Notes under the pieces: generated by a model
What the model saw: only the letters and a program-made list of their open reading frames with translations
Databases searched by the model: none
What the model was told of the DNA's origin: nothing
NCBI RefSeq assembly: GCF_002854065.1
Contig: NZ_CP024147.1
Strand: one strand, 5' to 3'
Length of the DNA: 64,000 nucleotides
Origin: Escherichia coli
GTDB lineage: Bacteria; Pseudomonadota; Gammaproteobacteria; Enterobacterales; Enterobacteriaceae
Shown here: positions 1 to 64,000 of the stretch, one piece after another
Numbering within the stretch: position 1 is the stretch's first letter
Layout: each line of letters begins with the position of its first letter
Position numbers and translations under genes: made by a program

Positions 1-796
1 CAATCACATCACCGCCGTGCGGGAAGTGATACAGCCGAGCGGCGGTCGTGGTGTGCTGACCGAGCCCCGAGTTGTCAGAGACATCGTTGGTCAGGATCTC
101 TTTTTGCAGCCCCAGCAACGCGTTCAGCAGGCTGGATTTACCAACGCCAGACTGCCCGGCAAAAATGCTGATGCGCCCGGTCAACGCCTCTTCCAGCGGT
201 TTTAGCCCATCCTGAGTATGGCTGGAAACCATCAATACGCGATAACCGATATTGCGGTAGATATCCATCTGCTCGTTGACGAACTCCATACCTTCGTCGT
301 CCAGCAGGTCTATCTTGTTGAGCACAATAATCGGCTCAATCTGCAAGGTTTCGCAGGCCACCAGATAACGGTCGATAATATTGAGCGACAGCTCCGGCAA
401 AATGGCGGAGACAATGACAATCTGGTCGATGTTGGCGGCAATAGGTTTCACGCCGTCGTAGAAATCCGGACGCGTCAACACTGAGGTGCGCTCATGCACC
501 GCTTCCACGATCCCTTTGACATTTACGCCTTCCGCCGCCGGTTTACCCGGACGCCAGACTACGCGGTCGCCGGTCACCAGCGAACGGATGGTACGGCGAA
601 TATTGCAGCGGTGAACGTCGCCATCGGCGGATTCCACATCAGCGTGCATACCAAAGCGGCTGATGACGATACCTTCATCAGGCTCGCCAAACAGATTGTC
701 GTCGTAGTCGGGCTTCTCCTTAGACGTTTTAAGACGACGCTGGTGATTGGCGTTCACGCGGCGCTGCTGGCCTTTGGAGAGTTTATTTTTACTCAA
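1..796 (-). CDS. rsgA: Ribosome small-subunit biogenesis GTPase RsgA (YjeQ); N-terminal ~265 codons, 3' end beyond window start
   Basis: Minus-strand frame open from window edge up to a TTG at 794-796; translation starts [42 protein letters not shown], recognisable RsgA N-terminus; divergent from orn. Confidence 0.85.
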
Positions 797-890
797 TCGT
801 ACAGACTCCTGGTCGCCCCTGATGGGCAAAACATCTATGATACACGCAATTGTGGATCAATATAGTCACTGTGAATGGGTGGAAAATAGC

Positions 891-1436
891 ATGAGTGCCA
901 ATGAAAACAACCTGATTTGGATCGATCTTGAGATGACCGGTCTGGATCCCGAGCGCGATCGCATTATTGAGATTGCCACGCTGGTGACCGATGCCAACCT
1001 GAATATTCTGGCAGAAGGGCCGACCATTGCAGTACACCAGTCCGATGAACAGCTGGCGCTGATGGATGACTGGAACGTGCGCACCCATACCGCCAGCGGG
1101 CTGGTAGAGCGCGTGAAAGCGAGCACGATGGGCGATCGTGAAGCTGAACTGGCAACGCTCGAATTCTTAAAACAGTGGGTGCCTGCGGGAAAATCGCCGA
1201 TTTGCGGTAACAGCATCGGCCAGGATCGTCGCTTCCTGTTTAAATACATGCCGGAGCTGGAAGCCTACTTCCACTACCGTTATCTCGATGTCAGCACCCT
1301 GAAAGAGCTGGCGCGCCGCTGGAAGCCGGAAATTCTGGATGGTTTTACCAAGCAGGGGACGCATCAGGCGATGGATGATATCCGTGAATCGGTGGCGGAG
1401 CTGGCTTACTACCGCGAGCATTTTATCAAGCTGTAA
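891..1436 (+). CDS. orn: Oligoribonuclease
   Basis: Track ORF 747..1436; Orn begins at internal ATG 891 ([29 protein letters not shown], DEDDh exonuclease); 181 aa. Confidence 0.95.
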
Positions 1437-1529
1437 AATTTTTCCTGGTCACGTAAGCGTCGGAATCCACTTGCGGCGGCGTGATTTTGACGCTAAATTG
1501 AACGCCTTGCTGATAATTTCAGCACTTGA

Positions 1530-1600
1530 GATAAAAACTCAAAAAAAATTTTTTAGGGGGGTTGCAGAGGGAAAGATTTCTCGTATAATGCGCCTCCCGT
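1530..1600 (+). promoter_or_regulatory. Candidate sigma70 promoter for glyVXY: A/T-rich upstream tract, TTGCAG (1562-1567), 16-bp spacer, TATAAT (1584-1589), GC-rich discriminator GCGCCTCCC
   Basis: Motifs read directly in sequence about 60 bp upstream of first tRNA; GC-rich discriminator typical of stringently controlled stable-RNA promoters. Confidence 0.5.
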
Positions 1601-1646
1601 AACGACGCAGAAATGCGAAAATTACGAAAGCAAAATTAAGTAGTAC

Positions 1647-1722
<76 letters not shown>

Positions 1723-1758
1723 AAATTTGAAAAGTGCTGCAAAGCACAGACCACCCAA

Positions 1759-1834
<76 letters not shown>

Positions 1835-1869
1835 AAATTTGAAAGTGCTGCAAAGCACAGACCACCCAA

Positions 1870-1945
<76 letters not shown>

Positions 1946-1959
1946 AATTCTTCTCTCAA

Positions 1960-2215
1960 TAAAATATCCACAGCGACGCGATGCGTTATTGCTGGTTTTT
2001 GTTGTCTCTGACAAACTCTTGTAAACAGAGTTATCCACAGCCTCAGGCCGTAATCTTAACTTCAAAGAAACTTCGCACGGTGAATAGTATTTTTTTAACC
2101 TATTGATAGATAATTTAAAAATTAAGATTTCGTTTTGTCGAGTCGATCACTTGACGATTTTATTCGTCTTGAATTGCAATGCGTTTTTATTTTTATTCAC
2201 AAGCTGTGGATGAAT
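1960..2215. promoter_or_regulatory. datA: datA-like DnaA-titration locus: DnaA boxes ATATCCACA (1964-1972), TTATCCACA (2031-2039), TTATTCACA (2193-2201), inverted TGTGGATGA (2205-2213); IHF-consensus site TATCAATAGGTTA on minus strand (2096-2108)
   Basis: 9-mers matching the TTATNCACA DnaA-box consensus and a WATCAANNNNTTR IHF match read in the non-coding interval between glyY and queG, where datA lies in K-12 as I recall. Confidence 0.55.
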
Positions 2216-3354
2216 CAGGCGTCACGCGGTAACCCTTTTTCAATTACCCGAACCAGACGCTGTTTTTTCGGCAATTGCACTTCGACTATGCACGCATTTC
2301 GCCTCTCGATTTGCTGCGCCATCGCCCACGCTATGTGCTCATCAAGAAGTGGGTGCTCACCTTTGCGACTCTCCAGCGCCGCCAGAATCGTTTCATCCCA
2401 GGGCGCATTGCCTAATGCCACGGCGATATTACGCAGCCAGCGCAGGTGACCTATACGGCGAATCGCCGAACCTTCCGTGACTTTTAAAAACTTCTCTTCG
2501 CTCCAGGCGAATAACTCAATGAGTTCCGGTGCGTGTAGCGGCTTACGCGGGCTGAAATCGTCTTCTGTAGTGAGTTGTGAATAGCGATTCCACGGGCAGA
2601 TAAGCTGGCAGTCATCGCAACCGTAAATACGGTTTCCCATTAACGGTCGCAACTCTTCCGGGATCGCCCCTTCCAGTTCGATGGTGAGATAAGAGATACA
2701 GCGGCGAGCATCGACGGTATATGGCTCGACGATGGCACCGGTCGGGCAAATCGTCATACAGGCCACGCATTTGCCGCATCCTTCCTCGACTGGTTGATCC
2801 ACGGGCAGCGGAATATCGACCAGCAATTCGCCTAAAAAGAAGAACGAACCGGCCTCGCGATTGAGGATAAGTGAGTGCTTACCTGTCCAGCCGAGCCCAG
2901 CTTTTTCAGCTAACGGGCGCTCGAGAATAGGCGCAGAATCGACAAACGGTCTAAAATTCAGCGAAACACAATGTTGCTGAATCATCTCGCCCAGCTTTTT
3001 GAGTCGGTTGCGCAGAAGTTTGTGATAGTCACGGCCCAGCGCATAACGGCTAACATAGCCGAGTTTGGGGTTTTTCAGCGTGCTGGCAAATGCGGCGTTA
3101 GCAGGAAGGTAATTCATCCGCACGCTGATCACGCGCAGCGTACCGGGCAATAACTCATGGGGGCGAGCGCGCAGCATACCGTGACGTGCCATCCAGTCCA
3201 TTTCGCCGTGGTATTGTTTGTCCAGCCATGCTTGCAGTTTGGGCTCGGACTCGCTGAGATCGGTATCGGTAATACCTACCTGCTGAAAGCCCAGTTCCAG
3301 CCCCCACTGTTTAATTTTTTGCGCTAACTGATTGAGATCGAGGGGCTCTGACAT
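2215..3354 (-). CDS. queG: Epoxyqueuosine reductase QueG (YjeS), 4Fe-4S / cobalamin enzyme
   Basis: Track ORF 2215..3462; QueG starts at internal Met (MSEPLDLNQLAQKIKQWGLELGFQQVGITD); two CxxCxxCxxxCP ferredoxin motifs; 379 aa. Confidence 0.93.
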   Translation of the reverse strand: MSEPLDLNQLAQKIKQWGLELGFQQVGITDTDLSESEPKLQAWLDKQYHGEMDWMARHGMLRARPHELLPGTLRVISVRMNYLPANAAFASTLKNPKLGYVSRYALGRDYHKLLRNRLKKLGEMIQQHCVSLNFRPFVDSAPILERPLAEKAGLGWTGKHSLILNREAGSFFFLGELLVDIPLPVDQPVEEGCGKCVACMTICPTGAIVEPYTVDARRCISYLTIELEGAIPEELRPLMGNRIYGCDDCQLICPWNRYSQLTTEDDFSPRKPLHAPELIELFAWSEEKFLKVTEGSAIRRIGHLRWLRNIAVALGNAPWDETILAALESRKGEHPLLDEHIAWAMAQQIERRNACIVEVQLPKKQRLVRVIEKGLPRDA

Positions 3355-3367
3355 GACGGACCATACA

Positions 3368-5333
<1,966 letters not shown>

Positions 5334-5351
5334 CCTTTGAAAGGTGGCGGG

Positions 5352-6680
5352 ATGATGTATCGCATCAGAAATTGGTTGGTAGCGACGTTGCTGCTGCTGT
5401 GCGCGCAGGTGGGTGCCGCGACGCTCTCTGATATTCAGGTTTCTAACGGCAATCAACAGGCGCGGATAACGTTGAGTTTTATTGGCGATCCTGATTATGC
5501 GTTTAGCCATCAAAGCAAACGCACCGTGGCGCTCGATATCAAACAAACGGGCGTGATTCAGGGACTGCCGTTGTTGTTCAGCGGTAATAATCTGGTGAAG
5601 GCGATTCGCTCCGGAACGCCTAAAGATGCACAAACGCTACGGCTGGTGGTCGATCTTACCGAAAACGGTAAAACCGAAGCGGTGAAGCGGCAGAATGGCA
5701 GCAATTACACTGTCGTCTTTACGATTAACGCAGATGTGCCACCGCCGCCGCCCGTGGTTGCGAAACGCGTTGAAACGCCTGCGGTTGTCGCACCGCGCGT
5801 CAGCGAACCGGCGCGCAATCCGTTTAAAACGGAAAGTAACCGCACTACGGGTGTTATCAGCAGTAATACGGTAACGCGTCCGGCAGCCCGCGCGACGGCT
5901 AACACTGGCGATAAAATTATCATCGCTATTGATGCCGGACACGGCGGTCAGGACCCTGGCGCTATCGGCCCCGGCGGTACGCGGGAGAAAAATGTCACCA
6001 TCGCCATTGCGCGTAAATTACGTACCTTGCTCAATGACGATCCGATGTTTAAGGGCGTTTTAACCCGTGACGGGGATTACTTTATCTCGGTGATGGGGCG
6101 CAGCGATGTGGCACGTAAGCAAAACGCCAATTTCCTCGTGTCGATTCACGCTGATGCCGCACCGAACCGCAGTGCGACTGGCGCTTCCGTATGGGTGCTC
6201 TCTAACCGTCGCGCCAACAGCGAAATGGCCAGCTGGCTGGAGCAGCACGAGAAACAGTCGGAGCTGCTGGGCGGGGCGGGTGATGTGCTGGCGAACAGTC
6301 AGTCTGACCCCTATTTAAGCCAGGCGGTGCTGGATTTACAGTTCGGTCATTCCCAGCGGGTAGGGTATGATGTAGCGACCAGTATGATCAGTCAGTTGCA
6401 ACGCATTGGCGAAATACATAAACGTCGGCCAGAACATGCCAGCCTTGGCGTTCTGCGTTCGCCGGATATCCCATCAGTACTGGTCGAAACCGGTTTTATC
6501 AGCAACAACAGCGAAGAACGTTTGCTGGCGAGCGACGATTACCAACAACAGCTGGCAGAAGCCATTTACAAAGGCCTGCGCAATTATTTCCTTGCGCATC
6601 CGATGCAATCTGCGCCGCAGGGGGCAACGGCACAAACGGCCAGTACGGTGACGACGCCAGATCGCACGCTGCCAAACTAA
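5352..6680 (+). CDS. amiB: N-acetylmuramoyl-L-alanine amidase AmiB
   Basis: Track ORF 5337..6680; signal peptide [23 protein letters not shown]; Amidase_3 domain ([14 protein letters not shown]); LysM-like C-terminus; internal Pro5 tract. Confidence 0.92.
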
Positions 6681-6689
6681 GGACGATTG

Positions 6690-8537
6690 ATGCCAATTCA
6701 GGTCTTACCGCCACAACTGGCGAACCAGATTGCCGCAGGTGAGGTGGTCGAGCGACCTGCGTCGGTAGTCAAAGAACTGGTGGAAAACAGCCTCGATGCA
6801 GGTGCGACGCGTATCGATATTGATATCGAACGCGGTGGGGCGAAACTTATCCGCATTCGTGATAACGGCTGCGGTATCAAAAAAGACGAGCTGGCGCTGG
6901 CGCTGGCGCGTCATGCCACCAGTAAAATCGCCTCTCTGGACGATCTCGAAGCCATTATCAGCCTGGGCTTTCGCGGTGAGGCGCTGGCGAGTATCAGTTC
7001 GGTTTCCCGCCTGACGCTCACTTCACGCACCGCAGAACAGCAGGAAGCCTGGCAGGCCTATGCCGAAGGGCGCGATATGGACGTGACGGTTAAACCGGCG
7101 GCGCATCCGGTGGGAACGACGCTGGAGGTACTGGACCTGTTCTACAACACCCCGGCGCGGCGCAAATTCCTGCGCACCGAGAAAACCGAATTTAACCATA
7201 TCGATGAAATCATCCGCCGCATCGCACTGGCGCGTTTCGACGTCACGATCAACCTGTCGCATAACGGCAAAATCGTACGCCAGTACCGCGCGGTGCCGGA
7301 AGGCGGGCAAAAAGAACGGCGCTTAGGCGCGATTTGTGGCACCGCTTTTCTCGAACAAGCGCTGGCGATTGAATGGCAACACGGCGATCTCACGCTGCGC
7401 GGCTGGGTGGCCGATCCAAATCACACCACGCCCGCACTGGCGGAAATTCAGTATTGCTACGTGAATGGTCGCATGATGCGCGATCGCCTGATCAATCACG
7501 CGATCCGCCAGGCCTGTGAAGACAAACTGGGGGCCGATCAGCAACCTGCATTTGTGTTGTATCTGGAGATCGACCCGCATCAGGTGGACGTCAACGTACA
7601 CCCCGCCAAACACGAAGTGCGTTTCCATCAGTCGCGTCTGGTGCATGATTTTATCTATCAGGGCGTGCTGAGCGTGCTACAACAGCAACTGGAAACGCCG
7701 CTACCGCTGGACGATGAACCCCAACCTGCACCGCGTCCCATTCCGGAAAACCGCGTGGCGGCGGGGCGCAATCACTTTGCAGAACCGGCAGCTCGTGAGC
7801 CGGTAGCTTCGCGCTACTCTCCTGCGCCCGCCTCAGGCAGTCGTCCGGCTGCCCCTTGGCCGAATGCGCAGCCAGGCTATCAGAAACAGCAAGGTGAAGT
7901 GTATCGCCAGCTTTTGCAAACGCCCGCGCCGATGCAAAAACCAAAAGCGCCGGAACCGCAGGAACCTGCACTTGCGGCGAACAGTCAGAGTTTTGGTCGG
8001 GTACTGACTATCGTCCATTCCGACTGTGCGTTGCTGGAGCGCGACGGCAACATTTCACTTTTAGCCTTGCCAGTGGCAGAACGTTGGCTGCGTCAGGCAC
8101 AATTGACGCCGGGTGAAGCGTCCGTTTGCGCCCAGCCGTTGCTGATTCCGTTGCGGCTAAAAGTTTCTGGCGAAGAAAAATCGGCATTAGAAAAAGCGCA
8201 GTCTGCCCTGGCGGAATTGGGTATTGAATTTCAGTCCGATGCGCAGCATGTGACCATCAGGGCCGTGCCTTTACCCTTACGCCAACAAAATTTACAAATC
8301 TTGATTCCTGAACTGATAGGCTACCTGGCGAAGCAGTCCGTATTCGAACCTGGCAATATTGCGCAGTGGATTGCACGAAATCTGATGAGCGAACATGCGC
8401 AGTGGTCAATGGCACAGGCCATAACCCTGCTGGCGGACGTGGAACGGTTATGTCCGCAACTTGTGAAAACGCCGCCGGGTGGTCTGTTACAATCTGTTGA
8501 TTTACATCCGGCGATAAAAGCCCTGAAAGATGAGTGA
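6690..8537 (+). CDS. mutL: DNA mismatch repair protein MutL
   Basis: 615-aa ORF; GHKL ATPase motifs ([16 protein letters not shown]); begins [20 protein letters not shown]. Confidence 0.96.
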
Positions 8538-9480
8538 TATCAGTAAGGCGAGCCTGCCTAAGGCGATTTTTTTGATGGGGCCGACGGCCTCCGGTAAAAC
8601 GGCGTTAGCCATTGAGCTGCGTAAAATTTTACCAGTAGAGTTGATAAGCGTTGATTCTGCCCTTATTTACAAAGGGATGGATATCGGGACGGCGAAGCCG
8701 AACGCTGAAGAGTTACTCGCCGCGCCGCACCGATTGCTGGATATTCGCGATCCGTCGCAGGCTTACTCGGCTGCTGATTTTCGCCGCGATGCGCTGGCGG
8801 AGATGGCCGATATCACCGCGGCGGGGCGGATCCCACTGTTAGTGGGCGGTACGATGTTGTATTTCAAGGCATTGCTGGAAGGGTTGTCGCCGCTACCGTC
8901 GGCAGACCCGGAAGTGCGGGCCAGAATTGAGCAACAGGCGGCAGAGCAAGGTTGGGAGTCATTGCATCGTCAACTTCAGGAGATCGATCCGGTTGCGGCA
9001 GCAAGGATTCATCCAAATGATCCACAAAGGCTTTCCCGGGCACTGGAAGTTTTTTTCATTTCGGGTAAAACTTTAACGGAACTGACGCAAACGTCAGGAG
9101 ACGCTCTACCGTATCAGGTGCATCAGTTCGCCATCGCCCCGGCGAGCCGTGAACTGCTCCATCAACGCATTGAGCAGCGTTTTCATCAGATGTTGGCTTC
9201 AGGTTTTGAAGCAGAAGTCCGGGCGCTTTTTGCCCGAGGAGATTTGCATACGGACTTGCCTTCCATTCGTTGCGTGGGTTATCGCCAGATGTGGTCTTAC
9301 CTTGAAGGCGAAATCTCATACGATGAAATGGTTTATCGAGGTGTTTGCGCCACGAGACAGTTGGCGAAGCGGCAGATAACCTGGCTGCGTGGTTGGGAAG
9401 GGGTTCACTGGCTTGATAGTGAAAAACCAGAACAGGCGCGTGACGAAGTATTACAGGTTGTTGGTGCTATCGCAGGCTGA
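8530..9480 (+). CDS. miaA: tRNA dimethylallyltransferase MiaA
   Basis: 316-aa ORF; P-loop GPTASGKT; overlaps mutL stop by 8 nt. Confidence 0.96.
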
Positions 9481-9553
9481 ATGTGTACAATTGAGACGTA
9501 TCGTGCGCAATTTTTTCAGAATCGAAAGGTTCAAAGTACAAATAAGCATATAA

Positions 9554-9895
<342 letters not shown>

Positions 9896-9950
9896 CACGG
9901 GGAGCCAGCGATCCTGCGTTCCCCGCTGATCTATTTAGAGGGTTATACGC

Positions 9951-11231
9951 TTGTTTGACCGTTATGATGCTGGTGAGCAGGCGGTACTGGTACACATCTA
10001 TTTTACGCAAGACAAAGATATGGAAGACCTCCAGGAGTTTGAATCTCTGGTCTCTTCCGCCGGTGTCGAAGCATTGCAGGTGATTACCGGTAGCCGTAAA
10101 GCGCCGCACCCAAAGTATTTTGTAGGTGAAGGTAAAGCAGTTGAAATTGCGGAAGCTGTCAAAGCGACGGGTGCTTCGGTCGTTCTTTTTGACCATGCCC
10201 TGAGCCCGGCGCAAGAGCGTAACCTGGAGCGTTTGTGCGAGTGTCGTGTTATCGACCGCACCGGCCTTATTTTAGATATTTTCGCCCAACGTGCGCGTAC
10301 CCATGAGGGTAAGTTGCAGGTTGAGCTGGCGCAGCTGCGCCATCTGGCTACGCGCCTGGTGCGTGGCTGGACCCACCTTGAAAGACAGAAAGGCGGGATT
10401 GGTTTGCGTGGTCCGGGTGAAACCCAGCTCGAAACCGACCGTCGTTTGTTGCGTAATCGCATCGTGCAGATACAGTCGCGCCTGGAAAGAGTTGAAAAGC
10501 AGCGTGAGCAGGGGCGGCAATCGCGTATCAAAGCCGACGTTCCTACTGTTTCGCTGGTGGGATATACCAACGCCGGTAAATCTACCCTTTTCAATCGCAT
10601 CACCGAAGCGCGGGTCTACGCGGCAGACCAGTTGTTTGCCACCCTCGACCCGACGTTGCGGCGTATTGACGTTGCAGATGTCGGTGAAACCGTACTTGCA
10701 GATACCGTAGGGTTTATTCGCCACCTGCCGCACGATCTGGTGGCAGCATTTAAAGCCACGTTACAAGAGACGCGGCAAGCCACATTACTGCTGCACGTCA
10801 TTGATGCGGCGGATGTGCGTGTACAAGAAAACATCGAAGCGGTGAATACGGTTCTTGAAGAGATCGACGCTCACGAGATCCCAACCCTGCTGGTGATGAA
10901 CAAGATCGATATGCTGGAAGATTTCGAACCGCGTATTGATCGGGACGAAGAGAACAAACCGATCCGTGTCTGGCTTTCCGCACAGACCGGAGCGGGGATA
11001 CCACAGCTTTTTCAGGCTTTGACGGAGCGGCTTTCCGGCGAGGTGGCGCAGCATACATTGCGTCTGCCACCGCAGGAAGGGCGTCTGAGAAGTCGTTTTT
11101 ATCAGCTTCAGGCAATAGAAAAAGAGTGGATGGAGGAGGACGGCAGCGTAAGTCTGCAAGTTCGTATGCCGATCGTTGACTGGCGTCGCCTCTGTAAACA
11201 AGAACCGGCGTTGATCGATTACCTGATCTAA
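9951..11231 (+). CDS. hflX: Ribosome-associated GTPase HflX
   Basis: 426-aa ORF; G-domain motifs [18 protein letters not shown]. Confidence 0.96.
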
Positions 11232-11316
11232 CGGCGTAGCGTCTGAAGCGTGGAGTCATATCCTCTGGCGTCGAAAGACAACAGGGATCACCGCATAACA
11301 AATATGGAGCACAAAC

Positions 11317-12576
11317 ATGGCGTGGAATCAGCCCGGTAATAACGGACAAGACCGCGACCCGTGGGGAAGCAGCAAACCTGGCGGCAACTCTGAGGGAAAT
11401 GGAAACAAAGGCGGTCGCGATCAAGGGCCACCTGATTTAGATGATATCTTCCGCAAACTGAGCAAAAAGCTCGGTGGTCTGGGCGGCGGTAAAGGCACCG
11501 GATCTGGCGGTGGCAGTTCATCGCAAGGCCCGCGCCCGCAGCTTGGCGGTCGTGTCGTTACCATCGCAGCGGCAGCGATTGTCATTATCTGGGCGGCCAG
11601 TGGTTTCTATACCATTAAAGAAGCCGAACGCGGCGTGGTAACACGCTTTGGTAAATTCAGCCATCTGGTTGAGCCAGGTCTGAACTGGAAACCGACGTTT
11701 ATCGACGAAGTCAAACCGGTGAACGTGGAAGCCGTGCGTGAACTGGCCGCTTCTGGTGTGATGCTGACGTCGGACGAGAACGTAGTGCGCGTTGAGATGA
11801 ACGTGCAGTACCGCGTCACCAATCCGGAAAAATATCTGTATAGCGTGACCAGCCCGGATGACAGCCTGCGTCAGGCTACCGACAGCGCCCTGCGTGGAGT
11901 TATCGGTAAATACACCATGGACCGCATTCTGACGGAAGGTCGTACCGTGATTCGTAGCGATACCCAGCGCGAACTGGAAGAGACGATTCGTCCGTATGAC
12001 ATGGGTATCACTCTGCTGGACGTCAACTTCCAGGCAGCTCGTCCGCCGGAAGAAGTAAAAGCGGCGTTTGACGATGCGATTGCCGCGCGTGAAAACGAAC
12101 AGCAATACATTCGTGAAGCAGAAGCGTATACCAACGAAGTTCAGCCGCGTGCGAACGGTCAGGCGCAACGTATCCTCGAAGAGGCGCGTGCGTACAAGGC
12201 CCAGACCATCCTGGAAGCTCAGGGTGAAGTGGCGCGCTTTGCTAAACTTCTGCCGGAATATAAAGCCGCGCCGGAAATTACTCGCGAGCGTCTGTATATC
12301 GAGACGATGGAAAAAGTGTTGGGCAACACCCGCAAAGTGCTGGTTAACGACAAAGGTGGCAACCTGATGGTTCTGCCGTTAGACCAGATGCTGAAAGGTG
12401 GTAACGCCCCTGCGGCGAAGAGCGATAACGGTGCCAGCAATCTGCTGCGTCTGCCGCCAGCCTCTTCCTCCACAACCAGTGGAGCAAGCAACACGTCGTC
12501 CACCAGTCAGGGCGATATTATGGACCAACGCCGCGCCAATGCGCAGCGTAACGACTACCAGCGTCAGGGGGAATAA
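11317..12576 (+). CDS. hflK: FtsH modulator HflK (SPFH/band-7 family)
   Basis: 419-aa ORF; Gly-rich N-terminus, single TM, SPFH domain. Confidence 0.96.
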   Translation: MAWNQPGNNGQDRDPWGSSKPGGNSEGNGNKGGRDQGPPDLDDIFRKLSKKLGGLGGGKGTGSGGGSSSQGPRPQLGGRVVTIAAAAIVIIWAASGFYTIKEAERGVVTRFGKFSHLVEPGLNWKPTFIDEVKPVNVEAVRELAASGVMLTSDENVVRVEMNVQYRVTNPEKYLYSVTSPDDSLRQATDSALRGVIGKYTMDRILTEGRTVIRSDTQRELEETIRPYDMGITLLDVNFQAARPPEEVKAAFDDAIAARENEQQYIREAEAYTNEVQPRANGQAQRILEEARAYKAQTILEAQGEVARFAKLLPEYKAAPEITRERLYIETMEKVLGNTRKVLVNDKGGNLMVLPLDQMLKGGNAPAAKSDNGASNLLRLPPASSSTTSGASNTSSTSQGDIMDQRRANAQRNDYQRQGE

Positions 12577-12578
12577 CG

Positions 12579-13583
12579 ATGCGTAAGTCAGTTATCGCGA
12601 TTATCATCATCGTGCTGGTAGTGCTTTACATGTCTGTCTTTGTCGTCAAAGAAGGTGAGCGCGGTATTACGCTGCGTTTTGGTAAGGTACTGCGTGACGA
12701 TGACAACAAACCTCTGGTTTATGAGCCGGGTCTGCATTTCAAGATACCGTTCATTGAAACGGTGAAAATGCTCGACGCACGTATTCAGACCATGGACAAC
12801 CAGGCCGACCGCTTTGTGACCAAAGAGAAGAAAGACCTGATCGTCGACTCTTACATCAAATGGCGCATCAGCGATTTCAGCCGTTACTACCTGGCAACGG
12901 GTGGTGGCGACATTTCGCAAGCGGAAGTGCTGTTGAAACGTAAGTTCTCTGACCGTCTGCGTTCTGAAATTGGTCGCCTGGACGTGAAAGATATCGTCAC
13001 TGATTCCCGTGGTCGTCTGACCCTCGAAGTACGTGACGCGCTGAACTCCGGTTCTGCGGGTACAGAAGATGAAGTTACTACCCCGGCGGCAGATAACGCC
13101 ATTGCCGAAGCGGCAGAGCGCGTAACGGCTGAGACGAAGGGCAAAGTTCCGGTCATCAACCCGAACAGTATGGCGGCGCTGGGTATTGAAGTTGTCGATG
13201 TGCGTATCAAGCAGATCAACCTGCCGACTGAAGTGTCTGAAGCGATCTACAACCGTATGCGCGCCGAGCGTGAAGCGGTAGCGCGTCGTCACCGTTCACA
13301 AGGTCAGGAAGAAGCGGAAAAACTGCGCGCGACTGCCGACTATGAAGTGACCAGAACGCTGGCAGAAGCTGAGCGTCAGGGCCGTATCATGCGTGGTGAA
13401 GGCGATGCCGAAGCAGCCAAACTGTTTGCTGATGCATTCAGTAAAGATCCGGACTTCTACGCATTCATCCGTAGCCTGCGTGCTTATGAGAACAGCTTCT
13501 CTGGCAATCAGGACGTGATGGTCATGAGCCCGGATAGCGATTTCTTCCGCTACATGAAGACGCCGACTTCCGCAACGCGTTAA
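12579..13583 (+). CDS. hflC: FtsH modulator HflC (SPFH/band-7 family)
   Basis: 334-aa ORF starting 3 nt after hflK stop; N-terminal TM + SPFH domain. Confidence 0.96.
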   Translation: MRKSVIAIIIIVLVVLYMSVFVVKEGERGITLRFGKVLRDDDNKPLVYEPGLHFKIPFIETVKMLDARIQTMDNQADRFVTKEKKDLIVDSYIKWRISDFSRYYLATGGGDISQAEVLLKRKFSDRLRSEIGRLDVKDIVTDSRGRLTLEVRDALNSGSAGTEDEVTTPAADNAIAEAAERVTAETKGKVPVINPNSMAALGIEVVDVRIKQINLPTEVSEAIYNRMRAEREAVARRHRSQGQEEAEKLRATADYEVTRTLAEAERQGRIMRGEGDAEAAKLFADAFSKDPDFYAFIRSLRAYENSFSGNQDVMVMSPDSDFFRYMKTPTSATR

Positions 13584-13610
13584 TATAACGACTGCGGTAC
13601 AGGTCAATAA

Positions 13611-13650
13611 AGCCACCGCATCCTCAGGGATGTCGGTGGTTTTCTTTTTC
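13611..13650 (+). terminator. Rho-independent terminator after hflC
   Basis: CCACCG...CGGTGG stem followed by TTTTCTTTTTC. Confidence 0.6.
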
Positions 13651-13664
13651 TATAAGGATAATGA

Positions 13665-13862
13665 ATGAATTCGACAATCTGGCTGGCGCTTGCCCTGGTT
13701 TTGGTACTGGAAGGTTTAGGGCCGATGCTTTACCCGAAGGCATGGAAGAAGATGATCTCTGCGATGTCCAATTTGCCCGATAATATTTTACGTCGTTTTG
13801 GCGGTGGACTTGTGGTTGCGGGCGTTGTGGTCTACTACATGTTGAGGAAAACGATTGGCTGA
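13665..13862 (+). CDS. yjeT: Small inner-membrane protein YjeT (DUF2065)
   Basis: 65-aa hydrophobic ORF MNSTIWLALALVLVLEGLGPMLYPKAWKK; conserved position between hflC and purA. Confidence 0.8.
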   Translation: MNSTIWLALALVLVLEGLGPMLYPKAWKKMISAMSNLPDNILRRFGGGLVVAGVVVYYMLRKTIG

Positions 13863-13962
13863 ACAAAAAACAGACTGATCGAGGTCATTTTTGAGTGCAA
13901 AAAGTGCTGTAACTCTGAAAAAGCGATGGTAGAATCCATTTTTAAGCAAACGGTGATTTTGA

Positions 13963-15264
<1,302 letters not shown>

Positions 15265-15468
15265 TTCTGGTACGCCTGGCAGATATTTTGCCTGCCGGGC
15301 TAACAGTGTGATACATTGCTGTGTCGGTTAAGCCATTACGCTATCCGACACAGTGTTAAATCCTCGCTTTTTTCCTTCCCCGAACTGAAATAAATTAGCG
15401 ACACAGCTTGTGGCTGGTTTATCATCAATATAAATGTATTTTTTCCCGATTTCCCTTTTGAGGTTGAT

Positions 15469-15894
15469 GTGCAGTTAACGAGTTTCACTGATTACGGATT
15501 ACGTGCGCTGATCTACATGGCGTCATTGCCAGAAGGGCGGATGACCAGTATTTCTGAAGTGACTGACGTCTACGGCGTCTCCCGTAATCATATGGTCAAA
15601 ATAATCAATCAACTTAGTCGTGCCGGCTACGTGACTGCTGTTCGTGGAAAAAATGGCGGCATTCGCCTGGGTAAACCGGCGAGTGCGATACGTATTGGTG
15701 ATGTGGTGCGCGAGCTGGAGCCCTTATCGCTGGTGAATTGCAGCAGTGAGTTTTGCCACATTACACCTGCCTGTCGGTTGAAACAGGCGCTTTCTAAGGC
15801 CGTGCAAAGTTTTCTTACGGAACTGGATAACTACACGCTTGCCGATTTGGTTGAAGAGAATCAACCGCTTTATAAATTATTGCTGGTGGAGTGA
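15469..15894 (+). CDS. nsrR: NO-sensing transcriptional repressor NsrR (Rrf2 family)
   Basis: 141-aa ORF; Rrf2 HTH, three Cys cluster ligands ([12 protein letters not shown]). Confidence 0.95.
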
Positions 15895-15932
15895 CGAAAA
15901 TCTTCATCAGAGATGACAACGGAGGAACCGAG

Positions 15933-18374
15933 ATGTCACAAGATCCTTTCCAGGAACGCGAAGCTGAAAAATACGCGAATCCCATCCCTAGTCGGGAATT
16001 TATCCTCGAACATTTAACCAAACGTGAAAAACCGGCCAGCCGTGATGAGCTGGCGGTAGAACTGCACATTGAAGGCGAAGAGCAGCTTGAAGGCCTGCGT
16101 CGCCGCCTGCGCGCGATGGAGCGCGATGGTCAACTGGTCTTCACTCGTCGTCAGTGCTATGCGCTGCCGGAACGCCTCGACCTGGTGAAAGGTACCGTTA
16201 TTGGCCACCGTGATGGCTACGGCTTTCTGCGGGTTGAAGGGCGTAAAGATGATTTGTATCTCTCCAGCGAGCAGATGAAAACCTGCATTCATGGCGATCA
16301 GGTGCTGGCGCAGCCGCTGGGCGCTGACCGTAAAGGTCGTCGTGAAGCGCGTATTGTCCGCGTACTGGTGCCAAAAACCAGCCAGATTGTTGGTCGCTAC
16401 TTTACCGAAGCGGGCGTCGGCTTTGTGGTTCCTGACGATAGCCGTCTGAGCTTCGATATCTTAATCCCGCCCGATCAGATCATGGGCGCGCGGATGGGCT
16501 TTGTGGTCGTAGTCGAACTGACTCAGCGTCCGACTCGCCGCACCAAAGCGGTGGGTAAAATCGTCGAAGTCCTTGGCGATAATATGGGCACCGGCATGGC
16601 GGTTGATATCGCTCTGCGTACCCATGAAATTCCGTACATCTGGCCGCAGGCTGTTGAGCAACAGGTTGCCGGGCTGAAAGAAGAAGTGCCGGAAGAAGCA
16701 AAAGCGGGCCGTGTTGATCTGCGCGATTTACCGCTGGTCACCATTGATGGCGAAGACGCCCGTGACTTTGACGATGCAGTTTACTGCGAGAAAAAACGCG
16801 GCGGCGGCTGGCGTTTATGGGTCGCGATTGCTGACGTCAGCTACTATGTGCGTCCGCCAACGCCGCTGGACAGAGAAGCGCGTAACCGTGGCACGTCGGT
16901 GTACTTCCCTTCGCAGGTTATCCCGATGCTGCCGGAAGTGCTCTCTAACGGTCTGTGCTCGCTCAATCCGCAGGTAGACCGCCTGTGTATGGTGTGCGAG
17001 ATGACGGTTTCGTCGAAAGGCCGCCTGACGGGCTACAAATTCTACGAAGCGGTGATGAGCTCTCACGCGCGTCTGACCTACACCAAAGTCTGGCATATTC
17101 TGCAGGGCGATCAGGATCTGCGCGAGCAGTACGCTCCGCTGGTTAAGCATCTCGAAGAGTTGCATAACCTCTATAAAGTGCTGGATAAAGCCCGTGAAGA
17201 ACGTGGCGGGATCTCATTTGAGAGCGAAGAAGCGAAGTTTATTTTCAACGCTGAACGCCGTATTGAGCGTATCGAACAGACTCAGCGTAACGACGCGCAC
17301 AAGTTAATTGAAGAGTGCATGATTCTGGCGAATATCTCGGCGGCGCGTTTCGTTGAGAAAGCCAAAGAACCGGCACTGTTCCGTATTCACGACAAGCCGA
17401 GCACCGAAGCGATTACCTCTTTCCGTTCAGTGCTGGCAGAGCTGGGGCTGGAACTGCCGGGCGGTAACAAGCCGGAACCGCGCGACTACGCGGAGCTGCT
17501 GGAGTCGGTTGCCGACCGTCCTGATGCAGAAATGCTGCAAACCATGCTGCTGCGCTCGATGAAACAGGCGATTTACGATCCGGAAAACCGTGGTCACTTT
17601 GGCCTGGCATTGCAGTCCTATGCGCACTTTACTTCGCCGATTCGTCGTTATCCTGACCTGACGCTGCACCGCGCCATTAAGTATCTGTCGGCGAAAGAGC
17701 AGGGGCATCAGGGCAACACCACTGAAACCGGTGGCTACCATTATTCGATGGAAGAGATGCTGCAACTGGGTCAGCACTGTTCGATGGCGGAACGTCGTGC
17801 CGACGAAGCAACGCGCGATGTGGCTGACTGGCTGAAGTGTGACTTCATGCTCGACCAGGTAGGTAACGTCTTTAAAGGCGTAATTTCCAGCGTCACTGGC
17901 TTTGGCTTCTTCGTCCGTCTGGACGACTTGTTCATTGATGGGCTGGTCCATGTCTCTTCGCTGGACAATGACTACTATCGCTTTGACCAGGTAGGGCAAC
18001 GCCTGATGGGTGAATCCAGCGGCCAGACTTATCGCCTGGGCGATCGCGTGGAAGTTCGCGTCGAAGCGGTTAATATGGACGAGCGCAAAATCGACTTTAG
18101 CCTGATCTCCAGCGAACGCGCACCGCGCAACGTCGGTAAAACGGCGCGCGAGAAAGCGAAAAAAGGCGATGCAGGTAAAAAAGGCGGCAAGCGTCGTCAG
18201 GTCGGTAAAAAGGTAAACTTTGAGCCAGACAGCGCCTTCCGCGGTGAGAAAAAAACGAAGCCGAAAGCAGCGAAGAAAGACGCGAGAAAAGCGAAAAAGC
18301 CATCGGCGAAAACGCAGAAAATAGCTGCAGCGACCAAAGCGAAGCGTGCGGCGAAGAAAAAAGTGGCAGAGTGA
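15933..18374 (+). CDS. rnr: Ribonuclease R (RNB family 3'-5' exoribonuclease) with Lys-rich C-terminal tail
   Basis: Track ORF 15891..18374; start at [23 protein letters not shown]; RNB and S1 domains; 813 aa. Confidence 0.96.
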
Positions 18375-18432
18375 TCATTACCCTCTTCAAACAGAAGAGG
18401 GTTAGATTGCTGACAAAATGCGCTTTGTTCAT

Positions 18433-18530
18433 GCCGGATGCGGCGTGAACGCCTTATCCGGCCTACATAATCACGCAAATTCAATATATTGCAGGGATCA
18501 TGTAGACCGGATAAACGTAGTGCATCAGGC
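18433..18530. repeat. REP/BIME palindromic elements
   Basis: GCCGGATGCGGCGTGAACGCCTTATCCGGCCTAC and inverted partner TAGACCGGATAAACGTAGTGCATCAGGC. Confidence 0.8.
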
Positions 18531-18554
18531 AAAACGTAAACAACGAGTACATTA

Positions 18555-19286
18555 ATGAGCGAAATGATTTACGGCATCCACGCAGTGCAGGCCCTGCTGG
18601 AGCGCGCCCCTGAACGTTTTCAGGAAGTCTTTATTTTAAAAGGCCGTGAAGATAAACGTCTGTTACCGCTGATTCACGCCCTTGAGTCTCAGGGCGTGGT
18701 TATCCAGTTGGCAAACCGCCAATATCTCGACGAGAAAAGCGACGGTGCCGTGCATCAGGGCATTATCGCCCGCGTGAAGCCAGGACGTCAGTATCAGGAA
18801 AACGATCTGCCGGATCTGATCGCTTCGCTCGATCAACCGTTCCTGCTGATCCTCGACGGTGTAACCGATCCGCACAACCTCGGCGCGTGCCTGCGTAGCG
18901 CGGACGCTGCTGGCGTTCACGCGGTGATTGTGCCGAAAGATCGCTCCGCACAGCTCAACGCCACGGCGAAAAAAGTAGCCTGCGGCGCGGCAGAAAGCGT
19001 TCCACTGATTCGGGTGACTAACCTTGCGCGCACCATGCGTATGTTGCAGGAAGAGAATATCTGGATCGTCGGTACGGCAGGCGAGGCGGATCATACACTC
19101 TATCAGAGCAAAATGACCGGACGCCTGGCGCTGGTGATGGGCGCGGAAGGTGAAGGTATGCGTCGCCTGACCCGTGAACATTGCGATGAGTTGATCAGCA
19201 TCCCAATGGCAGGAAGTGTTTCTTCTCTGAACGTTTCGGTTGCAACCGGAATTTGCTTATTTGAAGCGGTTCGTCAGCGCAGCTAG
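18555..19286 (+). CDS. rlmB: 23S rRNA (guanosine2251-2'-O)-methyltransferase RlmB (SpoU/TrmH family)
   Basis: 243-aa [25 protein letters not shown]; SPOUT motifs. Confidence 0.95.
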
Positions 19287-19299
19287 TTCCTCTGAATTA

Positions 19300-19340
19300 T
19301 GAAAAGCCATCCAGATTTGGATGGTTTTTTTTTGTCTATA
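19300..19340 (+). terminator. Rho-independent terminator after rlmB
   Basis: CCATCCAGATTTGGATGG hairpin followed by T9. Confidence 0.7.
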
Positions 19341-19412
19341 GCTGGTAAGATAATTACGTACTGCAAATATTCATTTTATTAATATTTAAACTAAATCTAT
19401 ATGGAATAATAT

Positions 19413-19814
19413 ATGACATGGAATCCGTTGGCGCTGGCGACGGCGCTGCAAACTGTACCTGAACAAAATATTGATGTAACAAATAGCGAGAACGCATTAA
19501 TTATTAAAATGAATGATTATGGCGATTTGCAAATCAATATTCTTTTTACTTCCCGCCAAATGATTATCGAAACCTTTATTTGTCCGGTAAGTAGTATCAG
19601 CAATCCAGATAAATTTAATACCTTCTTATTAAGAAATCAGAAGATGATGCCGTTGTCATCGGTAGGAATCTCCAGCGTGCAACAGGAAGAGTATTACATT
19701 GTTTTCGGGGCGTTATCGCTTAAATCTTCTCTTGAAGATATCCTGCTTGAGATAACCTCGCTGGTAGATAACGCATTGGATCTGGCTGAAATTACAGAAG
19801 AATATTCACACTAA
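19413..19814 (+). CDS. yjfI: Uncharacterised protein YjfI (DUF2170)
   Basis: 133-aa ORF; first gene of tightly spaced yjfI-yjfC cluster. Confidence 0.85.
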   Translation: MTWNPLALATALQTVPEQNIDVTNSENALIIKMNDYGDLQINILFTSRQMIIETFICPVSSISNPDKFNTFLLRNQKMMPLSSVGISSVQQEEYYIVFGALSLKSSLEDILLEITSLVDNALDLAEITEEYSH

Positions 19815-19832
19815 TTACAAGGACGGGTATTT

Positions 19833-20531
19833 ATGGGAATTTTAAAAAGTTTATTTACGCTGGGGAAATCGTTTATCTCCCAGGCGGAAGAATCCATTGA
19901 AGAAACCCAGGGTGTGCGCATGCTGGAACAGCATATTCGTGACGCTAAAGCTGAACTCGATAAAGCCGGAAAATCTCGCGTTGATCTGCTGGCGCGGGTG
20001 AAATTAAGTCACGATAAGCTGAAAGATTTACGTGAGCGCAAAGCCAGTCTGGAAGCCCGTGCGCTGGAAGCGTTAAGCAAGAACGTTAATCCGTCGCTGA
20101 TTAACGAAGTTGCTGAAGAAATCGCGCGCCTTGAGAATCTCATTACCGCTGAAGAGCAAGTGTTGTCGAATCTGGAAGTCTCCCGTGATGGCGTGGAAAA
20201 AGCAGTTACAGCGACAGCGCAGCGTATCGCTCAGTTTGAGCAGCAAATGGAAGTCGTTAAAGCCACTGAAGCCATGCAGCGTGCACAACAGGCTGTAACA
20301 ACCTCTACCGTTGGCGCATCTTCCAGCGTTTCGACAGCGGCAGAATCCTTAAAACGCCTGCAAACGCGTCAGGCAGAACGTCAGGCTCGCCTGGATGCTG
20401 CCGCACAGTTGGAGAAAGTCGCAGACGGTCGCGACCTTGACGAAAAGCTGGCGGAAGCCGGAATTGGCGGTAGCAATAAAAGTAGCGCCCAGGATGTATT
20501 AGCAAGACTGCAACGCCAACAGGGCGAGTAA
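19833..20531 (+). CDS. yjfJ: PspA/IM30-family protein YjfJ (coiled-coil, ESCRT-III-like)
   Basis: 232-aa ORF, heptad-rich; resembles PspA/Vipp1. Confidence 0.88.
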   Translation: MGILKSLFTLGKSFISQAEESIEETQGVRMLEQHIRDAKAELDKAGKSRVDLLARVKLSHDKLKDLRERKASLEARALEALSKNVNPSLINEVAEEIARLENLITAEEQVLSNLEVSRDGVEKAVTATAQRIAQFEQQMEVVKATEAMQRAQQAVTTSTVGASSSVSTAAESLKRLQTRQAERQARLDAAAQLEKVADGRDLDEKLAEAGIGGSNKSSAQDVLARLQRQQGE

Positions 20532-20581
20532 TTTTTTTGCCAGCCTCACTGCAAGGCTGGCAACTATTTTAAGGATAAAAT

Positions 20582-21241
20582 ATGTCTGGTTTTTTCCAGC
20601 GTCTGTTTGGCAAGGATAATAAGCCTGCTATCGCTCGCGGTCCGCTGGGACTTCATCTCAATAGTGGCTTTACGCTCGACACGTTAGCGTTTCGTTTGCT
20701 GGAAGATGAATTGCTGATTGCGCTGCCGGGTGAGGAATTTACGGTAGCCGCTGTCAGCCACATCGATCTGGGCGGCGGTAGTCAGATTTTCCGCTACTAC
20801 ACTTCAGGCAATGAGTTTCTGCAAATCAATACCACCGGCGGCGAAGATATTGATGATATTGATGATATCAAGCTCTTTGTCTATGAAGAGAGCTACGGTA
20901 TCAGTAAAGAGAGTCACTGGCGCGAGGCGATCAACGCCAAAACGATGGGGGCAATGACCTTAAACTGGCAGGAAAAACGCTGGCAGCGATTTTTTAACAG
21001 CGAAGAACCGGGAAATATCGAACCCGTCTACATGCTGGAAAAAGTAGAAAATCAAAATCATGCTAAATGGGAAGTCCATAATTTTACCATGGGCTACCAG
21101 CGGCAAGTGACCGAAGATACTTACGAATATTTGCTGCTAAATGGTGAGGAATCTTTTAACGATCTCGGCGAGCCAGAGTGGTTATTTTCGCGCGCGTTGG
21201 GTGTCGATATCCCGCTGACATCACTTCATATTATTGGTTAA
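20582..21241 (+). CDS. yjfK: Uncharacterised protein YjfK (DUF2491)
   Basis: 219-aa ORF in cluster. Confidence 0.85.
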   Translation: MSGFFQRLFGKDNKPAIARGPLGLHLNSGFTLDTLAFRLLEDELLIALPGEEFTVAAVSHIDLGGGSQIFRYYTSGNEFLQINTTGGEDIDDIDDIKLFVYEESYGISKESHWREAINAKTMGAMTLNWQEKRWQRFFNSEEPGNIEPVYMLEKVENQNHAKWEVHNFTMGYQRQVTEDTYEYLLLNGEESFNDLGEPEWLFSRALGVDIPLTSLHIIG

Positions 21242-21258
21242 TTACAAGGACGTTTACA

Positions 21259-21657
21259 ATGCATATACTGGATTCACTTCTTGCCTTTAGTGCCTATTTT
21301 TTTATTGGCGTGGCTATGGTGATTATTTTTCTGTTTATCTACTCCAAAATTACACCGCACAATGAATGGCAATTAATCAAAAACAATAATACCGCAGCGT
21401 CACTGGCGTTCAGCGGTACATTGTTGGGTTACGTGATCCCCTTATCCAGTGCGGCAATCAATGCGGTGAGTATTCCAGACTATTTCGCCTGGGGCGGGAT
21501 TGCACTGGTGATTCAGTTACTCGTTTTTGCTGGTGTCAGACTTTATATGCCCGCATTAAGCGAAAAAATTATTAATCACAATACCGCAGCAGGAATGTTT
21601 ATGGGAACCGCCGCGCTGGCTGGCGGTATTTTTAACGCAGCTTGTATGACATGGTAA
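21259..21657 (+). CDS. yjfL: Inner-membrane protein YjfL (DUF350)
   Basis: Track ORF 21178..21657; start at MHILDSLLAFSAYFFIGVAMVIIFLFIY; 132 aa, multiple TM segments. Confidence 0.85.
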   Translation: MHILDSLLAFSAYFFIGVAMVIIFLFIYSKITPHNEWQLIKNNNTAASLAFSGTLLGYVIPLSSAAINAVSIPDYFAWGGIALVIQLLVFAGVRLYMPALSEKIINHNTAAGMFMGTAALAGGIFNAACMTW

Positions 21658-21666
21658 TGGACGATC

Positions 21667-22305
21667 ATGGCCAGAAAACGCAAATCAAGAAATAACAGTA
21701 AAATTGGTCACGGAGCGATCAGTCGCATTGGTAGACCGAATAATCCTTTTGAACCGCGTCGCAATCGCTACGCACAAAAATACTTAACGTTGGCGCTAAT
21801 GGGCGGTGCCGCTTTTTTAATAGTCAAAGGATGGAGTGAAAGTAGCGATGTCGATAACGACGGCGACGGAACGTTTTACTCGACTGTGCAGGATTGTATT
21901 GATGACGGTAATAATGCCGACATTTGCGCGCGTGGCTGGAACAACGCCAAAGCAGCATTTTATGCCGATGTTCCGAAGAATATGACTCAGCAGAATTGTC
22001 AGTCTAAGTACGAAAATTGCTACTACGACAACGTTGAACAGAGTTGGATCCCGGTCGTTTCTGGATTTTTGTTAAGCCGGGTTATTCGTAAAGATCGCGA
22101 TGAGCAGTTTGTTTATAACAGCGGCGGTTCCTCTTTTGCTTCGCGCCCCGTCTGGCGCAACACTTCTGGTGATTACTCCTGGCGCTCCGGTTCTGGCAAA
22201 AAAGAGTCTTACTCTTCAGGCGGCTTTACCACCAGAAAAGCGTCGACCGTTTCGCGCGGCGGCTATGGTCGTTCTTCCAGCGCCCGTGGGCATTGGGGAG
22301 GCTAA
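21667..22305 (+). CDS. yjfM: Uncharacterised protein YjfM (DUF1190); Cys-rich centre, Gly/Ser/Arg-rich C-terminus
   Basis: 212-aa ORF; basic N-terminus, TM, Cys-rich segment, low-complexity tail. Confidence 0.85.
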   Translation: MARKRKSRNNSKIGHGAISRIGRPNNPFEPRRNRYAQKYLTLALMGGAAFLIVKGWSESSDVDNDGDGTFYSTVQDCIDDGNNADICARGWNNAKAAFYADVPKNMTQQNCQSKYENCYYDNVEQSWIPVVSGFLLSRVIRKDRDEQFVYNSGGSSFASRPVWRNTSGDYSWRSGSGKKESYSSGGFTTRKASTVSRGGYGRSSSARGHWGG

Positions 22306-22307
22306 CC

Positions 22308-23471
22308 ATGCTGAGACACAACGTTCCTGTGCGACGGGATCTGGACCAGATCGCCGCTGACAACGGTTTCGACTTTCATATCATCGACAATGAAATCTAT
22401 TGGGATGAGAGTCGGGCTTACCGTTTTACTCTGCGCCAGATTGAAGAGCAGATCGAAAAACCGACTGCGGAACTGCATCAGATGTGCCTTGAGGTGGTGG
22501 ATCGCGCGGTTAAAGACGAAGAGATCCTGACGCAACTGGCGATCCCGCCGTTGTACTGGGATGTGATCGCTGAAAGCTGGCGCGCACGCGATCCTTCGCT
22601 GTATGGCCGGATGGATTTTGCCTGGTGTGGCAATGCGCCGGTGAAGCTGCTGGAGTACAACGCCGATACGCCGACCTCGTTGTATGAGTCGGCTTATTTC
22701 CAGTGGTTGTGGCTGGAGGATGCCCGGCGCAGTGGCATTATTCCGCGTGATGCCGATCAGTACAATGCCATTCAGGAACGCCTGATTTCACGCTTTAGCG
22801 AGCTTTACAGTCGGGAACCGTTTTATTTTTGCTGCTGTCAGGACACCGATGAAGACAGGAGTACCGTGCTGTACTTGCAGGACTGCGCCCAGCAGGCAGG
22901 GCAGGAGTCGCGGTTTATCTACATTGAAGATCTCGGTTTGGGCGTCGGCGGCGTACTGACCGATCTTGATGATAATGTCATCCAGCGTGCATTTAAGCTG
23001 TATCCGCTGGAGTGGATGATGCGTGACGATAACGGTCCGCTGCTGCGCAAGCGTCGCGAGCAATGGGTGGAGCCGTTATGGAAAAGTATCTTGAGTAATA
23101 AAGGGCTAATGCCGCTGCTTTGGCGCTTCTTCCCTGGTCATCCTAACCTTCTTGCATCCTGGTTTGAGGGTGAAAAACCGCAGATTGCCGCTGGCGAAAG
23201 CTATGTGCGTAAACCGATCTACTCGCGCGAAGGCGGAAATGTCACCATTTTCGACGGCCAGAATAACGTCGTTGACCACGCTGATGGTGATTACGCCGAT
23301 GAACCGATGATCTACCAGGCGTTTCAACCTCTGCCGCGATTTGGCGATAGCTACACACTCATCGGTAGCTGGATTGTCGATGATGAAGCGTGCGGAATGG
23401 GGATCCGTGAAGATAACACGCTGATCACCAAAGACACCTCACGTTTCATTCCGCATTACATTGCTGGATAA
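22308..23471 (+). CDS. yjfC: Glutathionylspermidine synthase-like ATP-grasp protein YjfC
   Basis: Track ORF 22293..23471; start MLRHNVPVRRDLDQIAADNGF; ~387 aa. Confidence 0.9.
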   Translation: MLRHNVPVRRDLDQIAADNGFDFHIIDNEIYWDESRAYRFTLRQIEEQIEKPTAELHQMCLEVVDRAVKDEEILTQLAIPPLYWDVIAESWRARDPSLYGRMDFAWCGNAPVKLLEYNADTPTSLYESAYFQWLWLEDARRSGIIPRDADQYNAIQERLISRFSELYSREPFYFCCCQDTDEDRSTVLYLQDCAQQAGQESRFIYIEDLGLGVGGVLTDLDDNVIQRAFKLYPLEWMMRDDNGPLLRKRREQWVEPLWKSILSNKGLMPLLWRFFPGHPNLLASWFEGEKPQIAAGESYVRKPIYSREGGNVTIFDGQNNVVDHADGDYADEPMIYQAFQPLPRFGDSYTLIGSWIVDDEACGMGIREDNTLITKDTSRFIPHYIAG

Positions 23472-23554
23472 GAATGTTTTAGCAATCTCTTTCTGTCATG
23501 AATCCATGGCGGTGACCATACTAATGGTGACTGCCATTGATGGAGGGAGACACA

Positions 23555-25180
23555 GTGCACTGGCAAACTCACACCGTTTTTAATCAAGCTATACCATTAA
23601 ATAACAGCAACTTATACCTGTCTGATGGCGCGCTTTGCGAAGCGGTAACGCGTGAAGGTGCTGGCTGGGATAGCGATTTTCTAGCCAGTATTGGTCAGCA
23701 GTTAGGAACGGCTGAATCCCTTGAACTGGGGCGGCTGGCGAATGTGAATCCGCCTGAATTATTGCTCTACGATGCGCAAGGACGCCGTCTGGACGATGTG
23801 CGTTTTCACCCCGCCTGGCACCTGCTGATGCAGGCGCTATGTACCAATCGGGTGCACAATCTTGCCTGGGAAGAAGACGCTCGCTCCGGCACATTTGTGG
23901 CGCGCGCGGCGCGTTTTATGTTACATGCGCAGGTTGAGGCAGGGTCGTTATGTCCGATAACCATGACCTTTGCCGCCACGCCATTGTTGTTACAGATGTT
24001 ACCCGCGCCGTTTCAGGACTGGACCACGCCGCTATTGAGCGATCGCTACGATTCTCACTTATTGCCAGGTGGGCAAAAACGCGGTTTGTTGATTGGCATG
24101 GGCATGACGGAAAAGCAGGGCGGTTCCGATGTTATGAGCAACACCACCCGTGCAGAGCGTCTGGAAGATGGCTCTTATCGGCTGGTGGGGCATAAATGGT
24201 TTTTCTCGGTTCCGCAAAGCGATGCGCATCTGGTGCTGGCGCAGACCGCGGGTGGTCTGTCCTGCTTTTTTGTGCCGCGCTTTTTGCCTGACGGGCAACG
24301 CAACGCGATTCGCCTCGAGCGGCTGAAAGATAAGCTGGGTAATCGCTCTAACGCCAGTTGCGAAGTGGAGTTTCAGGATGCCATTGGTTGGTTGTTGGGG
24401 CAGGAAGGGGAAGGAATTCGTCTGATCCTGAAAATGGGTGGGATGACGCGTTTTGATTGCGCCCTGGGTAGCCATGCCATGATGCGCCGTGCATTTTCGC
24501 TGGCGATTTATCATGCACATCAACGCCATGTTTTTGGTAATCCATTGATCCAACAGCCCCTTATGCGTCATGTCTTAAGTCGCATGGCACTTCAGCTTGA
24601 AGGGCAAACGGCGTTGCTGTTTCGTCTTGCGCGAGCGTGGGACCGGCGTGCCGATGCCAAAGAAGCCCTGTGGGCGCGTTTATTTACGCCTGCGGCAAAA
24701 TTTGTGATCTGCAAAAGAGGTATGCCGTTTGTGGCCGAAGCGATGGAGGTGCTGGGCGGCATTGGTTATTGCGAGGAGAGCGAGCTGCCGCGGCTTTACC
24801 GGGAGATGCCGGTAAACAGTATTTGGGAAGGTTCCGGCAATATTATGTGCCTGGATGTGTTGCGCGTTCTCAATAAGCAAGCGGGCGTATACGACTTATT
24901 GTCGGAAGCATTTGTGGAAGTGAAAGGGCAGGATCGCTATTTTGATCGCGCGGTTCGTCGTTTACAGCAGCAGCTGCGTAAGCCAGCTGAAGAACTGGGG
25001 CGAGAGATTACTCATCAGCTATTCCTGCTGGGCTGCGGTGCGCAAATGTTGAAATATGCTTCTCCGCCAATGGCGCAGGCGTGGTGTCAGGTGATGTTAG
25101 ATACGCGCGGCGGCGTACGGTTGTCAGAGCAGATCCAGAATGATTTATTGCTGCGGGCGACGGGGGGAGTGTGTGTGTAA
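23555..25180 (+). CDS. aidB: Adaptive-response protein AidB (acyl-CoA dehydrogenase family)
   Basis: Track ORF 23537..25180; 541 aa from GTG at 23555 (HWQTHTVFNQ); ACAD fold. Confidence 0.93.
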   Translation: MHWQTHTVFNQAIPLNNSNLYLSDGALCEAVTREGAGWDSDFLASIGQQLGTAESLELGRLANVNPPELLLYDAQGRRLDDVRFHPAWHLLMQALCTNRVHNLAWEEDARSGTFVARAARFMLHAQVEAGSLCPITMTFAATPLLLQMLPAPFQDWTTPLLSDRYDSHLLPGGQKRGLLIGMGMTEKQGGSDVMSNTTRAERLEDGSYRLVGHKWFFSVPQSDAHLVLAQTAGGLSCFFVPRFLPDGQRNAIRLERLKDKLGNRSNASCEVEFQDAIGWLLGQEGEGIRLILKMGGMTRFDCALGSHAMMRRAFSLAIYHAHQRHVFGNPLIQQPLMRHVLSRMALQLEGQTALLFRLARAWDRRADAKEALWARLFTPAAKFVICKRGMPFVAEAMEVLGGIGYCEESELPRLYREMPVNSIWEGSGNIMCLDVLRVLNKQAGVYDLLSEAFVEVKGQDRYFDRAVRRLQQQLRKPAEELGREITHQLFLLGCGAQMLKYASPPMAQAWCQVMLDTRGGVRLSEQIQNDLLLRATGGVCV

Positions 25181-25238
25181 GCGTATACGACTGATGCGAC
25201 GCTGGTTTCGATTAACTAAATGAAATATGTGAAAATTG

Positions 25239-25272
25239 TAGGCCGGACAAGGCGCTCGCGCCGCATCCGGCA
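25239..25272. repeat. REP element
   Basis: AGGCCGGACAAGGCGCTCGCGCCGCATCCGGCA palindromic unit. Confidence 0.75.
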
Positions 25273-25296
25273 TTGTTCATTTGCTGTAGATGACAC

Positions 25297-25572
25297 TCAT
25301 GCATACAGTATCGCCTGTACGCGCCAGTTATCAGGCTGCTGGTCTTCGTACATGGTAATAATGCGGTACCATGACGCACCTTGTTCATCGGCCTTTAACG
25401 CCACGATACGTTCCACGTCCTGCGGATCCCCTGAAATATTGCTAACTGAGATCTGACCTATTTCATTCAGGCCCGTCACGCAGTCAGCACTGGCGAATTC
25501 TGCAGACTGTGCCGTGGCGCTCGCAGGATAAGTCACTAATTGCAGCGAGGGTGAGGCAAGTAATTGTTTCAT
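25297..25572 (-). CDS. yjfN: Periplasmic DUF1471 (YhcN family) protein YjfN
   Basis: Track ORF 25297..25599; start at MKQLLASPSLQLVTYPASATAQSAEF; 91 aa. Confidence 0.85.
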   Translation of the reverse strand: MKQLLASPSLQLVTYPASATAQSAEFASADCVTGLNEIGQISVSNISGDPQDVERIVALKADEQGASWYRIITMYEDQQPDNWRVQAILYA

Positions 25573-25720
25573 CGTCAGCTCCATTTTTCGTTTCCCCACA
25601 TGTTGCAGGGCATTCCATCGCGGTAATAAACGCCCAGGCTTCCAGCCGGTAATTTATTGTGCACAGGTAAACGCATAGGGACGCAAAGCAATGTAAAGCT
25701 GACTATGTAAGTTGTCTGAT

Positions 25721-26050
25721 TTATTTACGGTACAAAATGGCTTGTGAATACCACTGTCCTGTCACGATGGTTTCGTCCACCATGACGACAACGTAATAAT
25801 CAGCTTTTGCAGCGACAGCTTTCGCTTTGATTTCTGCTAATGCGTCATCCGGAGAACCCCGAACCATCGTGCTTACGCTACCTATTCGCTGTAACCCTTG
25901 CGTCTGGTCGCGGCGAATCTCTTGCGGATGGTCCGTTACTGGCGGTGCTGGCTGTGGCGTACCTTGCAGTGCGCTACAGGCACTTAACATCAACACCAAT
26001 AATAAACTGGCAAACCGGTAAATAACGCTATTACGTTTCCTGCTAACCAT
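25721..26050 (-). CDS. bsmA: Biofilm stress and motility lipoprotein BsmA (YjfO)
   Basis: Track ORF 25721..26149; start MVSRKRNSVIYRFASLLLVLMLSACS (lipobox LSAC); 109 aa. Confidence 0.88.
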   Translation of the reverse strand: MVSRKRNSVIYRFASLLLVLMLSACSALQGTPQPAPPVTDHPQEIRRDQTQGLQRIGSVSTMVRGSPDDALAEIKAKAVAAKADYYVVVMVDETIVTGQWYSQAILYRK

Positions 26051-26231
26051 AGTGTAGTGCCTTATTAATTTAACTTTGGGGGAATGTTCCCGAATTGTTA
26101 CCTGGTACGCGATTTTCGAATGAAAACGTGACGAAAGCGTAACCCACATCTCAACATTATGAACTAATACCGCCAGCAGAAACTTGTGCTAAGGATTTCT
26201 TCATGTCATACCAGACAAAAAGGAGAGACAG

Positions 26232-26981
26232 ATGATTGAAATAGAATCACGCGAGCTGGCAGATATTCCCGTTCTTCATGCTTATCCTGTCGGACAAAAA
26301 GATACCCCGTTACCGTGCGCGATTTTTTATCACGGCTTTACTTCGTCCAGTCTGGTGTATAGCTATTTTGCCGTTGCGCTGGCGCAGGCTGGTTTGCGGG
26401 TGATCATGCCGGATGCGCCCGATCACGGTAGTCGTTTTAGTGGCGACGCAGCGCGGCGGTTAAATCAATTCTGGCAAATCTTGCTACAAAGTATGCAGGA
26501 ATTCACTACTTTACGTGCGGCAATAGCCGAAGAAAAGTGGCTGCTTGATGACCGTCTGGCAGTCGGTGGTGCGTCGATGGGCGCGATGACGGCACTGGGG
26601 ATTACCGCTCGCCACCCCACGGTGAGATGTACCGCCAGCATGATGGGATCGGGCTATTTTACATCACTCGCCCGTTCACTGTTTCCACCGCTGATACCTG
26701 AAACGACAGCACAGCAGAATGAATTCAATAACATTGTCGCGCCGCTGGCAGAGTGGGAAGCGACAAACCACCTGGAACAACTTAGTGACAGACCTCTACT
26801 GCTGTGGCATGGCCTCGACGATGACGTTGTGCCTGCCGACGAATCACTACGTTTGCAGCAGGCCTTAAGCGAGACGGGACGGGATAAACTGCTAACCTGT
26901 TCATGGCAGCCAGGCGTGCGTCACCGCATTACGCCTGAGGCGTTAGATGCTGCAGTGACATTTTTCCGCCAGCATCTTTAA
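26232..26981 (+). CDS. yjfP: Esterase YjfP (alpha/beta hydrolase)
   Basis: 249-aa ORF with nucleophile motif GGASMG. Confidence 0.9.
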
Positions 26982-27733
26982 ACACGCAGAATGCTGACCC
27001 CTTGCGCTTCCAGTTGTTGCAGGATTTCCGGGTTAGCATTTTTGCCGGTGATCAGCATATCAATTTGATCGGCACGGCTAAAAAGCATTCCCGCGCGTTC
27101 GCCAATCTTACTGCTATCAACCAGTACCACCAGTTTCCCTACCACGCTCAGCATCTTCTGCTCTGCCATTGCCGTCAGCATATCGGTTTTATACAACCCT
27201 TCTGCTGTCAGTCCTTTGCCGCTGGTAAACATCCAGTGCCCGGCATAGAGACTGTTTTCGCTGCCCTGCGGGCTTAAAGTGATGGACTGACTTTTGTTGT
27301 ACTGTCCGCCCATAATGATCACGCTGTCATGTTCTTGATCGATCAGGTAATTTGCCAGCGGTAGATAATTAGTGATGATTTGCACTGGCTTGCCACACAT
27401 TTCCCGCCCAAGCAGAAACGCGGTGGAGCCGCAGTTGATGACTACGCTTTCGCCCGGATTAACCAGCTGCGAGGCCGCTTTAGCGATACGTACTTTTTCA
27501 TCGTGATTCTGCGCCTGATGCAGATTCATCGGCGTCCAGCGCGGGCGCTGTTGGGTAATAGCTTCTGCGCCATTGCGCACTTTTTTCAGTTTGCCGCTTT
27601 CGTCAAGTTTATTGATATCGCGTCGCGCAGTGGCAGGCGAAATTCCCAGACGCTCAACGACTTTCTCAACGGTCACAAAGCCCAATTGTGCGAGCATTTC
27701 CAGGAGGATTTGATGTCTTTGTGCTTCAGTCAT
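26978..27733 (-). CDS. ulaR: DeoR-family repressor UlaR of L-ascorbate utilisation
   Basis: 251-aa [46 protein letters not shown]; convergent 4-nt overlap with yjfP. Confidence 0.95.
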
Positions 27734-27840
27734 GAGCTATTCCGATAAAATTTGATTTTTTTAGATGATATTTGAAATAGCCAGGAAATACTACGCCGGA
27801 TAGCGCGAACTACTCCACGCTATCCGGTATAAACGACAGA

Positions 27841-28905
27841 TTACAGGAATGACTTGAACGGCAGATCCGGTTCAATAGTGAAGCAATCATCGAAACCACG
27901 CGGATAGTGGTACTCGAAGTTGTCTTTATCCAACGGCCAGGTAAATTTGCCGCCAACCTGCCAGATAAACGGCTTGAAGCCATACTTCAGGCGATCTTTT
28001 TTCATCTCCCACAGCACGCGGATCTCTTGCGGATCGGCCTGGAAGTTTGACCAGATATCGTGGTGGAACGGGATAACCACTTTCGCATTCAGGGCTTCAC
28101 CCATACGCAGCATATCGGCGCTGGTCATTTTGTCGGTGATACCGCGCGGGTTTTCGCCGTATGAACCTAAAGCCACGTCGATCTGATGTTCGTTACCGTG
28201 CTTCGCATAATAGTTAGAGTAGTGGGAGTCGCCGCTGTGATACAGGGAGCCGCCAGGCGTTTTGAACAGATAGTTCACCGCGCGATCGTCCATGCCGTCC
28301 GGCAGTACGCCAGCCGCTTTTTGATCGGCAGGCAGGGTGATCAGTGCAGTACGGTCGAAAGCGTCAAGCGCATGAATTTCAATGTCTTTCACTTTTACAA
28401 CATCGCCCGGTTTGACCACGATGCAACGCTCTTTCGGTACGCCCCAGCCAATCCACAAATCCACACAGGTTTTCGGTCCAATGAACGGTACGTCATCAGC
28501 ACAGTTCTGCATCACAGCAGCAGCGACGTTGACGTCGATATGATCGTTGTGATCGTGAGTCGCCAGTACCGCGTCGACCTGGCGAATCGCAAACGGATCA
28601 AGAACAAACGGGGTGGTGCGCAGGTTTGGCTGCAGTTTTTTCACGCCAGCCATGCGCTGCATTTGGTGACCCTGTTTCATTAACGGGTTACCGTGACTTT
28701 GTTTGCCAGTGCCGCACCAGAAATCAACGCAAACGTTGGTGCCACCTTCCGATTTTAACCAGATCCCGGTGCAGCCAAGCCACCACATCGCAAATGTGCC
28801 AGGAGCGACCTGTTCTTGTTCAATTTCTTCATTCAACCAGCTACCCCACTCCGGGAAAGTGCTCAGGATCCAGGATTCACGGGTGATACTTTTCACTTTA
28901 CTCAT
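27841..28905 (-). CDS. ulaG: L-ascorbate-6-phosphate lactonase UlaG (metallo-beta-lactamase fold)
   Basis: Track ORF 27841..28911; [23 protein letters not shown]; HxHxDH motif (THDHNDH); 354 aa. Confidence 0.95.
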
Positions 28906-30657
<1,752 letters not shown>

Positions 30658-30672
30658 TAAGGAGTTTTGATT

Positions 30673-30978
30673 ATGACCGTACGTATTCTGGCTGTGTGTG
30701 GCAACGGACAAGGCAGTTCCATGATCATGAAGATGAAAGTGGACCAGTTTTTAACCCAATCAAACATTGACCACACGGTAAACAGCTGCGCGGTTGGCGA
30801 ATACAAAAGCGAGTTGAGCGGCGCGGATATCATCATCGCTTCTACGCACATTGCGGGCGAAATCACCGTGACCGGCAACAAATACGTGGTCGGCGTGCGC
30901 AACATGCTCTCTCCTGCCGACTTTGGCCCGAAACTGCTGGAAGTGATCAAAGAGCATTTCCCGCAGGACGTGAAGTAA
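30673..30978 (+). CDS. ulaB: Ascorbate-specific PTS EIIB component UlaB
   Basis: Track ORF 30667..30978; [16 protein letters not shown] (phospho-Cys loop); 101 aa. Confidence 0.95.
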
Positions 30979-30987
30979 GGACGCGCC

Positions 30988-31451
30988 ATGAAATTACGTG
31001 ATTCGCTGGCGGAGAATAAATCCATCCGCCTGCAGGCTGAAGCAGAGACATGGCAGGACGCAGTGAAAATCGGCGTTGACCTGCTGGTGCGGCGGATGTT
31101 GTCGAGCCGCGTTACTACCAGGCGATTCTGGATGCGGTTGAACAGCACGGTCCGTACTTTGTGCTCGCACCAGGCCTGGCAATGCCGCACGGTCGCCCGG
31201 AAGAGGGCGTTAAGAAAACCGGTTTTGCGCTAGTGACGCTGAAAAAGCCGCTGGAGTTCAACCACGAAGATAATGACCCTGTGGATATCCTCATCACCAT
31301 GGCGGCGGTCGATGCCAACACGCACCAGGAAGTAGGCATCATGCAGATCGTCAACCTGTTTGAAGATGAAGAAAATTTCGACCGTTTACGTGCCTGCCGT
31401 ACCGAGCAGGAAGTACTGGATCTCATTGACCGCACCAACGCGGCAGCTTAA
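30988..31451 (+). pseudogene. ulaC: ulaC (ascorbate PTS EIIA) disrupted by a 1-nt deletion near 31089
   Basis: Track splits it into ORF 30988..31233 (correct for 34 aa [34 protein letters not shown], then out of frame) and ORF 31161..31451 (UlaC C-terminus [18 protein letters not shown]...DRTNAAA); total span 464 nt, not a multiple of 3. Confidence 0.85.
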
Positions 31452-31464
31452 GAAGGAATTGAAG

Positions 31465-32115
31465 ATGTCATTACCGATGTTGCAAGTCGCGCTGGACAAC
31501 CAGACTATGGATAGCGCCTACGAAACCACTCGCCTGATTGCCGAAGAAGTCGACATTATCGAAGTGGGCACCATTCTGTGCGTGGGCGAAGGCGTGCGTG
31601 CGGTTCGCGATCTGAAAGCGCTTTACCCGCACAAAATCGTACTCGCAGACGCCAAAATTGCCGATGCGGGCAAAATTCTTTCTCGTATGTGCTTCGAAGC
31701 CAATGCTGACTGGGTGACGGTAATTTGCTGTGCGGATATCAACACCGCCAAAGGCGCGCTGGACGTAGCAAAAGAGTTTAACGGCGACGTGCAGATTGAA
31801 CTGACCGGCTACTGGACCTGGGAACAGGCGCAGCAGTGGCGCGACGCAGGCATTCAGCAGGTGGTTTATCACCGCAGCCGTGACGCGCAGGCCGCAGGCG
31901 TGGCGTGGGGCGAAGCGGACATTACCGCGATCAAACGTCTTTCCGATATGGGCTTCAAAGTGACCGTCACTGGTGGCCTGGCGCTGGAAGATCTGCCACT
32001 GTTCAAAGGCATTCCGATTCACGTCTTTATCGCGGGCCGTAGTATCCGTGATGCCGCTTCTCCGGTGGAAGCCGCACGTCAGTTCAAACGTTCCATCGCC
32101 GAACTGTGGGGCTAA
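31465..32115 (+). CDS. ulaD: 3-keto-L-gulonate-6-phosphate decarboxylase UlaD
   Basis: Track ORF 31360..32115; start [22 protein letters not shown] with RBS AAGAAGGAATTGAAG; 216 aa. Confidence 0.95.
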
Positions 32116-32124
32116 GGAGCGGAT

Positions 32125-32979
32125 ATGTTGTCCAAACAAATCCCGCTTGGCATCTATGAAAAAGCGCTCCCCGCCGGGGAGTGCTGGCTGGAACGCCTGC
32201 AACTGGCAAAAACGTTGGGCTTCGATTTTGTCGAGATGTCGGTAGATGAAACGGACGAGCGCCTGTCGCGCCTCGACTGGAGCCGCGATCAGCGTCTGGC
32301 GCTGGTGAACGCGATTGTTGAAACCGGCGTACGCGTACCGTCAATGTGCCTTTCTGCTCATCGTCGTTTCCCGCTGGGTAGCGAAGATGACGCGGTGCGG
32401 GCGCAGGGGCTGGAGATTATGCGTAAAGCTATCCAGTTCGCTCAGGACGTCGGCATTCGCGTGATCCAGCTGGCGGGCTATGACGTTTACTATCAGGAAG
32501 CCAATAACGAAACGCGTCGTCGTTTTCGTGACGGCCTGAAAGAGAGCGTTGAGATGGCAAGCCGCGCGCAGGTGACGCTGGCGATGGAGATCATGGATTA
32601 TCCGTTGATGAACTCCATCAGCAAGGCGCTGGGCTACGCGCACTATCTCAACAATCCGTGGTTCCAGCTCTACCCGGATATCGGCAACCTGTCGGCGTGG
32701 GACAACGATGTGCAGATGGAGTTGCAGGCCGGAATCGGGCATATCGTCGCAGTACATGTGAAAGACACCAAACCTGGCGTCTTCAAAAACGTGCCGTTTG
32801 GCGAAGGTGTAGTGGATTTCGAACGTTGTTTCGAAACGCTCAAACAGAGTGGCTATTGCGGGCCGTACCTGATTGAGATGTGGAGCGAAACGGCGGAAGA
32901 CCCGGCGGCAGAAGTGGCGAAAGCGCGTGATTGGGTGAAAGCGCGCATGGCGAAAGCGGGCATGGTGGAGGCGGCATAA
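32125..32979 (+). CDS. ulaE: L-ribulose-5-phosphate 3-epimerase UlaE
   Basis: 284-aa [29 protein letters not shown]. Confidence 0.95.
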
Positions 32980-33665
32980 TGCAAAAGCTAAAACAGCAGG
33001 TATTTGAAGCCAACATGGAGCTGCCGCGCTACGGGCTGGTGACCTTTACCTGGGGCAACGTCAGCGCTATCGACCGCGAACGCGGGCTGGTGGTGATCAA
33101 GCCCAGCGGCGTTGCCTACGAAACCATGAAAGCGGCCGATATGGTGGTGGTTGATATGAGCGGCAAGGTGGTGGAAGGGGAGTATCGCCCATCTTCCGAC
33201 ACTGCGACGCATCTCGAACTCTACCGTCGTTACCCGTCGCTTGGCGGCATTGTCCATACCCACTCCACTCATGCCACCGCATGGGCGCAGGCGGGGCTGG
33301 CGATCCCGGCGTTAGGCACCACGCACGCTGACTACTTCTTTGGTGATATCCCGTGTACGCGTGGATTAAGCGAAGAAGAGGTGCAGGGTGAGTATGAACT
33401 GAACACTGGCAAAGTGATTATCGAAACGCTGGGCAACGCCGAGCCGCTGCATACGCCGGGAATTGTGGTGTATCAGCACGGACCGTTCGCCTGGGGGAAA
33501 GATGCCCACGACGCGGTGCATAACGCGGTAGTGATGGAAGAAGTGGCGAAAATGGCGTGGATTGCGCGCAGTATTAATCCACAACTCAATCACATCGACA
33601 GCTTCCTGATGAATAAACACTTCATGCGTAAGCACGGCCCTAACGCTTATTACGGGCAGAAGTAA
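32979..33665 (+). CDS. ulaF: L-ribulose-5-phosphate 4-epimerase UlaF
   Basis: Track ORF 32931..33665; start [21 protein letters not shown] overlapping ulaE stop (TAATG); 228 aa. Confidence 0.95.
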
Positions 33666-33672
33666 AACACGC

Positions 33673-33755
33673 GCTGCGGAAATTTCCTTCCTCGGGAGAT
33701 AACTGGTCTAATTCCGCAGCCGTTTTTCAAAAAAAGCCCCCTGCGAAGGGGGCAA
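33673..33755. terminator. Back-to-back terminators between convergent ulaF (+) and yjfY (-)
   Basis: Plus: GCTGCGGAAATTTCC...GGTCTAATTCCGCAGC then CGTTTTTC; minus: GCCCCCTTCGCAGGGGGC followed by T7. Confidence 0.65.
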
Positions 33756-33793
33756 AGCAAACTATGGCAATGTTTCGTTGGTTATACCTGGTG

Positions 33794-34069
33794 CTAGCGA
33801 TAAATATCCGCGCTGGCGTGCATATTGCCGTTACTCCCCGGTTCCCGCATCAGAATTACGTGGTAGTACGTTGCGCCTTGCGCATCTGTTTCTTCATTTA
33901 ATGCCTGACGTGCTTCGCTTTCAGTGGCGAAATTATGATTGATATAAATCACGCCTAAGCTTTGCACATCGTCCATATTTCTGGCCTGGTGGTTATTAAT
34001 TTCAATGGCTGCCCATGTATTTGCACTTAGCAAAAGCACAGCCAGAAGGGCTAAAACTCGACTGAACAT
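33794..34069 (-). CDS. yjfY: Periplasmic DUF1471 (YhcN family) protein YjfY
   Basis: Track ORF 33794..34138; start MFSRVLALLAVLLLSANTWAA; 91 aa. Confidence 0.85.
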   Translation of the reverse strand: MFSRVLALLAVLLLSANTWAAIEINNHQARNMDDVQSLGVIYINHNFATESEARQALNEETDAQGATYYHVILMREPGSNGNMHASADIYR

Positions 34070-34377
34070 AGATACCTCCTCGACGGCTGACTTTGTGTGC
34101 TCTCCTCTGTGATGATCTTCTGATTTAATTTTAATCAATGATAAAGAAGTTGATGGTGACCATTTCTGATGCAGTTGTTCGAAAAAACACTGTGACGGAA
34201 TGTGATGAACTTCAAATCAGCGGTTTAGAGGTTATTTGCGAAAGGGGAGATTTATTTCTGCTCCGCCCTTGAGTTTAGCGGGGTATGTCAGTACTATAAC
34301 GCGTCATTTTTCAGCCGACCTTTAACACGTTCCTTGCCTCCCCGGGATTCGGCTGACCCAGACAGGAGGCTGAATAA

Positions 34378-34791
<414 letters not shown>

Positions 34792-34797
34792 TTTCTG

Positions 34798-35344
<547 letters not shown>

Positions 35345-35373
35345 TCGGTCACGGTCCATTAATACGACTTTGA

Positions 35374-35835
<462 letters not shown>

Positions 35836-35857
35836 TTCGTTATTCAACGAGACGTAA

Positions 35858-35890
35858 AAACGCCGACCAGTGGTCGGCGTTTTGCTTTAT
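35858..35890 (+). terminator. Rho-independent terminator of rpsF-priB-rpsR-rplI operon
   Basis: CGCCGACC-AGTG-GTCGGCG hairpin followed by TTTTGCTTT. Confidence 0.8.
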
Positions 35891-35936
35891 AGCGAAAGCG
35901 TTACAACTGGTAGTATAACGCTCTGATATCTATTAA

Positions 35937-37214
35937 TTAGCTTGTCGCTAACTGTACTTGCGGTTCTTCATCTTTAACTTTGATAAGCGTCCACAGCGCA
36001 ATGGCGCCAATAATGTCAAAGAAAGCCAGGGCAATAAAGAACGGCGCGAAGCCGATAATGTGAACGAATGCCCCGATAAACAGGTTGAAAATCAACTGAC
36101 CGCTCCACGCACAGGCTCCTGCCATACCCACTGCGGTAGCTACTTCGTCTTTTTTGAACAGATCGCCACCCAGAGTTGCTGCTACAGTAGAAAGACATTG
36201 ATGCGAGAACGCGCCAATACTAATCAGTAATACGGCAATGTAGGGATTTTCGACAATACTCACCAGGCCAATCGTCATCATAATGACGGCTGCAATAGTG
36301 AAGGTAATTCTTCGTGAGTTAATTAAACTCACGCCGCGATCGTGGAAGAACTTCGCGACAAAACCACTGGCTAAACAGCCGAGATCGCCCAGCAGGAAAG
36401 GCAGCCAGACGAACATGGCAATTTCTTTCAGGCTAAAATGCAGCGTTTCGACGAAGAAAATCGGCACCCAGAAGTTAATGGTTCCCCATGCCGGGTCTGC
36501 GAGAAAACGCGCGATGCCAATCCCCCAGAAATTACGTTGGCTGAGGATATGCTTGATTGACGTTTTTTCTTTCTTATCTGTTTTAAGATGCTGTTCTTGC
36601 CCTGATTCAATATAGTGGCGCTCTTCATCAGAAAGGCGTTTGGCATCTTTCGGATCTTTATAACAAAAGAACCAAAATAAAGCCGCGAGCAAAGCAAGGC
36701 TACCTGAAACAATAAACGCAAATTGCCAGCTATGAAACATAATGCACCAGGCAATCAACGGTGGAGCAAGCATCGCGCCGAGTGAGGTGCCCATATTGAA
36801 AACACCTGTCGCCACGCCACGCTCTTTTGCCGGGAACCATGTTGATGCGGTTTTTACACCCGCCGGAATTGCCGACGCTTCGCTGAAACCCATCAGGGCG
36901 CGCATAAATGCCAGACCTGACCACGTTCCGGTTAGTGCATGGCCCATTGTCGCCAGGCCCCAAATTGCGGCACATATCGCAAAACTTAACTTCAGACCCA
37001 CGGTATCAATAAAGAAGCCCATTACCGGTTGCCCTAATGTATAGGCCAACTGGAATGCACTGACAATCCATGAATATTGCTCTTTAGTTATTCCGGTTGT
37101 CTCCATAATCGTTGGAGCCGCAATACCTAACGCCGTTCTGTCCAGATAATTGATTACAGTGATAAAGCATACGAGGGCAATCATATGCCACCGGTAATTC
37201 GGTAATGACTCCAA
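35937..37214 (-). CDS. MFS transporter, anion:cation symporter (ACS) family, ExuT/GudP-like; 5' end abuts IS1 (track start codon TTG lies inside the IS1 terminus; first native in-frame ATG gives MIALVCF...)
   Basis: 425-aa ORF with ~12 predicted TM segments and ACS-family sequence character (resemblance to ExuT from memory); not at this position in K-12 as I recall. Confidence 0.75.
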   Translation of the reverse strand: MESLPNYRWHMIALVCFITVINYLDRTALGIAAPTIMETTGITKEQYSWIVSAFQLAYTLGQPVMGFFIDTVGLKLSFAICAAIWGLATMGHALTGTWSGLAFMRALMGFSEASAIPAGVKTASTWFPAKERGVATGVFNMGTSLGAMLAPPLIAWCIMFHSWQFAFIVSGSLALLAALFWFFCYKDPKDAKRLSDEERHYIESGQEQHLKTDKKEKTSIKHILSQRNFWGIGIARFLADPAWGTINFWVPIFFVETLHFSLKEIAMFVWLPFLLGDLGCLASGFVAKFFHDRGVSLINSRRITFTIAAVIMMTIGLVSIVENPYIAVLLISIGAFSHQCLSTVAATLGGDLFKKDEVATAVGMAGACAWSGQLIFNLFIGAFVHIIGFAPFFIALAFFDIIGAIALWTLIKVKDEEPQVQLATS

Positions 37215-37215
37215 C

Positions 37216-37719
37216 TTATTGATAGTGTTTTATGTTCAGATAATGCCCGATGACTTTGTCATGCAGCTCCACCGATTTTGAGAACGACAGCGACTTCCGT
37301 CCCAGCCGTGCCAGGTGCTGCCTCAGATTCAGGTTATGCCGCTCAATTCGCTGCGTATATCGCTTGCTGATTACGTGCAGCTTTCCCTTCAGGCGGGATT
37401 CATACAGCGGCCAGCCATCCGTCATCCATATCACCACGTCAAAGGGTGACAGCAGGCTCATAAGACGCCCCAGCGTCGCCATAGTGCGTTCACCGAATAC
37501 GTGCGCAACAACCGTCTTCCGGAGCCTGTCATACGCGTAAAACAGCCAGCGCTGGCGCGATTTAGCCCCGACGTATCCCCACTGTTCGTCCATTTCCGCG
37601 CAGACGATGACGTCACTGCCCGGCTGTATGCGCGAGGTTACCGACTGCGGCCTGAGTTTTTTAAATGGCGGAAAATCGTGTTGAGGCCAACGCCCATAAT
37701 GCGGGCGGTTGCCCGGCAT
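37216..37719 (-). CDS. insB: IS1 transposase InsB (expressed as InsAB' by -1 frameshift)
   Basis: 167-aa [61 protein letters not shown]. Confidence 0.95.
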
Positions 37720-37913
37720 CCAACGCCATTCATGGCCATATCAATGATTTTCTGGTGCGTACCGGGTTGAGAAGCGGTGTAAGTGAACTGCAGTTGCCAT
37801 GTTTTACGGCAGTGAGAGCAGAGATAGCGCTGATGTCCGGCAGTGCTTTTGCCGTTACGCACCACCCCGTCAGTAGCTGAACAGGAGGGACAGCTGATAG
37901 AAACAGAAGCCAC
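37638..37913 (-). CDS. insA: IS1 protein InsA (transposition inhibitor / N-terminal part of transposase)
   Basis: 91-aa [94 protein letters not shown]. Confidence 0.95.
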
Positions 37914-37971
37914 TGGAGCACCTCAAAAACACCATCATACACTAAATCAGTAAGTTGGCAGCATCACCCAT

Positions 37972-38610
37972 CTACTGCGCACGAATAAAACTGCCATCCG
38001 GCTGGCGGGTAAACAGGACCTGTTGATTATTCCCCGTATCAATAGTTAAGCCCGTCACCACGCCGCTGGCGTTCTGGCGGATTTTCACCATCTGCCCGTT
38101 TTGCAAATTACTCAGCGGCTTACCCGCGCCTTCTACCTGCGCCATTGCATAGACATCGGTAGCGGGCAGTCCGTGGTCGCGGAACAGCTGCGCCATCGTT
38201 TTACCGGGTTCGACACGGTAAGAGCGCCATTGATTATCAATTCCGCTATCTGGCTGGAATGGTTGTGTTTGGGTAGTTTGCGGCTGTTCTTCTGGCTGGC
38301 CTTCCTGTATAGGTTCTGGAGCGACCGGAGCCACCTGATCAGGATCATTTTGTGGTGTGACTAATTGCGCCCGCAGCTGTTCTTCTGTCGGCGGTTGTGA
38401 TTGCGACTGAATATCTAACTGCGCTTCACGCGTCACCACCGGCGCGTTGGGCGTATCATCAGATGGAAGCAGAAATCCGACCACCAATATAATGGCGGCA
38501 ATAATGATCCCCCGACGATGCATCGGCGGCAGCGGGTCCATGAAGCGAAAATTGTCCGGCGCGTGCCAGACTTTCTCCAGGGTTGGTTTTAGTTCAAAGC
38601 GCCCGGGCAT
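37972..38610 (-). CDS. ytfB: Cell-division protein YtfB (OapA / LysM-like domain)
   Basis: Track ORF 37972..38646; start MPGRFELKPTLEKVWHAPDNFRFMD; Pro/Gln-rich linker; stop codon 3 nt from IS1 end. Confidence 0.9.
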   Translation of the reverse strand: MPGRFELKPTLEKVWHAPDNFRFMDPLPPMHRRGIIIAAIILVVGFLLPSDDTPNAPVVTREAQLDIQSQSQPPTEEQLRAQLVTPQNDPDQVAPVAPEPIQEGQPEEQPQTTQTQPFQPDSGIDNQWRSYRVEPGKTMAQLFRDHGLPATDVYAMAQVEGAGKPLSNLQNGQMVKIRQNASGVVTGLTIDTGNNQQVLFTRQPDGSFIRAQ

Positions 38611-38828
38611 GGTTTCCTCCTGCTCCGCGTCTTGTTCCTCAATCATAGCCTATGAATAAGCTAACGCTATGATGTCCGTGGTAAACCCGCCTTTATTATA
38701 TTCATACGGGATATTGCTATTGTTTCTTTTTCCCCGGGATTTGTCATCATTCCTGCGACAAAGTTTTACCCAAAGAAGTGTGGCTGATATGCTGCCCGCT
38801 ACTTTTATACCCTAAGAAAGGAAATACG

Positions 38829-39449
38829 ATGACCACCCCAACTTTTGACACCATCGAAGCGCAAGCAAGCTACGGCATTGGTTTACAGGTAGGCCAACAA
38901 CTGAGTGAATCTGGCCTGCAAGGGCTGCTGCCGGAGGCGCTGGTGGCTGGTATTGCAGATGCGCTGGAAGGCAAACATCCGGCTGTTCCGGTTGATGTGG
39001 TGCATCGCGCGCTGCGTGAAATCCACGAACGCGCCGATGCCGTTCGTCGTCAGCGTTTCCAGGCGATGGCTGCCGAAGGTGTGAAATATCTTGAAGAAAA
39101 TGCCAAAAAAGAAGGTGTGAACAGCACCGAATCTGGCCTGCAATTCCGCGTGATCAACCAGGGTGAAGGCGCAATTCCGGCACGTACTGACCGCGTTCGT
39201 GTTCATTACACCGGTAAACTGATCGACGGCACCGTGTTTGACAGCTCCGTTGCTCGTGGTGAACCCGCTGAATTCCCGGTTAATGGCGTGATCCCTGGCT
39301 GGATTGAAGCACTGACTCTGATGCCGGTAGGTTCTAAATGGGAACTGACTATCCCGCAGGAACTGGCCTATGGCGAGCGCGGCGCTGGCGCATCCATCCC
39401 TCCGTTCAGCACCCTGGTGTTTGAAGTCGAGCTGCTGGAAATCCTCTAA
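38829..39449 (+). CDS. fklB: FKBP-type peptidyl-prolyl cis-trans isomerase FklB
   Basis: Track ORF 38778..39449; start [22 protein letters not shown]; 206 aa. Confidence 0.95.
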
Positions 39450-39750
39450 GCAGCGTATTCTGTTCCCCTCGAGCCAGAGGGGAGCAGGCATTTAGCAATA
39501 AACCCTTCAGTTTGCCAATCGGCGATATTTTGTGTTGCAAACGCTCCGTAAGCGTGTATTTTTGTGAGCTGTTTCGCGTTATCACCGTGATATGACACTC
39601 ACTTTAAACATAAAATTAACATTAGATCTAAATCTTAGTATTCATCCCACGTATTGTTTCCTAATATCGATGAGTCCCGATACAGATTCGTCGTATTATA
39701 GACTGACTAAAGGCCGCAGAGCCTGAACAACACAGACAGGAAGAAAAAAC

Positions 39751-41163
39751 ATGGTAGATCAGGTAAAAGTCGTTGCCGATGATCAGGCTCCGGCTGAACA
39801 GTCGCTACGGCGCAATCTCACAAACCGGCATATTCAGCTTATTGCCATTGGCGGCGCCATTGGTACGGGGTTGTTTATGGGATCCGGTAAAACAATCAGC
39901 CTTGCCGGGCCGTCGATCATTTTCGTTTATATGATCATCGGTTTTATGCTCTTTTTCGTGATGCGGGCAATGGGGGAATTGCTGCTTTCGAATCTGGAAT
40001 ACAAATCTTTTAGTGACTTCGCTTCCGATTTATTAGGGCCGTGGGCAGGATATTTCACTGGCTGGACTTATTGGTTCTGCTGGGTGGTTACCGGTATGGC
40101 GGACGTGGTTGCCATCACGGCTTATGCGCAGTTCTGGTTTCCGGGGCTATCTGACTGGGTCGCCTCGTTGGCGGTGATAGTGCTGTTGCTGACCCTGAAC
40201 CTCGCCACCGTGAAAATGTTCGGTGAGATGGAGTTCTGGTTTGCGATGATCAAAATCGTCGCCATCGTGTCGTTGATTGTCGTCGGCCTGGTCATGGTGG
40301 CGATGCACTTTCAGTCACCGACTGGTGTGGAAGCGTCATTTGCGCATTTGTGGAATGACGGCGGCTGGTTCCCGAAAGGCTTAAGTGGCTTCTTTGCCGG
40401 ATTCCAGATAGCGGTTTTCGCTTTCGTGGGGATTGAGCTGGTAGGTACTACTGCTGCGGAAACCAAAGATCCAGAGAAATCACTGCCGCGTGCAATTAAC
40501 TCTATTCCGATCCGCATCATTATGTTCTACGTCTTCGCGCTGATTGTGATTATGTCCGTGACGCCGTGGAGTTCGGTAGTCCCGGATAAAAGCCCGTTTG
40601 TTGAACTGTTCGTGTTGGTGGGGCTGCCTGCTGCTGCCAGCGTGATCAACTTTGTGGTGCTGACGTCTGCGGCTTCTTCCGCTAACAGTGGCGTCTTCTC
40701 TACCAGTCGCATGCTGTTTGGTCTGGCGCAGGAAGGTGTTGCACCGAAAGCGTTCGCTAAACTCTCTAAACGCGCAGTACCCGCGAAAGGGCTGACCTTC
40801 TCTTGTATCTGTCTGCTCGGCGGCGTGGTGATGTTGTACGTGAATCCAAGCGTGATTGGCGCGTTCACGATGATCACGACGGTTTCCGCGATTCTGTTTA
40901 TGTTTGTCTGGACGATTATCCTTTGCTCATACCTTGTGTATCGCAAACAGCGTCCGCACCTGCATGAGAAGTCAATCTACAAGATGCCGCTCGGCAAGCT
41001 GATGTGCTGGGTATGTATGGCGTTCTTTGTGTTCGTCATCGTGCTGCTGACGCTGGAAGATGACACCCGCCAGGCTCTGCTGGTTACCCCACTGTGGTTT
41101 ATCGCGCTGGGGCTGGGCTGGTTGTTTATTGGTAAGAAGCGGGCTGCTGAACTGCGGAAATAA
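39751..41163 (+). CDS. cycA: D-serine/D-alanine/glycine:H+ symporter CycA (APC family)
   Basis: 470-aa ORF MVDQVKVVADDQAPAEQSLRRNLTNRHIQLIAIGGAIGTGLF. Confidence 0.96.
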   Translation: MVDQVKVVADDQAPAEQSLRRNLTNRHIQLIAIGGAIGTGLFMGSGKTISLAGPSIIFVYMIIGFMLFFVMRAMGELLLSNLEYKSFSDFASDLLGPWAGYFTGWTYWFCWVVTGMADVVAITAYAQFWFPGLSDWVASLAVIVLLLTLNLATVKMFGEMEFWFAMIKIVAIVSLIVVGLVMVAMHFQSPTGVEASFAHLWNDGGWFPKGLSGFFAGFQIAVFAFVGIELVGTTAAETKDPEKSLPRAINSIPIRIIMFYVFALIVIMSVTPWSSVVPDKSPFVELFVLVGLPAAASVINFVVLTSAASSANSGVFSTSRMLFGLAQEGVAPKAFAKLSKRAVPAKGLTFSCICLLGGVVMLYVNPSVIGAFTMITTVSAILFMFVWTIILCSYLVYRKQRPHLHEKSIYKMPLGKLMCWVCMAFFVFVIVLLTLEDDTRQALLVTPLWFIALGLGWLFIGKKRAAELRK

Positions 41164-41207
41164 CCGCATTATCATGCTGGATGGCGCAATGCCATCCAGC
41201 TTTTAGA

Positions 41208-41870
41208 TTACTCACCCGCCAGCGCGCGTGGGAACAGTACATTGTTTTCCAGACTGATGTGATCCATCAGGTCATCAATCAGTTCATTAATGCCGTTATA
41301 CATCGCTTTCCAGGTGGTGCAGGCTTCTGGCGGCGGTGTGACGTTATTGGTAGTGTGTTTGATCACTTCCAGCAGTTCGCCCGCTTCATCGTGCTCGCTT
41401 TCCATTACGCTGATTGGCCCCATTGCCTGGCTGCCCATGCCTTGTTTGATCATCGGGAAGAGGATCTGCTCTTCTTTCATCATGTGGCTGGAAAGCTCTT
41501 CATGCAGCATGGTCAGGTATTTTGTCAGCCCTTTTGGCACGCTCGGTTTGTCGGCGTGAACGCGCTCGACTTTAGTCGCTTGCAGGATCAGCTCCGGCAG
41601 TTGCTCGCGGTGACGATCGTGGTAGCGCACGATGATATGGTCGATGATTTCTGCCAGCGGGGCGCTACGCCAGTCTTTCTCAATCGGTTGTTCAGCAAGC
41701 TTTGCCAGCTCAGCTTCAATGACCTCAACATCCAGTTCTTTACGTGCCGCCGCACGCGCCAGCGTTTGCTTACCGCCGCAGCAGTAATCCATATCATATT
41801 TACGAAACAGAGCCGAAGCGCGAGGGATAGAGAGCGCCAGTTCACCTAAAGGTTGGTCGCGATAAGCCAT
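41208..41870 (-). CDS. ytfE: Iron-sulfur cluster repair di-iron protein YtfE (RIC)
   Basis: 220-aa [36 protein letters not shown]; hemerythrin-like. Confidence 0.95.
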
Positions 41871-41977
41871 AGCTGATACCTCATTCTTAATAAGATAAGA
41901 TGTATTTTAAATGCATCTTTAAGGCAAATGCTATAACCCTTACGTAGCAGAGGCTTATTTAACTCACTGCCAGTATG

Positions 41978-42952
41978 TCAACTTTCTGAGACAGATTCAG
42001 TTAAAGGCTTTTCCGGTTTTGCTCTGACTGCAATGACCACGCCAACCACTAACAGCGCGATACCGCTCAGCGTCATCAGCGGCGGCATTTGCTGGCGTAT
42101 CAAAAAGGTGTACAGCAAACCTGCCAGTGTTTCGAAAACGATCAGCGGCCCGAGAATCACTGTCGGTAATCGCTGGCTGGCGACGTTCCAGCAGAGTGCG
42201 CCAACCCATGAGCAAAGCACGGCTATCGCAACCATCAGACTAATAAACACCAGCGGACGGGGGCCAAAAGGTAAGGAGAAGTCCGGCGTTTGTATATTCA
42301 GCCAGTAACAGGCGACGAGATAGCCGATGAGAGAAACCGGCAGCGTGACCAGCGCCTGCGCCGTCGCCCACATCATCGGATGTTTGTCGGGATTTTCCCG
42401 CAGCCAGCGGGCGTTGCGCAGGGCATACCATGCCCAGCAGACCACGGAAACTAACGCTAGCACGATGCCAGAGGTATAACGTGCCCAGTCAAAATCGGGG
42501 AGTCCGTGGTTTAACTCAGCAATATTCACACACGCCAGGCCGATGCCAATACAAATCAGTGCCGGGGCGAGTTTTCCCCACGCGAGTTTGCCGTCTCGCT
42601 GGCTATAAAGCAGATTGGCAAAGACAGGAATGACCACCGGCAGGGTGCCAATAATCATCGTAGAAACAGGCGCGCCAGTACGTTGAATGGCACTGGCAAG
42701 GCAGAAGTAATAGATGAGGTTGCCCATCATAGTGAGCATCAAGGCGGTAAGCCAGTCGCGACGCGCCAACTGACGCAGACGCACGCGTCCCAGCCAGGCA
42801 ATGGGTAGCGCAATTAACCCTAACGCCAGATAACGCCCCATCGACTGCAACATCGCCGGGTATTCCGGCACGATCAACGGCCCGACAAAAATAAGCCCCC
42901 ACATCAACCCTGCTAACAGGGCGTACAGCACGCCGCTAATCATTACTGGCAT
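41978..42952 (-). CDS. ytfF: Inner-membrane DMT/EamA-family transporter YtfF
   Basis: 324-aa track ORF, 10 TM; start codon choice (MPVMISG vs MISG) uncertain. Confidence 0.88.
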   Translation of the reverse strand: MPVMISGVLYALLAGLMWGLIFVGPLIVPEYPAMLQSMGRYLALGLIALPIAWLGRVRLRQLARRDWLTALMLTMMGNLIYYFCLASAIQRTGAPVSTMIIGTLPVVIPVFANLLYSQRDGKLAWGKLAPALICIGIGLACVNIAELNHGLPDFDWARYTSGIVLALVSVVCWAWYALRNARWLRENPDKHPMMWATAQALVTLPVSLIGYLVACYWLNIQTPDFSLPFGPRPLVFISLMVAIAVLCSWVGALCWNVASQRLPTVILGPLIVFETLAGLLYTFLIRQQMPPLMTLSGIALLVVGVVIAVRAKPEKPLTESVSES

Positions 42953-43051
42953 CCATTGGTCTGTCAGAAGAAACGTTCAGGAAGCAGACATGATTGCTCC
43001 CGGCATCCCGTCATTATCAGAGAGGATGCGGGAGGATGCCACTTTAATTAA

Positions 43052-43915
43052 CTATTTATTAACATTAAAAAGATGGCTTACGCTTTCGGCTAACGTTGTC
43101 GTTGGGCGGCCAATCAATTTGCTCAGCGTTTTGCTGTCATCAAACAGACCGCCTTTCGATGCGCCAACGTCAGAATCCGCCAGCATATCCGCCAGTCCGT
43201 CAGGCAGGCCAACGCTTTTCAGCGCCGCAGCGAAATCGATTTCGCTCAGATTTTGATAGGTAACCTGTTTGCCGCTCTGTTTGGTCAGCTCTGCCGCTAA
43301 CTGTGTCAACGTCCAGGCACTATCGCCCGCCAGCTCGTAAACCTTGCCTTCGTGACCGGCTTCGCTAATCACGCGTGCCGCAGCTGCCGCATAATCTGCC
43401 CGCGTTGCCGAGGCAATTTTGCCATCGCCCGCGGCACCGATAAATACGCCGTGCTCCAGTGCTGCCGGGGCGCTGGCGAGATAGTTTTCGGTGTACCAGC
43501 CGTTGCGCAGCAGGGTGTAAACGATGCCAGAATCAGCCAACATTTTCTCCGTCTCGATGTGCTCATCGGCGAGGCCGAGCGGAGATTTATCCGCGTGAAG
43601 CAGACTGGTATAAGCGATAAATTTCACGCCAGCCGTCTTTGCGGCATTAATAACATTACGATGCTGCGGGGCACGTTGACCCACTTCGCTGGAAGAGATC
43701 AGCAGTAGTTTTTCCACTCCCTGAAGTGCAGATGTCAGTGCGGCTTCATCGCCGTAGTCAGCCTGACGCACGGTAATGCCTTGTGCTGCCAGGGCCTGGG
43801 CTTTTGCCGGATTACGAACGATAGCCACTATTTGTTGGCTGGCAGGAACCGTTTTCATCAAGGATTCAATAACATAGTGACCAAGTTGGCCAGTGGCACC
43901 AGTAATAGCGATCAT
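43052..43915 (-). CDS. qorB: NAD(P)H:quinone oxidoreductase QorB (YtfG), NmrA-like
   Basis: 287-aa ORF MIAITGATGQLGHYVIESL (Rossmann GxxGxxG). Confidence 0.93.
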   Translation of the reverse strand: MIAITGATGQLGHYVIESLMKTVPASQQIVAIVRNPAKAQALAAQGITVRQADYGDEAALTSALQGVEKLLLISSSEVGQRAPQHRNVINAAKTAGVKFIAYTSLLHADKSPLGLADEHIETEKMLADSGIVYTLLRNGWYTENYLASAPAALEHGVFIGAAGDGKIASATRADYAAAAARVISEAGHEGKVYELAGDSAWTLTQLAAELTKQSGKQVTYQNLSEIDFAAALKSVGLPDGLADMLADSDVGASKGGLFDDSKTLSKLIGRPTTTLAESVSHLFNVNK

Positions 43916-44003
43916 GGGAAGTCTCCATCGTTTTGTCTTGTGTTTAAATACGCTAACACCTAAACTTACTTTTAGTAAGTACGTACAAAAAGGTAAGTAT
44001 GAA

Positions 44004-44384
44004 ATGAGTCAGGTTAGCCTGTCGCAACAACTGAAAGAGGGTAATCTCTTTGCGGAACAGTGCCCGTCGCGCGAGGTGTTGAAACACGTCACCAGCCGTT
44101 GGGGGGTATTGATTCTGGTGGCGCTACGCGAAGGTACTCATCGCTTTAGCGACCTGCGGCGCAAAATCGGTGGGGTGAGTGAAAAGATGCTTGCGCAGTC
44201 GTTACAGGCGTTAGAACAGGATGGTTTTCTTAACCGTATCGCGTATCCGGTGGTGCCGCCGCATGTGGAATACAGCCTCACGCCGCTGGGCGAGCAGGTG
44301 AGCGAAAAGGTTGCTGCACTGGCGGACTGGATTGAGTTGAATTTGCCCGAGGTGTTGGCGGTGCGGGATGAACGTGCGGCATAA
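44004..44384 (+). CDS. ytfH: HxlR-family transcriptional regulator YtfH
   Basis: Track ORF 43893..44384; start MSQVSLSQQLKEGNLFAEQCPSREVLKHVTSRWGVLIL; 126 aa; divergent from qorB. Confidence 0.9.
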   Translation: MSQVSLSQQLKEGNLFAEQCPSREVLKHVTSRWGVLILVALREGTHRFSDLRRKIGGVSEKMLAQSLQALEQDGFLNRIAYPVVPPHVEYSLTPLGEQVSEKVAALADWIELNLPEVLAVRDERAA

Positions 44385-44385
44385 C

Positions 44386-44485
44386 TGCCGGATGCGCTGA
44401 GCTTATCTGGTCTACGGTGCATGGCTTGTAGGGCGGATAAGATGCGCCAGCATCGCATCCGACAAAAGTGCCGGATGCGGTTGAT
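44386..44485. repeat. REP/BIME palindromic elements
   Basis: CTGCCGGATGCGCTGAGCTTATCTGG..GTAGGGCGGATAAGATGCGCCAGCATCGCATCCGACA..GTGCCGGATGCGG. Confidence 0.8.
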
Positions 44486-44511
44486 GATTTATAGGTCGAA
44501 AAAGAAGTGTT

Positions 44512-46484
44512 TTACTTACTCAAATCCACCTGATAAATCGCAAACCCGATATCATCGGTCGCGACTTTATTCATCGGATATTGCCCTTTCTCTTTAATAA
44601 ACGCTGCGGCTTTATCTGACGGGGAAGTTTCGAAACGGATATCCAGTTTCTTATCGCCGGCTATCGGTGCTAAACGCCAGTTGTTATCTGCCGCCGGGTG
44701 AATTTCCCCCGCACGTTTCGACTCATCAGCAATCCACGCTGCCAGCACCGAGCGGTTCTCATCCGGTGAAGCAAAAGCGATATGGCTGTCGCCCGTACCG
44801 GCAAATTTGCCGCCGTAAGCGCGATAGTTATTGGTGGCAACGAGGAACATGGCGTTCGGATCAATCGGCTTGCCGTTAAAGGTCAGGTTCTTAATCCTTT
44901 CCGCATTGGCATTAACCATCTGGCACTCGCCGTCATAACGGGCAGGCTGGGTAACATCAATCTGATAATTCACACCATCAATCACATCAAAGTTATAGGT
45001 GCGGAAACCATCCCAGTTGATGAGTGACTGTGGTTTCGTGTTGTCAGGATCAATCTGGTTAAACTGTCCGGCGGAGCACTCCAGCCACTCTTTCACCTCT
45101 TTACCGCTGGCTTTCACCACAATCAGCGTATTGGGGTAGAGATAAAGATCGGCGGCATTACGGAAGGTCAACTGGCCTTTTTCCACCTCCACATAGCTTG
45201 CCGGATCATTTTTGCGACCACCAACTTTAAACGGTGCAGCAGCTGAAAGCACCGGCAGTTTTGCCAGATCCGGATCGTCCTGAATGTAATGCTCGACATA
45301 CGCTTTTTGCGCGTTGTTCACCACCTGCACGGTCGGATCGTCCTGCACCAGCGCCAGATAGCTATACATATTGTCGGCGGATTTACCGATTGGCTTGCTG
45401 ACGAACTGGCGTGTGGCATCGTGATCGGCTTTGAGTGTTTCTACCAGCTTGCTGTCTTCCGCCGCGAGGGATTTTTTATTGGCGATGTCGTAAATCGGCC
45501 GTGCTTCCGCTTTCGCCTGCGTCACCTGCCATTTACCGCTGTTATTACTGAGTTGTAAGTCGACCACCCCAAGATGATCGCCCCACATGCCCGGCATTAC
45601 CGCCGGAACACCATTCAGCGTGCCTTTCGCGATATCAGCCCCTTCGATACGATATCAGCCCCTTCGATATCAGCAAAATCTTTACCTGGGAAAACGGCGT
45701 GAGCATGGCCAAACATAATGGCGTTAACGCCAGGAATTTCACTGAGGTAATAAACTGAGTTTTCCGCCATCACTTTATACGGATCGGCAGATAGCCCGGA
45801 ATGCGCCAGAACGACAACGACATCGGCACCTTTCTCGCGCATTTCAGGCACGTATTTGCGCACGGTTTCGGTAATATCATTCACCGTCACTTTTCCGGAT
45901 AAATTAGCTTTATCCCAGCCCATGATTTGCGGCGGCACGACGCCAATATAGCCAATCTTCAGCGTCTGTTTTTTTCCGTCTTTATCGACCACTTCGGTAT
46001 CTTTAATTAAATACGGTGTAAACATTGGCTGTTTGGTTCTGGCGTCAATGACGTTGGCATTTACATAAGGGAATTTCGCTCCCGCCAACGCATTTTTCAG
46101 GTAATCCAGACCGTAGTTAAATTCATGATTGCCGAGTGTACCGACCGTATAATCCAGCGTATTCAGCGCCTTATAAACCGGATGAACATCACCTGCTTTT
46201 AATCCTTTCGCCGATATGTAATCGGCCAGCGGACTCCCCTGAATCAAATCGCCGTTATCGACCAGTACGCTGTTTTTCACTTCATTGCGGGCATCGTTAA
46301 TCAGGCTTGCCGTACGTACCAGTCCGAATTTTTCCGTGGCGGTGTCTTTGTAATAATCGAAATCCATCATGTTGCTATGCAGATCAGTGGTTTCCATGAT
46401 ACGTAGATCGACCGTCGCTGCATTCACACTGGCGGCAATCAGCGTGGCCAGGAGCGTTGCGCTAAACTTAATCATCAGGGACAT
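44512..46484 (-). pseudogene. cpdB: cpdB (periplasmic 2',3'-cyclic-nucleotide 2'-phosphodiesterase / 3'-nucleotidase) split by a 20-bp tandem duplication
   Basis: N-terminal ORF 45615..46484 (signal peptide [36 protein letters not shown], ends ...[19 protein letters not shown]) and C-terminal ORF 44512..45597 ([15 protein letters not shown]...) are adjacent and co-directional; removing one 20-bp copy rejoins them in frame. Confidence 0.85.
45630..45669. repeat. Perfect 20-bp tandem duplication CGATATCAGCCCCTTCGATA x2 inside cpdB
   Basis: Read directly: 45630-45649 and 45650-45669 identical. Confidence 0.9.
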
Positions 46485-46664
46485 CCTTTTATCATCGGGA
46501 ATACGAAAGAAAAGGGAGAATAAACGCCTTACTTATAGAACAGTGAAGAATGCCACAATTTTACGCTTTGAAAATGATGACACTATCACAGTTGGCGCAT
46601 TCATTAACGATAGGGTATAAGTAAAACAATAAGTTAACACCGCTCACAGAGACGAGGTGGAGAA

Positions 46665-47405
46665 ATGTTAGATCAAGTATGCCAGCTTGCACGGAATGCA
46701 GGCGATGCCATTATGCAGGTCTACGACGGGACGAAACCGATGGACGTCGTCAGCAAAGCGGACAATTCTCCGGTAACGGCAGCGGATATTGCCGCTCACA
46801 CCGTTATCATGGACGGTTTACGTACGCTGACACCGGAGATTCCGGTCCTTTCTGAAGAAGATCCTCCCGGTTGGGAAGTCCGTCAGCACTGGCAGCGTTA
46901 CTGGCTGGTGGACCCGCTGGATGGCACTAAAGAGTTTATTAAACGTAATGGCGAATTCACCGTTAACATTGCGCTCATTGACCATGGCAAACCGATTTTA
47001 GGTGTGGTGTATGCGCCGGTAATGAACGTAATGTACAGCGCGGCAGAAGGCAAGGCCTGGAAAGAAGAGTGCGGTGTGCGCAAGCAGATTCAGGTCCGCG
47101 ATGCGCGCCCGCCGCTGGTGGTTATCAGCCGTTCCCATGCAGATGCGGAGCTGAAAGAGTATCTGCAACAGCTTGGCGAACATCAGACCACGTCCATCGG
47201 CTCTTCGCTGAAATTCTGCCTGGTGGCGGAAGGGCAGGCGCAGCTGTACCCGCGCTTCGGACCAACGAATATTTGGGATACCGCCGCTGGTCATGCTGTG
47301 GCTGCAGCTGCCGGAGCGCACGTTCATGACTGGCAGGGTAAACCGCTGGATTACACTCCGCGCGAGTCGTTCCTGAATCCGGGATTCAGAGTGTCTATTT
47401 ATTAA
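46665..47405 (+). CDS. cysQ: 3'(2'),5'-bisphosphate nucleotidase CysQ
   Basis: 246-aa [25 protein letters not shown]; inositol-monophosphatase motifs (WLVDPLDGT). Confidence 0.95.
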
Positions 47406-47952
47406 TTAATTTATGCAGCAGGTCCATCACTTGCTGCACCTCTTCCTGTGTGAGCGCCCCGTCTTTGGCCCATTGCACGCGACCATCCTTATCCAGCACC
47501 ACTACAGCGGAACTTTCTTCATCCAGCTGCCAGGCACCGCGCGCGACGCCATTGCTATCGACAATAAACTGCGACCAGGGATAAAGCTTTTTATTACTCT
47601 CCAGACTGCTGCGCACAAACATCCCTGAACCCGGAATCGCGTCGTCGGTGTTAACAATGGTGGTGGTCTGGTAGCGATCGTGCGGTAACTTCGCTGATTT
47701 AATCGCTTCAATCAGCGTCGCGTTTTTCTCTTTTGCAGAGGTGCGACCAGCAATATGTTGCAGTACTCGCACTTTTCCCACTAACTGTGCGCTGTTCCAG
47801 GTTTTGTAGCTAAACTGATCTTTATCAAGCACCAACTCGCCTCGATCGGTAATGCCAATCGGCGGCACTCGCTGACCGGTTTCGAACTGATGTGCGGAAG
47901 CCATCATCGGCAACAGCAGGCAGGTGAGTGCCAGAATCTTGCTTAGGGTCAT
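47395..47952 (-). CDS. ytfJ: Periplasmic protein YtfJ (DUF1107)
   Basis: 185-aa ORF with signal peptide [20 protein letters not shown]; convergent 11-nt overlap with cysQ. Confidence 0.9.
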
Positions 47953-48276
47953 GGTGTTTCCTTCTTATGATATGCAGGTGATCCGACCACTTGGGTCTGA
48001 GTTTTAATCATATGTGCTATTTATCGAATTTCCCGCAAGTGTGATGCCAGTTTGCGGTCAAGCGCACAAATCATATGAAAAATGAATGCTTATACTGAAG
48101 ACCGCGCTTCGGTAAAAAGATAATTCTGAATAATTGTAACCTTTAGGTAAAAAAAGTTATACGCGGTGGAAACATTGCCCGGATAGTCTATAGTCACTAA
48201 GCATTAAAATTTGCGCCTCATAATAGTTGGGCCGATTGTGGCACCGCACAGGCGTAATACTCAGCAGGAGATAACA

Positions 48277-48483
48277 ATGAAAATTTTCCAACGGTACAAC
48301 CCACTTCAGGTGGCGAAGTACGTAAAGATCCTGTTCCGTGGACGGTTATACATCAAGGACGTTGGCGCTTTTGAATTTGATAAGGGTAAGATTCTTATCC
48401 CAAAAGTGAAGGATAAGCTGCATTTGTCAGTGATGTCCGAAGTTAACCGTCAGGTTATGCGTCTGCAAACAGAGATGGCTTAA
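48277..48483 (+). CDS. ytfK: Small protein YtfK (DUF1107)
   Basis: Track ORF 48211..48483; start [38 protein letters not shown]; 68 aa. Confidence 0.88.
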
Positions 48484-48544
48484 CCAAAGTGCTATGCAGT
48501 AATAAGACGGCTCCTGATTCAGGAGCCGTTGATGTTTCTGGGGG

Positions 48545-49888
48545 TTACGCGACGCTTTCTTCTTTATCTTTAGCGTCAGGCAGTTTTGGCGAAAGGGCGG
48601 TGGCCTTGCTGTCGATCCGGGTCACCAGCAGCTGGTCGATGCGGTAGTTATCGATATCCACCACTTCAAATTTGTAGCCGGCGAATTTCACCGAATCGGT
48701 GCGTTTCGGGATCTTACGCAGCATAAACATCATAAAGCCGCCGATGGTTTCGTAGTTGCCCGACTGCGGGAACTCGTCAATATCCAGCACGCGCATGACG
48801 TCGTCAATTGGGGTGCCGCCGTCAATCAGCCATGAGTTCTCATCACGGGCGACAATCTGCTCTTCCAGCCCCTGGCCGACCAGATCGCCCATCAGCGTGG
48901 TCATCACGTCGTTGAGGGTGATGATCCCCACTACCAGCGCGTACTCGTTCATGATCACCGCGAAGTCTTCACCTGCGGTTTTAAAACTTTCCAACGCCTC
49001 TGAAAGGGTTAACGTATCCGGCACAATCAGCGTGTTGCGAATTTGTACGCCGCTGTTCAGTGCCAGGCTTTGGTTAGCCAGCACGCGGTTCAGCAGGTCT
49101 TTAGAATCGACATAACCGATGATGTGGTCAATATCTTCATTACAGACGAGGAACTTAGAGTGCGGATGTTCCGCCACTTTATTCTTCAGACTTTGCTCAT
49201 CTTCGTGGAGATCAAACCAAATCACGTTTTCACGCGGTGTCATTGACGACGGAACGGTACGGGATTCCAGCTCAAAGACGTTTTCAATCAGCTCGTGTTC
49301 CTGTTTACGTAACACGCCCGCCAGCGCACCGGCTTCCACTACCGCGTAGATGTCATCAGAAGTGATGTCATCTTTACGTACCATTGGCAGTTTGAAAATA
49401 CGGAAGATTATGTTCGCCAGTCCGTTGAAGAACCACACCAGCGGGGTGCAAACGTACAGGCAGAAGCGCATCGGGTTGATGATACGCAAAGCGACAGCTT
49501 CTGGCGCAATCATACCGATGCGTTTCGGGGTTAAATCCGCAAACAGGATAAACATGCCAGTCACTAACGAGAAAGAGAGAATAAAGCTCAGTTGCTCAGA
49601 GAGCTCTGCCGACATATAGCGGGAGAACAGGCTGTGAAAAGCTGGAGAAAATGCCGCATCACCGACGATACCGCCGAGAATCGCCACTGCGTTCAGACCG
49701 ATTTGGACCACGGTAAAGAACATGCCGGGATTTTCCTGCATATTCAGAACGCGTTGGGCATTTATATTGCCTTCATCAGCCAGCAGTTTAAGTTTGATTT
49801 TGCGTGAGGCGGCAAGCGAGATCTCGGACATCGAGAAGAACGCACTTACAGCGATCAAGCAGAGTATGACTAAAATACTGTTTAACAT
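48545..49888 (-). CDS. ytfL: Inner-membrane protein YtfL (DUF21/CNNM + CBS pair + CorC_HlyC; UPF0053)
   Basis: 447-aa ORF MLNSILVILCLIAVSAFFSMSEISLAASRKIKLK. Confidence 0.93.
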   Translation of the reverse strand: MLNSILVILCLIAVSAFFSMSEISLAASRKIKLKLLADEGNINAQRVLNMQENPGMFFTVVQIGLNAVAILGGIVGDAAFSPAFHSLFSRYMSAELSEQLSFILSFSLVTGMFILFADLTPKRIGMIAPEAVALRIINPMRFCLYVCTPLVWFFNGLANIIFRIFKLPMVRKDDITSDDIYAVVEAGALAGVLRKQEHELIENVFELESRTVPSSMTPRENVIWFDLHEDEQSLKNKVAEHPHSKFLVCNEDIDHIIGYVDSKDLLNRVLANQSLALNSGVQIRNTLIVPDTLTLSEALESFKTAGEDFAVIMNEYALVVGIITLNDVMTTLMGDLVGQGLEEQIVARDENSWLIDGGTPIDDVMRVLDIDEFPQSGNYETIGGFMMFMLRKIPKRTDSVKFAGYKFEVVDIDNYRIDQLLVTRIDSKATALSPKLPDAKDKEESVA

Positions 49889-50064
49889 ATCTTATCCGAC
49901 CTTTCAGGCCAGATCCTCGGAAGGGGAAGTTGATTAATTTGTGTGAAATACACATTGAAAGCCGATTCGAAGAAAGTGAACCGGCATTTTCAGTGGCTAG
50001 TATAGCGTAAGGTACTGTAAAGTCGCCAGAGGGTTAAAATTCAGACTGCTGATAAATGCAATAC

Positions 50065-50165
50065 TGCCTGATGCGCTATGCCAATCAGGCCTACGCAGTC
50101 CTTGCAATATATTGAATTTGGACGATTTTGTAGGCCTGGTAAGGCGTTTACGCCGCATCTGGCAT
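50065..50165. repeat. REP/BIME palindromic elements
   Basis: GCCTGATGCGCTATGCCAATCAGGCCTAC ... GTAGGCCTGGTAAGGCGTTTACGCCGCATCTGGCA. Confidence 0.8.
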
Positions 50166-50210
50166 AAATAAAGCGCACTTTATCAACAATCTACATTTGT
50201 ACCCGTAACG

Positions 50211-50849
50211 CTATGCTTCCGGTGGCAGACAGACGCCAATTCCGCCAATTCCACAGTAACCATACGGGTTTTTATGCAGATATTGCTGGTGGTCATCTTC
50301 GGCATAATAAAACGGTGTGGCGTTAGCGATTTCCGTGGTGATGTGACGATCATCATCGGCGGCAAGCATCGCCGCCTGAAAACGTTCCAGACTGGCGCGA
50401 GCTGCGGCATCCTGTTCTGGGGTCAGCGGATAAATCGCTGAACGATACTGCGTGCCGTGGTCATTGCCCTGACGCATTCCCTGGGCGGGATCGTGATTCT
50501 CCCAAAATACCTGTAGCAACTGCTCATAGCTGATGACGGAAGGATCGTAAACAATGCGTACCGCTTCGGCATGACCCGTATCACCGGAGCACACTTCCCG
50601 ATAAGTCGGATTTGGCGTATAGCCTCCGGTATAGCCTGCGGCGGTGCTGTAAACGCCGGGTAACTGCCAGAACAGACGCTCCACACCCCAGAAACAACCC
50701 ATCGCAAAAATGGCAATCTCCATTCCGTCAGGTACATTGGTCATTGAGTGACCGTTGACCGCATGCAGCGTGGCTACGGGCATCGGGGTGTTACGTCCAG
50801 GCAGGGCATCGGCGGGGGAAACCAGATGCTTTTTATCAAATAAACTCAT
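50211..50849 (-). CDS. msrA: Peptide methionine-S-sulfoxide reductase MsrA
   Basis: Track ORF 50211..50915; start [22 protein letters not shown]; active-site GCFWG; 212 aa. Confidence 0.96.
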
Positions 50850-51012
50850 GGTGTCGCTCTCCCGAAAATCGGTCATTGGGGTTAAGGTTGTAACAAGAGG
50901 CGTATTTGCACACAATAACCACCGTGAATAGGTCTAAAGTAAAACATAAGAAATATTTGGGGTTTAGTCTGCTTTTTAATCCATATTACTGGATTTTTGT
51001 TAAGCCGTTTAA

Positions 51013-56564
<5,552 letters not shown>

Positions 56565-56566
56565 CA

Positions 56567-56908
56567 ATGCGAATATTTGTCTACGGCAGTTTACGCCACA
56601 AACAAGGCAACAGTCACTGGATGACCAATGCCCAGTTACTGGGCGATTTCAGTATCGATAACTACCAGTTGTATAGCCTGGGCCACTATCCAGGCGCAGT
56701 TCCGGGGAACGGAACAGTACACGGTGAAGTTTATCGTATTGACAACGCCACGCTGGCCGAACTTGATGCCTTGCGCACCAGGGGCGGTGAATACGCGCGC
56801 CAGTTGATTCAGACGCCGTACGGGAGTGCATGGATGTACGTTTATCAACGACCCGTCGATGGATTAAAGCTAATTGAAAGCGGCGACTGGTTAGACAGGG
56901 ATAAGTAA
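56567..56908 (+). CDS. ytfP: Gamma-glutamylcyclotransferase-like protein YtfP
   Basis: 113-aa ORF MRIFVYGSLRHKQGNSHWM (YGSL motif). Confidence 0.93.
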   Translation: MRIFVYGSLRHKQGNSHWMTNAQLLGDFSIDNYQLYSLGHYPGAVPGNGTVHGEVYRIDNATLAELDALRTRGGEYARQLIQTPYGSAWMYVYQRPVDGLKLIESGDWLDRDK

Positions 56909-56916
56909 TAATAAAA

Positions 56917-56947
56917 GCACGCCACCTTCGGGTGGCGTTGTTTTATG
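56917..56947 (+). terminator. Rho-independent terminator after tamA-tamB-ytfP
   Basis: GCCACC-TTCG-GGTGGC hairpin followed by GTTGTTTTAT. Confidence 0.7.
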
Positions 56948-57287
56948 CGATGTATCTCGCGATTTTTTTTTGTAACTTTTCCATCTTTTGCTTTTCTCTC
57001 CGAGCCGCTTTCCATATCTGCAATCGCATAAAAAACTCTGCTGGCGTTCACAAATGTGCAGGGGTAAAACGGGGGCACGCTTTGAACGGTGAGTATGAGT
57101 GAGGTCGGCTAACTTCCAGCAAGTGGCTATGAACAGCAAAATGGTGGTCGGGTTTGCTTGTTCTTACCGTTCAAGCCTTGCAACCGCTGAGAATAATGAT
57201 GGTGGAATAGAGAGTTTATTTATCGCGGGCATAAAAAAACCCTTACTAACCGAAGCCCGGCGTTCAGGGTTATTGCGCTAGAAGAAC

Positions 57288-57818
57288 TTATTTATTCTTT
57301 GCGCGCTCGAAGGAAGCAACGATTTCAGCTTTAGCGGCTTCTGCGTTTTCCCAACCTTCAACTTTCACCCACTTGCCTTTTTCGAGGTCTTTGTAGTGCT
57401 CGAAGAAGTGAGCGATCTGCGCTTTCAGCAGCTCTGGCAGATCGTTAACGTCTTTAATGTGATCGTATTCTTTGCTCAGCTTTGTGTGCGGAACAGCAAT
57501 CAGTTTCGCATCTTCACCGGCTTCGTCGGTCATTTTCAGAACGCCAACCGGACGGCAACGGATCACAGAACCCGGCTGCAGCGGGTACGGAGTCGGGACC
57601 AGTACGTCAACCGGGTCACCGTCCAGAGACAGGGTGTGGTTGATGTAACCGTAGTTGCACGGATAGAACATCGCGGTGGACATGAAGCGGTCAACGAACA
57701 GTGCGCCGCTCTCTTTGTCGATTTCGTATTTGATCGGATCTGCGTTAGCCGGGATCTCAATAACAACGTAGATGTCTTCCGGCAGATCTTTACCCGCAGG
57801 GACGTTGAGTAAGCTCAT
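57288..57818 (-). CDS. ppa: Inorganic pyrophosphatase
   Basis: 176-aa [48 protein letters not shown]. Confidence 0.98.
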
Positions 57819-58127
57819 GTCTGTTTCCTTTAAAAATATGTGGCAAACAAGTGCCGAGTATTATAGCCAACTCGCGCCGAATGTCTTCGCTTGTTTTCGT
57901 CTTCATTTTCCTTTTTCGCCAATTTTAAGACGGTATACAGAGCAGGAAAATCCATAACCGTAGCCGCATTTTTCATAGTGAGATGAAAGCGATTACAAAC
58001 TTGTGATTAACGTTTTATTTACTTCTTTGAAGTGTGATGTAACGCAATCCGTTACATAACGAATTGTCTATAGTTTTTTCGCGAACATCTTTTCACCAAT
58101 AATAATTACCCCGACGAGGACAACCCT

Positions 58128-59084
58128 ATGTGGAAACGCTTACTTGTAGTCTCTGCAGTCTCGGCAGCCATGTCGTCTATGGCGTTGGCCGCTCCATTAA
58201 CCGTAGGATTTTCGCAGGTCGGATCGGAATCTGGCTGGCGCGCCGCAGAAACCAATGTGGCGAAAAGTGAGGCCGAAAAACGCGGAATTACGCTGAAAAT
58301 TGCCGATGGTCAGCAAAAGCAGGAAAACCAGATTAAAGCGGTACGTTCCTTCGTCGCGCAAGGGGTGGATGCGATCTTTATCGCTCCGGTGGTTGCGACT
58401 GGTTGGGAACCGGTATTAAAAGAGGCGAAAGATGCCGAAATCCCGGTCTTCTTGCTCGATCGTTCTATTGATGTGAAAGACAAATCTCTCTATATGACCA
58501 CCGTCACTGCCGACAACATTCTCGAAGGCAAGTTGATTGGTGACTGGCTGGTAAAAGAAGTGAATGGCAAACCATGCAACGTGGTGGAGCTGCAGGGCAC
58601 TGTTGGGGCCAGCGTCGCCATTGACCGTAAGAAAGGCTTTGCCGAAGCCATTAAGAATGCGCCAAATATCAAAATTATCCGCTCGCAGTCAGGTGACTTC
58701 ACCCGCAGTAAAGGCAAAGAAGTCATGGAGAGCTTTATCAAAGCGGAAAACAACGGCAAAAACATCTGCATGGTTTACGCCCATAACGACGACATGGTGA
58801 TTGGTGCAATTCAGGCAATTAAAGAAGCGGGCCTGAAACCGGGCAAAGATATTCTGACAGGTTCTATCGACGGCGTACCGGATATCTACAAAGCGATGAT
58901 TGATGGCGAAGCGAACGCCAGTGTTGAACTGACGCCGAATATGGCAGGTCCCGCCTTCGACGCGCTGGAGAAATACAAAAAAGACGGCACCATGCCTGAA
59001 AAGCTGACGCTGACCAAATCCACCCTTTATCTGCCTGATACCGCAAAAGAAGAGTTAGAGAAGAAGAAAAATATGGGGTATTGA
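58128..59084 (+). CDS. ytfQ: Galactofuranose ABC transporter periplasmic binding protein YtfQ
   Basis: 318-aa ORF with signal peptide MWKRLLVVSAVSAAMSSMALAAP. Confidence 0.95.
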   Translation: MWKRLLVVSAVSAAMSSMALAAPLTVGFSQVGSESGWRAAETNVAKSEAEKRGITLKIADGQQKQENQIKAVRSFVAQGVDAIFIAPVVATGWEPVLKEAKDAEIPVFLLDRSIDVKDKSLYMTTVTADNILEGKLIGDWLVKEVNGKPCNVVELQGTVGASVAIDRKKGFAEAIKNAPNIKIIRSQSGDFTRSKGKEVMESFIKAENNGKNICMVYAHNDDMVIGAIQAIKEAGLKPGKDILTGSIDGVPDIYKAMIDGEANASVELTPNMAGPAFDALEKYKKDGTMPEKLTLTKSTLYLPDTAKEELEKKKNMGY

Positions 59085-59092
59085 GGGTTGCT

Positions 59093-59200
59093 ATGCCTGA
59101 TGCCGATTCGTAGGCCGGATAAGGCGCTCGCGCCGCATCCGGCGGTGGTGCGCTGAAGCCTGATGCGACGCTTACCGCGTCTTATCATGCCTACTGGGAG
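59093..59200. repeat. REP/BIME palindromic elements
   Basis: GCCTGATGCCGATTCGTAGGCCGGATAAGGCGCTCGCGCCGCATCCGGCGG ... GCCTGATGCGACGCTTACCGCGTCTTATCATGCCTAC. Confidence 0.8.
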
Positions 59201-59223
59201 CACGCTTTACACCGGGGGAAACC

Positions 59224-60726
59224 ATGACGACTAACCAACACCAGGAGATCCTCCGCACCGAAGGATTAAGTAAATTTTTCCCCGGCGTCAAAGCGTTAGA
59301 CAACGTTGATTTCAGCCTGCGCCGCGGCGAAATCATGGCGCTGCTCGGTGAAAACGGGGCAGGAAAATCAACGCTAATCAAAGCATTAACTGGTGTATAC
59401 CACGCCGATCGCGGCACCATCTGGCTGGAAGGCCAGGCTATCTCACCGAAAAATACCGCCCATGCACAACAACTCGGTATCGGCACCGTCTATCAGGAAG
59501 TAAACCTGCTACCCAATATGTCGGTCGCTGATAATCTATTTATAGGCCGCGAACCCAAACGCTTCGGCCTTCTACGCCGCAAAGAGATGGAAAAGCGCGC
59601 CACCGAACTGATGGCATCTTACGGTTTCTCCCTCGACGTGCGCGAACCGCTCAACCGCTTTTCAGTCGCGATGCAGCAAATCGTCGCTATTTGCCGGGCT
59701 ATCGATCTCTCTGCCAAAGTGCTGATCCTCGATGAACCCACCGCCAGTCTCGACACCCAGGAAGTGGAGTTACTGTTTGACCTGATGCGTCAGTTGCGCG
59801 ATCGCGGCGTCAGCCTGATTTTTGTCACTCACTTTCTCGATCAGGTCTATCAGGTCAGCGATCGGATCACCGTCTTACGCAACGGCAGTTTCGTAGGCTG
59901 TCGGGAAACGTGCGAGCTACCGCAGATCGAACTGGTAAAAATGATGCTGGGGCGCGAGCTGGATACCCACGCGCTACAGCGTGCCGGGCGAACATTGTTG
60001 AGCGACAAACCCGTTGCCGCGTTCAAAAATTACGGCAAAAAAGGAACGATCGCACCGTTTGATCTCGAAGTACGCCCCGGCGAGATCGTCGGTCTGGCTG
60101 GATTGCTGGGATCAGGACGTACCGAAACCGCCGAAGTGATCTTCGGTATCAAACCTGCTGACAGCGGCACGGCGTTGATCAAAGGCAAACCGCAAAACCT
60201 GCGATCGCCACATCAGGCTTCGGTACTGGGCATTGGCTTCTGCCCGGAAGACAGGAAAACCGATGGCATCATCGCTGCCGCCTCGGTGCGGGAAAATATC
60301 ATCCTCGCTCTCCAGGCCCAGCGCGGCTGGCTACGTCCCATTTCCCGCAAAGAACAGCAAGAGATTGCCGAACGCTTTATCCGCCAGCTTGGCATTCGCA
60401 CACCTTCAACTGAACAACCGATTGAATTTCTCTCTGGCGGCAATCAGCAAAAAGTGTTGCTTTCACGTTGGCTACTGACCCGACCGCAATTTCTGATCCT
60501 TGATGAGCCAACTCGCGGCATTGATGTTGGTGCCCACGCCGAGATCATCCGCCTGATTGAAACGCTATGCGCCGATGGTCTGGCGCTGCTGGTGATCTCC
60601 TCCGAACTGGAAGAACTGGTGGGCTATGCCGACCGGGTGATCATCATGCGCGATCGCAAACAGGTGGCGGAGATCCCGCTGGCAGAGCTTTCCGTTCCGG
60701 CGATCATGAACGCCATTGCGGCGTAA
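59224..60726 (+). CDS. ytfR: Galactofuranose ABC transporter ATP-binding protein YtfR (two fused ABC domains)
   Basis: 500-aa ORF; two Walker A sites (GENGAGKST, GLLGSGRTE) and two signature motifs. Confidence 0.95.
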   Translation: MTTNQHQEILRTEGLSKFFPGVKALDNVDFSLRRGEIMALLGENGAGKSTLIKALTGVYHADRGTIWLEGQAISPKNTAHAQQLGIGTVYQEVNLLPNMSVADNLFIGREPKRFGLLRRKEMEKRATELMASYGFSLDVREPLNRFSVAMQQIVAICRAIDLSAKVLILDEPTASLDTQEVELLFDLMRQLRDRGVSLIFVTHFLDQVYQVSDRITVLRNGSFVGCRETCELPQIELVKMMLGRELDTHALQRAGRTLLSDKPVAAFKNYGKKGTIAPFDLEVRPGEIVGLAGLLGSGRTETAEVIFGIKPADSGTALIKGKPQNLRSPHQASVLGIGFCPEDRKTDGIIAAASVRENIILALQAQRGWLRPISRKEQQEIAERFIRQLGIRTPSTEQPIEFLSGGNQQKVLLSRWLLTRPQFLILDEPTRGIDVGAHAEIIRLIETLCADGLALLVISSELEELVGYADRVIIMRDRKQVAEIPLAELSVPAIMNAIAA

Positions 60727-60736
60727 GGAGAACAGT

Positions 60737-61762
60737 GTGATGCCTCAATCTCTCCCGGACACTACGCCGCCGAAAAGGCGCTTTCGCTGGCCAACGGGAA
60801 TGCCGCAGCTGGCGGCACTGTTGCTGGTGCTGCTGGTCGATAGCCTGGTGGCCCCGCATTTCTGGCAGGTGGTGCTCCAGGATGGGCGTTTATTCGGTAG
60901 CCCCATAGACATTCTTAACCGTGCGGCCCCCGTTGCGCTGTTGGCTATCGGAATGACGCTGGTGATCGCAACAGGTGGGATTGATCTCTCCGTGGGGGCG
61001 GTGATGGCTATCGCCGGAGCCACAACGGCTGCGATGACGGTCGCGGGATTCAGCCTGCCGATTGTTTTGTTAAGCGCCCTGGGCACTGGCATCCTGGCGG
61101 GATTGTGGAACGGCATACTGGTAGCGATCCTCAAAATTCAGCCGTTTGTTGCCACCCTGATCCTGATGGTCGCCGGGCGCGGCGTGGCGCAACTGATCAC
61201 CTCCGGACAGATCGTCACGTTTAACTCGCCGGATCTCTCATGGTTTGGCAGTGGATCGCTGTTGTTCCTGCCAACGCCGGTCATTATCGCGGTGCTGACG
61301 CTTATCCTGTTCTGGCTGTTGACCCGCAAAACGGCGCTGGGGATGTTTATCGAAGCCGTTGGTATCAACATTCGGGCGGCAAAAAATGCCGGGGTAAACA
61401 CGCGGATCATCGTCATGCTTACCTACGTGTTGAGCGGGCTGTGTGCGGCGATTGCGGGCATTATCGTGGCGGCGGATATTCGCGGTGCCGATGCCAATAA
61501 CGCCGGGTTATGGCTGGAGCTGGACGCCATTCTCGCGGTGGTTATTGGCGGCGGATCGCTGATGGGCGGACGTTTTAACCTACTGCTTTCGGTGGTGGGG
61601 GCGCTGATTATTCAGGGGATGAACACCGGAATTTTGCTTTCGGGCTTTCCGCCAGAGATGAACCAGGTTGTAAAAGCGGTGGTGGTTCTTTGCGTGCTGA
61701 TTGTCCAGTCGCAACGCTTTATCAGTCTGATTAAAGGAGTACGTAGCCGTGATAAAACGTAA
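60737..61762 (+). CDS. ytfT: Galactofuranose ABC transporter permease YtfT
   Basis: Track ORF 60716..61762; likely start GTG/ATG at 60737-60742 (MMPQSLPDTTPPKRRFRW); ~341 aa. Confidence 0.92.
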   Translation: MMPQSLPDTTPPKRRFRWPTGMPQLAALLLVLLVDSLVAPHFWQVVLQDGRLFGSPIDILNRAAPVALLAIGMTLVIATGGIDLSVGAVMAIAGATTAAMTVAGFSLPIVLLSALGTGILAGLWNGILVAILKIQPFVATLILMVAGRGVAQLITSGQIVTFNSPDLSWFGSGSLLFLPTPVIIAVLTLILFWLLTRKTALGMFIEAVGINIRAAKNAGVNTRIIVMLTYVLSGLCAAIAGIIVAADIRGADANNAGLWLELDAILAVVIGGGSLMGGRFNLLLSVVGALIIQGMNTGILLSGFPPEMNQVVKAVVVLCVLIVQSQRFISLIKGVRSRDKT

Positions 61763-62744
61763 TTTGCCACTGATGATCACCATCGGCGTCTTTGTGTTGG
61801 GTTATCTTTACTGCCTGACCCAGTTTCCCGGTTTTGCTTCCACAAGAGTGATCTGCAATATCCTGACCGATAACGCCTTTCTTGGGATCATTGCCGTTGG
61901 CATGACCTTTGTGATCCTCTCCGGTGGGATCGATCTCTCCGTCGGTTCGGTGATCGCCTTTACTGGCGTGTTTCTGGCAAAAGTGATTGGCGATTTCGGC
62001 CTCTCGCCGCTACTGGCGTTTCCGCTAGTGCTGGTGATGGGCTGTGCCTTCGGCGCATTTATGGGGCTTTTGATCGACGCCCTGAAGATCCCGGCATTTA
62101 TCATTACCCTGGCGGGGATGTTCTTTTTGCGCGGTGTCAGCTATCTCGTTTCGGAAGAGTCGATTCCGATAAACCATCCCATTTATGACACGCTCTCAAG
62201 CCTTGCGTGGAAAATCCCTGGCGGCGGTCGCTTAAGTGCGATGGGACTGCTGATGCTGGCGGTGGTGGTTATCGGCATATTCCTCGCGCATCGTACCCGT
62301 TTTGGTAATCAGGTATACGCCATTGGCGGCAACGCAACGTCGGCAAACCTGATGGGGATTTCTACCCGCAGCACCACTATTCGCATTTATATGCTCTCCA
62401 CCGGACTGGCAACGCTGGCGGGGATTGTCTTCTCGATTTATACCCAGGCCGGATATGCGCTGGCGGGCGTAGGTGTGGAACTGGATGCTATCGCCTCAGT
62501 GGTAATTGGCGGTACGCTTTTGAGCGGTGGCGTTGGAACGGTATTAGGGACGCTTTTTGGCGTGGCGATTCAGGGGCTAATTCAGACTTATATCAACTTT
62601 GACGGTACGCTGAGTTCCTGGTGGACGAAAATCGCCATCGGCATTTTGCTGTTCATTTTTATTGCCTTACAGCGTGGATTAACGGTGCTGTGGGAGAATC
62701 GTCAGAGTTCGCCAGTGACAAGAGTCAATATTGCGCAGCGATAA
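61749..62744 (+). CDS. yjfF: Galactofuranose ABC transporter permease YjfF
   Basis: 331-aa ORF MIKRNLPLMITIGVFVLGYLYCLTQFPGFAS, overlapping ytfT 3' end by 14 nt. Confidence 0.95.
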   Translation: MIKRNLPLMITIGVFVLGYLYCLTQFPGFASTRVICNILTDNAFLGIIAVGMTFVILSGGIDLSVGSVIAFTGVFLAKVIGDFGLSPLLAFPLVLVMGCAFGAFMGLLIDALKIPAFIITLAGMFFLRGVSYLVSEESIPINHPIYDTLSSLAWKIPGGGRLSAMGLLMLAVVVIGIFLAHRTRFGNQVYAIGGNATSANLMGISTRSTTIRIYMLSTGLATLAGIVFSIYTQAGYALAGVGVELDAIASVVIGGTLLSGGVGTVLGTLFGVAIQGLIQTYINFDGTLSSWWTKIAIGILLFIFIALQRGLTVLWENRQSSPVTRVNIAQR

Positions 62745-62776
62745 AAACGCCTCTCCGTGTGGAGAGGCGCAGGAGA

Positions 62777-63775
62777 TTACGCGTCCGGGAATTCACGGAT
62801 AAAGCGTTCGACATCTTCAACCATATGGTCGTTGCCGACAAAGAACGAACGGCGCTGGTGCAGAGTTTCCGGGATGATATCCAGAATACGCTCTTTGCCA
62901 TCGCTCGCTTTACCGCCCGCTTGTTCCGCCAGGAATGCCATCGGGTTGCACTCATACAGCAAACGCAGTTTGCCGTCCGGGTGGCTGGCGGTGCTTGGGT
63001 AGAGATAAATACCGCCTTTCAGCAGGTTACGGTGGAAATCCGCGACCAGTGAACCGATATAACGTGAGGTATACGGGCGGTTGGTGGATTTATCTTCTTC
63101 CTGGCAGAATTTAATGTACTTCTTCACCCCGTTCGGAAACTTAATGTAGTTTCCTTCGTTGATGGAGTAGGTTTTGCCTTTCTCCGGGAAGCGCATCCGT
63201 TCCTGGCACAGGCAGAAAACGCCCAGCGAAGGATCGTAAGTAAAGGCGTGAACACCGCATCCGGTGGTGTAAACCAGCATGGTAGAGGAGCCGTATACCA
63301 CGTAACCTGCCGCAACCTGTTTGTTACCAGGCTGGAGGAAATCTTCTTCCGTTACCGGCGTGCCAACAGGCGTAACGCGGCGGTAGATGGAGAAAATGGT
63401 ACCGACAGAGACGTTAACATCGATGTTGGACGAGCCATCCAGGGGGTCCATCAGCACCACGTATTTTGCGTGTTCACAGCCTTCAAAGACGACAATCTCA
63501 TCTTCTTCTTCAGAGGCAATGCCCGCAACGATATCGCGTGCTTTCAGTGCGGCTTTCAGTTTTTCATTAGCGAACAAGTCGAGTTTCTGCTGAACCTCGC
63601 CCTGCACGTTCTCAGCACCGCTGGCACCCAGGATATCAACCAGTCCTGCTTTGTTGATATCGCGATGGATAATCTTGGCGCCCAGTTTTATTGCCGACAG
63701 CAAAGCAGTGAGCTCACCGGTAGCATGAGAAAACTCGTGCTGCTTTTCGACAATAAATTCACCTAACGTTTTCAT
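62777..63775 (-). CDS. fbp: Fructose-1,6-bisphosphatase class 1
   Basis: Track ORF 62777..63958; start [26 protein letters not shown]; 332 aa. Confidence 0.97.
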
Positions 63776-63950
63776 AAAACTTTCCCTGCAATGTTTATGG
63801 AGTAAAGCGACCGCAACAATCTTAACAAATAATCTCAATGTTGCGCTCAGGTGAATCGCGCCAGCAAATTGCGGATTATCCTGAAATGCGTTTCTCACTT
63901 GCCCGACATATGCGTAAAATGAGCGGCAGATTAAAAAAGGATAGTGACGT

Positions 63951-64000
63951 ATGCGCATTCATATTTTAGGAATTTGTGGCACATTTATGGGCGGTCTGGC
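63951..64000 (+). CDS. mpl: UDP-N-acetylmuramate:L-alanyl-gamma-D-glutamyl-meso-diaminopimelate ligase Mpl; first 16 codons only, continues beyond window
   Basis: ATG at 63951 followed by [17 protein letters not shown] (Mur-ligase N-terminal nucleotide-binding loop); divergent from fbp. Confidence 0.8.

Follow-up and report, generated by a model that had tools for sequence, protein, structure and literature searches.

datA is one of four known extrinsic regulators of the ATP/ADP cycle of DnaA in E. coli, the others being RIDA, DARS1 and DARS2. The locus has been characterised since 1996, and the mechanism known as DDAH was described in 2013. In DDAH, DnaA-bound ATP is hydrolysed independently of RIDA, which lowers the level of ATP-DnaA and represses untimely initiations (PMC5742627, PMC10380432), and the reaction is stimulated by negative supercoiling (PMC5742627). 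The published position of datA is downstream of glyV-X-Y and beside queG (PMC10950094, PMC5742627, PMC10380432). Minimal datA comprises DnaA boxes 7, 2 and 3, all in one direction, together with an IHF-binding site (IBS), and spans 183 bp (PMC5742627), or 187 bp in later papers (PMC10380432). Box 7 is essential for DDAH, box 4 is stimulatory and box 1 is dispensable (PMC5742627, PMC10950094), while the spacing from box 2 through the IBS to box 3 is functionally important (PMC4585315, PMC10380432).

Like datA, DARS1 and DARS2 are non-coding chromosomal clusters of DnaA boxes that alter the nucleotide state of DnaA, and DARS2 also needs IHF (PMC5742627, PMC10380432). Unlike datA, they are found elsewhere on the chromosome and release ADP from ADP-DnaA, which is the opposite reaction. 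The DARS core is made of oppositely oriented boxes I–III, and DARS2 additionally requires Fis sites (PMC10380432). The left DnaA-oligomerisation region of oriC (R1, IBS, R5M and the following boxes) shares with datA the combination of a high-affinity box with an IHF site, as well as head-to-tail ATP-DnaA oligomers promoted by the IHF bend (PMC5742627). ATP hydrolysis, however, has been reported for datA and not for oriC (PMC10380432), and the distance between the boxes that flank the IBS is much longer in datA. The DnaA-box clusters of Bacillus subtilis and Streptomyces coelicolor are non-origin clusters that repress untimely initiation and have been cited as analogues of datA (PMC5742627). 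They are not orthologous to it. Their action is generally attributed to titration, and neither an IHF site nor ATP hydrolysis is known for them.

Within the 64-kb stretch of E. coli DNA analysed here (the window), the 269-bp gap between the end of glyY at 1945 and the stop codon of queG at 2215 (positions 1946-2214; 34.6% G+C) is very probably the chromosomal datA of E. coli, a piece of non-coding DNA that down-regulates the replication initiator; we put the probability of this reading at about 0.97. The features of the locus and its surroundings are as follows.

1647-1722, 1759-1834 and 1870-1945, plus strand: glyV, glyX and glyY, three tRNA-Gly(GCC) genes (ARAGORN, Rfam tRNA, MG1655 annotation)
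1957-2004, plus strand: intrinsic terminator/attenuator of glyVXY, the published TglyV-X-Y (RNA fold)
1964-1972, plus strand: DnaA box 1, ATATCCACA, one mismatch, dispensable for DDAH, overlapping the 5' arm of the terminator
2019-2027, plus strand: probable DnaA box 7, TTGTAAACA, low affinity, two mismatches to TTATNCACA
2019-2201, plus strand: minimal datA, from box 7 to box 3, equal in length to the published 183-bp minimal region
2031-2039, plus strand: DnaA box 2, TTATCCACA, perfect consensus, high affinity, essential (motif scan; subDnaAbox2_L/R primers)
2096-2108, minus strand: IBS, an exact match to the WATCAANNNNTTR consensus, reading TATCAATAGGTTA on the minus and TAACCTATTGATA on the plus strand
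2179-2232, plus strand: yjeV, a 17-codon ORF (MRFYFYSQAVDESGVTR) annotated by RefSeq as 'hypothetical protein'
2193-2201, plus strand: probable DnaA box 3, TTATTCACA, exact consensus, essential
2205-2213, minus strand: probable DnaA box 4, TCATCCACA, one mismatch, inverted, stimulatory only, 3 bp after box 3
2215-3354, minus strand: queG (epoxyqueuosine reductase), in convergent orientation to glyVXY and abutting box 4 with its 3' end
2576-2584, minus strand: candidate outer DnaA box, CTATTCACA, one mismatch, inside queG
2862-2870, minus strand: candidate outer DnaA box, TTATCCTCA, one mismatch, inside queG

The gene order in the window is orn, glyV-X-Y, the gap, queG and nnr, the same as in MG1655 (by the annotation of MG1655 and best match), so that the three tRNA-Gly genes (1647-1945) lie upstream and convergent queG adjoins, as in published descriptions of datA. 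When the interval was aligned with datA of E. coli K-12 MG1655 (94.7 min; NC_000913.3 ~4392659-4392927), which has the same flanking genes, 265 of the 269 bases were identical, with four substitutions (2049 C/T, 2060 C/T, 2114 T/G and 2130 T/C) and no indels. All four substitutions fall in spacers, leaving boxes 1, 7, 2, 3 and 4 and the IHF site identical to those of the MG1655 datA core. The MG1655 coordinates that we took for the individual sites are 4392732-4392740 for box 7, 4392744-4392752 for box 2, 4392809-4392821 for the IBS, 4392906-4392914 for box 3 and 4392918-4392926 for box 4.

Published mutagenesis primers provide experimental anchors for three parts of the interval. The subDnaAbox2_L/R primers flank box 2, turn TTATCCACA into AACATGTGT and map to 2031-2039 (Kasho 2024, PMC10950094), while the ChdatAsubIBS primer, which swaps the TTGATA core of TAACCTATTGATA for AAGTAC, maps to 2096-2108 (PMC10950094). 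The delter_L/delteronly_R pair removes a segment starting AATATCCACAGCG, the 1969-1989 region including box 1; this deleted segment is TglyV-X-Y plus datA DnaA box 1, located at 1964-1972 in the window (PMC10950094). At box 2, the IBS and box 1/terminator, the primer sequences match the window base for base. The IBS of MG1655 datA, as printed in PMC4585315 (Suppl. Fig. S11), is TATCAATAGGTTA and is identical to the window's. Since the primers place box 2, the IHF site and box 1/terminator on these very sequences, the locus is datA itself, rather than the 'datA-like' arrangement named in the preliminary description. The proposal made there is thus borne out by the published position, by orthology to MG1655, by the primer sites and by the identity of the IBS, and the alignment with published datA that it had suggested places the window's motifs on the experimentally mutated sites and not elsewhere. 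We found nothing in the sequence that speaks against the identification.

Two related classes of locus were considered and rejected. The essential boxes of the interval are co-oriented, lie 153 bp apart and flank a single IHF site, and there is no DARS-type core. With respect to oriC, no duplex-unwinding 13-mer (GATCTnTTnTTTT) with fewer than three mismatches was found in 1901-2300, and the 269 bp hold one GATC, compared with 5.2 per kb window-wide.

Motif scans placed the motifs of the box cluster at the coordinates originally assigned to them. The identity, position, orientation and spacing of these sites, and their orthology to the mutated ones, are observed directly. The perfect TTATCCACA on the plus strand at 2031-2039 was recovered and lies at the experimentally mutated position of box 2, and the inverted pair reported at 2193-2213 resolves into 2193-2201 (+) and 2205-2213 (-), separated by 3 bp. 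All four sites described as consensus matches were located, although only two are exact and the other two carry one mismatch each. Of the boxes, 1, 2, 3 and 4 had been recognised but the essential low-affinity box 7 had been missed. We infer the positions of boxes 3, 4 and 7 from orientation, mismatch count, the 183-bp arithmetic and conservation. Downstream of the IBS, the site numbered box 3 is the one exact match, and it is co-oriented with box 2, as the orientation rule for datA requires (PMC5742627). Box 7 is placed at 2019-2027 because this 9-mer lies on the same strand as box 2, 3 bp upstream of it, and because the distance from its first base to the last base of box 3 (2019-2201) is exactly 183 bp. 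It would thus be the low-affinity, co-oriented neighbour of box 2 that minimal datA contains.

Between boxes 2 and 3 there is a single IHF site, and the match reported at 2096-2108 proved to be an exact consensus match on the minus strand. The 64-kb window has five matches to the IHF consensus, one of which sits between the two exact boxes. An A+T-rich tract (2109-2125) lies 5' of the WATCAA core of this site, as it does in strong IHF sites. The gaps are 56 bp from box 2 to the IBS and 84 bp from the IBS to box 3, the same as in MG1655. Beyond the interval, the queG-internal boxes at 2576-2584 and 2862-2870 are candidate outer boxes from the original datA fragment of ~1 kb. With these included, the tally for 1964-2870 is two exact and four one-mismatch boxes within ~900 bp, which is exactly the published number of datA boxes.

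The glyVXY terminator has a G+C-rich stem (1968-1995) followed by a T-run (1996-2000), with which the A-tract at 1957-1964 pairs. The RNA fold of 1946-2005 has an energy of -14.3 kcal/mol (z = -2.2), and the 5' arm overlaps box 1, in agreement with the published overlap of terminator and box 1 (PMC10950094). A generic promoter/terminator scan missed this bulged terminator. The same scan flagged a hairpin at 2135-2157 (TTGTCGAGTCGATCACTTGACGA), which we rejected as a feature; its fold is no better than that of shuffled sequences (z = -1.1). This imperfect hairpin lies between the IHF site and box 3, is followed by TTTTATT and carries the only GATC of the locus (2145) in its loop. A search of Rfam did not find a known RNA element in datA, and near the locus only the three tRNAs matched. 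Elsewhere in the window, Rfam hits above the gathering threshold occur at 34314-34398 (RpsF leader), 46476-46598 (ES239 sRNA), 49950-50129 (STnc450 and ES036, minus strand) and 59113-59191 (naRNA4); all are unremarkable for E. coli and, where compared, collinear with K-12.

The preliminary description had called the interval 270 bp of non-coding DNA. Its length from glyY to queG is 269 bp, but RefSeq annotates yjeV at 2179-2232, where it overlaps box 3, box 4 and the end of queG, and this is the sole RefSeq annotation over datA. A conserved yjeV peptide seems unlikely, because the downstream flank of box 3 varies between genera. For its promoter, a weak TTGTTG (1999-2004) and TAAACA (2022-2027) pair with a 17-bp spacer was examined and rejected, as it fails the scan criteria; as a guess, this pair would suit the published overlap of PyjeV with the terminator and box 7 (PMC10950094).

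The locus is present throughout the species. The surrounding 1.2 kb matches two complete genomes at 100% identity and occurs in 5418 of the 5426 complete genomes of E. coli searched, and the 269-bp interval itself was found in 5425 of them, nearly always at 95% identity or more. One genome gave no match to the interval, and in three records the identity was just 80-90%. Plasmid-typed records, such as NZ_CP128951.1 (655 kb), account for two of the matches. The count agrees with a published survey of 59 E. coli genomes in which all datA boxes were conserved (PMC4585315). In that survey the IBS deviated from MG1655 in 12 of the 59 genomes, and the variant TATCAATAAGTTA is shown for strains such as W, O26:H11 and O111:H- (PMC4585315). 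The strain studied here has the MG1655-type IBS TATCAATAGGTTA and not the TATCAATAAGTTA variant. The relative distance of datA to oriC is likewise conserved in the 59 genomes (PMC4585315); in its published setting, datA lies ~0.47 Mb from oriC, on the replichore of DARS1, with a gene-dosage effect.

We scanned species-representative genomes with the pattern TTATCCACA-N50-62-TAANNNNTTGATW-N78-90-TTATNCACA and obtained at least 120 loci. The pattern itself prescribes box 2, the IBS core and box 3, so that their conservation in this set is built in, and independent information comes solely from boxes 1, 4 and 7, the spacing and the synteny. Among the matches listed, the box 2/IBS/box 3 layout occurs near the 3' end of queG in ~100 Enterobacterales species. 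These include Enterobacteriaceae (Escherichia, Salmonella, Citrobacter, Klebsiella, Enterobacter, Cedecea, Buttiauxella), Erwiniaceae (Pantoea, Erwinia, Mixta, Tatumella), Yersiniaceae (Serratia, Rahnella, Rouxiella, Chimaeribacter), Hafniaceae (Edwardsiella) and Morganellaceae (Morganella, Providencia, Xenorhabdus, Photorhabdus). Conservation of this architecture across the order is observed directly in the matches listed.

In the 100 Enterobacterales loci among the matches listed, the two gaps were only 55-58 and 82-86 bp, though 50-62 and 78-90 bp were allowed, and in almost all of them a convergent queG homologue ends 17-50 bp past box 3. The box 7 9-mer has ACA at positions 7-9 in 100 of 100 of these listed loci, with T1 present in 87 and T4 in 85; it differs from the consensus by one to three mismatches and is separated from box 2 by GAG or GAC in 96. 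Of 100 listed loci, 73 have box 1 (TATCCACA) at a distance of 65-68 bp on the upstream side of box 2. The inverted box 4 (TGTGGA, 3 bp past box 3) occurs in just 42 of 99, a patchiness that fits an accessory role. This ranking mirrors the published genetics, in which box 7 is essential and boxes 4 and 1 are accessory. The spacers are otherwise poorly conserved among these listed loci. In Tatumella (three loci) and an Enterobacteriaceae MAG, the 7/2/IBS/3 core was found with normal spacing and no queG homologue in the DNA examined.

Whether the boxes could have come together by chance can be judged from their numbers. Window-wide, the counts are what chance would give: two exact matches to TTATNCACA against 1.4 expected, and 42 matches with at most one mismatch against 44.8 in shuffles. 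The region is also poor in G+C, and four matches with at most one mismatch fell within 250 bp in 9 of 300 dinucleotide shuffles, so a random grouping of degenerate 9-mers in A+T-rich intergenic DNA has something in its favour. The only two exact matches in the 64 kb, however, both lie in this gap, 162 bp apart, and just 1 of 300 dinucleotide shuffles placed two exact boxes within 250 bp of each other. Six matches with no more than one mismatch lie within 1 kb here, a density reached in 5 of the 300 shuffles. The sites are moreover, base for base, those mutated experimentally, they are retained across nearly all complete E. coli genomes, and their spacing is fixed across Enterobacterales while the spacers diverge. 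A chance cluster is refuted by this orthology and conservation, and we regard it as having a negligible probability. The identification is accordingly founded on orthology to an experimentally defined locus, and the motif statistics by themselves are only moderately strong, because window-wide counts are at chance, though the clustering is not.

Protein binding, ATP hydrolysis and cell-cycle timing at this copy of datA are drawn from the literature, where IHF-dependent hydrolysis of DnaA-bound ATP and post-initiation binding of IHF in vivo come from work on K-12 (PMC10950094, PMC5742627). By analogy, IHF would bind the single site at 2096-2108 after initiation and bend the DNA sharply. The bend would join ATP-DnaA on box 2 and low-affinity box 7 with ATP-DnaA on box 3, with box 4 assisting, and the resulting head-to-tail oligomer would hydrolyse its bound ATP to give inactive ADP-DnaA, helping to stop untimely re-initiation at oriC. 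The boxes may additionally titrate some DnaA directly. Before initiation, read-through from glyVXY past the leaky terminator (1957-2004) would clear IHF, and IHF bound at the IBS and DnaA at box 2 would in turn block read-through. In the published work, absence of IHF from datA before initiation needs read-through from the glyVXY promoter, basal read-through is set by the terminator and by DnaA at box 2, IHF at the IBS blocks read-through, and the timing of IHF needs one further factor (PMC10950094). What counts against the reading is that the contribution of DDAH to hydrolysis of DnaA-ATP has been rated small; in the wild type, loss of datA increases DnaA-ATP by just a few per cent (PMC5835720). 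A strain without all four extrinsic regulators can show nearly normal behaviour (PMC11331064).

In the original 'DnaA titration' model, datA is mainly a passive sink that soaks up free DnaA when it is duplicated soon after initiation and does not catalyse ATP hydrolysis. The two consensus and four one-mismatch boxes within ~900 bp are compatible with such a function. Direct titration of DnaA by datA is on record; it is lowered by deletions that lie outside boxes 1-4 and partly retained by plasmids carrying point mutations in box 2 or the IBS (PMC5835720). A point mutation in any one of the IBS, box 2 and box 7 nevertheless phenocopies deletion of datA, and the apparently very high titration is largely explained by DDAH (PMC5835720). 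The strict spacing among the matches listed (55-58 and 82-86 bp), the orientation and the weak box 7 suit a nucleoprotein machine, whereas a sink needs none of them, and published spacing and orientation mutants lose function (PMC4585315, PMC5742627). We therefore consider a mainly passive sink unlikely.

The sites could also serve transcription in the first place, with DnaA and IHF as roadblocks or as cofactors of an attenuator in glyVXY termination, or in control of a yjeV or queG promoter, and with replication control secondary. Box 1 does overlap the terminator stem, read-through is reduced by IHF bound to the IBS and by DnaA bound to box 2, and a putative yjeV promoter overlaps box 7 (PMC10950094). 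In the same study, though, transcription times the release of IHF, the phenotype measured is initiation timing, and deletion of the terminator and box 1 has a weak phenotype (PMC10950094). Such a role would call for point mutants that alter tRNA-Gly or queG expression but not DnaA-ATP or initiation timing, and the published data are the opposite; yjeV, for its part, is a 17-codon ORF annotated as a hypothetical protein. The comparative data point the same way. Among the matches listed, the distance from the tRNA-Gly operon to box 2 is 85-105 bp in Enterobacteriaceae, Yersiniaceae and Hafniaceae and 141-227 bp in Erwiniaceae, and in Morganellaceae the operon lies 0.47-5.5 kb away with the core architecture unchanged (scan loci L011, L029, L072 and L085 are examples). 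Because this distance varies so widely, the core is coupled more closely to the end of queG than to the terminator, and the unchanged core of Morganellaceae indicates that it is not tied to the terminator. A primarily transcriptional function is in our judgement highly improbable, and replication control through DnaA inactivation is the reading that we retain.

The Enterobacterales loci also contain two short stretches that stand out from their surroundings. A TTGA (2169-2172) and a T-tract, TTTT(A/T)(A/T)TT (2185-2192), directly 5' of box 3 are 85-100% conserved in the ~100 listed loci, while the neighbouring spacer is not. Neither is known to have a published role, and they are candidates for DNA curvature or a further protein contact. 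That they dock the factor that times IHF binding and release is a doubtful but conceivable extension.

Outside the order, a datA-like layout was seen among the matches listed in the hemE-priA spacer of about ten Sutterella/Parasutterella loci (L060:2690-2900; also L024, L026, L027, L032, L036, L042, L052, L053 and L070) and in a Burkholderiaceae MAG. It consists of a degenerate box, a perfect box, the IHF-consensus TAAnnnnTTGATT and two tandem boxes 3 bp apart, that is, TTGTCCCCA-AAG-TTATCCACA, 59 bp, TAAnnnnTTGATT, 86 bp and TTATCCACA-AAG-TTATCCACA. The right spacer of these loci has a conserved inverted repeat, cctctgatttcag...aatcagagg, and the right ends of loci from Herminiimonas (L013) and UBA6503 (L083) are similar. 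The cluster could be either an oriC or an analogue of datA, and no decisive paper on a hemE-linked origin in Burkholderiales came up in the literature searched. If it is not oriC, it might, with the same doubtful standing as the docking role of TTGA and the T-tract, be a datA-type DnaA-inactivating locus of Betaproteobacteria, outside Enterobacterales.

The locus described here was already known, its recovery from the window is a correct rediscovery, and the strain's copy is canonical; since the strain carries canonical datA, the window itself yields nothing biologically new. For Enterobacterales as a whole, the comparison has as its by-product an order-wide map of constraint on datA, in which the ACA of box 7, the two spacings and the abutment on queG are constrained, and boxes 1 and 4 and the tRNA operon's distance are not. 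The remark in the preliminary description that gene-centric annotation would miss the locus was a fair one, because datA is absent from the RefSeq feature tables. A motif-level reading of raw sequence can thus recover functional non-coding loci that RefSeq omits.

Follow-up and report, generated by a model that had tools for sequence, protein, structure and literature searches.

The window analysed here, the whole 64,000-nucleotide stretch of Escherichia coli DNA, harbours the gene amiB on the + strand at positions 5352–6680, with an ATG at 5352 and a coding capacity of 442 amino acids plus a stop codon (ORF list, Pfam and the RefSeq annotation of the genome CUWW06). The gene product is the N-acetylmuramoyl-L-alanine amidase AmiB, and the gene is located between tsaE (4872–5333) and mutL (6690–8537), with nnr at 3353–4900 (ORF list and RefSeq annotation of CUWW06). 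Two Pfam domains are present in the protein, both encoded on the + strand: AMIN (PF11741; 5430–5687, aa 27–112), a septal or peptidoglycan-targeting module (PMC10214136), and the catalytic domain Amidase_3 (PF01520; 5922–6581, aa 191–410; E = 2.7e-48, 164.7 bits). The AMIN match is marginal (20.8 bits, E 4.1e-4) and lies above the gathering cutoff of 20.5; it ends at profile position 88 of 101, and the AMIN fold may extend past aa 112. The segment outside both domains (5688–5921 on the + strand, aa 113–190) constitutes the inter-domain linker. By eye, the N-terminus of the protein looks like a putative export signal peptide. In the homologue search, the two top clusters of E. coli-type AmiB shared 98–99% identity with AmiB of the window. 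Furthermore, the gene order tsaE-amiB-mutL-miaA-hfq is the one conserved for AmiB, and RefSeq annotates the same coordinates of CUWW06 as AmiB (WP_032282036.1). With domains, synteny and annotation in agreement, the assignment of the gene to the AmiB family is straightforward.

Over its first 37.2 kb, the window differs from CUWW06 by 6 mismatches and one 1-nt gap. The gene ulaC (PTS ascorbate IIA; 30988–31451) is split into two ORFs, 30988–31233 (81 aa) and 31161–31451 (96 aa), by a 1-nt deletion at about 31089 in the context GGCGGCGG, relative to CUWW06. Among the 5,093 complete E. coli genomes in which the segment is present, not one carries this deletion (best match 99.2%, span 122 versus 121 nt), which is a frameshift private to this strain or else an error in the sequencing. 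Further downstream, an IS1 copy of 768 bp (37201–37968) is placed between an MFS-transporter gene (35937–37214, − strand) and ytfB (37972–38646, − strand), where it stands in place of ~7 kb found in CUWW06. The genes missing at this site encode a FAD-binding protein, a CoA transferase, a sugar-phosphate isomerase, a 3-ketoacyl-ACP reductase and a TetR protein, along with an enoyl-CoA hydratase pseudogene. Since the left IS1 junction is covered by no genome in the collection, the site looks like a strain-specific IS1-associated deletion. The RNA features of the window (1647–1945; 34314–34398; 46476–46598; 49950–50007, − strand; 50087–50129, − strand; 59113–59191) are routine, comprising three tandem tRNA-Gly genes, the RpsF leader and the sRNA families ES239, STnc450, ES036 and naRNA4.

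The feature under study is a polyproline tract in the linker of AmiB, encoded by CCA CCG CCG CCG CCC at 5739–5753 on the + strand (aa 130–134) and representing a rare short allele. In its context (GAT GTG ... GTG GTT), the tract reads D-V-PPPPP-V-V, and the ORF is intact and in frame across it. The preliminary description of this DNA had quoted the codon string exactly, had placed it between the AMIN and amidase domains, which the Pfam boundaries given above confirm, and had rightly taken the ORF to be in frame; its coordinates (5741–5760), however, begin 2 nt late and end 7 nt beyond the tract. From a reading of the sequence, the tract would come straight after the last AMIN strand. No other run of four or more Pro residues occurs in any ORF of 100 aa or longer in the 64-kb window. 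The only SSR-like part is a perfect period-3 run, CCGCCGCCGCC (5742–5752, + strand), of 11 nt or ~3.7 units, which has one match in the window (0.05 expected; one or more matches in 4 of 100 shuffles). Tandem Repeats Finder, run on amiB with a minimum score of 30, reported no array; thus, the tract is not a tandem array.

The polyproline run begins the AMIN-catalytic linker of the E. coli enzyme. Such a run forms a stiff rod of the PPII type, with a rise of ~3.1 Å per residue. In Pseudomonas aeruginosa, AmiB harbours a flexible linker of ~40 residues between AMIN and the catalytic domain, and upon activation of FtsEX-EnvC-AmiB this linker lets AMIN shift its position with respect to the catalytic domain (PMC10214136). 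In K-12, amiB carries eight Pro codons (codons 130–138), the longest such run in E. coli, which coincides with a sharp ribosome-footprint peak in ribosome profiling (PMC4402525). EF-P relieves the pausing of ribosomes at polyproline runs (Ude 2013 and Doerfel 2013, both cited by PMC4402525). The sequence criterion of an EF-P-dependent stalling motif is a stretch of at least three consecutive Pro codons, and the PPPPP of the window contains such a stretch. In the searchable literature on AmiB with EF-P, polyproline or stalling, PMC4402525 alone was relevant, while reports on the EF-P dependence of AmiB or on five versus eight Pro were not found; preprints on LL-37 and HflX name AmiB for other reasons.

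To survey the tract across complete E. coli genomes, a 114-bp query with the tract at its centre was used; it matched 5,417 of the 5,426 genomes. The whole amiB query matched 5,425 genomes, eight of them without a match to the 114-bp tract query. Two genomes of the collection carry amiB at just 90–95% identity. By exact count, 18 of the 5,417 genomes (0.33%) are 100% identical over the 114-bp query, none of the matched genomes falls at 95–99% identity, and those other than the 18 align to the query with gaps. Base-level alignment of representatives confined the length differences to the proline tract. Carriers of the five-codon allele include the EPEC strain E2348/69, CUWW06, 100416 and O157:H7 TR01, and the set holds two E2348/69-named assemblies as well as two further O127:H6 records.

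Apart from the five-codon form, four other lengths were encountered. Eight Pro codons are carried by K-12 DH1 (CCG CCA CCG CCT CCT CCG CCG CCC) as well as by O157:H7 2571 and XJ34, in which the tract is that of K-12 but with a final CCT, while F2_81 has seven (CCG CCA CCG CCT CCG CCG CCT). The six-codon allele (WGS1363, EcPF14 and an ST131 strain) is interrupted, reading CCG CCA TCG CCT CCG CCA followed by ATG (PPSPPP-M). EC42405 carries eleven Pro codons (CCG CCA CCG CCG CCA CCG CCT CCA CCG CCG CCA), an allele that looks like a 9-nt duplication with two synonymous changes. The longer K-12 tract mentioned in the preliminary description is therefore real (eight codons in DH1 and others, in agreement with PMC4402525), as is the variation between strains that it had anticipated: 5, 6, 7, 8 and 11 codons were seen, and an invariant length, which would have spoken against it, does not hold.

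The frequency of these alleles was estimated from two systematic samples of 60 genomes, each drawn across the whole match ranking. In the first, taken with the window query, the matched spans were 123 nt in 49 genomes, 117 nt in eight and 120 nt in one, the other two being 114 nt (the best match) and 132 nt (the weakest). The second, taken with the K-12 allele as query, gave 123 nt in 49 genomes, 117 nt in ten and 120 nt in one. All sampled spans in both sets are multiples of 3. Against the K-12 allele, 4,543 genomes showed at least 95% identity and 874 fell below 95%; these BLAST identity bands are coarse, separating alleles within one codon of eight (the upper band, in which the samples showed just seven and eight) from those of at most six or at least eleven codons. 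The finer frequencies accordingly come from the two 60-genome samples and are no census. On this basis, eight codons are estimated for ~82–84% of the 5,417 complete genomes, the interrupted six-codon form (PPSPPP, for example in ST131) for ~15%, seven codons for ~2% and eleven codons for at most ~0.1%.

Length is tied to the flanking haplotype. In the alignment of representatives, each length allele has its own linked flanking SNPs, for example GCA/GTG with the five-codon allele, TCG and ATG with the six-codon allele and, in the O157-type eight-codon allele, GCG together with a final CCT. The K-12 laboratory strains sampled all carry eight codons, as do the canonical O157:H7 strains sampled, while the ST131 genome sampled and the other 117-nt alleles have six. 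In all 20 listed strains labelled O145 or O145:H28, the amiB match is 6 nt longer than that of the window, consistent with seven codons. Length variation within a clone was seen in none of the few sampled genomes of K-12, O145, ST131-like and O157:H7 strains, which are a sample and not a census. The preliminary description had called the tract slippage-prone, and this claim stands in part: indels of 3, 6 or 9 nt fit misalignment among Pro codons, whereas the SNP-linked alleles and the uniformity of the sampled clones speak against frequent change.

The nearest relatives of the window, CUWW06 (100.0% over 25 kb), 100416 (99.9%) and O157:H7 TR01 (99.5%), all carry five Pro codons. In nearly all of the next-best genomes (~99.0–99.2%) the match spans 25,009 nt, as expected for the eight-codon allele with its 9 additional nt; in XJ34, the best of them, this allele was confirmed. 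Comparison of a 6.1-kb region (queG-nnr-tsaE-amiB-mutL-miaA) placed the short allele on a haplotype block at 5667–5974, as derived from a table of variable sites and a computation of identical blocks. The window is identical to N17 and 2022H047 over this entire block (308 bp) and to E2348/69, A25 and DCE7 over 5667–5887 (221 bp). Over the 6.1 kb, these five carriers of the five-codon allele differ from the window at 149–167 sites (~2.4–2.7%; 161–167 for E2348/69 and N17), while the XJ34/O157-type sequence is nearer to it (78–81 differences, 1.3%); in the 300-bp bin with the tract, the eight-codon strains XJ34 and O157:H7 2571 differ from the window at 9–10 sites. In the window, amiB is a recombination mosaic, in which a patch of 0.2–0.3 kb of the E2348/69- or N17-type is set in a region otherwise closer to XJ34/O157. 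O157:H7 TR01 shares this amiB-mutL haplotype, which is non-canonical for O157:H7, and differs from O157:H7 2571 at 75 sites in the 6.1 kb.

The same block occurs on three AmiB protein alleles, namely WP_032282036.1 (the window, CUWW06 and O157:H7 TR01), WP_000990274.1 (E2348/69) and WP_001552251.1 (N17 and 2022H047). Since an identical stretch of 221–308 bp is shared across backgrounds that diverge by ~2.7%, the most economical reading is that the five-codon allele appears to have arisen once and was then spread by homologous recombination or kept as an old polymorphism. An origin by repeated slippage was considered and is countered by the one identical block in divergent backgrounds. To get from eight codons to five would require two or more events (either a pair of deletions, or a single deletion plus two substitutions), so the history given here is provisional. 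Taken together, the SNP-tied alleles, the uniformity of the sampled clones, the preservation of frame in every case and the apparent single origin of the short allele identify the tract as a slowly evolving length polymorphism and not a hypermutable repeat.

Comparison with the 120 closest protein clusters extends this picture beyond E. coli. Homologues from Citrobacter and one labelled Salmonella carry the tract at the same position, directly after FTI(N/K)AD, with 5–9 Pro or with light interruptions (TPPPPAP, APPPSPPP); C. portucalensis alone shows 5, 6, 7 and 8 Pro. Every homologue among the 120 closest clusters keeps at least one PPP, so the Pro-rich segment is conserved while its exact length is not. 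As the tract is never lost among these homologues, some constraint on the presence of a Pro-rich segment exists, and its length could matter subtly. Rare AmiB proteins of E. coli, Shigella sonnei and S. flexneri (414–420 aa) have in-frame deletions of 25–31 aa in the linker and retain the eight-Pro tract; in window coordinates, these variants (P0008–P0011, P0013–P0016 and P0018) correspond to ~5790–5895, downstream of the tract. One of them (P0009) is present on 23 contigs, including a 5-Mb genome. The deletion end points lie, by eye, at short CGCGCG-like repeats (PRVSEP...RPAARAT). The tether between AMIN and the catalytic domain tolerates changes in length far above three residues. The natural series of 5, 6, 7, 8 and 11 codons, together with the deletions of 25–31 aa, portrays a tether that is flexible in length with its PPP core kept.

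The best explanation of these observations, to which we assign a probability of roughly 80%, is a near-neutral length polymorphism of the linker spacer of AmiB and not a switch. The tract, with its mixed Pro codons, would serve as a polyproline spacer in a periplasmic division amidase, set where the flexible linker adjoins AMIN. Its length would drift over evolutionary time by in-frame indels of 3, 6 or 9 nt, which are termed rare on the evidence of a few genomes per clone and not of all 5,417. Such indels would most likely result from replication misalignment among near-identical CCN codons, with selection removing the out-of-frame products. The five-codon allele would have a single origin, its short haplotype block being found now in several otherwise divergent lineages; this pattern points either to transfer of the allele by homologous recombination or to an ancient polymorphism that these lineages have in common. 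The effect of the short allele is expected to be small, as a linker of ~78 residues would lose 3 residues (~9 Å if the run is a PPII helix), and the allele is presumed to be nearly neutral. Furthermore, since the five-Pro tract retains PPP, a ribosome pause is expected at it and, by analogy with the K-12 tract, its translation should depend on EF-P.

Among the alternatives, an adaptive role for tract length fares best, though it is improbable. Here, the number of Pro residues would set the reach and stiffness of the tether or the EF-P-dependent pause, and lengths would be adapted in each lineage to its envelope or physiology. The position of the tract, conserved in Escherichia, Citrobacter and the one Salmonella-labelled homologue and always holding at least PPP, agrees with such a role, as do the pronounced pausing of ribosomes at the K-12 tract (PMC4402525) and the relocation of AMIN via the flexible linker upon FtsEX-EnvC-AmiB activation (PMC10214136). 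Nevertheless, 5–11 codons coexist in one species and 5–8 in a single Citrobacter species with no pattern discerned, and natural E. coli and Shigella maintain much larger linker deletions of 25–31 aa. Two points of general knowledge also count against it: amiA and amiC provide functional redundancy for amiB, and a run of about three prolines is already enough for polyproline stalling to saturate.

A hypermutable SSR or contingency locus, in which frequent slipped-strand mispairing yields AmiB variants within populations, is considerably harder to sustain. The 11-nt perfect CCG run and the several alleles that step by 3 nt in E. coli and Citrobacter are what would be expected of one, but the run has only ~3.7 units and forms no array at a Tandem Repeats Finder score of 30, while the common alleles mix CCG, CCA, CCT and CCC and are not pure repeats. 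Likewise, the sampled K-12, O145, ST131-like and O157:H7 genomes show one length each, the flanking SNPs are private to each length, and the 114-bp context is identical in all 18 five-codon genomes. Moreover, a 3-nt unit inside a coding sequence cannot switch the gene on or off. The class of contingency SSRs was thus rejected for this tract, which shows neither a long pure array, nor variation between close isolates (as sampled), nor switching of expression.

A more speculative regulatory proposal, slightly less plausible still, would have the number of Pro residues set an EF-P-sensitive pause in amiB that modulates AmiB output when EF-P is limiting, as well as read-through into the downstream genes mutL-miaA-hfq-hflX. 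If true, uncoupling of transcription and translation would provide a route to mutL-miaA-hfq-hflX, and the alleles of 5 to 11 codons would be regulatory variants of an operon of division, mismatch repair and Hfq. Finally, the short tract could be a product of faulty sequencing or assembly at a GC-rich repeat, and the private 1-nt deletion in ulaC could be cited as a sign that some indel error is possible in the source assembly. This explanation is rejected with near certainty, since 18 independently sequenced complete genomes, including the three closest relatives of the window, carry the five-codon allele in an identical 114-bp context and the tract is shorter by exactly 9 nt, which preserves the frame.

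The five-codon finding carries very little weight of its own. As the K-12 tract has been described and annotated reference genomes, E2348/69 among them, contain the five-codon allele, the finding is already known in kind. Its value is modest: besides the natural length series noted above, a small patch of recombination in amiB, beside mutL, can be recognised by the short allele, and the allele series offers ready material for relating polyproline length to EF-P-dependent translation in a native gene.

Set against known systems, the tract resembles the SSR contingency loci of pathogens in that its length changes in steps of a short unit, plausibly by strand misalignment; it differs from them in an array that is far too short and impure, in the uniformity of the sampled clones and in having no frameshift or on-off effect. 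With EF-P-dependent stalling motifs it shares a run of at least three Pro, and pausing has been observed for the eight-Pro allele of K-12. The AmiB tract of K-12 is the same in gene, in position after AMIN, in its flanks (TINAD-V/A ... VVAKRVETP) and in its mixed CCN codons; the difference lies in eight codons versus five, in the codon order of the window (CCA CCG CCG CCG CCC) and in a synonymous GCA in place of GCC two codons upstream. Further counterparts are the AmiB tracts of EPEC O127:H6 E2348/69 and of N17 and 2022H047, in which the rest of the 6.1-kb region differs and the protein alleles are other than that of the window, while the five-Pro tract and its surrounding DNA are identical.

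What the first reader, a model, noticed from the sequence alone, without database searches (positions are those of the whole stretch)
30988..31451. ulaC (ascorbate PTS EIIA) carries a single-nucleotide deletion
The ula regulon is otherwise intact (ulaR, ulaG, ulaA, ulaB, ulaD, ulaE, ulaF all full length). ulaC is read correctly for 34 codons (through GVDLLV), then GTG-CGG-CGG replaces the expected GTG-GCG-GCG (loss of one G in a GGCGGCGG run near 31089), giving a stop at 31231-31233. The remaining UlaC sequence ([18 protein letters not shown]...NAAA), which appears to include the phosphorylation-site region, sits in the other frame. This predicts loss of the ascorbate phosphotransfer relay, unless it is a homopolymer sequencing error.
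Basis: seen in the sequence. Interest (0 to 1): 0.55.

Follow-up and report, generated by a model that had tools for sequence, protein, structure and literature searches.

The report
Real frameshift that inactivates ulaC
One G is missing from the E. coli gene ulaC, which feeds phosphate to the vitamin-C (ascorbate) uptake system; the loss is a real, rare mutation rather than a sequencing error and most likely leaves this strain unable to use ascorbate, which makes it an ordinary gene-loss polymorphism.

Summary
Relative to the closest complete genome (E. coli CUWW06) and every other genome compared, the window lacks one G at 31088/31089 (GGTGGCGGCGG becomes GGTGCGGCGG; ulaC nt 102). The reading frame gives 34 native codons, 47 out-of-frame codons and a TAG at 31231-31233. 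Residues 35-154, including the phospho-accepting His68 (31188-31190), lie in the other frame. All other ula genes are full length.

It is not an assembly artefact. It is the only indel in about 64 kb against CUWW06. It is not at a homopolymer or a Dcm/Dam motif. The same allele on an identical haplotype is present in independent public read-set assemblies. The same deletion also occurs on a haplotype that is 1.6% divergent, and a neighbouring G is deleted in another isolate, so the short GGC-like tract is mildly deletion-prone.

I found no route to rescue: no slippery heptamer, no Shine-Dalgarno sequence before the internal starts, and a single-domain fold. The best explanation is a ulaC null allele. 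It breaks the HPr to UlaC to UlaB to ascorbate relay, so the strain makes no ascorbate-6-P, which is the likely inducer of the regulon.

The allele is rare: 7 contigs against at least 1,000 for the intact protein, and no exact match to a 64-base probe in any of the 2,856 complete genomes it could score (of 5,426). This is ordinary pseudogenisation of a well-known gene. Interest is low.

The parts
30988..31233 (+). Truncated ulaC reading frame: 34 native codons, then 47 out-of-frame codons, then TAG (81 aa)
   Evidence: ORF list and translation. Matches only positions 1-36 of the UlaC profile NF007694, at 60.4 bits against a cut-off of 187.
31088..31089 (+). Site of the 1-nt deletion: one G lost from the TGG of GGTGGCGGCGG (ulaC nt 102)
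   Evidence: Alignment to CUWW06. No genome among the 2,856 that match a 64-nt probe matches it exactly.
31231..31233 (+). Premature stop codon TAG created by the frameshift. It exists only on the CTA haplotype; on the CTG haplotype the product is one residue longer.
31080..31451 (+). Remainder of ulaC (residues 35-154) in the frame offset by +2. The internal start candidates are GTG 31161 (residue 59) and ATG 31182 (residue 66).
   Evidence: Translation. The 96-aa ORF matches UlaC profile positions 60-154. No Shine-Dalgarno sequence precedes the internal starts.
31188..31190 (+). Codon of His68, the phosphorylation site, now out of frame with the ulaC start
   Evidence: Position computed from ATG 31182 = residue 66. 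The role of His68 comes from PMC6048161.
29260..30978 (+). ulaA (29260-30657, EIIC, 465 aa) and ulaB (30673-30978, EIIB, 101 aa), both intact
   Evidence: DNA identical to CUWW06.
31465..33665 (+). ulaD (31465-32115), ulaE (32125-32979) and ulaF (32979-33665), intact and downstream of the frameshift in the same operon
26978..28905 (-). ulaR (26978-27733, repressor) and ulaG (27841-28905, lactonase), intact and divergent from ulaA

Best explanation
A real single-G deletion at ulaC nt 102 has turned ulaC (the ascorbate-specific PTS enzyme IIA) into a pseudogene in this E. coli lineage.

Shown: translation from the ulaC start yields 34 native residues plus 47 unrelated ones and then stops. The C-terminal 120 residues, with the phospho-His68, are no longer joined to a start codon with a ribosome-binding site.

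Inferred:
1. No functional EIIA(Asc) is made.
2. The phosphate relay PEP to EI to HPr to UlaC(His68) to UlaB(Cys9) to L-ascorbate is broken at the third step.
3. UlaA/UlaB cannot take up and phosphorylate ascorbate.
4. No L-ascorbate-6-phosphate is formed. Because that compound is the reported inducer that releases UlaR, the otherwise intact ulaG and ulaABCDEF genes stay repressed.
5. The strain cannot use L-ascorbate, either anaerobically or aerobically.

The mutation most likely arose by replication slippage or misalignment in the short G-rich repeat TGGTGGCGGCGG. That tract has suffered similar deletions independently in other strains.
For: Deletion and frames:
- The deletion and both reading frames are confirmed.

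Gene identity:
The real product covers only profile positions 1-36.
- The gene order ulaR/ulaG, then ulaA-B-C-D-E-F, is as annotated in CUWW06, PK8217 and 2017.13.01CC.

Not an artefact:
- Against CUWW06 the window shows 14 substitutions and this single indel over about 64 kb.
- Polarised with two outgroups, the window's branch has 8 derived SNPs and 1 indel, a normal mutational mix.
- The exact 81-aa product is on 7 public contigs.
- Logan contig ERR3970133_86, shared by 3 samples, is 100% identical to window 27988-34233. SRR13342183 differs by 1 SNP.
- The indels that split ulaC in error-rich public assemblies fall elsewhere: at ulaC 183-192, in the double Dcm motif CCAGGCCTGG. They come with A-run deletions in ulaA, ulaD and ulaE.

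Recurrence:
- The same nt-102 deletion sits on a 1.6%-divergent haplotype with ulaC SNPs on both sides of it (L020). It is also seen in L022.
- An nt-105 deletion sits on a window-like background (L021).
- An in-frame GCG loss in the same tract is on 308 contigs.

No rescue:
- No X XXY YYZ heptamer, no homopolymer of 5 or more, and no Shine-Dalgarno sequence before the internal starts.
- UlaC is one domain, aligned over residues 1-151 with PDB 3BJV.

Function:
- The His68 relay (PMC6048161).
- UlaABC is the uptake route both anaerobically and aerobically (bioRxiv 10.1101/2020.09.08.288738).
- Deleting the EIIA gene impairs growth on ascorbate in S. mutans (PMC4802650).
- From my own knowledge, the paper not being readable here: Zhang et al. 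2003, J Bacteriol 185:2243, reported that SgaT, SgaB and SgaA (= UlaA, UlaB, UlaC) are all required in E. coli.
Against: - No reads were inspected and no phenotype was measured.
- The source genome itself is not among the 5,426 RefSeq complete E. coli genomes searched. One or more of the matching read sets could therefore be the reads of this very isolate. Independence rests on there being several samples, plus one contig that differs by a SNP.
- L006, L007 and L022 are short contigs with high contig numbers, possibly from metagenomes, and their haplotypes could be chimeric.
- E. coli has paralogous EIIA proteins of the same family (CmtB, SgcA, PtsN, the MtlA IIA domain). These could in principle phosphorylate UlaB weakly.
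- L-ascorbate-6-P as the inducer is taken from a paper title cited (for Klebsiella) and from memory for E. coli.
Confidence: 0.85

Rival explanations
1. The missing G is a sequencing or assembly error in the source genome, and ulaC is really intact.
For: Split ulaC genes are common in public assemblies. The 89-aa C-terminal ORF is on 381 contigs, and many of those sampled are clearly error-rich long-read assemblies. No complete RefSeq genome shares the allele.
Against: - The window has no other indel over about 64 kb against its nearest relative.
- The site is a GG dinucleotide. It is not a homopolymer of 5 or more and not a Dcm/Dam motif, whereas the artefact class maps to ulaC 183-192.
- The same allele on the same haplotype is assembled from several independent read sets.
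Confidence: 0.05
2. The deletion is real, but ascorbate use is kept. The routes would be ribosomal -1 frameshifting, re-initiation giving a working C-terminal fragment, or another EIIA of the same family phosphorylating UlaB.
For: - The native frame is open from 31080, so any -1 shift between 31080 and 31231 would give a near-native protein.
- In-frame starts exist at 31161 and 31182, upstream of His68.
- Paralogous EIIA folds exist. CmtB (PDB 2OQ3) matches UlaC at E = 1.7e-24.
Against: - There is no slippery heptamer or long homopolymer in the stretch, and no Shine-Dalgarno sequence before the internal starts.
- A fragment starting at residue 59 or 66 lacks more than a third of a single-domain fold.
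- From memory, the E. coli sgaA (ulaC) mutant was reported to be ascorbate-negative (Zhang et al. 2003), which argues against effective cross-talk.
Confidence: 0.06
3. The G-rich tract is a contingency site. Recurrent, possibly reversible, indels there switch the ascorbate PTS off under selection in some niche.
For: The same or a neighbouring G has been lost independently on at least three backgrounds, and a 3-nt deletion in the tract is fixed in a large lineage. Other natural null alleles exist (Q45* and Q16*). One carrier also has a nonsense codon in ulaD.
Against: - The tract is very short (GG runs, fewer than 3 GGC units), far below typical phase-variable repeats.
- The +G insertion product is absent from the collection.
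- The allele is rare: 7 contigs against at least 1,000 for the intact protein.
- A handful of recurrences is expected by chance in a collection built from a very large number of E. coli read sets.
- A second lesion in ulaD suggests decay, not switching.
Confidence: 0.04

Closest known systems
UlaC (SgaA), the ascorbate-specific PTS enzyme IIA of E. coli K-12 (NCBIfam NF007694; Pfam PF00359 PTS_EIIA_2)
   Same: With one G restored, the sequence is the widespread 154-aa E. coli UlaC protein WP_000776505.1. It has the same operon position between ulaB and ulaD and the same His68 region.
   Different: The reading frame is broken after codon 34. The product is 81 aa, of which only 34 residues are native. 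It is a pseudogene allele.
Other natural ulaC null or length alleles in public E. coli and Shigella genomes
   Same: These are other changes to the same gene in otherwise intact operons:
- Q45* (L010, L014, L017).
- The nt-105 G deletion (L021).
- The nt-102 deletion on other haplotypes (L020, L022).
- The in-frame loss of one Ala in the same tract (153 aa, S. sonnei / E. coli, 308 contigs).

   Different: The window's allele is the nt-102 deletion on the CUWW06-like haplotype (CTA at codon 82, giving an 81-aa product). It is seen on only 7 contigs.
Long-read assembly artefacts that split ulaC
   Same: They also give a short N-terminal ORF plus the 89-aa C-terminal ORF.
   Different: The artefacts lie at ulaC 183-192 in the CCAGGCCTGG Dcm motifs and are accompanied by A-run deletions in neighbouring genes. 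The window's lesion is at nt 102 and is the only indel in about 64 kb.
PtxA (deposited as RmpA), the EIIA(Asc) of Streptococcus mutans, PDB 3BJV
   Same: It is homologous over residues 1-151 (E = 4.7e-38). Its deletion impairs growth on ascorbate (PMC4802650).
   Different: It comes from a different organism and was an engineered knockout, not a natural frameshift.

Membership tests
UlaC / PTS ascorbate EIIA (NCBIfam NF007694) | Full-length match to the equivalog profile above the curated cut-off (187 bits) | tested here: not met
   The encoded 81-aa product scores 60.4 bits and covers profile positions 1-36 only. The repaired 154-aa sequence scores 342.6 bits over 1-154. The 96-aa C-terminal ORF scores 208.8 bits but covers only 60-154. 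The locus is therefore ulaC by descent but does not encode a UlaC protein.
UlaC / PTS ascorbate EIIA (NCBIfam NF007694) | Position in the ulaABCDEF operon, divergent from ulaG and ulaR | tested here: met
   The gene order and DNA are identical to the annotated CUWW06 locus apart from the one G.
UlaC / PTS ascorbate EIIA (NCBIfam NF007694) | Phospho-accepting His68 in one continuous polypeptide with the N-terminal part of the EIIA-2 fold | tested here: not met
   The His68 codon (31188-31190) is in the frame offset by +2 from the start codon. The role of His68 comes from PMC6048161. The fold spans residues 1-151.
UlaC / PTS ascorbate EIIA (NCBIfam NF007694) | Phosphotransfer from HPr to UlaB, and ascorbate uptake | not testable with these tools
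   This needs a growth, uptake or phosphorylation assay.
Programmed -1 ribosomal frameshift gene | Slippery heptamer X XXY YYZ in the zero frame, upstream of the zero-frame stop | tested here: not met
   No such heptamer lies between the ulaC start (30988) and the stop at 31233, which includes the 31080-31233 stretch where a -1 shift would restore the frame.
Phase-variable contingency locus (simple-sequence repeat) | A long homopolymer or multi-unit repeat in the coding region, with both gain and loss alleles in populations | tested here: not met
   The tract is TGGTGGCGGCGG, and the longest homopolymer near it is 4 nt. Losses of 1 and 3 nt are seen, but the predicted products of the +G and +GCG insertions are not in the collection.
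Sequencing or assembly artefact (long-read homopolymer or methylation-motif error) | Location in a homopolymer of 5 or more or at a Dcm/Dam motif, with other indels in the same assembly | tested here: not met
   The site is neither. It is the only indel in about 64 kb. The allele is reproduced in independent read-set assemblies.

The most novel reading that the evidence does not exclude
The short G-rich tract at ulaC codons 33-37 is a mutational hotspot through which E. coli and Shigella lineages repeatedly lose, or shorten, the ascorbate EIIA. The recurrent losses would be favoured by selection in some habitats, for example to avoid the cost or toxicity of ascorbate-6-P metabolism, rather than being neutral decay.
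Probability: 0.05. Interest if true: 0.35.

Novelty: already known. Interest (0 to 1): 0.1.

Why it matters
Its importance is mainly practical. It predicts an ascorbate-negative phenotype for one rare E. coli lineage. It also shows how to tell a real frameshift from the frequent long-read artefacts that split this same gene: those sit at the Dcm motifs at ulaC 183-192. It adds one more example of natural loss of a dispensable sugar-acid PTS component. It does not change what is known about the Ula system.

Tried and rejected
- **Homopolymer sequencing error.** Rejected. The site is a GG, the window has no other indel, and the allele is reproduced in independent read sets.
- **Lineage-specific regulatory change at 28951 (ulaG-ulaA intergenic).** Rejected. 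The outgroups show that the window keeps the ancestral G and that CUWW06 carries the derived T.
- **Mutator background through mutL, which lies in the window.** Not supported. Window 1-12677, which includes mutL, is 100% identical to CUWW06, where mutL is annotated as intact.
- **Programmed frameshifting or re-initiation.** No signals were found.
- **Shared lesion behind the 381 contigs carrying the 89-aa C-terminal ORF.** Not so. In the ten places sampled, the lesions are Dcm-motif or other indels at nt 183-192, or nonsense codons. None is the nt-102 deletion.
- **Primary papers.** Zhang et al. 2003 (PMID 12644495, PMC151508) and Campos et al. 2004 (PMC355983) are not held. The E. coli ulaC requirement is therefore cited from memory.
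- **Literature search for ulaC plus pseudogene or frameshift in E. coli.** Nothing relevant was found.
- **Coverage of the 64-nt exact-match probe.** It could score only 2,856 of the 5,426 complete genomes. The remaining genomes differ in the flanks and were not individually checked for the deletion.

Full report
**1. Observation**

The window's 30988-31451 stretch is ulaC with one base missing. From the ATG at 30988 the frame reads [34 protein letters not shown] (34 native residues), then [10 protein letters not shown]..., and stops at TAG 31231-31233, giving 81 aa. The rest of UlaC ([40 protein letters not shown]...NAAA) is open in the frame offset by +2 from 31080 to 31451.

Alignment with the nearest complete genome, E. 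coli CUWW06 (NZ_CP182139.1), pins the lesion to one G. The window reads CTGCTGGTG-CGGCGGATG where the reference reads CTGCTGGTGGCGGCGGATG, at window 31089, which is ulaC nt 102. ulaR, ulaG, ulaA, ulaB, ulaD, ulaE and ulaF are full length with no internal stops. Their DNA is identical to the CUWW06 genes, which are annotated as intact.

**2. Identity of the gene**

With the G restored, the protein is the 154-aa UlaC annotated in CUWW06, PK8217 and 2017.13.01CC as WP_000776505.1. It matches the NCBIfam UlaC equivalog NF007694 over positions 1-154 at 342.6 bits against a cut-off of 187. The real 81-aa product covers only profile positions 1-36 at 60.4 bits, and the C-terminal ORF covers positions 60-154. 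UlaC aligns over residues 1-151 with the solved S. mutans homologue 3BJV, so it is a single-domain protein.

**3. Real mutation or artefact?**

Three lines of evidence say it is real.

(a) Assembly quality. Over the whole window, the comparison with CUWW06 gives 14 substitutions and this one indel. Window 1-12677 is 100% identical to CUWW06. Polarised with the outgroups PK8217 and 2017.13.01CC, the window's branch carries 8 derived SNPs and 1 indel, an unremarkable mutational mix.

(b) Site. There is no homopolymer of 5 or more and no Dcm/Dam motif at the site. Public assemblies that split ulaC through obvious errors do so at ulaC 183-192, in CACCAGGCCTGGCA (two CCWGG motifs). Those assemblies also carry A-run deletions in ulaA, ulaD and ulaE.

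(c) Reproduction. The exact 81-aa product is on 7 public contigs, including a 4.64-Mb NCBI chromosome. Logan contig ERR3970133_86, shared by 3 samples, is 100% identical to window 27988-34233. SRR13342183 carries the same deletion with one SNP difference.

A caveat applies. One of these read sets may belong to the very isolate the window comes from, so independence rests on the number of samples.

**4. Frequency and recurrence**

None of the 2,856 complete RefSeq E. coli genomes that match a 64-nt probe across the site matches it exactly. The best 661-nt hits all carry the extra base. The intact protein is on at least 1,000 contigs, which is the counter's cap, against 7 for this allele.

The tract has nevertheless been hit repeatedly:
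- L020 (ERR9953953) has the same nt-102 deletion on a haplotype 1.6% divergent from the window's, with ulaC SNPs at nt 57 and 78 upstream and at nt 246 and beyond downstream. It also has a nonsense codon in ulaD.
- L022 also has the nt-102 deletion.
- L021 (SRR21858823) has the neighbouring G at nt 105 deleted, on a window-like background.
- An in-frame loss of GCG (153 aa) is on 308 contigs, named as Shigella sonnei / E. coli protein.
- The predicted product of a +G insertion is absent from the collection.
- Other natural null alleles exist: Q45*, and Q16* together with Q45*.

The tract is therefore mildly deletion-prone, and ulaC loss is a recurring low-frequency polymorphism. Nothing suggests a reversible switch.

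**5. Mechanism and consequence**

Shown: the frame is broken, and His68 (31188-31190) is out of frame with the ulaC start.

Taken from the literature:
- His68 of UlaC receives phosphate from HPr and passes it to UlaB, which phosphorylates ascorbate bound to UlaA (PMC6048161).
- UlaABC is the uptake route under both anaerobic and aerobic conditions (bioRxiv 10.1101/2020.09.08.288738).
- Deleting the homologous EIIA gene impairs growth on ascorbate in S. mutans (PMC4802650).
- From memory, the paper not being held: Zhang et al. 2003 reported that SgaT, SgaB and SgaA are all required in E. coli.

Inferred: no EIIA(Asc) is made, so there is no ascorbate uptake or phosphorylation and no ascorbate-6-P. 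That compound is named as the inducer in the title of Campos et al. 2008 (cited). The intact ulaG and ulaABCDEF genes would therefore stay under UlaR repression. A polar effect on ulaDEF is possible, because 231 nt (31234-31464) lie untranslated before the ulaD start at 31465. This was not tested.

**6. Rescue routes examined**

A -1 shift anywhere between 31080 and 31231 would restore the frame. However, the zero frame holds no X XXY YYZ heptamer and no long homopolymer. The internal in-frame starts are GTG 31161 (residue 59), ATG 31182 (residue 66), and GTG 31233 (residue 83), which overlaps the TAG. None has a recognisable Shine-Dalgarno sequence, and each would give a fragment lacking at least 58 residues of a single-domain fold. 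Cross-phosphorylation of UlaB by paralogous EIIA proteins cannot be excluded by computation.

**7. Comparison with what is known, and verdict**

This is ulaC by descent and context, but it fails the protein-level membership tests. It is a pseudogene allele of a thoroughly characterised gene. The allele is already present, without comment, in public assemblies, and no paper found here discusses it. It is a correct and well-read observation, but biologically ordinary: a rare, real, loss-of-function frameshift. Interest is low.

Noticed in passing
window 37196-37968: There is an IS1 copy where CUWW06 has about 7 kb (L001 25203-32198). That segment holds genes for an FAD-binding protein, an acyl-CoA transferase, an enoyl-CoA hydratase (a pseudogene in CUWW06), a sugar-phosphate isomerase, a 3-ketoacyl-ACP reductase and a TetR regulator. 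The IS1 abuts the first 14 nt of the MFS-transporter gene on one side and the 3' end of ytfB on the other. The relatives PK8217 and 2017.13.01CC have an IS1 at nearby but different positions, so this looks like an IS1 hotspot with an IS1-mediated adjacent deletion.
   Followed up: partly
window 44512-46484 (- strand): cpdB is split into two ORFs (44512..45597 and 45615..46484). The relatives PK8217 and 2017.13.01CC annotate cpdB as frameshifted at 1,964 nt. From memory, intact K-12 cpdB is 1,944 nt. The break region contains a direct repeat, GGCTGATATCG...GGCTGATATCG, that looks like a roughly 20-nt duplication. This is a second pseudogene, shared by the wider lineage. CUWW06 additionally has an IS1 inside cpdB, which the window lacks.
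   Followed up: partly
window 23766, 23891, 24103 (aidB): Three of the eight SNPs derived on the window's branch fall within 340 nt of aidB. Two are non-synonymous (R71L and A113T). This could be a small recombination patch or relaxed constraint.
   Followed up: partly
L008, L009, L011-L013, L015, L016 (ulaC nt 183-192): Many public chromosome-scale assemblies split ulaC by indels in CACCAGGCCTGGCA, which holds two Dcm CCWGG motifs. Most of them also have indels in ulaA, ulaD or ulaE, and several of those are A-run deletions. This is a systematic long-read artefact that produces false ulaC pseudogenes.
   Followed up: yes
L010, L014, L017 (ulaC codon 45; L017 also codon 16): Natural nonsense alleles of ulaC (Q45*; Q16* together with Q45*) occur in otherwise indel-free ula operons of several NCBI genomes.
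   Followed up: partly
L020 5478-6128 (ERR9953953): A divergent strain carrying the same ulaC nt-102 deletion also has a premature stop in ulaD (174 aa instead of 216). This suggests progressive decay of the operon once uptake is lost.
   Followed up: partly
same tract as window 31086-31096, in other genomes (P0022): An in-frame 3-nt deletion (one Ala of Ala35-Ala36 lost, giving a 153-aa UlaC) is on 308 contigs and is named as Shigella sonnei / E. coli protein.
   Followed up: no
window 28951 (ulaG-ulaA intergenic): The window has G where CUWW06 has T, 46 nt upstream of the ulaG start. The outgroups show that the G is ancestral, so this is a CUWW06-specific change and not part of the window's ula story.
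   Followed up: yes

Follow-up and report, generated by a model that had tools for sequence, protein, structure and literature searches.

The genes ulaF and yjfY of Escherichia coli run towards each other across a short intergenic gap, which raises the question of how their transcripts end there, and whether each gene has a terminator of its own. We examined this locus in a 64,000-nt stretch of E. coli DNA (contig NZ_CP024147.1), referred to here as the window. According to the ORF list and RefSeq annotation, ulaF, which encodes L-ribulose-5-phosphate 4-epimerase and is the last gene of ulaABCDEF, occupies positions 32979-33665 of the + strand and ends with a TAA stop codon (33663-33665). yjfY occupies 33794-34069 of the - strand, with its stop codon at 33794-33796, and encodes a secreted protein of 91 aa from the DUF1471 / YhcN family; beyond it lie rpsF, priB, rpsR and rplI. 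UlaR keeps the ula operon repressed unless ascorbate is present. Gene names are those of the RefSeq annotation of K-12 and of a 100% identical E. coli strain (L73); the identity to this strain extends over the 701 bases around the site, which were matched in 5425 of 5426 complete E. coli genomes. The original prediction had described a convergent intergenic region of 128 bp, and both its coordinates (33666-33793) and the underlying gene calls proved correct. In K-12 MG1655 the gap measures 129 bp (4424387-4424515), the sole differences being a run of A8 in place of A7 and an ulaF stop codon that reads TAG instead of TAA. The gene that converges on rplI, in the window beyond about position 35900, differs between strains, being an MFS transporter gene in the window-identical strain (L002, 5438-6701) versus yjfZ (DUF2686) in K-12 (L001, 5629-6001).

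The gap was also predicted to hold two distinct hairpins, each followed by a T-run on its own strand, and both were recovered from the sequence and by folding. The one on the yjfY side (hairpin 2), which was identified by terminator scan, folding and alignment, is read on the - strand as GCCCCCU-UCGC-AGGGGGC (33753 to 33736). Its stem consists of 7 bp, 6 of which are G-C pairs, its loop of 4 nt, and its folding energy is -14.4 kcal/mol. Directly 3' of the stem lies a T7 run (33735 to 33729; A7 on the + strand), which gives the yjfY transcript a U7 terminator tract (U8 in K-12) and a predicted 3' end at about 33729-33733. Hairpin 2, located 40 nt past the yjfY stop codon, was the best match of a consensus terminator scan, which returned 10 sites in a 2.5-kb region against 2.4 +/- 1.5 in shuffled sequence. 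It has all the sequence features of a canonical intrinsic terminator, namely the stem, the U-tract, the position and inheritance together with yjfY, and we predict that it is a canonical strong terminator. It does not have the layout of a bidirectional intrinsic terminator, as the + strand continues after the stem with AAAGCAAAC, without a U-tract.

The hairpin on the ulaF side (hairpin 1; 33673-33720, + strand) spans 48 nt and starts 7 nt past the ulaF stop codon. Its outer stem, GCUGCGGAA paired with UUCCGCAGC (33673-33681 and 33712-33720), comprises 9 bp, including 6 G-C pairs. Within this lie an inner stem, AUUUCCU paired with GGGAGAU (33682-33688 and 33694-33700), which carries the loop UCCUC (33689-33693), and an 11-nt bulge on the 3' side, AACUGGUCUAA (33701-33711), in which the sequence AACUGGUCU is conserved. 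The structure is followed by a CG spacer, T5 (33723-33727) and a C (together 33721-33728, + strand), the putative U-tract of an ula operon terminator, with a predicted 3' end at about 33725-33728. RNAfold yielded -20 kcal/mol for hairpin 1, compared with -11.5 +/- 2.3 for shuffled sequences (z = -3.7), none of which (0/200) folded as well. The terminator scan was blind to this structure because its loop limit is 8 nt and the outer stem encloses 30 nt. Measured against an intrinsic terminator, hairpin 1 has the GC-rich basal stem and lacks the compact loop (about 3-8 nt); its U-tract is a U5 after a 2-nt spacer in the window, and a U4-U5 in most genera, not all. On the - strand, the sequence past hairpin 1 reads GUUCUAC in K-12 and, owing to the TAA stop codon of ulaF, GCGUGUUUUAC in this strain; in that direction the hairpin could at most act as a weak backup for yjfY read-through.

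In this arrangement, TTTTT-C-AAAAAAA, a single C parts the two T-runs, and the hairpins themselves are 15 bp apart. Since only this one C lies between the runs, the predicted 3' ends abut and the transcripts would have no real overlap. On the ulaF side, the U-run lies about 58 nt past the stop codon, though the stem starts 7 nt past it; according to one study, terminators that lie a few bp past a gene are open to repression by the ribosome as it terminates (PMC4824070). A ribosome positioned at the ulaF stop codon would cover the 5' arm of hairpin 1.

To compare orthologous gaps from about 12 enterobacterial lineages, we scanned reference genomes with a UlaF C-terminal pattern, which gave at least 7 enterobacterial loci (Bacteroidota and Firmicutes homologs were also among the matches listed), and added contigs encoding YjfY or UlaF relatives. 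Hairpin 1 was found 6-8 nt past the ulaF stop codon in Escherichia, Salmonella, Citrobacter, Klebsiella, Phytobacter, Enterobacter, Lelliottia and Superficieibacter. In Klebsiella pneumoniae and K. michiganensis it is kept next to a convergent MFS transporter gene, with hairpin 2 absent, and in Superficieibacter it is kept without an adjacent yjfY. Hairpin 2 was found at the yjfY loci of E. coli, E. albertii, Salmonella, four Citrobacter lineages, Enterobacter, Phytobacter, Leclercia/Silvania and Dryocola. In C. farmeri it accompanies yjfY though the convergent neighbour there is a hydrolase gene, not ulaF. In an alignment of 13 lineages, its GCCCCC/GGGGGC stem is invariant and its loop variable, and every yjfY locus examined has a run of A6-A10 beside it. 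The inheritance is therefore modular, each hairpin travelling with its own gene, and this constitutes the strongest support for the explanation that we consider likely, namely that the gap holds two independent, gene-specific intrinsic (Rho-independent) terminators arranged tail to tail. The predicted pair of back-to-back intrinsic terminators was borne out by these comparative data to the extent that there is one for each gene; the description needs qualifying on the ulaF side, where a bulged structure of 48 nt with only a U5 is no textbook terminator.

In Leclercia/Silvania and Dryocola hairpin 1 is absent, so it is not indispensable. The gap contains hairpin 2 only in Leclercia/Silvania (L144, L151-L155) and in Dryocola (L146); as the sole hairpin there, it has to serve both convergent genes. 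In Leclercia/Silvania it lies 5 nt past the ulaF stop codon, which is itself embedded in the A-run (AAAAATAAAAAAAGCCCCC).

Where hairpin 1 is present, its outer stem has changed in sequence between genera and remained paired, as seen in the variants GCUGCGGAA/UUCCGCAGC, GCCCCGGAC/GUCCGGGGC, GCUCCGGGGC/GCCCCGGAGC and GCUCUGGAAUACC/GGUAUUCCGGAGC. Across 13 orthologs, 96.6% of outer-stem cells were paired, and 4 of the 9 pairs had undergone compensatory changes on both sides. The covariation score of the outer stem was 0.425, versus 0.181 +/- 0.029 after shuffling, where 0/500 shuffles reached the observed score; sliding the partner columns gave 0.128 at most. Most orthologs share a three-part shape: the outer stem encloses an inner hairpin, which stacks on the 5' strand and in many cases has a loop of the UUCG type, and on the 3' side 6-11 nt are left unpaired. 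Mostly within this 3' bulge lies a conserved motif, ATAACTGGTCT (33699-33709, + strand; consensus approximately GUWAYYGGUCU), whose pairwise identity is 66-69%, against 73-77% for the outer stem and 35-42% for the stop-to-stem spacer and hairpin interior. The only invariant unpaired columns are in this motif. By inspection, no conserved pairing partner for it was found in the 5' arm, the inner loop or the yjfY 3' UTR, nor did it correspond to any known binding site that we could identify. The motif persists in Enterobacter, although the inner hairpin has been lost there. In addition, wherever hairpin 1 is present it lies 6-8 nt from the stop codon, though the sequence of the spacer (33663-33672 in the window) is unconserved.

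These data bear on the simplest rival explanation, that both hairpins are no more than inverted repeats occurring by chance in GC-rich intergenic DNA. Hairpins of like energy do lie beside T5 runs elsewhere in the window, including within genes, and hairpin 1 comes 5th when the 199 runs of T>=5 found on the two strands are ranked by the energy of the adjacent hairpin, so that its energy alone is suggestive, not decisive. Hairpin 1 nevertheless stands above chance, because it lies 7 nt past a stop codon and covaries across genera. With each hairpin exactly at a gene end, with 0 of 200 shuffles matching the fold of hairpin 1, and with covariation and gene-linked conservation extending over about 12 lineages, the comparative data effectively refute a chance origin, which we regard as extremely improbable.

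Turning to the U-run itself, we found that a U4-U5 lies within 1-3 nt of hairpin 1 in E. coli, E. albertii, Salmonella, both Klebsiella, C. freundii, Citrobacter FP75 and Phytobacter. In Superficieibacter there are scattered U residues, and the run is absent from Enterobacter and Lelliottia (CAUUCAUAAA) and from C. werkmanii (AAUCUUCAGC). Overall, 9 of 13 contexts have a U4-U5 after an operon-ending hairpin 1. E. coli itself provided an informative exception. When a 101-nt probe was compared with 5421 E. coli genomes, 602 of them (up to about 11%) matched over less than 80% of its length, and in those sampled it was the hairpin 2 part alone that matched. All three of the low-coverage genomes that we inspected have a 183-aa YagU-family (DUF1440) gene between ulaF and yjfY, in the same direction as ulaF, which is absent from this position in the window and in K-12. 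In the two such YagU-type sequences that were read (L148, NZ_CP041392.1; L149, NZ_AP042594.1), hairpin 1 directly follows ulaF; its sequence has diverged, with compensation in the outer stem (GCCCCGGAAU/AUUCCGGGGC), and it contains an inner hairpin and a bulge reading UGGUCU. It folds at -28.7 kcal/mol (z = -3.2) and is followed by CUCUCCAGUUAAUAAAAUC, without a U-run (CUCUCCAGUU), while hairpin 2 comes after the extra gene. The two E. coli haplotypes differ strongly in the hairpin 1 region and are nearly identical in ulaF and hairpin 2. In Hafnia, an orthologous DUF1440 gene begins 26 nt past ulaF, without a hairpin.

The distribution of the U-run can be read in two ways. The run is present where the operon ends and missing before a same-direction gene, which argues that it is used for termination in the K-12-type arrangement. 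At the same time, Enterobacter, Lelliottia, C. werkmanii and YagU-type E. coli keep hairpin 1 despite lacking the run, which argues against termination as its sole selected function. This leads to a rival explanation in which hairpin 1 is primarily a conserved cis-acting 3' element of the ula mRNA, perhaps a stabiliser or a site of processing or protein binding, that terminates only weakly or incidentally, so that only hairpin 2 would provide efficient intrinsic termination, and would do so for yjfY. A covarying hairpin that survives without its U-run in YagU-type E. coli, Enterobacter and C. werkmanii, a bulge motif far better conserved than neighbouring unpaired positions (66-69% versus 35-42%) and a stop-codon spacing held at 6-8 nt are all what this explanation would lead one to expect. 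It fits less well with the U4-U5 that most lineages with an operon end at this point have directly after the stem, with the loss of the run exactly before a same-direction gene, as expected if the run terminates, and with the dispensability of hairpin 1 in Leclercia and Dryocola. We think this alternative possible but doubtful in its strict form; it overlaps with the two-terminator explanation and is compatible with it. Equally tentative is the suggestion that hairpin 1 represents an undescribed conserved cis-acting RNA element at the ula 3' end, with a function beyond termination in mRNA stability or processing, or as a docking site for protein or RNA. Such an element would comprise the outer stem, the inner hairpin and the bulge with GGUCU, a structure retained even between ulaF and a same-direction YagU-family gene, where the U-run is missing.

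Returning to the explanation of two gene-specific terminators, we infer from these sequences how termination, its efficiency and the resulting insulation would come about. A polymerase arriving on the + strand from ulaF would transcribe the GC-rich basal stem of 9 bp, which closes 2 nt before U5, and would terminate at about 33725-33728, probably with moderate efficiency. Hairpin 1 would in this way keep induced ula transcription out of yjfY. A polymerase arriving on the - strand from yjfY would encounter hairpin 2 and then U7, and would terminate at about 33729-33733, so that yjfY transcription would be kept out of the ula operon. The transcripts should barely overlap, because each polymerase meets its own terminator first. 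The original prediction credited the pair with insulating ula against antisense read-through; in this scheme such protection would fall to hairpin 2 alone, and hairpin 1 would protect yjfY from ula read-through. In addition, hairpin 1 would remain in the ula mRNA as a conserved, structured 3' element, with its inner hairpin and GGUCU bulge, and it probably has a second role of this kind, for example in blocking 3'->5' exonucleases or in providing a site for processing or protein binding. Such a role would be retained in the lineages that have no U-run.

The close spacing of the two hairpins also suggests a different mode of action, in which the gap forms one bidirectional termination zone of the collision type, where the hairpins serve mainly as pause sites and head-on collisions between polymerases end both transcripts. 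This concept goes back to Ju et al. 2019, as summarised in bioRxiv 10.1101/2022.10.23.513370. The genes are indeed convergent, polymerases paused at hairpins 15 bp apart would sit on overlapping DNA, and Leclercia and Dryocola have just one hairpin for the whole gap. However, the same source describes such terminators as unlike intrinsic ones, and here each strand has a hairpin with a U-run; nor is hairpin 2 a bidirectional intrinsic terminator, given that on the + strand it continues into AAAGCAAAC with no U-tract. Moreover, the two genes have different inducers, ascorbate on one side and biofilm or plant surface on the other, which makes simultaneous convergent transcription unlikely as the norm. 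We therefore consider it very unlikely that collisions account for termination at this locus.

We also asked whether the hairpins belong to a known family of repeats or RNAs. A dispersed repeat (REP/BIME, ERIC and the like) could be ruled out, as a blastn search of 5421 E. coli genomes placed the element at a single site in each. Using 15 orthologs we built a covariance model, which likewise gave no indication of a repeat family: in the 64-kb window it matched the ulaF copy only, and it identified no copy of hairpin 1 after sgbE, the ulaF paralog of K-12. Searching Rfam 15 with the + strand of the hairpin 1 region returned no match at E <= 10, and a search of the whole window at gathering scores returned none for hairpin 1. 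The latter search did return the rpsF leader (RF02893, 110 bits) at 34314-34398 (+), upstream of rpsF, as expected for the locus. It also returned five sites at 46476-46598 (+), 49950-50007 (-), 50087-50129 (-), 59113-59191 (+) and 1647-1942 (+), which are the ES239 sRNA, STnc450, ES036 (CssrF), naRNA4 (CssrE) and three tandem tRNA genes with identical scores. On the - strand of the gap, matches to STnc280, RyhB, a CRISPR repeat and isrD were sub-threshold and were set aside as terminator look-alikes. A scan of the gap found no promoter-like site, and the conserved bulge motif, checked by hand, did not make a convincing -35 element. We also rejected an ORF of 36 aa that starts with TTG and crosses the gap on the - strand, on the grounds of indels among orthologs.

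The 40 nt between the yjfY stop codon and hairpin 2 (33754-33793, - strand) are unusually conserved across genera in the alignment. This 3' UTR (CACCAGG..CCAACGA.AACAU.GCCAUAGUUUG) shows near-coding conservation in Escherichia, Salmonella, Citrobacter, Enterobacter and Leclercia, and together with hairpin 2 and U7 it has a layout like that of a 3'-UTR-derived Hfq-type sRNA. One or both hairpins might accordingly be the 3' ends of such sRNAs, made from the ulaF 3' end or from the yjfY 3' UTR with hairpin 2 and U7 (about 65 nt). The cross-genus conservation is consistent with this idea, as is the combination of hairpin 2 and U7, which is the architecture of an Hfq-binding 3' end, and across 33724-33798 of the - strand there is a sub-threshold likeness to STnc280 (24 bits, against a cut-off of 80) and RyhB (21 against 55). 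Yet these scores fall far below the gathering cut-offs and are accounted for by terminator shape alone, and the searchable literature yielded no published sRNA at the locus. On balance, we judge an sRNA origin to be unlikely.

To see whether published transcript ends agree with the two predicted terminators, we turned to existing data. The curated Term-seq 3' ends of MG1655 grown in LB and M63-glucose (Adams 2021, PMC7815308) include none between 4416702 and 4425120, the SMRT-Cappable-seq tables (PMC6131387) do not mention ulaF or yjfY, and full-text searches for yjfY, or for ulaF together with a terminator, found nothing relevant. In EHEC, yjfY yielded 13 reads in LB versus 1365 on radish sprouts (PMC4048457). 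Both genes appear to have been silent in the published Term-seq conditions. With ula repressed unless ascorbate is present and yjfY barely expressed in LB, the lack of 3' ends in those datasets is what one would expect, and is uninformative rather than contradictory.

A terminator for each of two convergent genes is routine, and the main consequence of this analysis is to confirm the boundaries of the ulaABCDEF and yjfY operons, which carries little weight for general biology. Only the ula 3' hairpin stands out, through its additional conserved structure and motif. Since hairpin 1 contains conserved information beyond what termination needs, it could be a small, testable, multifunctional 3' element. 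In addition, the lineages compared here form a natural series in the organisation of a convergent gap, from two terminators in Escherichia, Salmonella and Citrobacter, to one hairpin for the whole gap in Leclercia and Dryocola, and to a hairpin without a U-run between same-direction genes in YagU-type E. coli.

Three kinds of known system invite comparison. Bidirectional terminators of convergent genes, whether of the A-tract-hairpin-U-tract kind or of the collision kind of Ju et al. 2019 (as summarised in the preprint above), resemble this locus in that a convergent pair is separated by a short gap and transcription from both directions is stopped, here by prediction, within about 30 bp. They are described there as one shared element, whereas the present gap has two separate unidirectional hairpins, of which hairpin 2, read on the + strand, is preceded by an A-run but not followed by a U-run; Leclercia and Dryocola show the gap reduced to hairpin 2 alone. 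Stabilising stem-loops at operon ends and between cistrons, of which REP elements are an example, are similar to hairpin 1 in being stable stem-loops right after a coding sequence, and the YagU-type version resembles them further in lying between same-direction genes without a U-run. In contrast to REP elements, hairpin 1 is single-copy and belongs to no dispersed repeat family. Finally, when set against canonical intrinsic terminators of E. coli, as defined by TransTermHP-type searches and Term-seq, hairpin 2 is alike in its stem, its 4-nt loop, its U7 and its position about 40 nt past the stop codon. Hairpin 1 shares with them a GC-rich basal stem, a U5 within 2 nt and a location at the end of an operon, and differs from them in its length of about 48 nt, its inner hairpin, its conserved 11-nt bulge, its short U-run and its retention without that run in some lineages.

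Follow-up and report, generated by a model that had tools for sequence, protein, structure and literature searches.

A complete IS1 lacking a target duplication marks a 6,996-bp IS1-associated deletion between rplI and ytfB in Escherichia coli

IS1-promoted adjacent deletions are said to have been described in the gal region by Reif and Saedler in 1975, and intramolecular replicative transposition was reportedly analyzed by Turlan and Chandler in 1995. In the classical adjacent deletions the insertion sequence is kept, the deletion starts exactly at its terminus, no target duplication remains and the end-points are nested from a fixed IS end. The locus reported here, located between rplI and ytfB in a 64,000-nucleotide stretch of E. 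coli DNA (the window), displays the same properties, the nested end-points being provided by the related strains C21 and PSS-10, but differs in that the event is deduced from natural isolates, whereas the classical deletions were selected in the laboratory. A second parallel is found in the IS150-mediated rbs deletions of the Lenski lines and the events termed 'IS-del' (PMC11708052), where a dispensable operon is likewise lost recurrently and independently through IS-bounded deletions with end-points that vary by lineage and with no duplications. These deletions involve another IS family in a single laboratory clone, whereas the IS1 locus concerns natural populations and involves several IS1 variants (93-100% identical to the window copy) and several anchor sites, rather than one pre-existing copy. 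Both the element and the process described below are part of known IS1 biology and entail no new mechanism or element; the one mildly notable point is the frequency with which a single island has been eroded, independently, by different IS1 copies.

The element at positions 37201-37968 of the window (minus strand) is a complete IS1 of the IS1B isoform, 768 bp in length and identical at 768 of 768 positions (100%) to the copy annotated by RefSeq as 'IS1-like element IS1B', with a 'programmed frameshift' IS1B transposase, in the cpdB gene of strain CUWW06. The IS1 copy of strain TUM17543 is also 100% identical to it. The transposase genes occupy the minus strand, with the right end (IRR) toward a transporter gene and the left end (IRL) toward ytfB. 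Both terminal inverted repeats are intact through their final base: IRR (37201-37223) starts GGTAATGACTCC / GGTAATGACTCCAAC and IRL (37946-37968) ends GGCAGCATCACC / GTTGGCAGCATCACC, and their alignment (GGTAATGACTCCAACTTATTGAT versus GGTGATGCTGCCAACTTACTGAT) matches at 18 of 23 positions. Two open reading frames, insA (37638-37913, minus strand, 91 codons) and insB' (37216-37719, minus strand, 167 codons), match NCBIfam model NF033558 (IS1 family transposase) at positions 1-81 (90 bits) and 76-199 (143.8 bits, cut-off 100), respectively, and together span the model end to end. The A6C motif (AAAAAAC, GTTTTTT on the plus strand) for the programmed -1 frameshift from insA to insB' occurs once, at 37656-37662 (minus strand), or IS1 position 307 counted from IRL. 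Length, imperfect inverted repeats of about 23 bp beginning GGT, the insA/insB' arrangement with its A6C frameshift and the match to the curated model all place the element in the IS1 family, and the two ends, the 768 bp and the intact frames bear out an earlier, sequence-only reading of this DNA, which had claimed a complete IS1 at this position. No second IS1 or other long repeat was detected within the 64-kb window.

The window copy differs from a usual IS1 in being devoid of the 8-9-bp target duplication that constitutes the footprint of simple insertion. The nine bases to its left (CGGTAATTC, 37192-37200) and right (CATCTACTG, 37969-37977) match no better than by chance (3 of 9 positions), and the 20 nt on the left and the 20 nt on the right of the element have no k-mer of 4 bases or longer in common, so that a shifted or 8/10-bp duplication is excluded as well. 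The flanks and the missing duplication had been read in the same way from the sequence alone. As a positive control, eight simple IS1 insertions in related loci (five in or beside the island described below, three in cpdB) all present 8-9-bp duplications, and every deletion-bridging IS1 examined lacks one. The absent duplication hence reflects the history of the window copy and is not a property of the element.

That history is revealed by comparison with CUWW06, a wastewater isolate from Thailand. In separate searches of the two 20-kb flanks against 5,426 complete E. coli genomes, CUWW06 was the sole genome returning 100.0% identity on both sides, corresponding to ~99.97% on both sides by base-level comparison. 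Window positions 30177-37200 align to positions 1-7025 of the CUWW06 locus (L008, the coordinate reference used hereafter) with one mismatch and one indel, and positions 37969-46124 align to 14022-22177 with five mismatches. Between these two junctions CUWW06 carries 6,996 bp of uninterrupted, IS1-free sequence. It comprises the first 14 nt of an MFS transporter gene (ATGAATAAAATAAA, minus strand); a 92-bp spacer; genes for an FAD-binding oxidoreductase, an acyl-CoA:acetate/3-ketoacid CoA-transferase, an enoyl-CoA hydratase, a sugar-phosphate isomerase/epimerase and a 3-ketoacyl-ACP reductase, in that order; and a divergently transcribed TetR gene, minus its last 20 nt, whose 3' end overlaps ytfB. 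The left junction 9-mer, CGGTAATTC, runs in CUWW06 directly into TTTATTTTATTCAT, the start of the MFS gene, and the right junction 9-mer, CATCTACTG, lies within the last 20 nt of the TetR gene. Compared base by base at the breakpoints, the window is CUWW06 with 6,996 bp swapped precisely for one complete IS1: both ends of the retained element are complete, and the missing DNA borders exactly on its terminus. The window IS1 is thus the scar of an ordinary IS1-associated 6,996-bp deletion, and it is because of this deletion that the target duplication is missing. An empty-site relative carrying the intervening DNA supports the initial proposal that either an adjacent deletion or IS1 x IS1 recombination gave rise to the copy.

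The deletion has left truncated genes on both sides of the element. The MFS transporter gene (anion:cation symporter-type, TIGR00893 match), downstream of rplI at 35937-37200 on the minus strand, is without its first 14 nt, in agreement with the prior suggestion that IS1 replaces the first transporter codons. Relative to the intact 1,278-nt genes at loci L001 and L008, it has lost its ATG, its ribosome-binding region and the whole upstream operon. Fourteen nucleotides of IS1 supply an open frame that begins with a TTG at 37214, one base past the insB' stop, and generates a hybrid N-terminus in which LESLPNYRWHM replaces MNKIKNYRWHM; this open frame running through IS1 into the transporter remnant is a coincidence that arose by chance. 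On the opposite side, the TetR/AcrR regulator gene (the equivalent of K-12 ytfA) is reduced to its final 20 nt, at 37969-37988 on the plus strand, window position 37969 corresponding to L008 14022 in a TetR coding sequence spanning L008 13394-14041. The neighboring ytfB gene (37972-38610, minus strand; annotated by RefSeq at L008 14025-14663) is intact, and its TAG stop codon (37972-37974) is separated from the IRL end by 3 nt, a gap that the sequence-only reading had correctly pointed out.

The same reading had referred to the K-12 arrangement and regarded yjfZ and ytfA as the genes absent at the IS1 position. The layout it gave is right, since K-12 MG1655 presents rplI-yjfZ-ytfA(pseudogene)-ytfB, but yjfZ and ytfA are not what IS1 removed, as CUWW06 shows the loss to be that of a 7-kb island. 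K-12 can be ruled out as the ancestral state: CUWW06 holds this different 7-kb island, and K-12 ytfA is a remnant of its TetR gene, consisting of the last 403 nt of that gene with a 102-nt scrap of the reductase gene just upstream. K-12 is an older deletion derivative of the island, resembling the window in chromosomal position and in the location of the right deletion end within the TetR gene, but differing in that its breakpoint, common to ~2,300 of the 5,426 genomes, carries no IS1. Of the 5,426 complete E. coli genomes, 3,111 (57%) have 80% or more of the deleted segment, and most other genomes harbor only the K-12-type 383-nt remnant, with one common breakpoint and often interrupted by IS609. 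The layout of strain J-8 (rplI-yjfZ-MFS-island) indicates that yjfZ and the island can coexist. In the clone of the window yjfZ is absent with or without IS1, and the window lineage never had yjfZ at the rplI-ytfB position.

To place the window allele among other IS1 events, 20 related loci were mapped onto CUWW06 coordinates. Simple insertions were located at L008 6965 (JNEC-KY203, copy 1), 6997 (UTI89 and 16 other genomes) and 7012 (J-8) in the MFS 5' region, at 7165 in the spacer (RCAD0514 type), at 7266 in the oxidoreductase 3' end (2017.01.04CC) and at 13963 in TetR (UID2309220015, L017), together with three insertions in cpdB, all different. These simple insertions, in or beside the island and in cpdB, carry 8-9-bp duplications. 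Besides the window copy, at least 14 IS1 elements span different deletions at the locus; they have 13 different left and 14 different right junctions, C21 and PSS-10 having the left one in common, and none has a duplication. They include those of 2017.17.03CC (L008 6976 left, 13833 right), C21 (L004) and four others (6851, 13860), PSS-10 (L005; 6851, 13922), AF39 (6578, 13961) and copy 2 of JNEC-KY203 (L007; 7165, 13967), and to these the window allele adds 7025 on the left and 14022 on the right. The remaining ones are those of 23AR1101 (7072, 11682), EH08-18-36 (11297, 13884), AZ186 (12164, 13984) and TUM17543 (13150, 13566), as well as those of M171-1, KH_005, LR-45, TBE6 and AR_0369, which extend from a TRAP-transporter variant of the island into TetR. 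The involvement of several IS1 variants, 93-100% identical to the window copy, shows the events to be independent. All mapped deletions stop short of ytfB, and that of the window is the largest possible on the ytfB side. The idea that TetR serves as a universal anchor, so that every right end would lie in it while the left ends vary, is downgraded because the searches saw only IS1 copies within ~580 bp of the query flanks; furthermore, the 23AR1101 deletion is anchored on the MFS side and ends in the isomerase gene, leaving TetR intact.

IS1 has an established preference for AT-rich targets. In 200-nt segments, two AT-rich patches stand out against an island GC content of ~0.50: L008 6900-7300 (GC 0.32-0.36), comprising the MFS 5' end and the spacer, and L008 13300-13900 (GC 0.35-0.41), comprising the TetR gene and the intergenic region between it and the reductase gene. 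Most IS1 junctions, including both window junctions, fall in or at the edge of these patches, and end-points outside them do occur, as in the 23AR1101 allele. Mean local GC at junction sites is 0.434 versus 0.503, with 0.0004 of random samples as low, a statistic inflated by ascertainment; the clustering itself is inflated in the same manner, as the searches were centered on the patches and detect only IS1 within ~580 bp of the query flanks. With these limits, junction placement fits the target preference of IS1.

The window allele was not detected outside this strain. Queries of 160 nt across each junction yielded no single-piece match in the 5,426 complete E. coli genomes, all full-coverage matches consisting of two pieces with IS1 at another nearby position, and exact 30-31-mers across the junctions were absent from metagenome contigs and species-representative genomes. 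The presence of these junctions in none of the collections indicates that the event is private to the window strain. Likewise, no progenitor with IS1 and a duplication at either window junction was found in the 5,426 genomes, the metagenome contigs or the species representatives, and no progenitor with two directly repeated IS1 at the window junctions, each with its own duplication, was found in the 5,426 genomes. The widespread RCAD0514-type IS1B, located in the MFS/oxidoreductase spacer with duplication AAAATTCT, was considered as a direct progenitor and rejected: it would need deletions from both of its ends, its sequence differs from the window IS1 at two positions, and the nearest relative is without that copy. 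Separately, the right flank of the window diverges from RCAD0514 by 2.6%, starting past window position 39400 in the cycA region, and this divergence is unrelated to IS1.

Since CUWW06 lacks IS1 at either junction, a simple insertion followed by an adjacent deletion requires two events, compared with three for recombination between two IS1 copies. Parsimony, too, thus speaks for the two-step route, which we favor as the most likely origin of the window allele (probability of roughly 0.6). An IS1B from the active pool of the clone would first have entered one AT-rich patch by simple insertion, creating a 9-bp duplication; candidate locations are the MFS 5' end/spacer and the 3' part of TetR. 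Transposase would then have linked the far terminus of the element to a target within the second patch, on the same chromosome. Such intramolecular replicative transposition, the classical 'adjacent deletion', would discard the intervening DNA and one copy of the duplication, while keeping IS1 with both ends intact. The activity of IS1B in this clone is attested by the cpdB gene of CUWW06, where an identical IS1 lies in the same orientation with the 9-bp duplication GTTAAATTC, at a site that is empty in the window (46116-46124). With the cpdB copy present in CUWW06 only and the island copy in the window only, IS1B has been moving in both sister lineages since their split. For the proposed second step, the same locus offers a direct natural example: over 9.5 kb that take in the IS1 and the left junction, C21 and PSS-10 differ in nothing but a segment of 62 bp, missing in PSS-10, that directly adjoins the IRL end. 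This pair is a natural textbook case of nested adjacent deletion.

The final structure of the window is the same as, and indistinguishable from, the product of recombination between two directly repeated IS1, which argues against the two-step route being the only reading. RecA-dependent recombination would in this case have acted on two independent same-orientation insertions, the first into target CGGTAATTC at the 5' end of the MFS gene and the second into target CATCTACTG, 3 nt away from the ytfB stop codon, excising the island and leaving a single IS1 flanked by one half of each duplication. Simple insertions are frequent in both patches (6965, 6997, 7012, 7165 and 7266, and 13963 in TetR), the IS1 copies of the clone are identical in sequence and hence good recombination substrates, and JNEC-KY203 harbors two directly repeated IS1 copies 212 bp apart, a state from which recombination would yield a duplication-free single copy of the same kind. 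We nevertheless consider this origin rather unlikely, as the three events would all have to postdate the split from CUWW06, whose island is IS1-free; neither postulated insertion was found in any of the 5,426 genomes, the metagenome contigs or the species representatives; and C21 and PSS-10 show that transposase-type, end-anchored deletion works at this locus without a second copy.

The same two postulated insertions would be needed if the structure were an artefact, with an island lying between two IS1 copies that the assembler collapsed into one. Collapse across identical 768-bp repeats would give exactly the junction pair of the window, but its normal outcome is a broken contig and not the loss of 7 kb of unique sequence. 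The two insertions appear in none of the 5,426 complete E. coli genomes, and eight complete genomes from independent projects present an MFS remnant-IS1-TetR remnant-ytfB structure, each with its own junctions, which makes this kind of structure biologically common and an assembly artefact very improbable.

The lack of IS1 at either junction in the nearest relative is also compatible with insertion and deletion in a single step, in which IS1 would have entered a chromosome break or its ends would have integrated non-concertedly 7 kb apart. Such a one-step origin has been proposed for some IS5 and IS481 events (PMC11708052), a paper that documents such events for other IS families. It would accord with two further observations: near the ytfB end 13 of the 14 IS1-bearing genomes have a deletion, a simple insertion being present only in UID2309220015, and no examined deletion-bridging IS1 has a junction in common with a simple insertion that matches it in variant and orientation. 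IS1 is not known to use a one-step mechanism, though, and the LTEE data class all deletions of such kind as ordinary adjacent deletions (PMC11708052). Moreover, the ~9 substitutions per 30 kb separating the window from CUWW06, plus a second IS1 event in cpdB, represent ample time for two steps, and the passage from C21 to PSS-10 proves that stepwise, end-anchored deletion takes place at the locus. It is therefore improbable that IS1 was introduced into a break or by non-concerted integration, and there is similarly only a slim chance that the window allele, and perhaps many of the at least 14 other duplication-free copies, arose in one step with no pre-existing IS1 at the end-points. Were this the case, the rplI-ytfB island would be a natural hot spot for testing the 'IS at centre of deletion' pathway (PMC11708052) for IS1.

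By whichever route, we infer that five enzyme genes and the TetR regulator gene are gone from the window strain. The MFS gene, the last of the minus-strand operon, would be without its native start and promoter, and at best transcribed by read-through from IS1; ytfB is intact, with a transcript that would now enter IS1 at IRL. Scans for promoters and terminators around the junctions, as well as at the ends of the deleted segment in CUWW06, yielded site numbers that did not exceed those of shuffled sequence, and the possibilities of new outward promoters and of a lost ytfB terminator were dropped, as nothing exceeded chance. For annotation purposes, the transporter ORF beside IS1 should be regarded as a decapitated remnant, and the operon of five enzyme genes and its TetR gene as missing; the junction pair provides a unique marker of the window strain. 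In a wider view, the loss of this dispensable island, in whole or in part and on many separate occasions, to different IS1 variants illustrates clearly how IS1 drives reductive evolution in nature. The enoyl-CoA hydratase gene is already a pseudogene in CUWW06, suggesting that the island was decaying and that its loss was neutral.

The interval between rplI and ytfB is organized differently across the compared genomes. J-8 (L018, 752-3064) carries yjfZ together with the genes of the island that is present in CUWW06, the nearest relative of the window, in the order rplI-yjfZ-MFS-IS1-oxidoreductase and onwards. The presence of yjfZ and the island side by side in this strain establishes that the locus has at least four layouts, comprising yjfZ plus island, the MFS island alone, a TRAP-transporter island and the K-12 remnant. 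The last of these derives from the same gene set: in K-12 (L003 4588-5096 against CUWW06, L008 12991-14041), the ytfA pseudogene is what is left of the TetR gene, its last 403 nt, with 102 nt of the ketoacyl-reductase gene remaining upstream of it. The K-12-type breakpoint is common to approximately 2,300 of the 5,426 genomes, many of which harbor IS609 (TnpA and InsQ/TnpB) inside the remnant. Within the TRAP-type island of TBE6 (L013 1333-3268), ISKpn26, a member of the IS5 family, adjoins the deletion-bridging IS1, indicating that families other than IS1 also build up at the locus.

IS1 junctions recur at several points of the locus. The target position immediately following TTTAAAAATTCT is occupied by IS1 in both RCAD0514 (L001, 21542) and JNEC-KY203 (L007, 5319), in opposite orientations and by different variants (99.7% and 94.9% identical, respectively, to the window's IS1); only one of these copies bridges a deletion, the other being a simple insertion. 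The MFS/oxidoreductase spacer thus looks like an insertion hot spot for IS1. At the 3' end of the TetR gene, three independent IS1 right junctions were located in UID2309220015 (L017, 3269), the related locus L006 (4723) and JNEC-KY203 (6087), lying 67, 61 and 55 nt from the equivalent of window position 37969, the first base on the ytfB side of the window's IS1, in steps of exactly 6 nt.

Farther to the right, the reading frame of cpdB (window 44512-46484) is broken, leaving one ORF of 361 codons and another of 289. In the relatives RCAD0514, 2017.17.03CC and CUWW06, cpdB is annotated as frameshifted, and it is therefore a pseudogene that the window's lineage has in common. Three genomes carry IS1 at three distinct sites in cpdB, each with a 9-bp duplication (CUWW06, L008 22178-22945; L009 17491-18258; L010 17990-18757). 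The CUWW06 copy and the IS1 of the window share 100% identity, and the empty site of the CUWW06 copy, GTTAAATTC, is present in the window at 46116-46124.

The right flank of the window matches RCAD0514 and 2017.17.03CC at ~99.9% identity up to ~39400 and at ~97% beyond, in the cycA region; identity to CUWW06 is ~99.9% all along, including beyond ~39400. This position marks the boundary of a recombination block, bearing no relation to the window's IS1. The sole long direct repeat detected in the window stems from three tandem tRNA-Gly(GCC) genes (1647-1945), spaced 111-112 nt apart in a glyVXY-type cluster.

Follow-up and report, generated by a model that had tools for sequence, protein, structure and literature searches.

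Deletion formation by IS1 has been described for the gal region (Reif and Saedler 1975, as cited in PMC8860574) and the mechanisms of IS1 deletion have been reviewed (PMC9330008). Adjacent deletions as in the gal region retain a complete IS1, which is not surrounded by a target-site duplication, and the edge of the deleted segment coincides with an IS end. Two transporters with known substrates serve as a reference for the gene affected in the present case, namely the hexuronate:H+ symporter ExuT of Escherichia coli K-12 (b3093) and the D-galactonate:H+ symporter DgoT (PDB 6E9N/6E9O). We have analyzed a stretch of 64,000 nt of E. coli DNA (contig NZ_CP024147.1, hereafter the window) in which a gene for an ExuT-like transporter directly follows an IS1 copy. 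We consider it likely that a very recent IS1-associated deletion has left its scar here, in an ordinary strain of E. coli, and that the transporter gene is a stranded remnant with weak or no expression.

On the minus strand, ytfB is followed by IS1, by an open reading frame (ORF) for the transporter, by a hairpin and then by the convergent rplI gene. The features are listed below.

35856-35883, no strand assigned: G+C-rich hairpin with flanking A and T runs (AAAACGCCGACCACTGGTCGGCGTTTTT), read directly in the sequence, between the convergent rplI and transporter genes
35937-37214, minus strand: hybrid ORF of 425 codons with a TTG start, made up of 14 nt from IS1 and 1,264 nt of a native MFS transporter gene (ExuT-like, ACS-type)
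35937-37200, minus strand: native portion of the transporter gene, which begins with the third base of codon 5 and includes the stop codon, with DNA 100% identical to strain 97.3
37182-37192, minus strand: GGTGG (37192-37188) and the internal ATG of Met11 (37184-37182), with a spacing of 3 nt and a duplex of -5.1 kcal/mol
37201-37214, minus strand: right-end stretch of IS1, TTG GAG TCA TTA CC, an in-frame substitute for the native ATG AAT AAA ATA AA
37201-37968, minus strand: complete IS1 of 768 bp, IS1B type, with insA (37638-37913) and insB (37216-37719)
37934-37961, minus strand: promoter-like site in the left end of IS1 (CTGCCA, 16 nt, TATGAT), from a simple scan
37969-37974, minus strand: deletion junction, with the ytfB stop codon TAG (37974-37972) and 3 nt (37971-37969), after which the left end of IS1 begins

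The right end of IS1 (...GTTGGAGTCATTACC / ...CAATAAGTTGGAGTCATTACC) terminates at 37201. The original prediction that the start of the ORF has been overwritten by an IS1 terminus was correct, as the TTG (37214-37212) and the next 11 nt (GAG TCA TTA CC) are IS1-derived. Native DNA is found from 37200 onward (G AAT TAC CGG TGG CAT ATG...). It had also been stated that the ORF is co-directional with insB and directly downstream of it, which is the case: insA, insB and the ORF are all on the minus strand and a single nucleotide separates the insB stop codon from the TTG (TAA-G-TTG). An exact look-up of the 425-residue hybrid product returned no record, and the version of 415 residues matched only intact or differently interrupted loci. 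At the other end of the gene, the hairpin at 35856-35883, which is probably a bidirectional terminator, is shared with K-12, where homology extends to window position 35888; it was not listed by a simple terminator scan.

The IS1 copy in the window is 100% identical over 770 nt to a copy from LR-27 which is annotated as IS1B transposase, and it has the length of 768 bp, the terminal inverted repeats and the insA and insB' frames by which IS1 is defined. Simple IS1 insertions are recognized by a target-site duplication of 8-9 bp. In the same transporter gene, such insertions are found in UTI89 (9 bp, GTATGCTTT) and in LR-27 (8 bp, GGTAATGG). The IS1 in the window has no target-site duplication, its flanks being ...GCAGTAGATG and GAATTACCG..., and so it does not represent a simple insertion.

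The nearest complete genome, E. coli O68:H12 strain 97.3, carries the whole genomic island between ytfB and rplI and has no IS1 at this position. It aligns to the window as follows.

Window 33227-37200, strain 97.3 locus 1-3974: 100% identity, no mismatches in 3,974 nt
Window 37201-37968 (IS1), strain 97.3 locus 3975-10969: IS1 replaces 6,995 bp
Window 37969-58400, strain 97.3 locus 10970-31401: 99.966% identity, 7 mismatches in 20,432 nt

Both alignments stop exactly at the IS1 ends, so that the missing segment begins precisely at an IS end when the window is compared to an otherwise identical genome, as in an adjacent deletion. The same end-points are obtained with BLR(DE3), from which 6,996 bp are missing. 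A metagenome contig which is 99.95% identical also gives these end-points and runs from ytfB into the genes for a TetR regulator and an SDR protein. Of the TetR gene, only the last 20 nt have survived the deletion; the promoter region, the genes for five enzymes and a spacer of 92 nt are gone, and the transporter gene has lost 14 nt from its 5′ end. Near-identity of the flanks to strain 97.3, together with the lack of a target-site duplication, indicates a very recent IS1-associated deletion.

The locus thus shares with the adjacent deletions in the gal region the complete retained IS1, the lack of a target-site duplication and the deletion edge at the IS end. It differs from them in that no precursor insertion was found, and recombination between two IS1 copies would give the same product. 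No IS1 is found at the first or at the second junction in 5,426 complete E. coli genomes. A search of JGI metagenome contigs with each junction as an exact 26-mer gave no match either, which is weak evidence since assemblies break at IS copies. The arrangement in the window is known from one assembly, and in the collections searched it occurs in this strain only.

The following history would account for these data. The ancestral state would have been that of strain 97.3, with ytfB and rplI parted by an island which consists of a TetR gene and a divergent six-gene operon. IS1 would have inserted either at the junction of ytfB with the TetR gene or into the transporter gene, near its AT-rich 5′ end. 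A segment of 6,995 bp would then have been removed, either by intramolecular transposition of IS1 (adjacent deletion) or by recombination between two direct IS1 copies. This would have left a single IS1 without target duplication, and an ORF which is complete from residue 6 and, by chance, in frame with a TTG in the right end of IS1. Any expression would depend on transcripts that read through from ytfB and from the promoter in IS1, and translation would begin at Met11 rather than at the TTG, which lacks a Shine-Dalgarno sequence. Because the event is so recent, the intactness of the ORF reflects a lack of time for decay and is not evidence of selection. The event is a textbook IS1 deletion, i.e. 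ordinary IS-driven gene loss.

To define the extent of the damage, the native gene was rebuilt from LR-27 by removal of its IS1 and of one copy of the duplication. The native protein has 425 residues (RefSeq WP_001033615.1, found in BLR(DE3), which is E. coli B, and in strain 97.3) and starts with MNKIKNYRWHMIALV. Compared to its N-terminus MNKIKNYRW, residues 1-5 (MNKIK) are changed to (M)ESLP in the window and residues 6-425 are identical. The loss of native sequence is restricted to 14 nt, from Met1 to the second base of codon 5, which have been swapped in frame for 14 nt of IS1. It had been proposed that both the native N-terminus and the promoter are gone; this holds for the promoter, which was deleted together with the operon, and not for the N-terminus, of which just these few codons are affected.

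We aligned 17 homologues, including ExuT, all of which start with M-[KRN]-x-[IL]-x-x-x-R-W-x-M-I, and R8, W9 and M11 are invariant. They begin five residues upstream of the IS1 junction, and the native-only part begins with residue 6. The alignment also corrects the assignment of MIALVCF as the first native start, as this methionine is the invariant internal Met11. Gene callers are split over the start in intact loci, some choosing Met11 (415 residues) and others MNKIK (425 residues). The comparison supports the 425-residue form with MNKIK as the true native start, and the lost native ATG is preceded by AAGG at a spacing of 7 nt. For the TTG at 37214, no Shine-Dalgarno sequence is found (anti-Shine-Dalgarno duplex of -0.3 kcal/mol), and it is thus unsupported as a genuine start. 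The GGTGG which had been noted ahead of the MIALVCF methionine codon is indeed there (37192-37188 before 37184-37182). In the window, the ATG of Met11 is the most plausible translation start and would lead to a product of 415 residues.

The original prediction had called for a look at the intact locus in other genomes, and this identified a TetR-regulated operon of six genes between ytfB and rplI. The native 5′ region of the transporter gene occurs in 1,691 of the 5,426 complete E. coli genomes (about 31%), and in 1,664 at least 80% of the query is covered in one place. Carriers include B/BL21-type strains, Nissle 1917 and UTI89. In the layout of the island, ytfB is followed by a TetR gene, convergent to and overlapping with it, by the divergent operon and by the convergent rplI. 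The operon is TetR-controlled and codes, in this order, for an SDR protein (annotated as "3-ketoacyl-ACP reductase"), a xylose-isomerase-like TIM barrel protein, an enoyl-CoA hydratase, a fused family-I CoA-transferase, a flavoprotein of 690 residues with a FAD_binding_2 domain, and the MFS transporter. In all loci examined, the transporter gene is the last gene of the operon and is convergent with rplI. The statement that partner genes are absent from the window is accurate; they were part of the 6,995 bp that were deleted, and the sister strain 97.3 still has them.

The five enzyme genes are located at 4081-10130 of the strain 97.3 locus (3159-9208 in another intact locus). A perfect inverted repeat of 8 bp (ATCAACCA-N6-TGGTTGAT) in the TetR-SDR intergenic region (10198-10219 of the strain 97.3 locus) is a candidate TetR operator and has been deleted in the window. 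What lies between the transporter gene and rplI varies. The two genes are direct neighbours in B-type strains and in the window, a hipBA-like toxin-antitoxin pair separates them in UTI89-type strains, and yjfZ (DUF2686) is found there in others; examples are located at 6099-7861 and 17690-18484 in two records. As to the substrate of the operon, NCBIfam returned generic names only. The CoA-transferase is FadX-like and fused. For the flavoprotein, there is no close solved relative, L-aspartate oxidase being the best match (E=6e-9), and the TIM barrel protein matches only uncharacterised structural-genomics entries (3QC0, 3JU2) and 7VPF among solved structures. A literature search for 7VPF, SMc04130 and yjfZ/ytfA found nothing relevant to the substrate of the operon.

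The island is frequently targeted by IS1. In unrelated E. coli strains, IS1 has inserted close to where the transporter gene starts, at six or more different positions within a few hundred bases. Several further positions are located in the TetR gene, again in unrelated strains. At both targets, the positions differ and both orientations occur. Examples are the copies at 9240-10007, 7178-7945 and about 3190-3960 in three records. Both the transporter gene, at its AT-rich 5′ end, and the neighbouring TetR gene have taken many independent hits, which looks like a local IS1 hot spot. IS1 prefers AT-rich DNA, and the recurrent targeting of the AT-rich 5′ region fits this preference.

Window positions 35889-37968 have no counterpart in K-12, where yjfZ and the pseudogene ytfA are found instead. 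The gene is thus not part of the K-12 layout, as had been claimed, and K-12 has no copy of it at this position. A comparison of a K-12 segment (3588-4100) with the strain 97.3 locus (9940-10993) revealed relics of the island. K-12 ytfA corresponds to the 3′ 407 nt of the island TetR gene (97.5% identity), and a fragment of 102 nt from the SDR gene has also been kept (82% identity). The K-12 remnants (ytfA and yjfZ) occupy the same rplI-ytfB site and result from loss of the same island. However, K-12 has lost the transporter gene and retained a piece of the regulator gene, the window has lost the regulator and retained the transporter, and there is no IS1 at the K-12 site. The K-12 relics and the scar in the window thus indicate that the island was lost at least twice, by different routes. 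Judging from these alignments, the K-12 layout is a decayed version of the island and not a neutral reference, and the ytfA pseudogene of K-12 is explained as a relic of the island TetR gene.

The rest of the window is collinear with K-12 positions 4390714-4455834 at about 97-98% identity. Compared to K-12, ytfI is absent (window 47403-47410), and so is the chpS-chpB toxin-antitoxin pair, in place of which there are about 130 bp (window 57071-57200). The gene for 2′,3′-cyclic-nucleotide phosphodiesterase, cpdB (window 44512-46484, minus strand), carries a frameshift which leaves two ORFs of 289 and 361 residues; the same allele is annotated as "frameshifted" in O68:H12 strain 97.3, and three JGI metagenome contigs have it as well. 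The gene for the ascorbate PTS IIA component, ulaC (window 30988-31451, plus strand), also appears to be frameshifted, as the K-12 protein aligns in two frames (ORFs of 81 and 96 residues). These two frameshifts, along with the lack of both junctions in complete E. coli genomes, had raised the suspicion that the DNA comes from Shigella. This was rejected, as the flanks are 100% and 99.97% identical to O68:H12 strain 97.3, which has the cpdB frameshift in common with the window.

In the annotation, the transporter is already an MFS protein, and it is uncharacterised. Pfam domain MFS_1 is detected at residues 15-327 (E=3.7e-55) and 301-418 (E=1.4e-07), and these matches, together with the structure alignment to DgoT, show the MFS fold of two six-helix halves. 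The family considered was the MFS anion:cation symporter (ACS) family (TCDB 2.A.1.14, NCBIfam TIGR00893). TIGR00893 ("2A0114") is the best NCBIfam model (E=6e-94, 315.1 bits), the next model scoring 168 bits; with 315.1 bits the transporter stays below the curated cut-off of 395 bits, which K-12 ExuT exceeds (426.8 bits). K-12 ExuT can be aligned over residues 1-423 without truncation (48% identity), and it has the same N-terminal pattern (M-x-K-I-K-x-x-R-W-x-M-I-A-L-V), the same MFS_1 architecture and the same best model. The assignment as an ACS-family, ExuT-like MFS permease is therefore confirmed by Pfam, by TIGR00893 and by the full-length similarity to ExuT. The protein is, however, a paralogue and not an orthologue of ExuT: similarity is below orthologue level, and in E. 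coli the gene is not linked to uxaCA and exuR and is instead the last one in a CoA-transferase/hydratase/flavoprotein operon.

Among solved structures, DgoT is closest (E=1.5e-40, residues 5-410 aligned). The YxDR motif in TM1 of DgoT and the glutamate in TM4 (D46, R47 and E133) correspond to D25, R26 and E112 of the transporter. YLDR (D25, R26) aligns with YVDR of DgoT and fsEA (E112) with ifEA, and the position of the glutamate is marked by the E133Q mutant entry 6E9O. Across the 17 homologues, R26 is invariant, E112 is conserved in at least 90%, and D25 is found in most, but K-12 ExuT has a threonine at this position. From what is known for DgoT, we take these three residues to have roles in proton and carboxylate coupling. 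The relationship to DgoT is distant, and the residues compared are those for coupling.

Orthologues with 80-85% identity occur in Providencia, Edwardsiella, Yersinia rohdei, Pantoea ananatis, Orbus and Gilliamella. In Gilliamella apis, the orthologue (81-83%) is encoded after uxuB-like and uxaC genes and next to uxuA and a GntR regulator gene, and this linkage makes a uronate-like substrate plausible. In Pantoea and Edwardsiella, the gene stands alone. The transporter is an ExuT-family paralogue which most likely imports a sugar acid, as far as can be judged from its sequence relationships. If the protein is made, it would couple the import of a sugar acid or a similar organic anion to that of protons.

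A simple scan detected a single sigma-70-like site between ytfB and the transporter gene, which is the one in the left end of IS1 (37934-37961). Between insB and the ORF, the scan revealed neither a sigma-70-like site nor a fusion promoter. Thus, any expression must come from transcripts started at the ytfB or IS1 promoters, and read-through expression from IS1 and ytfB is possible.

Under an alternative view, which we regard as unlikely, this route would have turned ytfB, IS1 and the transporter gene into a new unit, freed from TetR and expressed constitutively by read-through. Translation would start from Met11 or from the IS1 TTG, and the protein would import a hexuronate-like acid which the core Uxa/Uxu pathway can use. 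A model of operon formation by insertion, deletion and excision (IDE) has been published (PMC8860574), and host transcription has been reported to enter co-directional IS1 copies (PMC12428005), so that upstream transcription would feed the element. All three units face the same way; IS1 begins 3 nt after the stop codon of ytfB, a single nucleotide separates the stop codon of insB from the TTG, and no intrinsic terminator was detected by a simple scan of the stretch from ytfB to the ORF. The ORF itself is unbroken and its frame matches that of the TTG in the IS1 end, and the Gilliamella orthologue is encoded beside uxaC, uxuB and uxuA. However, since the flank is 100% identical in the sister genome, intactness is uninformative on selection, and an in-frame fusion is expected by chance in one of three cases. 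The TTG lacks a Shine-Dalgarno sequence, and GGTGG stands just 3 nt from the ATG. IS1 is classically known for its strong polarity, and the larger part of insB is untranslated. In addition, the arrangement occurs in no other genome among the 5,426 complete ones from E. coli. Quite improbable, too, is that the locus is a natural snapshot of the insertion-plus-deletion stage of the IDE model, with an ExuT-family transporter placed behind the cell-division gene ytfB and expressed by read-through, using either the in-frame IS1 start or termination-reinitiation at the end of insB (TAA-G-TTG). If this were true, the strain would have constitutive uptake of a uronate-like acid.

Another explanation would be an error of assembly: in reality, the operon would be bracketed by two direct IS1 copies, or there would be a simple insertion, and 7 kb would have been dropped when the assembler collapsed this structure. 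IS1 is a multicopy element in related strains, with up to at least 40 pieces per record, and the structure is unique among the 5,426 genomes. We consider such an error very unlikely, because each junction is clean and coincides to the base with an IS1 terminus, and because even a collapse needs IS1 copies at exactly the two positions, neither of which was seen in the genomes or metagenome contigs searched. Short-read assemblers usually break at IS copies rather than joining across them.

That IS1 acts as a mobile promoter, with a -35 element in its right end and a -10 element in the flank driving the transporter gene, is hardly credible: fusion promoters are documented (Table 1 of PMC9330008, including IS1 upstream of blaTEM) and the IS1 end and the flank do contain TTGGAG and TATGAT, but their spacing is 23 nt instead of 16-18 nt, the scan found no promoter-like site there, and, as TATGAT overlaps the ATG of Met11, a transcript from it would start inside the coding sequence and lack the Met11 start.

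In summary, a very recent IS1-associated deletion with a stranded transporter remnant is the reading which we prefer. The case illustrates, cleanly and to the base, the pruning of accessory catabolic islands by IS1 in E. coli, and it has little import beyond this strain. Such deletions can leave a complete-looking ORF which is then called as a normal MFS transporter by annotation pipelines. For an uncharacterised ExuT paralogue, the native start, the operon partners and the regulator are now defined, and the operon with its CoA-transferase, hydratase and flavoprotein poses a more interesting question than the stranded transporter itself.

Follow-up and report, generated by a model that had tools for sequence, protein, structure and literature searches.

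Knowledge of REP/BIME elements goes back to the early 1980s. Intercistronic REPs are reportedly found at malE-malF and hisJ-hisQ, in work attributed to Newbury et al. in 1987 and Stern et al. in 1988, and RIP/RIB elements, linked with the names of Oppenheim (1993) and of Boccard and Prentki (1993), are said to be BIME-1 with an IHF site. The REP/PU and BIME literature runs from Higgins and Stern in 1982-84 through Gilson, Bachellier and Hofnung to the summary of Ton-Hoang et al. 2012 (PMC3333891). Of the two z units, the short one of 30 nt is z1 and belongs to BIME-1, and the long one of 37 nt is z2 and belongs to BIME-2 (PMC3333891, PMC4550694). BIME-1 and its L linker have been defined and the L linker described as an IHF site, the copy number of REPs at one locus differs among strains, and binding and cleavage by TnpA-REP (RAYT) is a biochemical property of REPs (PMC3333891).

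REP and BIME units at five extragenic loci

The window, i.e. the whole stretch of 64,000 nucleotides that was analysed, is a segment of a non-K-12 E. coli chromosome. A preliminary description had placed REP/BIME units at five intergenic sites, here numbered 1 to 5 (rnr-rlmB, aidB-yjfN, ytfH-cpdB, msrA-paeA(ytfL) and ytfQ-ytfR), and we found REP units at all five, with coordinates that agreed to within 1-2 nt and flanking gene names that proved right at every site when checked against MG1655. Comparing the window with the y, z1 and z2 consensus sequences by BLAST we called nine full REP units and four fragments, all of them extragenic with respect to the annotated or called genes and the K-12 alignment. 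The full units show 83-100% identity to the y, z1 or z2 consensus (E 2e-3 to 5e-15), the GTAG (CTAC in an iREP) is intact in all nine, and eight of them fold as a hairpin of -10 to -21 kcal/mol, the exception being the z1 at 18502-18531. Furthermore, the decamer GCCKGATGCG occurs nine times exactly in the window against 0.51 expected, a number that none of 100 shuffles reached, and seven of these copies fall within the five sites. The remaining two copies (1360 and 26408) are isolated in coding sequence with no surrounding palindrome and were not taken as REPs; weak matches at 37460-37479 (inside IS1 insB) and 63243-63264 (coding sequence) were rejected for want of REP context. The consensus and decamer scan gave no sixth REP site in the window.

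The identification as REP/BIME was thus borne out at five of five sites by the consensus BLAST, the decamer enrichment (9 vs 0.51) and an Rfam naRNA4 match at site 5. The BLAST search against the REP family had been proposed as a check, with the absence of a consensus match as the outcome that would speak against the identification, and the consensus was matched. The unit types need a correction: GCCGGATG is indeed y-type, but not all units are y, four or five being z-type (GCCTGATG). All five sites are also present in MG1655 and nearly identical in K-12. With the 100-bp ytfH element as query, a median of 16 places per genome was found in 5425 of 5426 E. coli genomes (41 of the 86,289 places being plasmid-borne), and with a 341-bp ytfQ-ytfR query the median was 6 places per genome. 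Five loci per 64 kb equal the genome-wide density implied by the 355 REP elements annotated in 4.64 Mb (PMC4550694). By sequence, the units carry the GTAG and the stem mismatches that TnpA-REP requires. The published definitions of BIME-1 and BIME-2 (PMC3333891) fit the arrangements seen, which supports the REP/BIME identity. On these sequence grounds we assign all five sites to the REP (palindromic unit) family of E. coli; as BIMEs they comprise two BIME-1, one single y with a decayed partner, one decayed atypical BIME and one BIME-2 unit. The finding is correct but ordinary, as REP/BIME elements were already known and the loci are conserved in E. coli K-12.

Sites 1 (18432-18531) and 4 (50065-50164) are BIME-1, each with y and z1 inverted and in single copy. 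The left arm of site 1 is a y REP in iREP orientation (TGCC...CCTAC on the + strand; 18432-18466, -), which starts 57 nt past the rnr stop (18372-18374), agrees with the y consensus at 35 of 35 positions (E 5e-15), is identical in K-12 and forms an RNA hairpin of -21.3 kcal/mol. The right arm is a degenerate short z1 REP (GTAGACCGG...CATCAGGCA; 18502-18531, +) with 87% identity to the short Z consensus (E 3e-5) and a weak hairpin of its own (-3 to -4.7 kcal/mol), ending 23 nt upstream of the rlmB ATG (18555). Site 4 has the opposite orientation: a z1 iREP (50065-50094, -; 90% short Z consensus, E 5e-7; hairpin -11 to -13 kcal/mol) is followed by a y REP (50130-50164, +; 89% y, E 4e-8) that lies on the msrA transcript, 46 nt downstream of the msrA stop (50211-50213, -). 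The L linkers (18467-18501 and 50095-50129) are 35 nt long each, have the common core AAATTCAATATATTGCA and contain an IHF-like site, ATTCAATATATTG, at 18479-18491 and at 50105-50117 (-), which by sequence agrees in both with the IHF consensus WATCAANNNNTTR at 12 of 13 positions; at site 4 Rfam ES036/CssrF matches 50087-50129 (-) with 39.3 bits vs a gathering score of 37.6. The whole BIME of site 1 folds with -47.4 kcal/mol (z -5.9) and that of site 4, on the transcribed (-) strand, with -41.9 kcal/mol (z -3.9). The genes rnr and rlmB are in one operon (PMC4161252, PMC3534368), and a scan of 18300-18620 found neither a promoter nor an intrinsic terminator. The BIME-1 of site 1 therefore lies inside an operon, so that the ytfQ-ytfR copy, rightly described before as intra-operonic, is not the only such case. 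The MG1655 counterparts of sites 1, 4 and 5 are 4409153-4409252, 4441392-4441491 and 4450930-4451028.

At site 2 a single y REP (25238-25272, +; 91% y, E 8e-10), identical in K-12 and forming a hairpin of -19 to -20 kcal/mol on either strand, lies between the convergent aidB and yjfN, 24 nt from the yjfN stop (25297-25299). A z2 iREP head fragment (GACTGATGCGACGCTGG; 25189-25205, -) is found 8 nt past the aidB stop (25178-25180); it agrees with z2 consensus positions 4-18 at 15 of 15 (E 2e-3), contains the decamer with one mismatch and is extragenic by K-12 alignment. The whole segment folds no better than dinucleotide shuffles (z +0.1/-1.1).

Site 3 is an atypical BIME with linkers of 12 and 5 nt. 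It consists of a z1-length iREP with a y-like head (TGCCGGATGCGCTGAGCTTATCTGGTCTAC; 44386-44415, -; 83% short Z consensus, E 2e-3), a z2-like REP (GTAGGGCGGATAAGATGCGCCAGCATCGCATCCGAC; 44428-44463, +; BLAST match 44428-44459 with 87.5% long Z consensus, E 3e-6) and a y iREP head fragment (TGCCGGATGCGG; 44469-44480, -), which agrees with the y consensus head at 12 of 12 positions, includes an exact decamer and is conserved in 7 strains. The first unit starts 1 nt past the ytfH stop (44382-44384), has a hairpin of -10.8 kcal/mol and carries internal deletions of 5 or 11 nt in other E. coli strains. The hairpin of the z2-like unit has about -15 kcal/mol. In the MFE structure of the site this unit is split between two partners, the tail of the first unit for the 5' half and the following fragment for the 3' half. 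From an alignment of 7 E. coli strains we tentatively assign 44491-44498 (+), 13 nt from the cpdB stop (44512-44514), as the remnant of the 5' end of a degenerate truncated REP, reading ATAGGTCG in the window vs GTAGGCCG in strains NU14 and 98205. A terminator-like site (hairpin and U-run) was not found by a scan of 44200-44700. The ytfH-cpdB element is retained in at least 5356 of 5426 genomes. In the window strain cpdB is a frameshifted pseudogene and any role of the element for its transcript is therefore moot there. REPs had correctly been seen at the aidB and ytfH sites; decayed fragments are present there too, the one at 25189-25205 being absent from the earlier list.

Site 5 begins 9 nt past the ytfQ stop (59082-59084) with a z iREP head fragment (TGCCTGATGC; 59094-59103, -; 10 of 10 positions of the Z head) that is conserved in K-12. 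It is followed by a y REP (59110-59143, +; 94% y, E 6e-11; hairpin -19.5 kcal/mol), a linker of 14 nt (59144-59157) and a z2 iREP (59158-59194, -; 89% long Z consensus, E 2e-7; hairpin -14.7 kcal/mol), which ends 29 nt before the ytfR ATG (59224). An inverted y and z2 with a short linker make this a BIME-2 unit. Rfam naRNA4 (RF02564) matches 59113-59191 (+) over the full model (1-77 of 77) with 67.3 bits vs a gathering score of 59.5; the y REP is the first helix of this match, the 14 nt align to the linker of the model, and the naRNA4 consensus independently agrees with the y and z2 assignments. Weak naRNA4 matches are also found at sites 1, 2 and 4. The whole segment of site 5 folds no better than dinucleotide shuffles (z -1.2).

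Proposed action as RNA hairpins

What is observed here of the repeats is their sequence identity and type, their position outside genes, their potential to form hairpins, their dispersal and their polymorphism among strains; taken as a whole, this is best, and quite probably, explained by REP/BIME copies that were spread by TnpA-REP and act mainly as RNA hairpins protecting message ends. The transcript of each site would belong to a 3' UTR or to a spacer within an operon, and its REP hairpins, rich in G+C and with no U-tract, would block 3'-to-5' exonucleases. Neither an intrinsic terminator nor a promoter was detected at sites 1, 3 and 5, which leaves the REPs as the sole stable structures of these sites. 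For the convergent pairs ytfH/cpdB and aidB/yjfN we propose that transcription passes the REPs and is stopped by Rho 150-300 nt beyond, and that the tail is then trimmed back to the REP hairpin, leaving a stable 3' end. In MG1655, Rho-termination peaks at 4434325(-) and 4415796(-) follow the REPs of the cpdB and yjfN transcripts at a distance of about 170 and 160 nt (Rho-termination regions from Adams 2021, supplementary file 2), and REP-protected Rho-dependent transcripts show the same geometry (Dar and Sorek 2018, PMC6061677). The curated Term-seq lists, searched by coordinate for all five sites, contain no 3' end directly at any REP hairpin. In the ytfQ-ytfR spacer the hairpins would make the ytfQ segment upstream of them more stable and might also attenuate read-through, so that message for the periplasmic binding protein would accumulate in excess over that for the ATPase and permeases, as is said of malE-malF and hisJ-hisQ. 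The repeats themselves would be non-autonomous, and their spreading and reshaping by the REP-associated transposase TnpA-REP would explain the fragments and the variation between strains.

The ytfQ-ytfR junction and competing explanations

The earlier suggestion that the ytfQ-ytfR element influences how stable the mRNA is and how much binding protein is expressed relative to ATPase and permeases is supported by three independent lines of evidence, namely a spacer with no promoter or terminator, a step-down in transcriptomes and a conserved hairpin slot. A scan of the 139-nt spacer found neither a sigma-70-like promoter nor, over 58900-59400, an intrinsic terminator. The next junction in the operon, ytfR-ytfT, has about 10 nt, and most other same-strand spacers in this K-12 region have at most 50 nt, with rnr-rlmB (179 nt, BIME-1) and rlmB-yjfI (126 nt) as long-spacer exceptions; the REPs explain the long spacers after rnr and ytfQ.

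In a published transcriptome of O157 Sakai the log2 change of ytfQ is 6.29 vs 2.57, 3.32 and 2.59 for ytfR, ytfT and yjfF, and in that of STEC FORC_035 it is 5.77/5.58 vs 3.66/2.90, 3.96/1.83 and 3.54/0.50. All four genes are co-induced in both, with a step-down of 2-4 log2 units after ytfQ, these values being fold-changes in other strains and not absolute levels; the gap between ytfQ and ytfR could also stem from an internal promoter or from differing basal levels. Uniform transcript coverage across the junction had been named as the outcome that would speak against the suggestion, and the step-down in the fold-changes of the two transcriptomes does not point to it. The position is of the malE-malF type, as the element lies in one transcription unit of which the upstream gene is induced more. 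A minor Term-seq 3' end at 4451058(+) of MG1655 corresponds to the first base of ytfR, 30 nt past z2, and is weak (1505 reads, one condition); it was the only 3' end that the coordinate search of the curated Term-seq lists gave for the five sites.

Looking beyond E. coli and across Proteobacteria, the spacer at this junction is at least 45 nt long in 76 of 78 species, the comparison including Enterobacterales, Aeromonas, Vibrio and Rhizobiales, and it folds with z < -2 in 58 of 71, as judged against mononucleotide shuffles, a weaker control than dinucleotide ones. Its occupants are unrelated and comprise REP pairs, GGGAGAGGG-type palindromes, a hairpin with a U-run and unique palindromes. Even within E. 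coli the occupant of the slot is exchanged between strains: the spacer has 132, 139, 212 or 309 nt and its REP content varies, from the single unit and fragment of the window and K-12 to an extra y in GN04592, whose spacer is the one of 309 nt. Some strains read GTGG for GTAG and some have lost GTAG or z2 (GF131), showing that no particular REP is required; every E. coli variant examined keeps at least one strong hairpin. It is quite conceivable, even if we would stop short of calling it probable, that the junction is a selected hairpin slot for which mobile repeats are recruited and replaced to serve a ratio-setting RNA function and, as a smaller possibility, that the ytfH REP lowers YtfH output by stalling. 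The comparison illustrates that what is conserved after the binding-protein gene is the hairpin and not the repeat family, and, as this is the operon of a little-studied sugar transporter, it could be developed there into a simple test of what REPs do. Our literature search found no paper that treats ytfQ, ytfR and their intergenic region together.

The same variation could be expected from selfish or neutral passengers, i.e. DNA mobilised by TnpA-REP and kept where insertion was tolerated, as at 3' ends, between convergent genes and in long spacers, with no local function. Decayed fragments at 25189-25205, 44469-44480, 44491-44498 and 59094-59103 fit such an origin, as do the strains with internal deletions in the ytfH unit or with lost GTAG or z2 at ytfQ-ytfR, a REP density in the window equal to the genome average (PMC4550694) and the known copy-number variation between strains at a locus (PMC3333891). 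We nevertheless consider it rather unlikely as an explanation, as mere passengers would account neither for the 45 nt or more, usually strongly structured, that 76 of 78 species have between ytfQ and ytfR, whatever the repeat family, nor for an expression step exactly at this junction, a strong hairpin in each E. coli variant examined and a ytfH-cpdB element kept in at least 5356 of 5426 genomes.

A role at the DNA level, with sites 1 and 4 as IHF-binding RIP/RIB and site 5 as a gyrase site independent of transcription or as a cruciform contact for nucleoid bridging by HU and naRNA, organising supercoiling between transcription units, seems to us on the improbable side as well. It could draw on the IHF-like site that both L linkers share at 12 of 13 positions and on the description of the BIME-1 L linker as an IHF site (PMC3333891). 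BIME-2 elements are enriched in gyrase cleavage sites, which fall preferentially within y (PMC6379681), but the gyrase hotspots named in that paper are multi-copy BIME-2 arrays (sucC-sucB, tldD-yhdP), whereas site 5 is a single unit. Site 5 also matches naRNA4, an RNA that condenses DNA together with HU (PMC4550694); this match, however, reflects only that naRNA4 is a BIME-2 unit. The unrelated hairpin families at ytfQ-ytfR argue for an RNA or structural role over a protein-specific DNA site. Roles at the DNA and at the RNA level are not mutually exclusive.

For the ytfH copy alone, a hairpin stalling the terminating ribosome, followed by tmRNA trans-translation and less YtfH, has been considered. 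In its favour, the stop (44382-44384) is followed by the REP from 44386 on, the first paired base of the MFE fold is 10 nt past the ytfH stop, the junction TAAC-TGCCGG is conserved in 7 strains, and the rule of Liang et al. 2015, as summarised in PMC12306157, is that of a REP within 15 nt of the stop. Such a throttle is still quite unlikely, given that the first unit is weak (-10.8 kcal/mol) and that the 11-nt deletion of many strains removes its own hairpin.

The weakest reading, with the naRNA4/CssrE (59113-59191) and ES036/CssrF (50087-50129) matches as independent sRNA genes or with the repeats as intrinsic terminators, is very hard to believe even though both matches exceed their gathering scores, because site 5 has no promoter-like site, the two Rfam models are built from BIME pieces so that any BIME-2 unit or BIME-1 linker matches them, and scans of sites 1, 3 and 5 (18300-18620, 44200-44700 and 58900-59400) gave no hairpin followed by a U-run. 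For annotation this means that both Rfam matches are pieces of BIMEs and not separate sRNA genes.

Comparison with described systems

As in the REPIN and RAYT/TnpA-REP systems (Bertels and Rainey 2011, PMC3116915; Nunvar 2010, PMC2817692), the inverted REP doublets can form a single long hairpin, which is seen in the MFE folds of sites 1, 3 and 4, and the GTAG that TnpA-REP recognises is intact; the transposase gene is absent from the window. With REP-protected Rho-dependent transcripts (PMC6061677) the cpdB and yjfN transcripts share REPs that have no U-tract and lie past the stops, as well as Rho regions 160-170 nt further on, and they differ in that no curated Term-seq 3' end is found at these hairpins. 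The naRNA4 RNA of REP325 (Qian et al. 2015, PMC4550694; RF02564) has the same y-linker-z2 architecture as site 5, but REP325, located between yjdM and yjdN, is an array of six units whereas site 5 is a single unit, and HU binding and nucleoid condensation have been shown for REP325 RNA only (PMC4550694).

The five sites agree with the E. coli REP/BIME family itself in sequence and in the imperfect palindrome of 30-37 nt with its GTAG foot; like its members they are extragenic, occur in many copies and form inverted pairs across L or short linkers. Nothing essential is different, apart from the partial decay of sites 2 and 3 and the single unit in place of a tandem array at site 5. Sites 1 and 4 resemble RIP/RIB in having y, L and z1 with the core AAATTCAATATATTGCA, a likeness that is one of sequence. 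A close parallel to the ytfQ-ytfR element is provided by malE-malF and hisJ-hisQ, where the REP likewise comes after the gene of a periplasmic binding protein and before the ABC-transporter genes that follow in the same operon and where the upstream gene is more highly expressed, as ytfQ seems to be; by analogy with them, expression of ytfQRT-yjfF may likewise depend on its REP.

REP units and their genomic setting

We compared the window with the y, short Z and long Z consensus sequences by BLAST and found REP/BIME elements at all five intergenic sites where the preliminary description had placed them, with nine full units altogether. The rnr-rlmB gap (site 1) holds a y unit (18432-18466, matching 35 of 35 consensus positions) and a short Z unit (z1, 18502-18531), the aidB-yjfN gap (site 2) a y unit (25238-25272), the ytfH-cpdB gap (site 3) two Z-like units, the first short (44386-44415) and the second long (44428-44463), the msrA-paeA gap (site 4) a short Z (z1, 50065-50094) and a y unit (50130-50164), and the ytfQ-ytfR gap (site 5) a y (59110-59143) and a long Z unit (z2, 59158-59194). 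Four REP fragments are located at 25189-25205, 44469-44480, 44491-44498 and 59094-59103. By definition the long L linker joins y to z1 in BIME-1 and a short linker joins y to z2 in BIME-2 (Ton-Hoang et al., PMC3333891), naRNA4 shows the architecture y-linker-Z2 (Qian et al., PMC4550694) and its Rfam consensus has the long Z form; the 30-nt unit was therefore assigned to z1 and the 37-nt unit to z2. Exact GCCKGATGCG decamers occur nine times in the window compared to 0.51 expected, seven of them within the five sites. The other two as well as two weak BLAST matches were rejected, being located in coding sequence or IS1 and having no palindromic context, and neither the decamer scan nor the consensus BLAST revealed a further REP site in the 64-kb window. 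All nine units are extragenic and have an intact GTAG or CTAC foot, and the predicted fold lies between -10 and -21 kcal/mol in all except the degenerate z1 of site 1 (eight of nine).

In the alignment, each of the five sites hardly differs from its K-12 counterpart. Used as query, the 100-bp ytfH element matched in 5425 of 5426 E. coli genomes, the median being 16 places per genome and only 41 of all 86,289 places being plasmid-borne; for the ytfQ-ytfR query the median was 6 places per E. coli genome. As an independent test, the curated Rfam model naRNA4 matches at full length at 59113-59191 (67.3 bits, gathering score 59.5) and weakly at sites 1, 2 and 4, and ES036 (CssrF) matches the L linker of site 4. 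As both models were built from BIME pieces, these matches confirm the repeat and not separate genes; separate sRNA genes at the Rfam matches were rejected on this ground. Thus, the five sites are ordinary E. coli REP/BIME repeats that have long been known, and five loci per 64 kb correspond to the average K-12 density calculated from 355 annotated REP elements (PMC4550694).

The window aligns to MG1655 from 4,405,000 to beyond 4,452,000 with 97-98% identity, with three blocks replaced or missing, and the gene names given in the preliminary description are correct by this comparison, ytfL now being called paeA. A 1-kb piece around the ytfH element (ytfH, qorB, cpdB) matched in 5423 of 5426 complete E. 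coli genomes with a best identity of 99.9%. The region 35888-37969 is unlike K-12, which has yjfZ and the ytfA pseudogene there, and encodes an MFS transporter of 425 aa that belongs to the D-galactonate-transporter subfamily (35937-37214, minus strand); IS1 (insB 37216-37719, insA 37638-37913) adjoins ytfB. The window lacks ytfI, a gene of about 1.2 kb in K-12, at 47405-47410, and also the toxin-antitoxin pair chpS-chpB, in whose place there are about 129 bp of unrelated sequence (57071-57200). Rfam also matched three tandem tRNA genes (1647-1942), the RpsF leader (34314-34398, 110 bits) and, between cpdB and cysQ, the ES239 sRNA (46476-46598, 154 bits), all on the plus strand.

BIME-1 elements and convergent gene pairs

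Sites 1 and 4 are BIME-1 elements in mutually opposite orientation whose 35-nt linkers have AAATTCAATATATTGCA in common, and an IHF-like site (12 of 13 matches) is predicted from sequence in both linkers. Putative DNA-level roles, in which BIME-1 would be a site for IHF and BIME-2 one for gyrase or HU-naRNA, are plausible from the literature (PMC3333891, PMC4550694, PMC6379681) and are compatible with a role of the REPs in RNA. The preliminary description had named the ytfQ-ytfR copy as lying inside an operon; as a correction, the rnr-rlmB BIME-1 has to be added as intra-operonic as well, with rnr and rlmB in one operon (Conway et al.) and nsrR-rnr-rlmB-yjfI in another paper (PMC4161252, PMC3534368). 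Directly 3' of the rnr stop codon and 5' of this BIME-1 there is a perfect short hairpin without U-run (accctcttc-aaaca-gaagagggt, 18380-18402), its loop having one inserted base compared to K-12. In the paeA 5' leader, adjoining the other BIME-1, Rfam STnc450 matches with 77 bits (49950-50007, minus strand). Strong published Term-seq 3' ends at the paeA start (MG1655 4441214 and 4441217, minus strand) suggest premature termination in this leader.

Sites 2 and 3 are each flanked by convergent genes. Site 2, between aidB and yjfN, has just one y REP and, 8 nt 3' of the aidB stop codon, a z2-head fragment. Site 3 (44386-44485), under which the preliminary description had entered the elements, shows more degeneration than the other four. 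Its first unit has the length of z1 and a y-type head; a z2-like unit, a fragment of a y head and the remnant of another GTAGGCCG follow in this order. The first unit shows internal deletions of 5 or 11 nt in other E. coli strains, despite which the element as a whole is kept in at least 5356 of 5426 genomes, and in the predicted RNA fold inverted neighbours pair together and not unit by unit. The adjacent cpdB (minus strand) is frameshifted at 45630-45669 by a 20-bp tandem duplication (cgatatcagccccttcgata twice), resulting in two ORFs (44512-45597 and 45615-46484); this allele (201 bp, at least 99% identity) was found in 149 of 5413 E. coli genomes and is therefore a lineage-specific pseudogene.

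Proposed transcript ends at REP hairpins

At sites 1, 3 and 5 our scan found neither a sigma-70-like promoter nor a hairpin with U-run, so that intrinsic terminators were rejected and the REPs are the only stable structures there. Steady-state 3' ends of Rho-dependent E. coli transcripts are located just past stable hairpins without U-tracts, a quarter of which are annotated REPs, as termination takes place further downstream and exonucleases then trim the tail to the hairpin (Dar and Sorek, PMC6061677). Adams et al. (2021) tabulated Rho-termination regions, two of which lie in this stretch of the chromosome on the minus strand: on the yjfN transcript about 160 nt past the y REP (antisense to aidB, peak 4415796), and on the cpdB transcript about 170 nt past the REP cluster (antisense to ytfH, peak 4434325). 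This is the geometry expected for hairpin-protected ends; in the curated Term-seq lists, however, no 3' end maps directly to the REP hairpins of aidB-yjfN or ytfH-cpdB. REP hairpins without U-tract would most likely come to lie at 3' ends after Rho has stopped transcription downstream and exonucleases have removed the tail.

The ytfQ-ytfR junction

Site 5, a Z-head fragment followed by one y-z2 unit, fills most of the 139-nt ytfQ-ytfR spacer, in which neither promoter nor terminator was found by scan, and the next operon junction after ytfR measures about 10 nt. In two published transcriptomes the four genes of the operon are co-induced with a clear step after ytfQ: the log2 change is 6.29 for ytfQ and 2.57, 3.32 and 2.59 for ytfR, ytfT and yjfF in O157 Sakai at stationary-phase entry, and 5.77/5.58 compared to 3.66/2.90, 3.96/1.83 and 3.54/0.50 in STEC FORC_035 on plant tissue. 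As these values are fold-changes, a promoter inside the operon or unequal basal levels could also give rise to them. Published Term-seq data have a 3' end, weak and seen in one condition (1505 reads), that coincides with the first nucleotide of the ytfR ATG at window position 59224 (MG1655 4451058, plus strand), 30 nt past z2 and off the hairpin.

Within E. coli the spacer is polymorphic (132, 139, 212 or 309 nt) with differing REP number and in some cases a GGGAGAGGG-type element, and each variant examined retains at least one strong hairpin. Variants were seen in strains GN04592, GF131 and AVS0970; in some strains a further y REP is present, as is a GGGGAGAGGGTTAGGGTGAGGGG palindrome from another repeat family, and in others GTGG replaces GTAG and the z2 unit is decayed. 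Among ytfQ neighbourhoods from 80 species, ytfR follows ytfQ in 78, with a spacer of at least 45 nt in 76 of these and of 20-22 nt in two Serratia genomes. The spacer folds with z < -2 in 58 of 71 tested cases (median z -3.7, mononucleotide shuffles). The hairpin families are unrelated in sequence: REP pairs occur in Escherichia, Citrobacter and some Enterobacter, long GGGAGAGGG-type palindromes in Enterobacter cloacae, Pluralibacter and Pseudocitrobacter, hairpins with U-runs in some Erwinia and Pantoea, and unique palindromes in Aeromonas, Vibrio and Rhizobiales. As the occupants are unrelated and a strong hairpin is kept in each E. coli variant examined, it is the hairpin that is conserved and not the repeat. 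Together with the promoter- and terminator-free spacer and the expression step, this supports the earlier proposal that the REP modulates the expression ratio inside the operon.

That REPs are purely selfish elements would fit the REP fragments and the strain polymorphism but seems rather unlikely to us in view of the conserved ytfQ-ytfR slot and the expression step. Likewise rather improbable is a translation throttle at ytfH, where the spacing of 1 nt between stop codon and site 3 fits the 15-nt rule (summarised in PMC12306157) but the element's first unit is a weak one that many strains have lost in part. Modulation of the expression ratio by a hairpin at the ytfQ-ytfR junction is the reading we prefer, and the only mildly new point is the comparative evidence for a conserved hairpin slot at this junction, in which repeat families can replace one another. 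Its arrangement matches that of malE-malF and hisJ-hisQ, the classical cases of intercistronic REPs.
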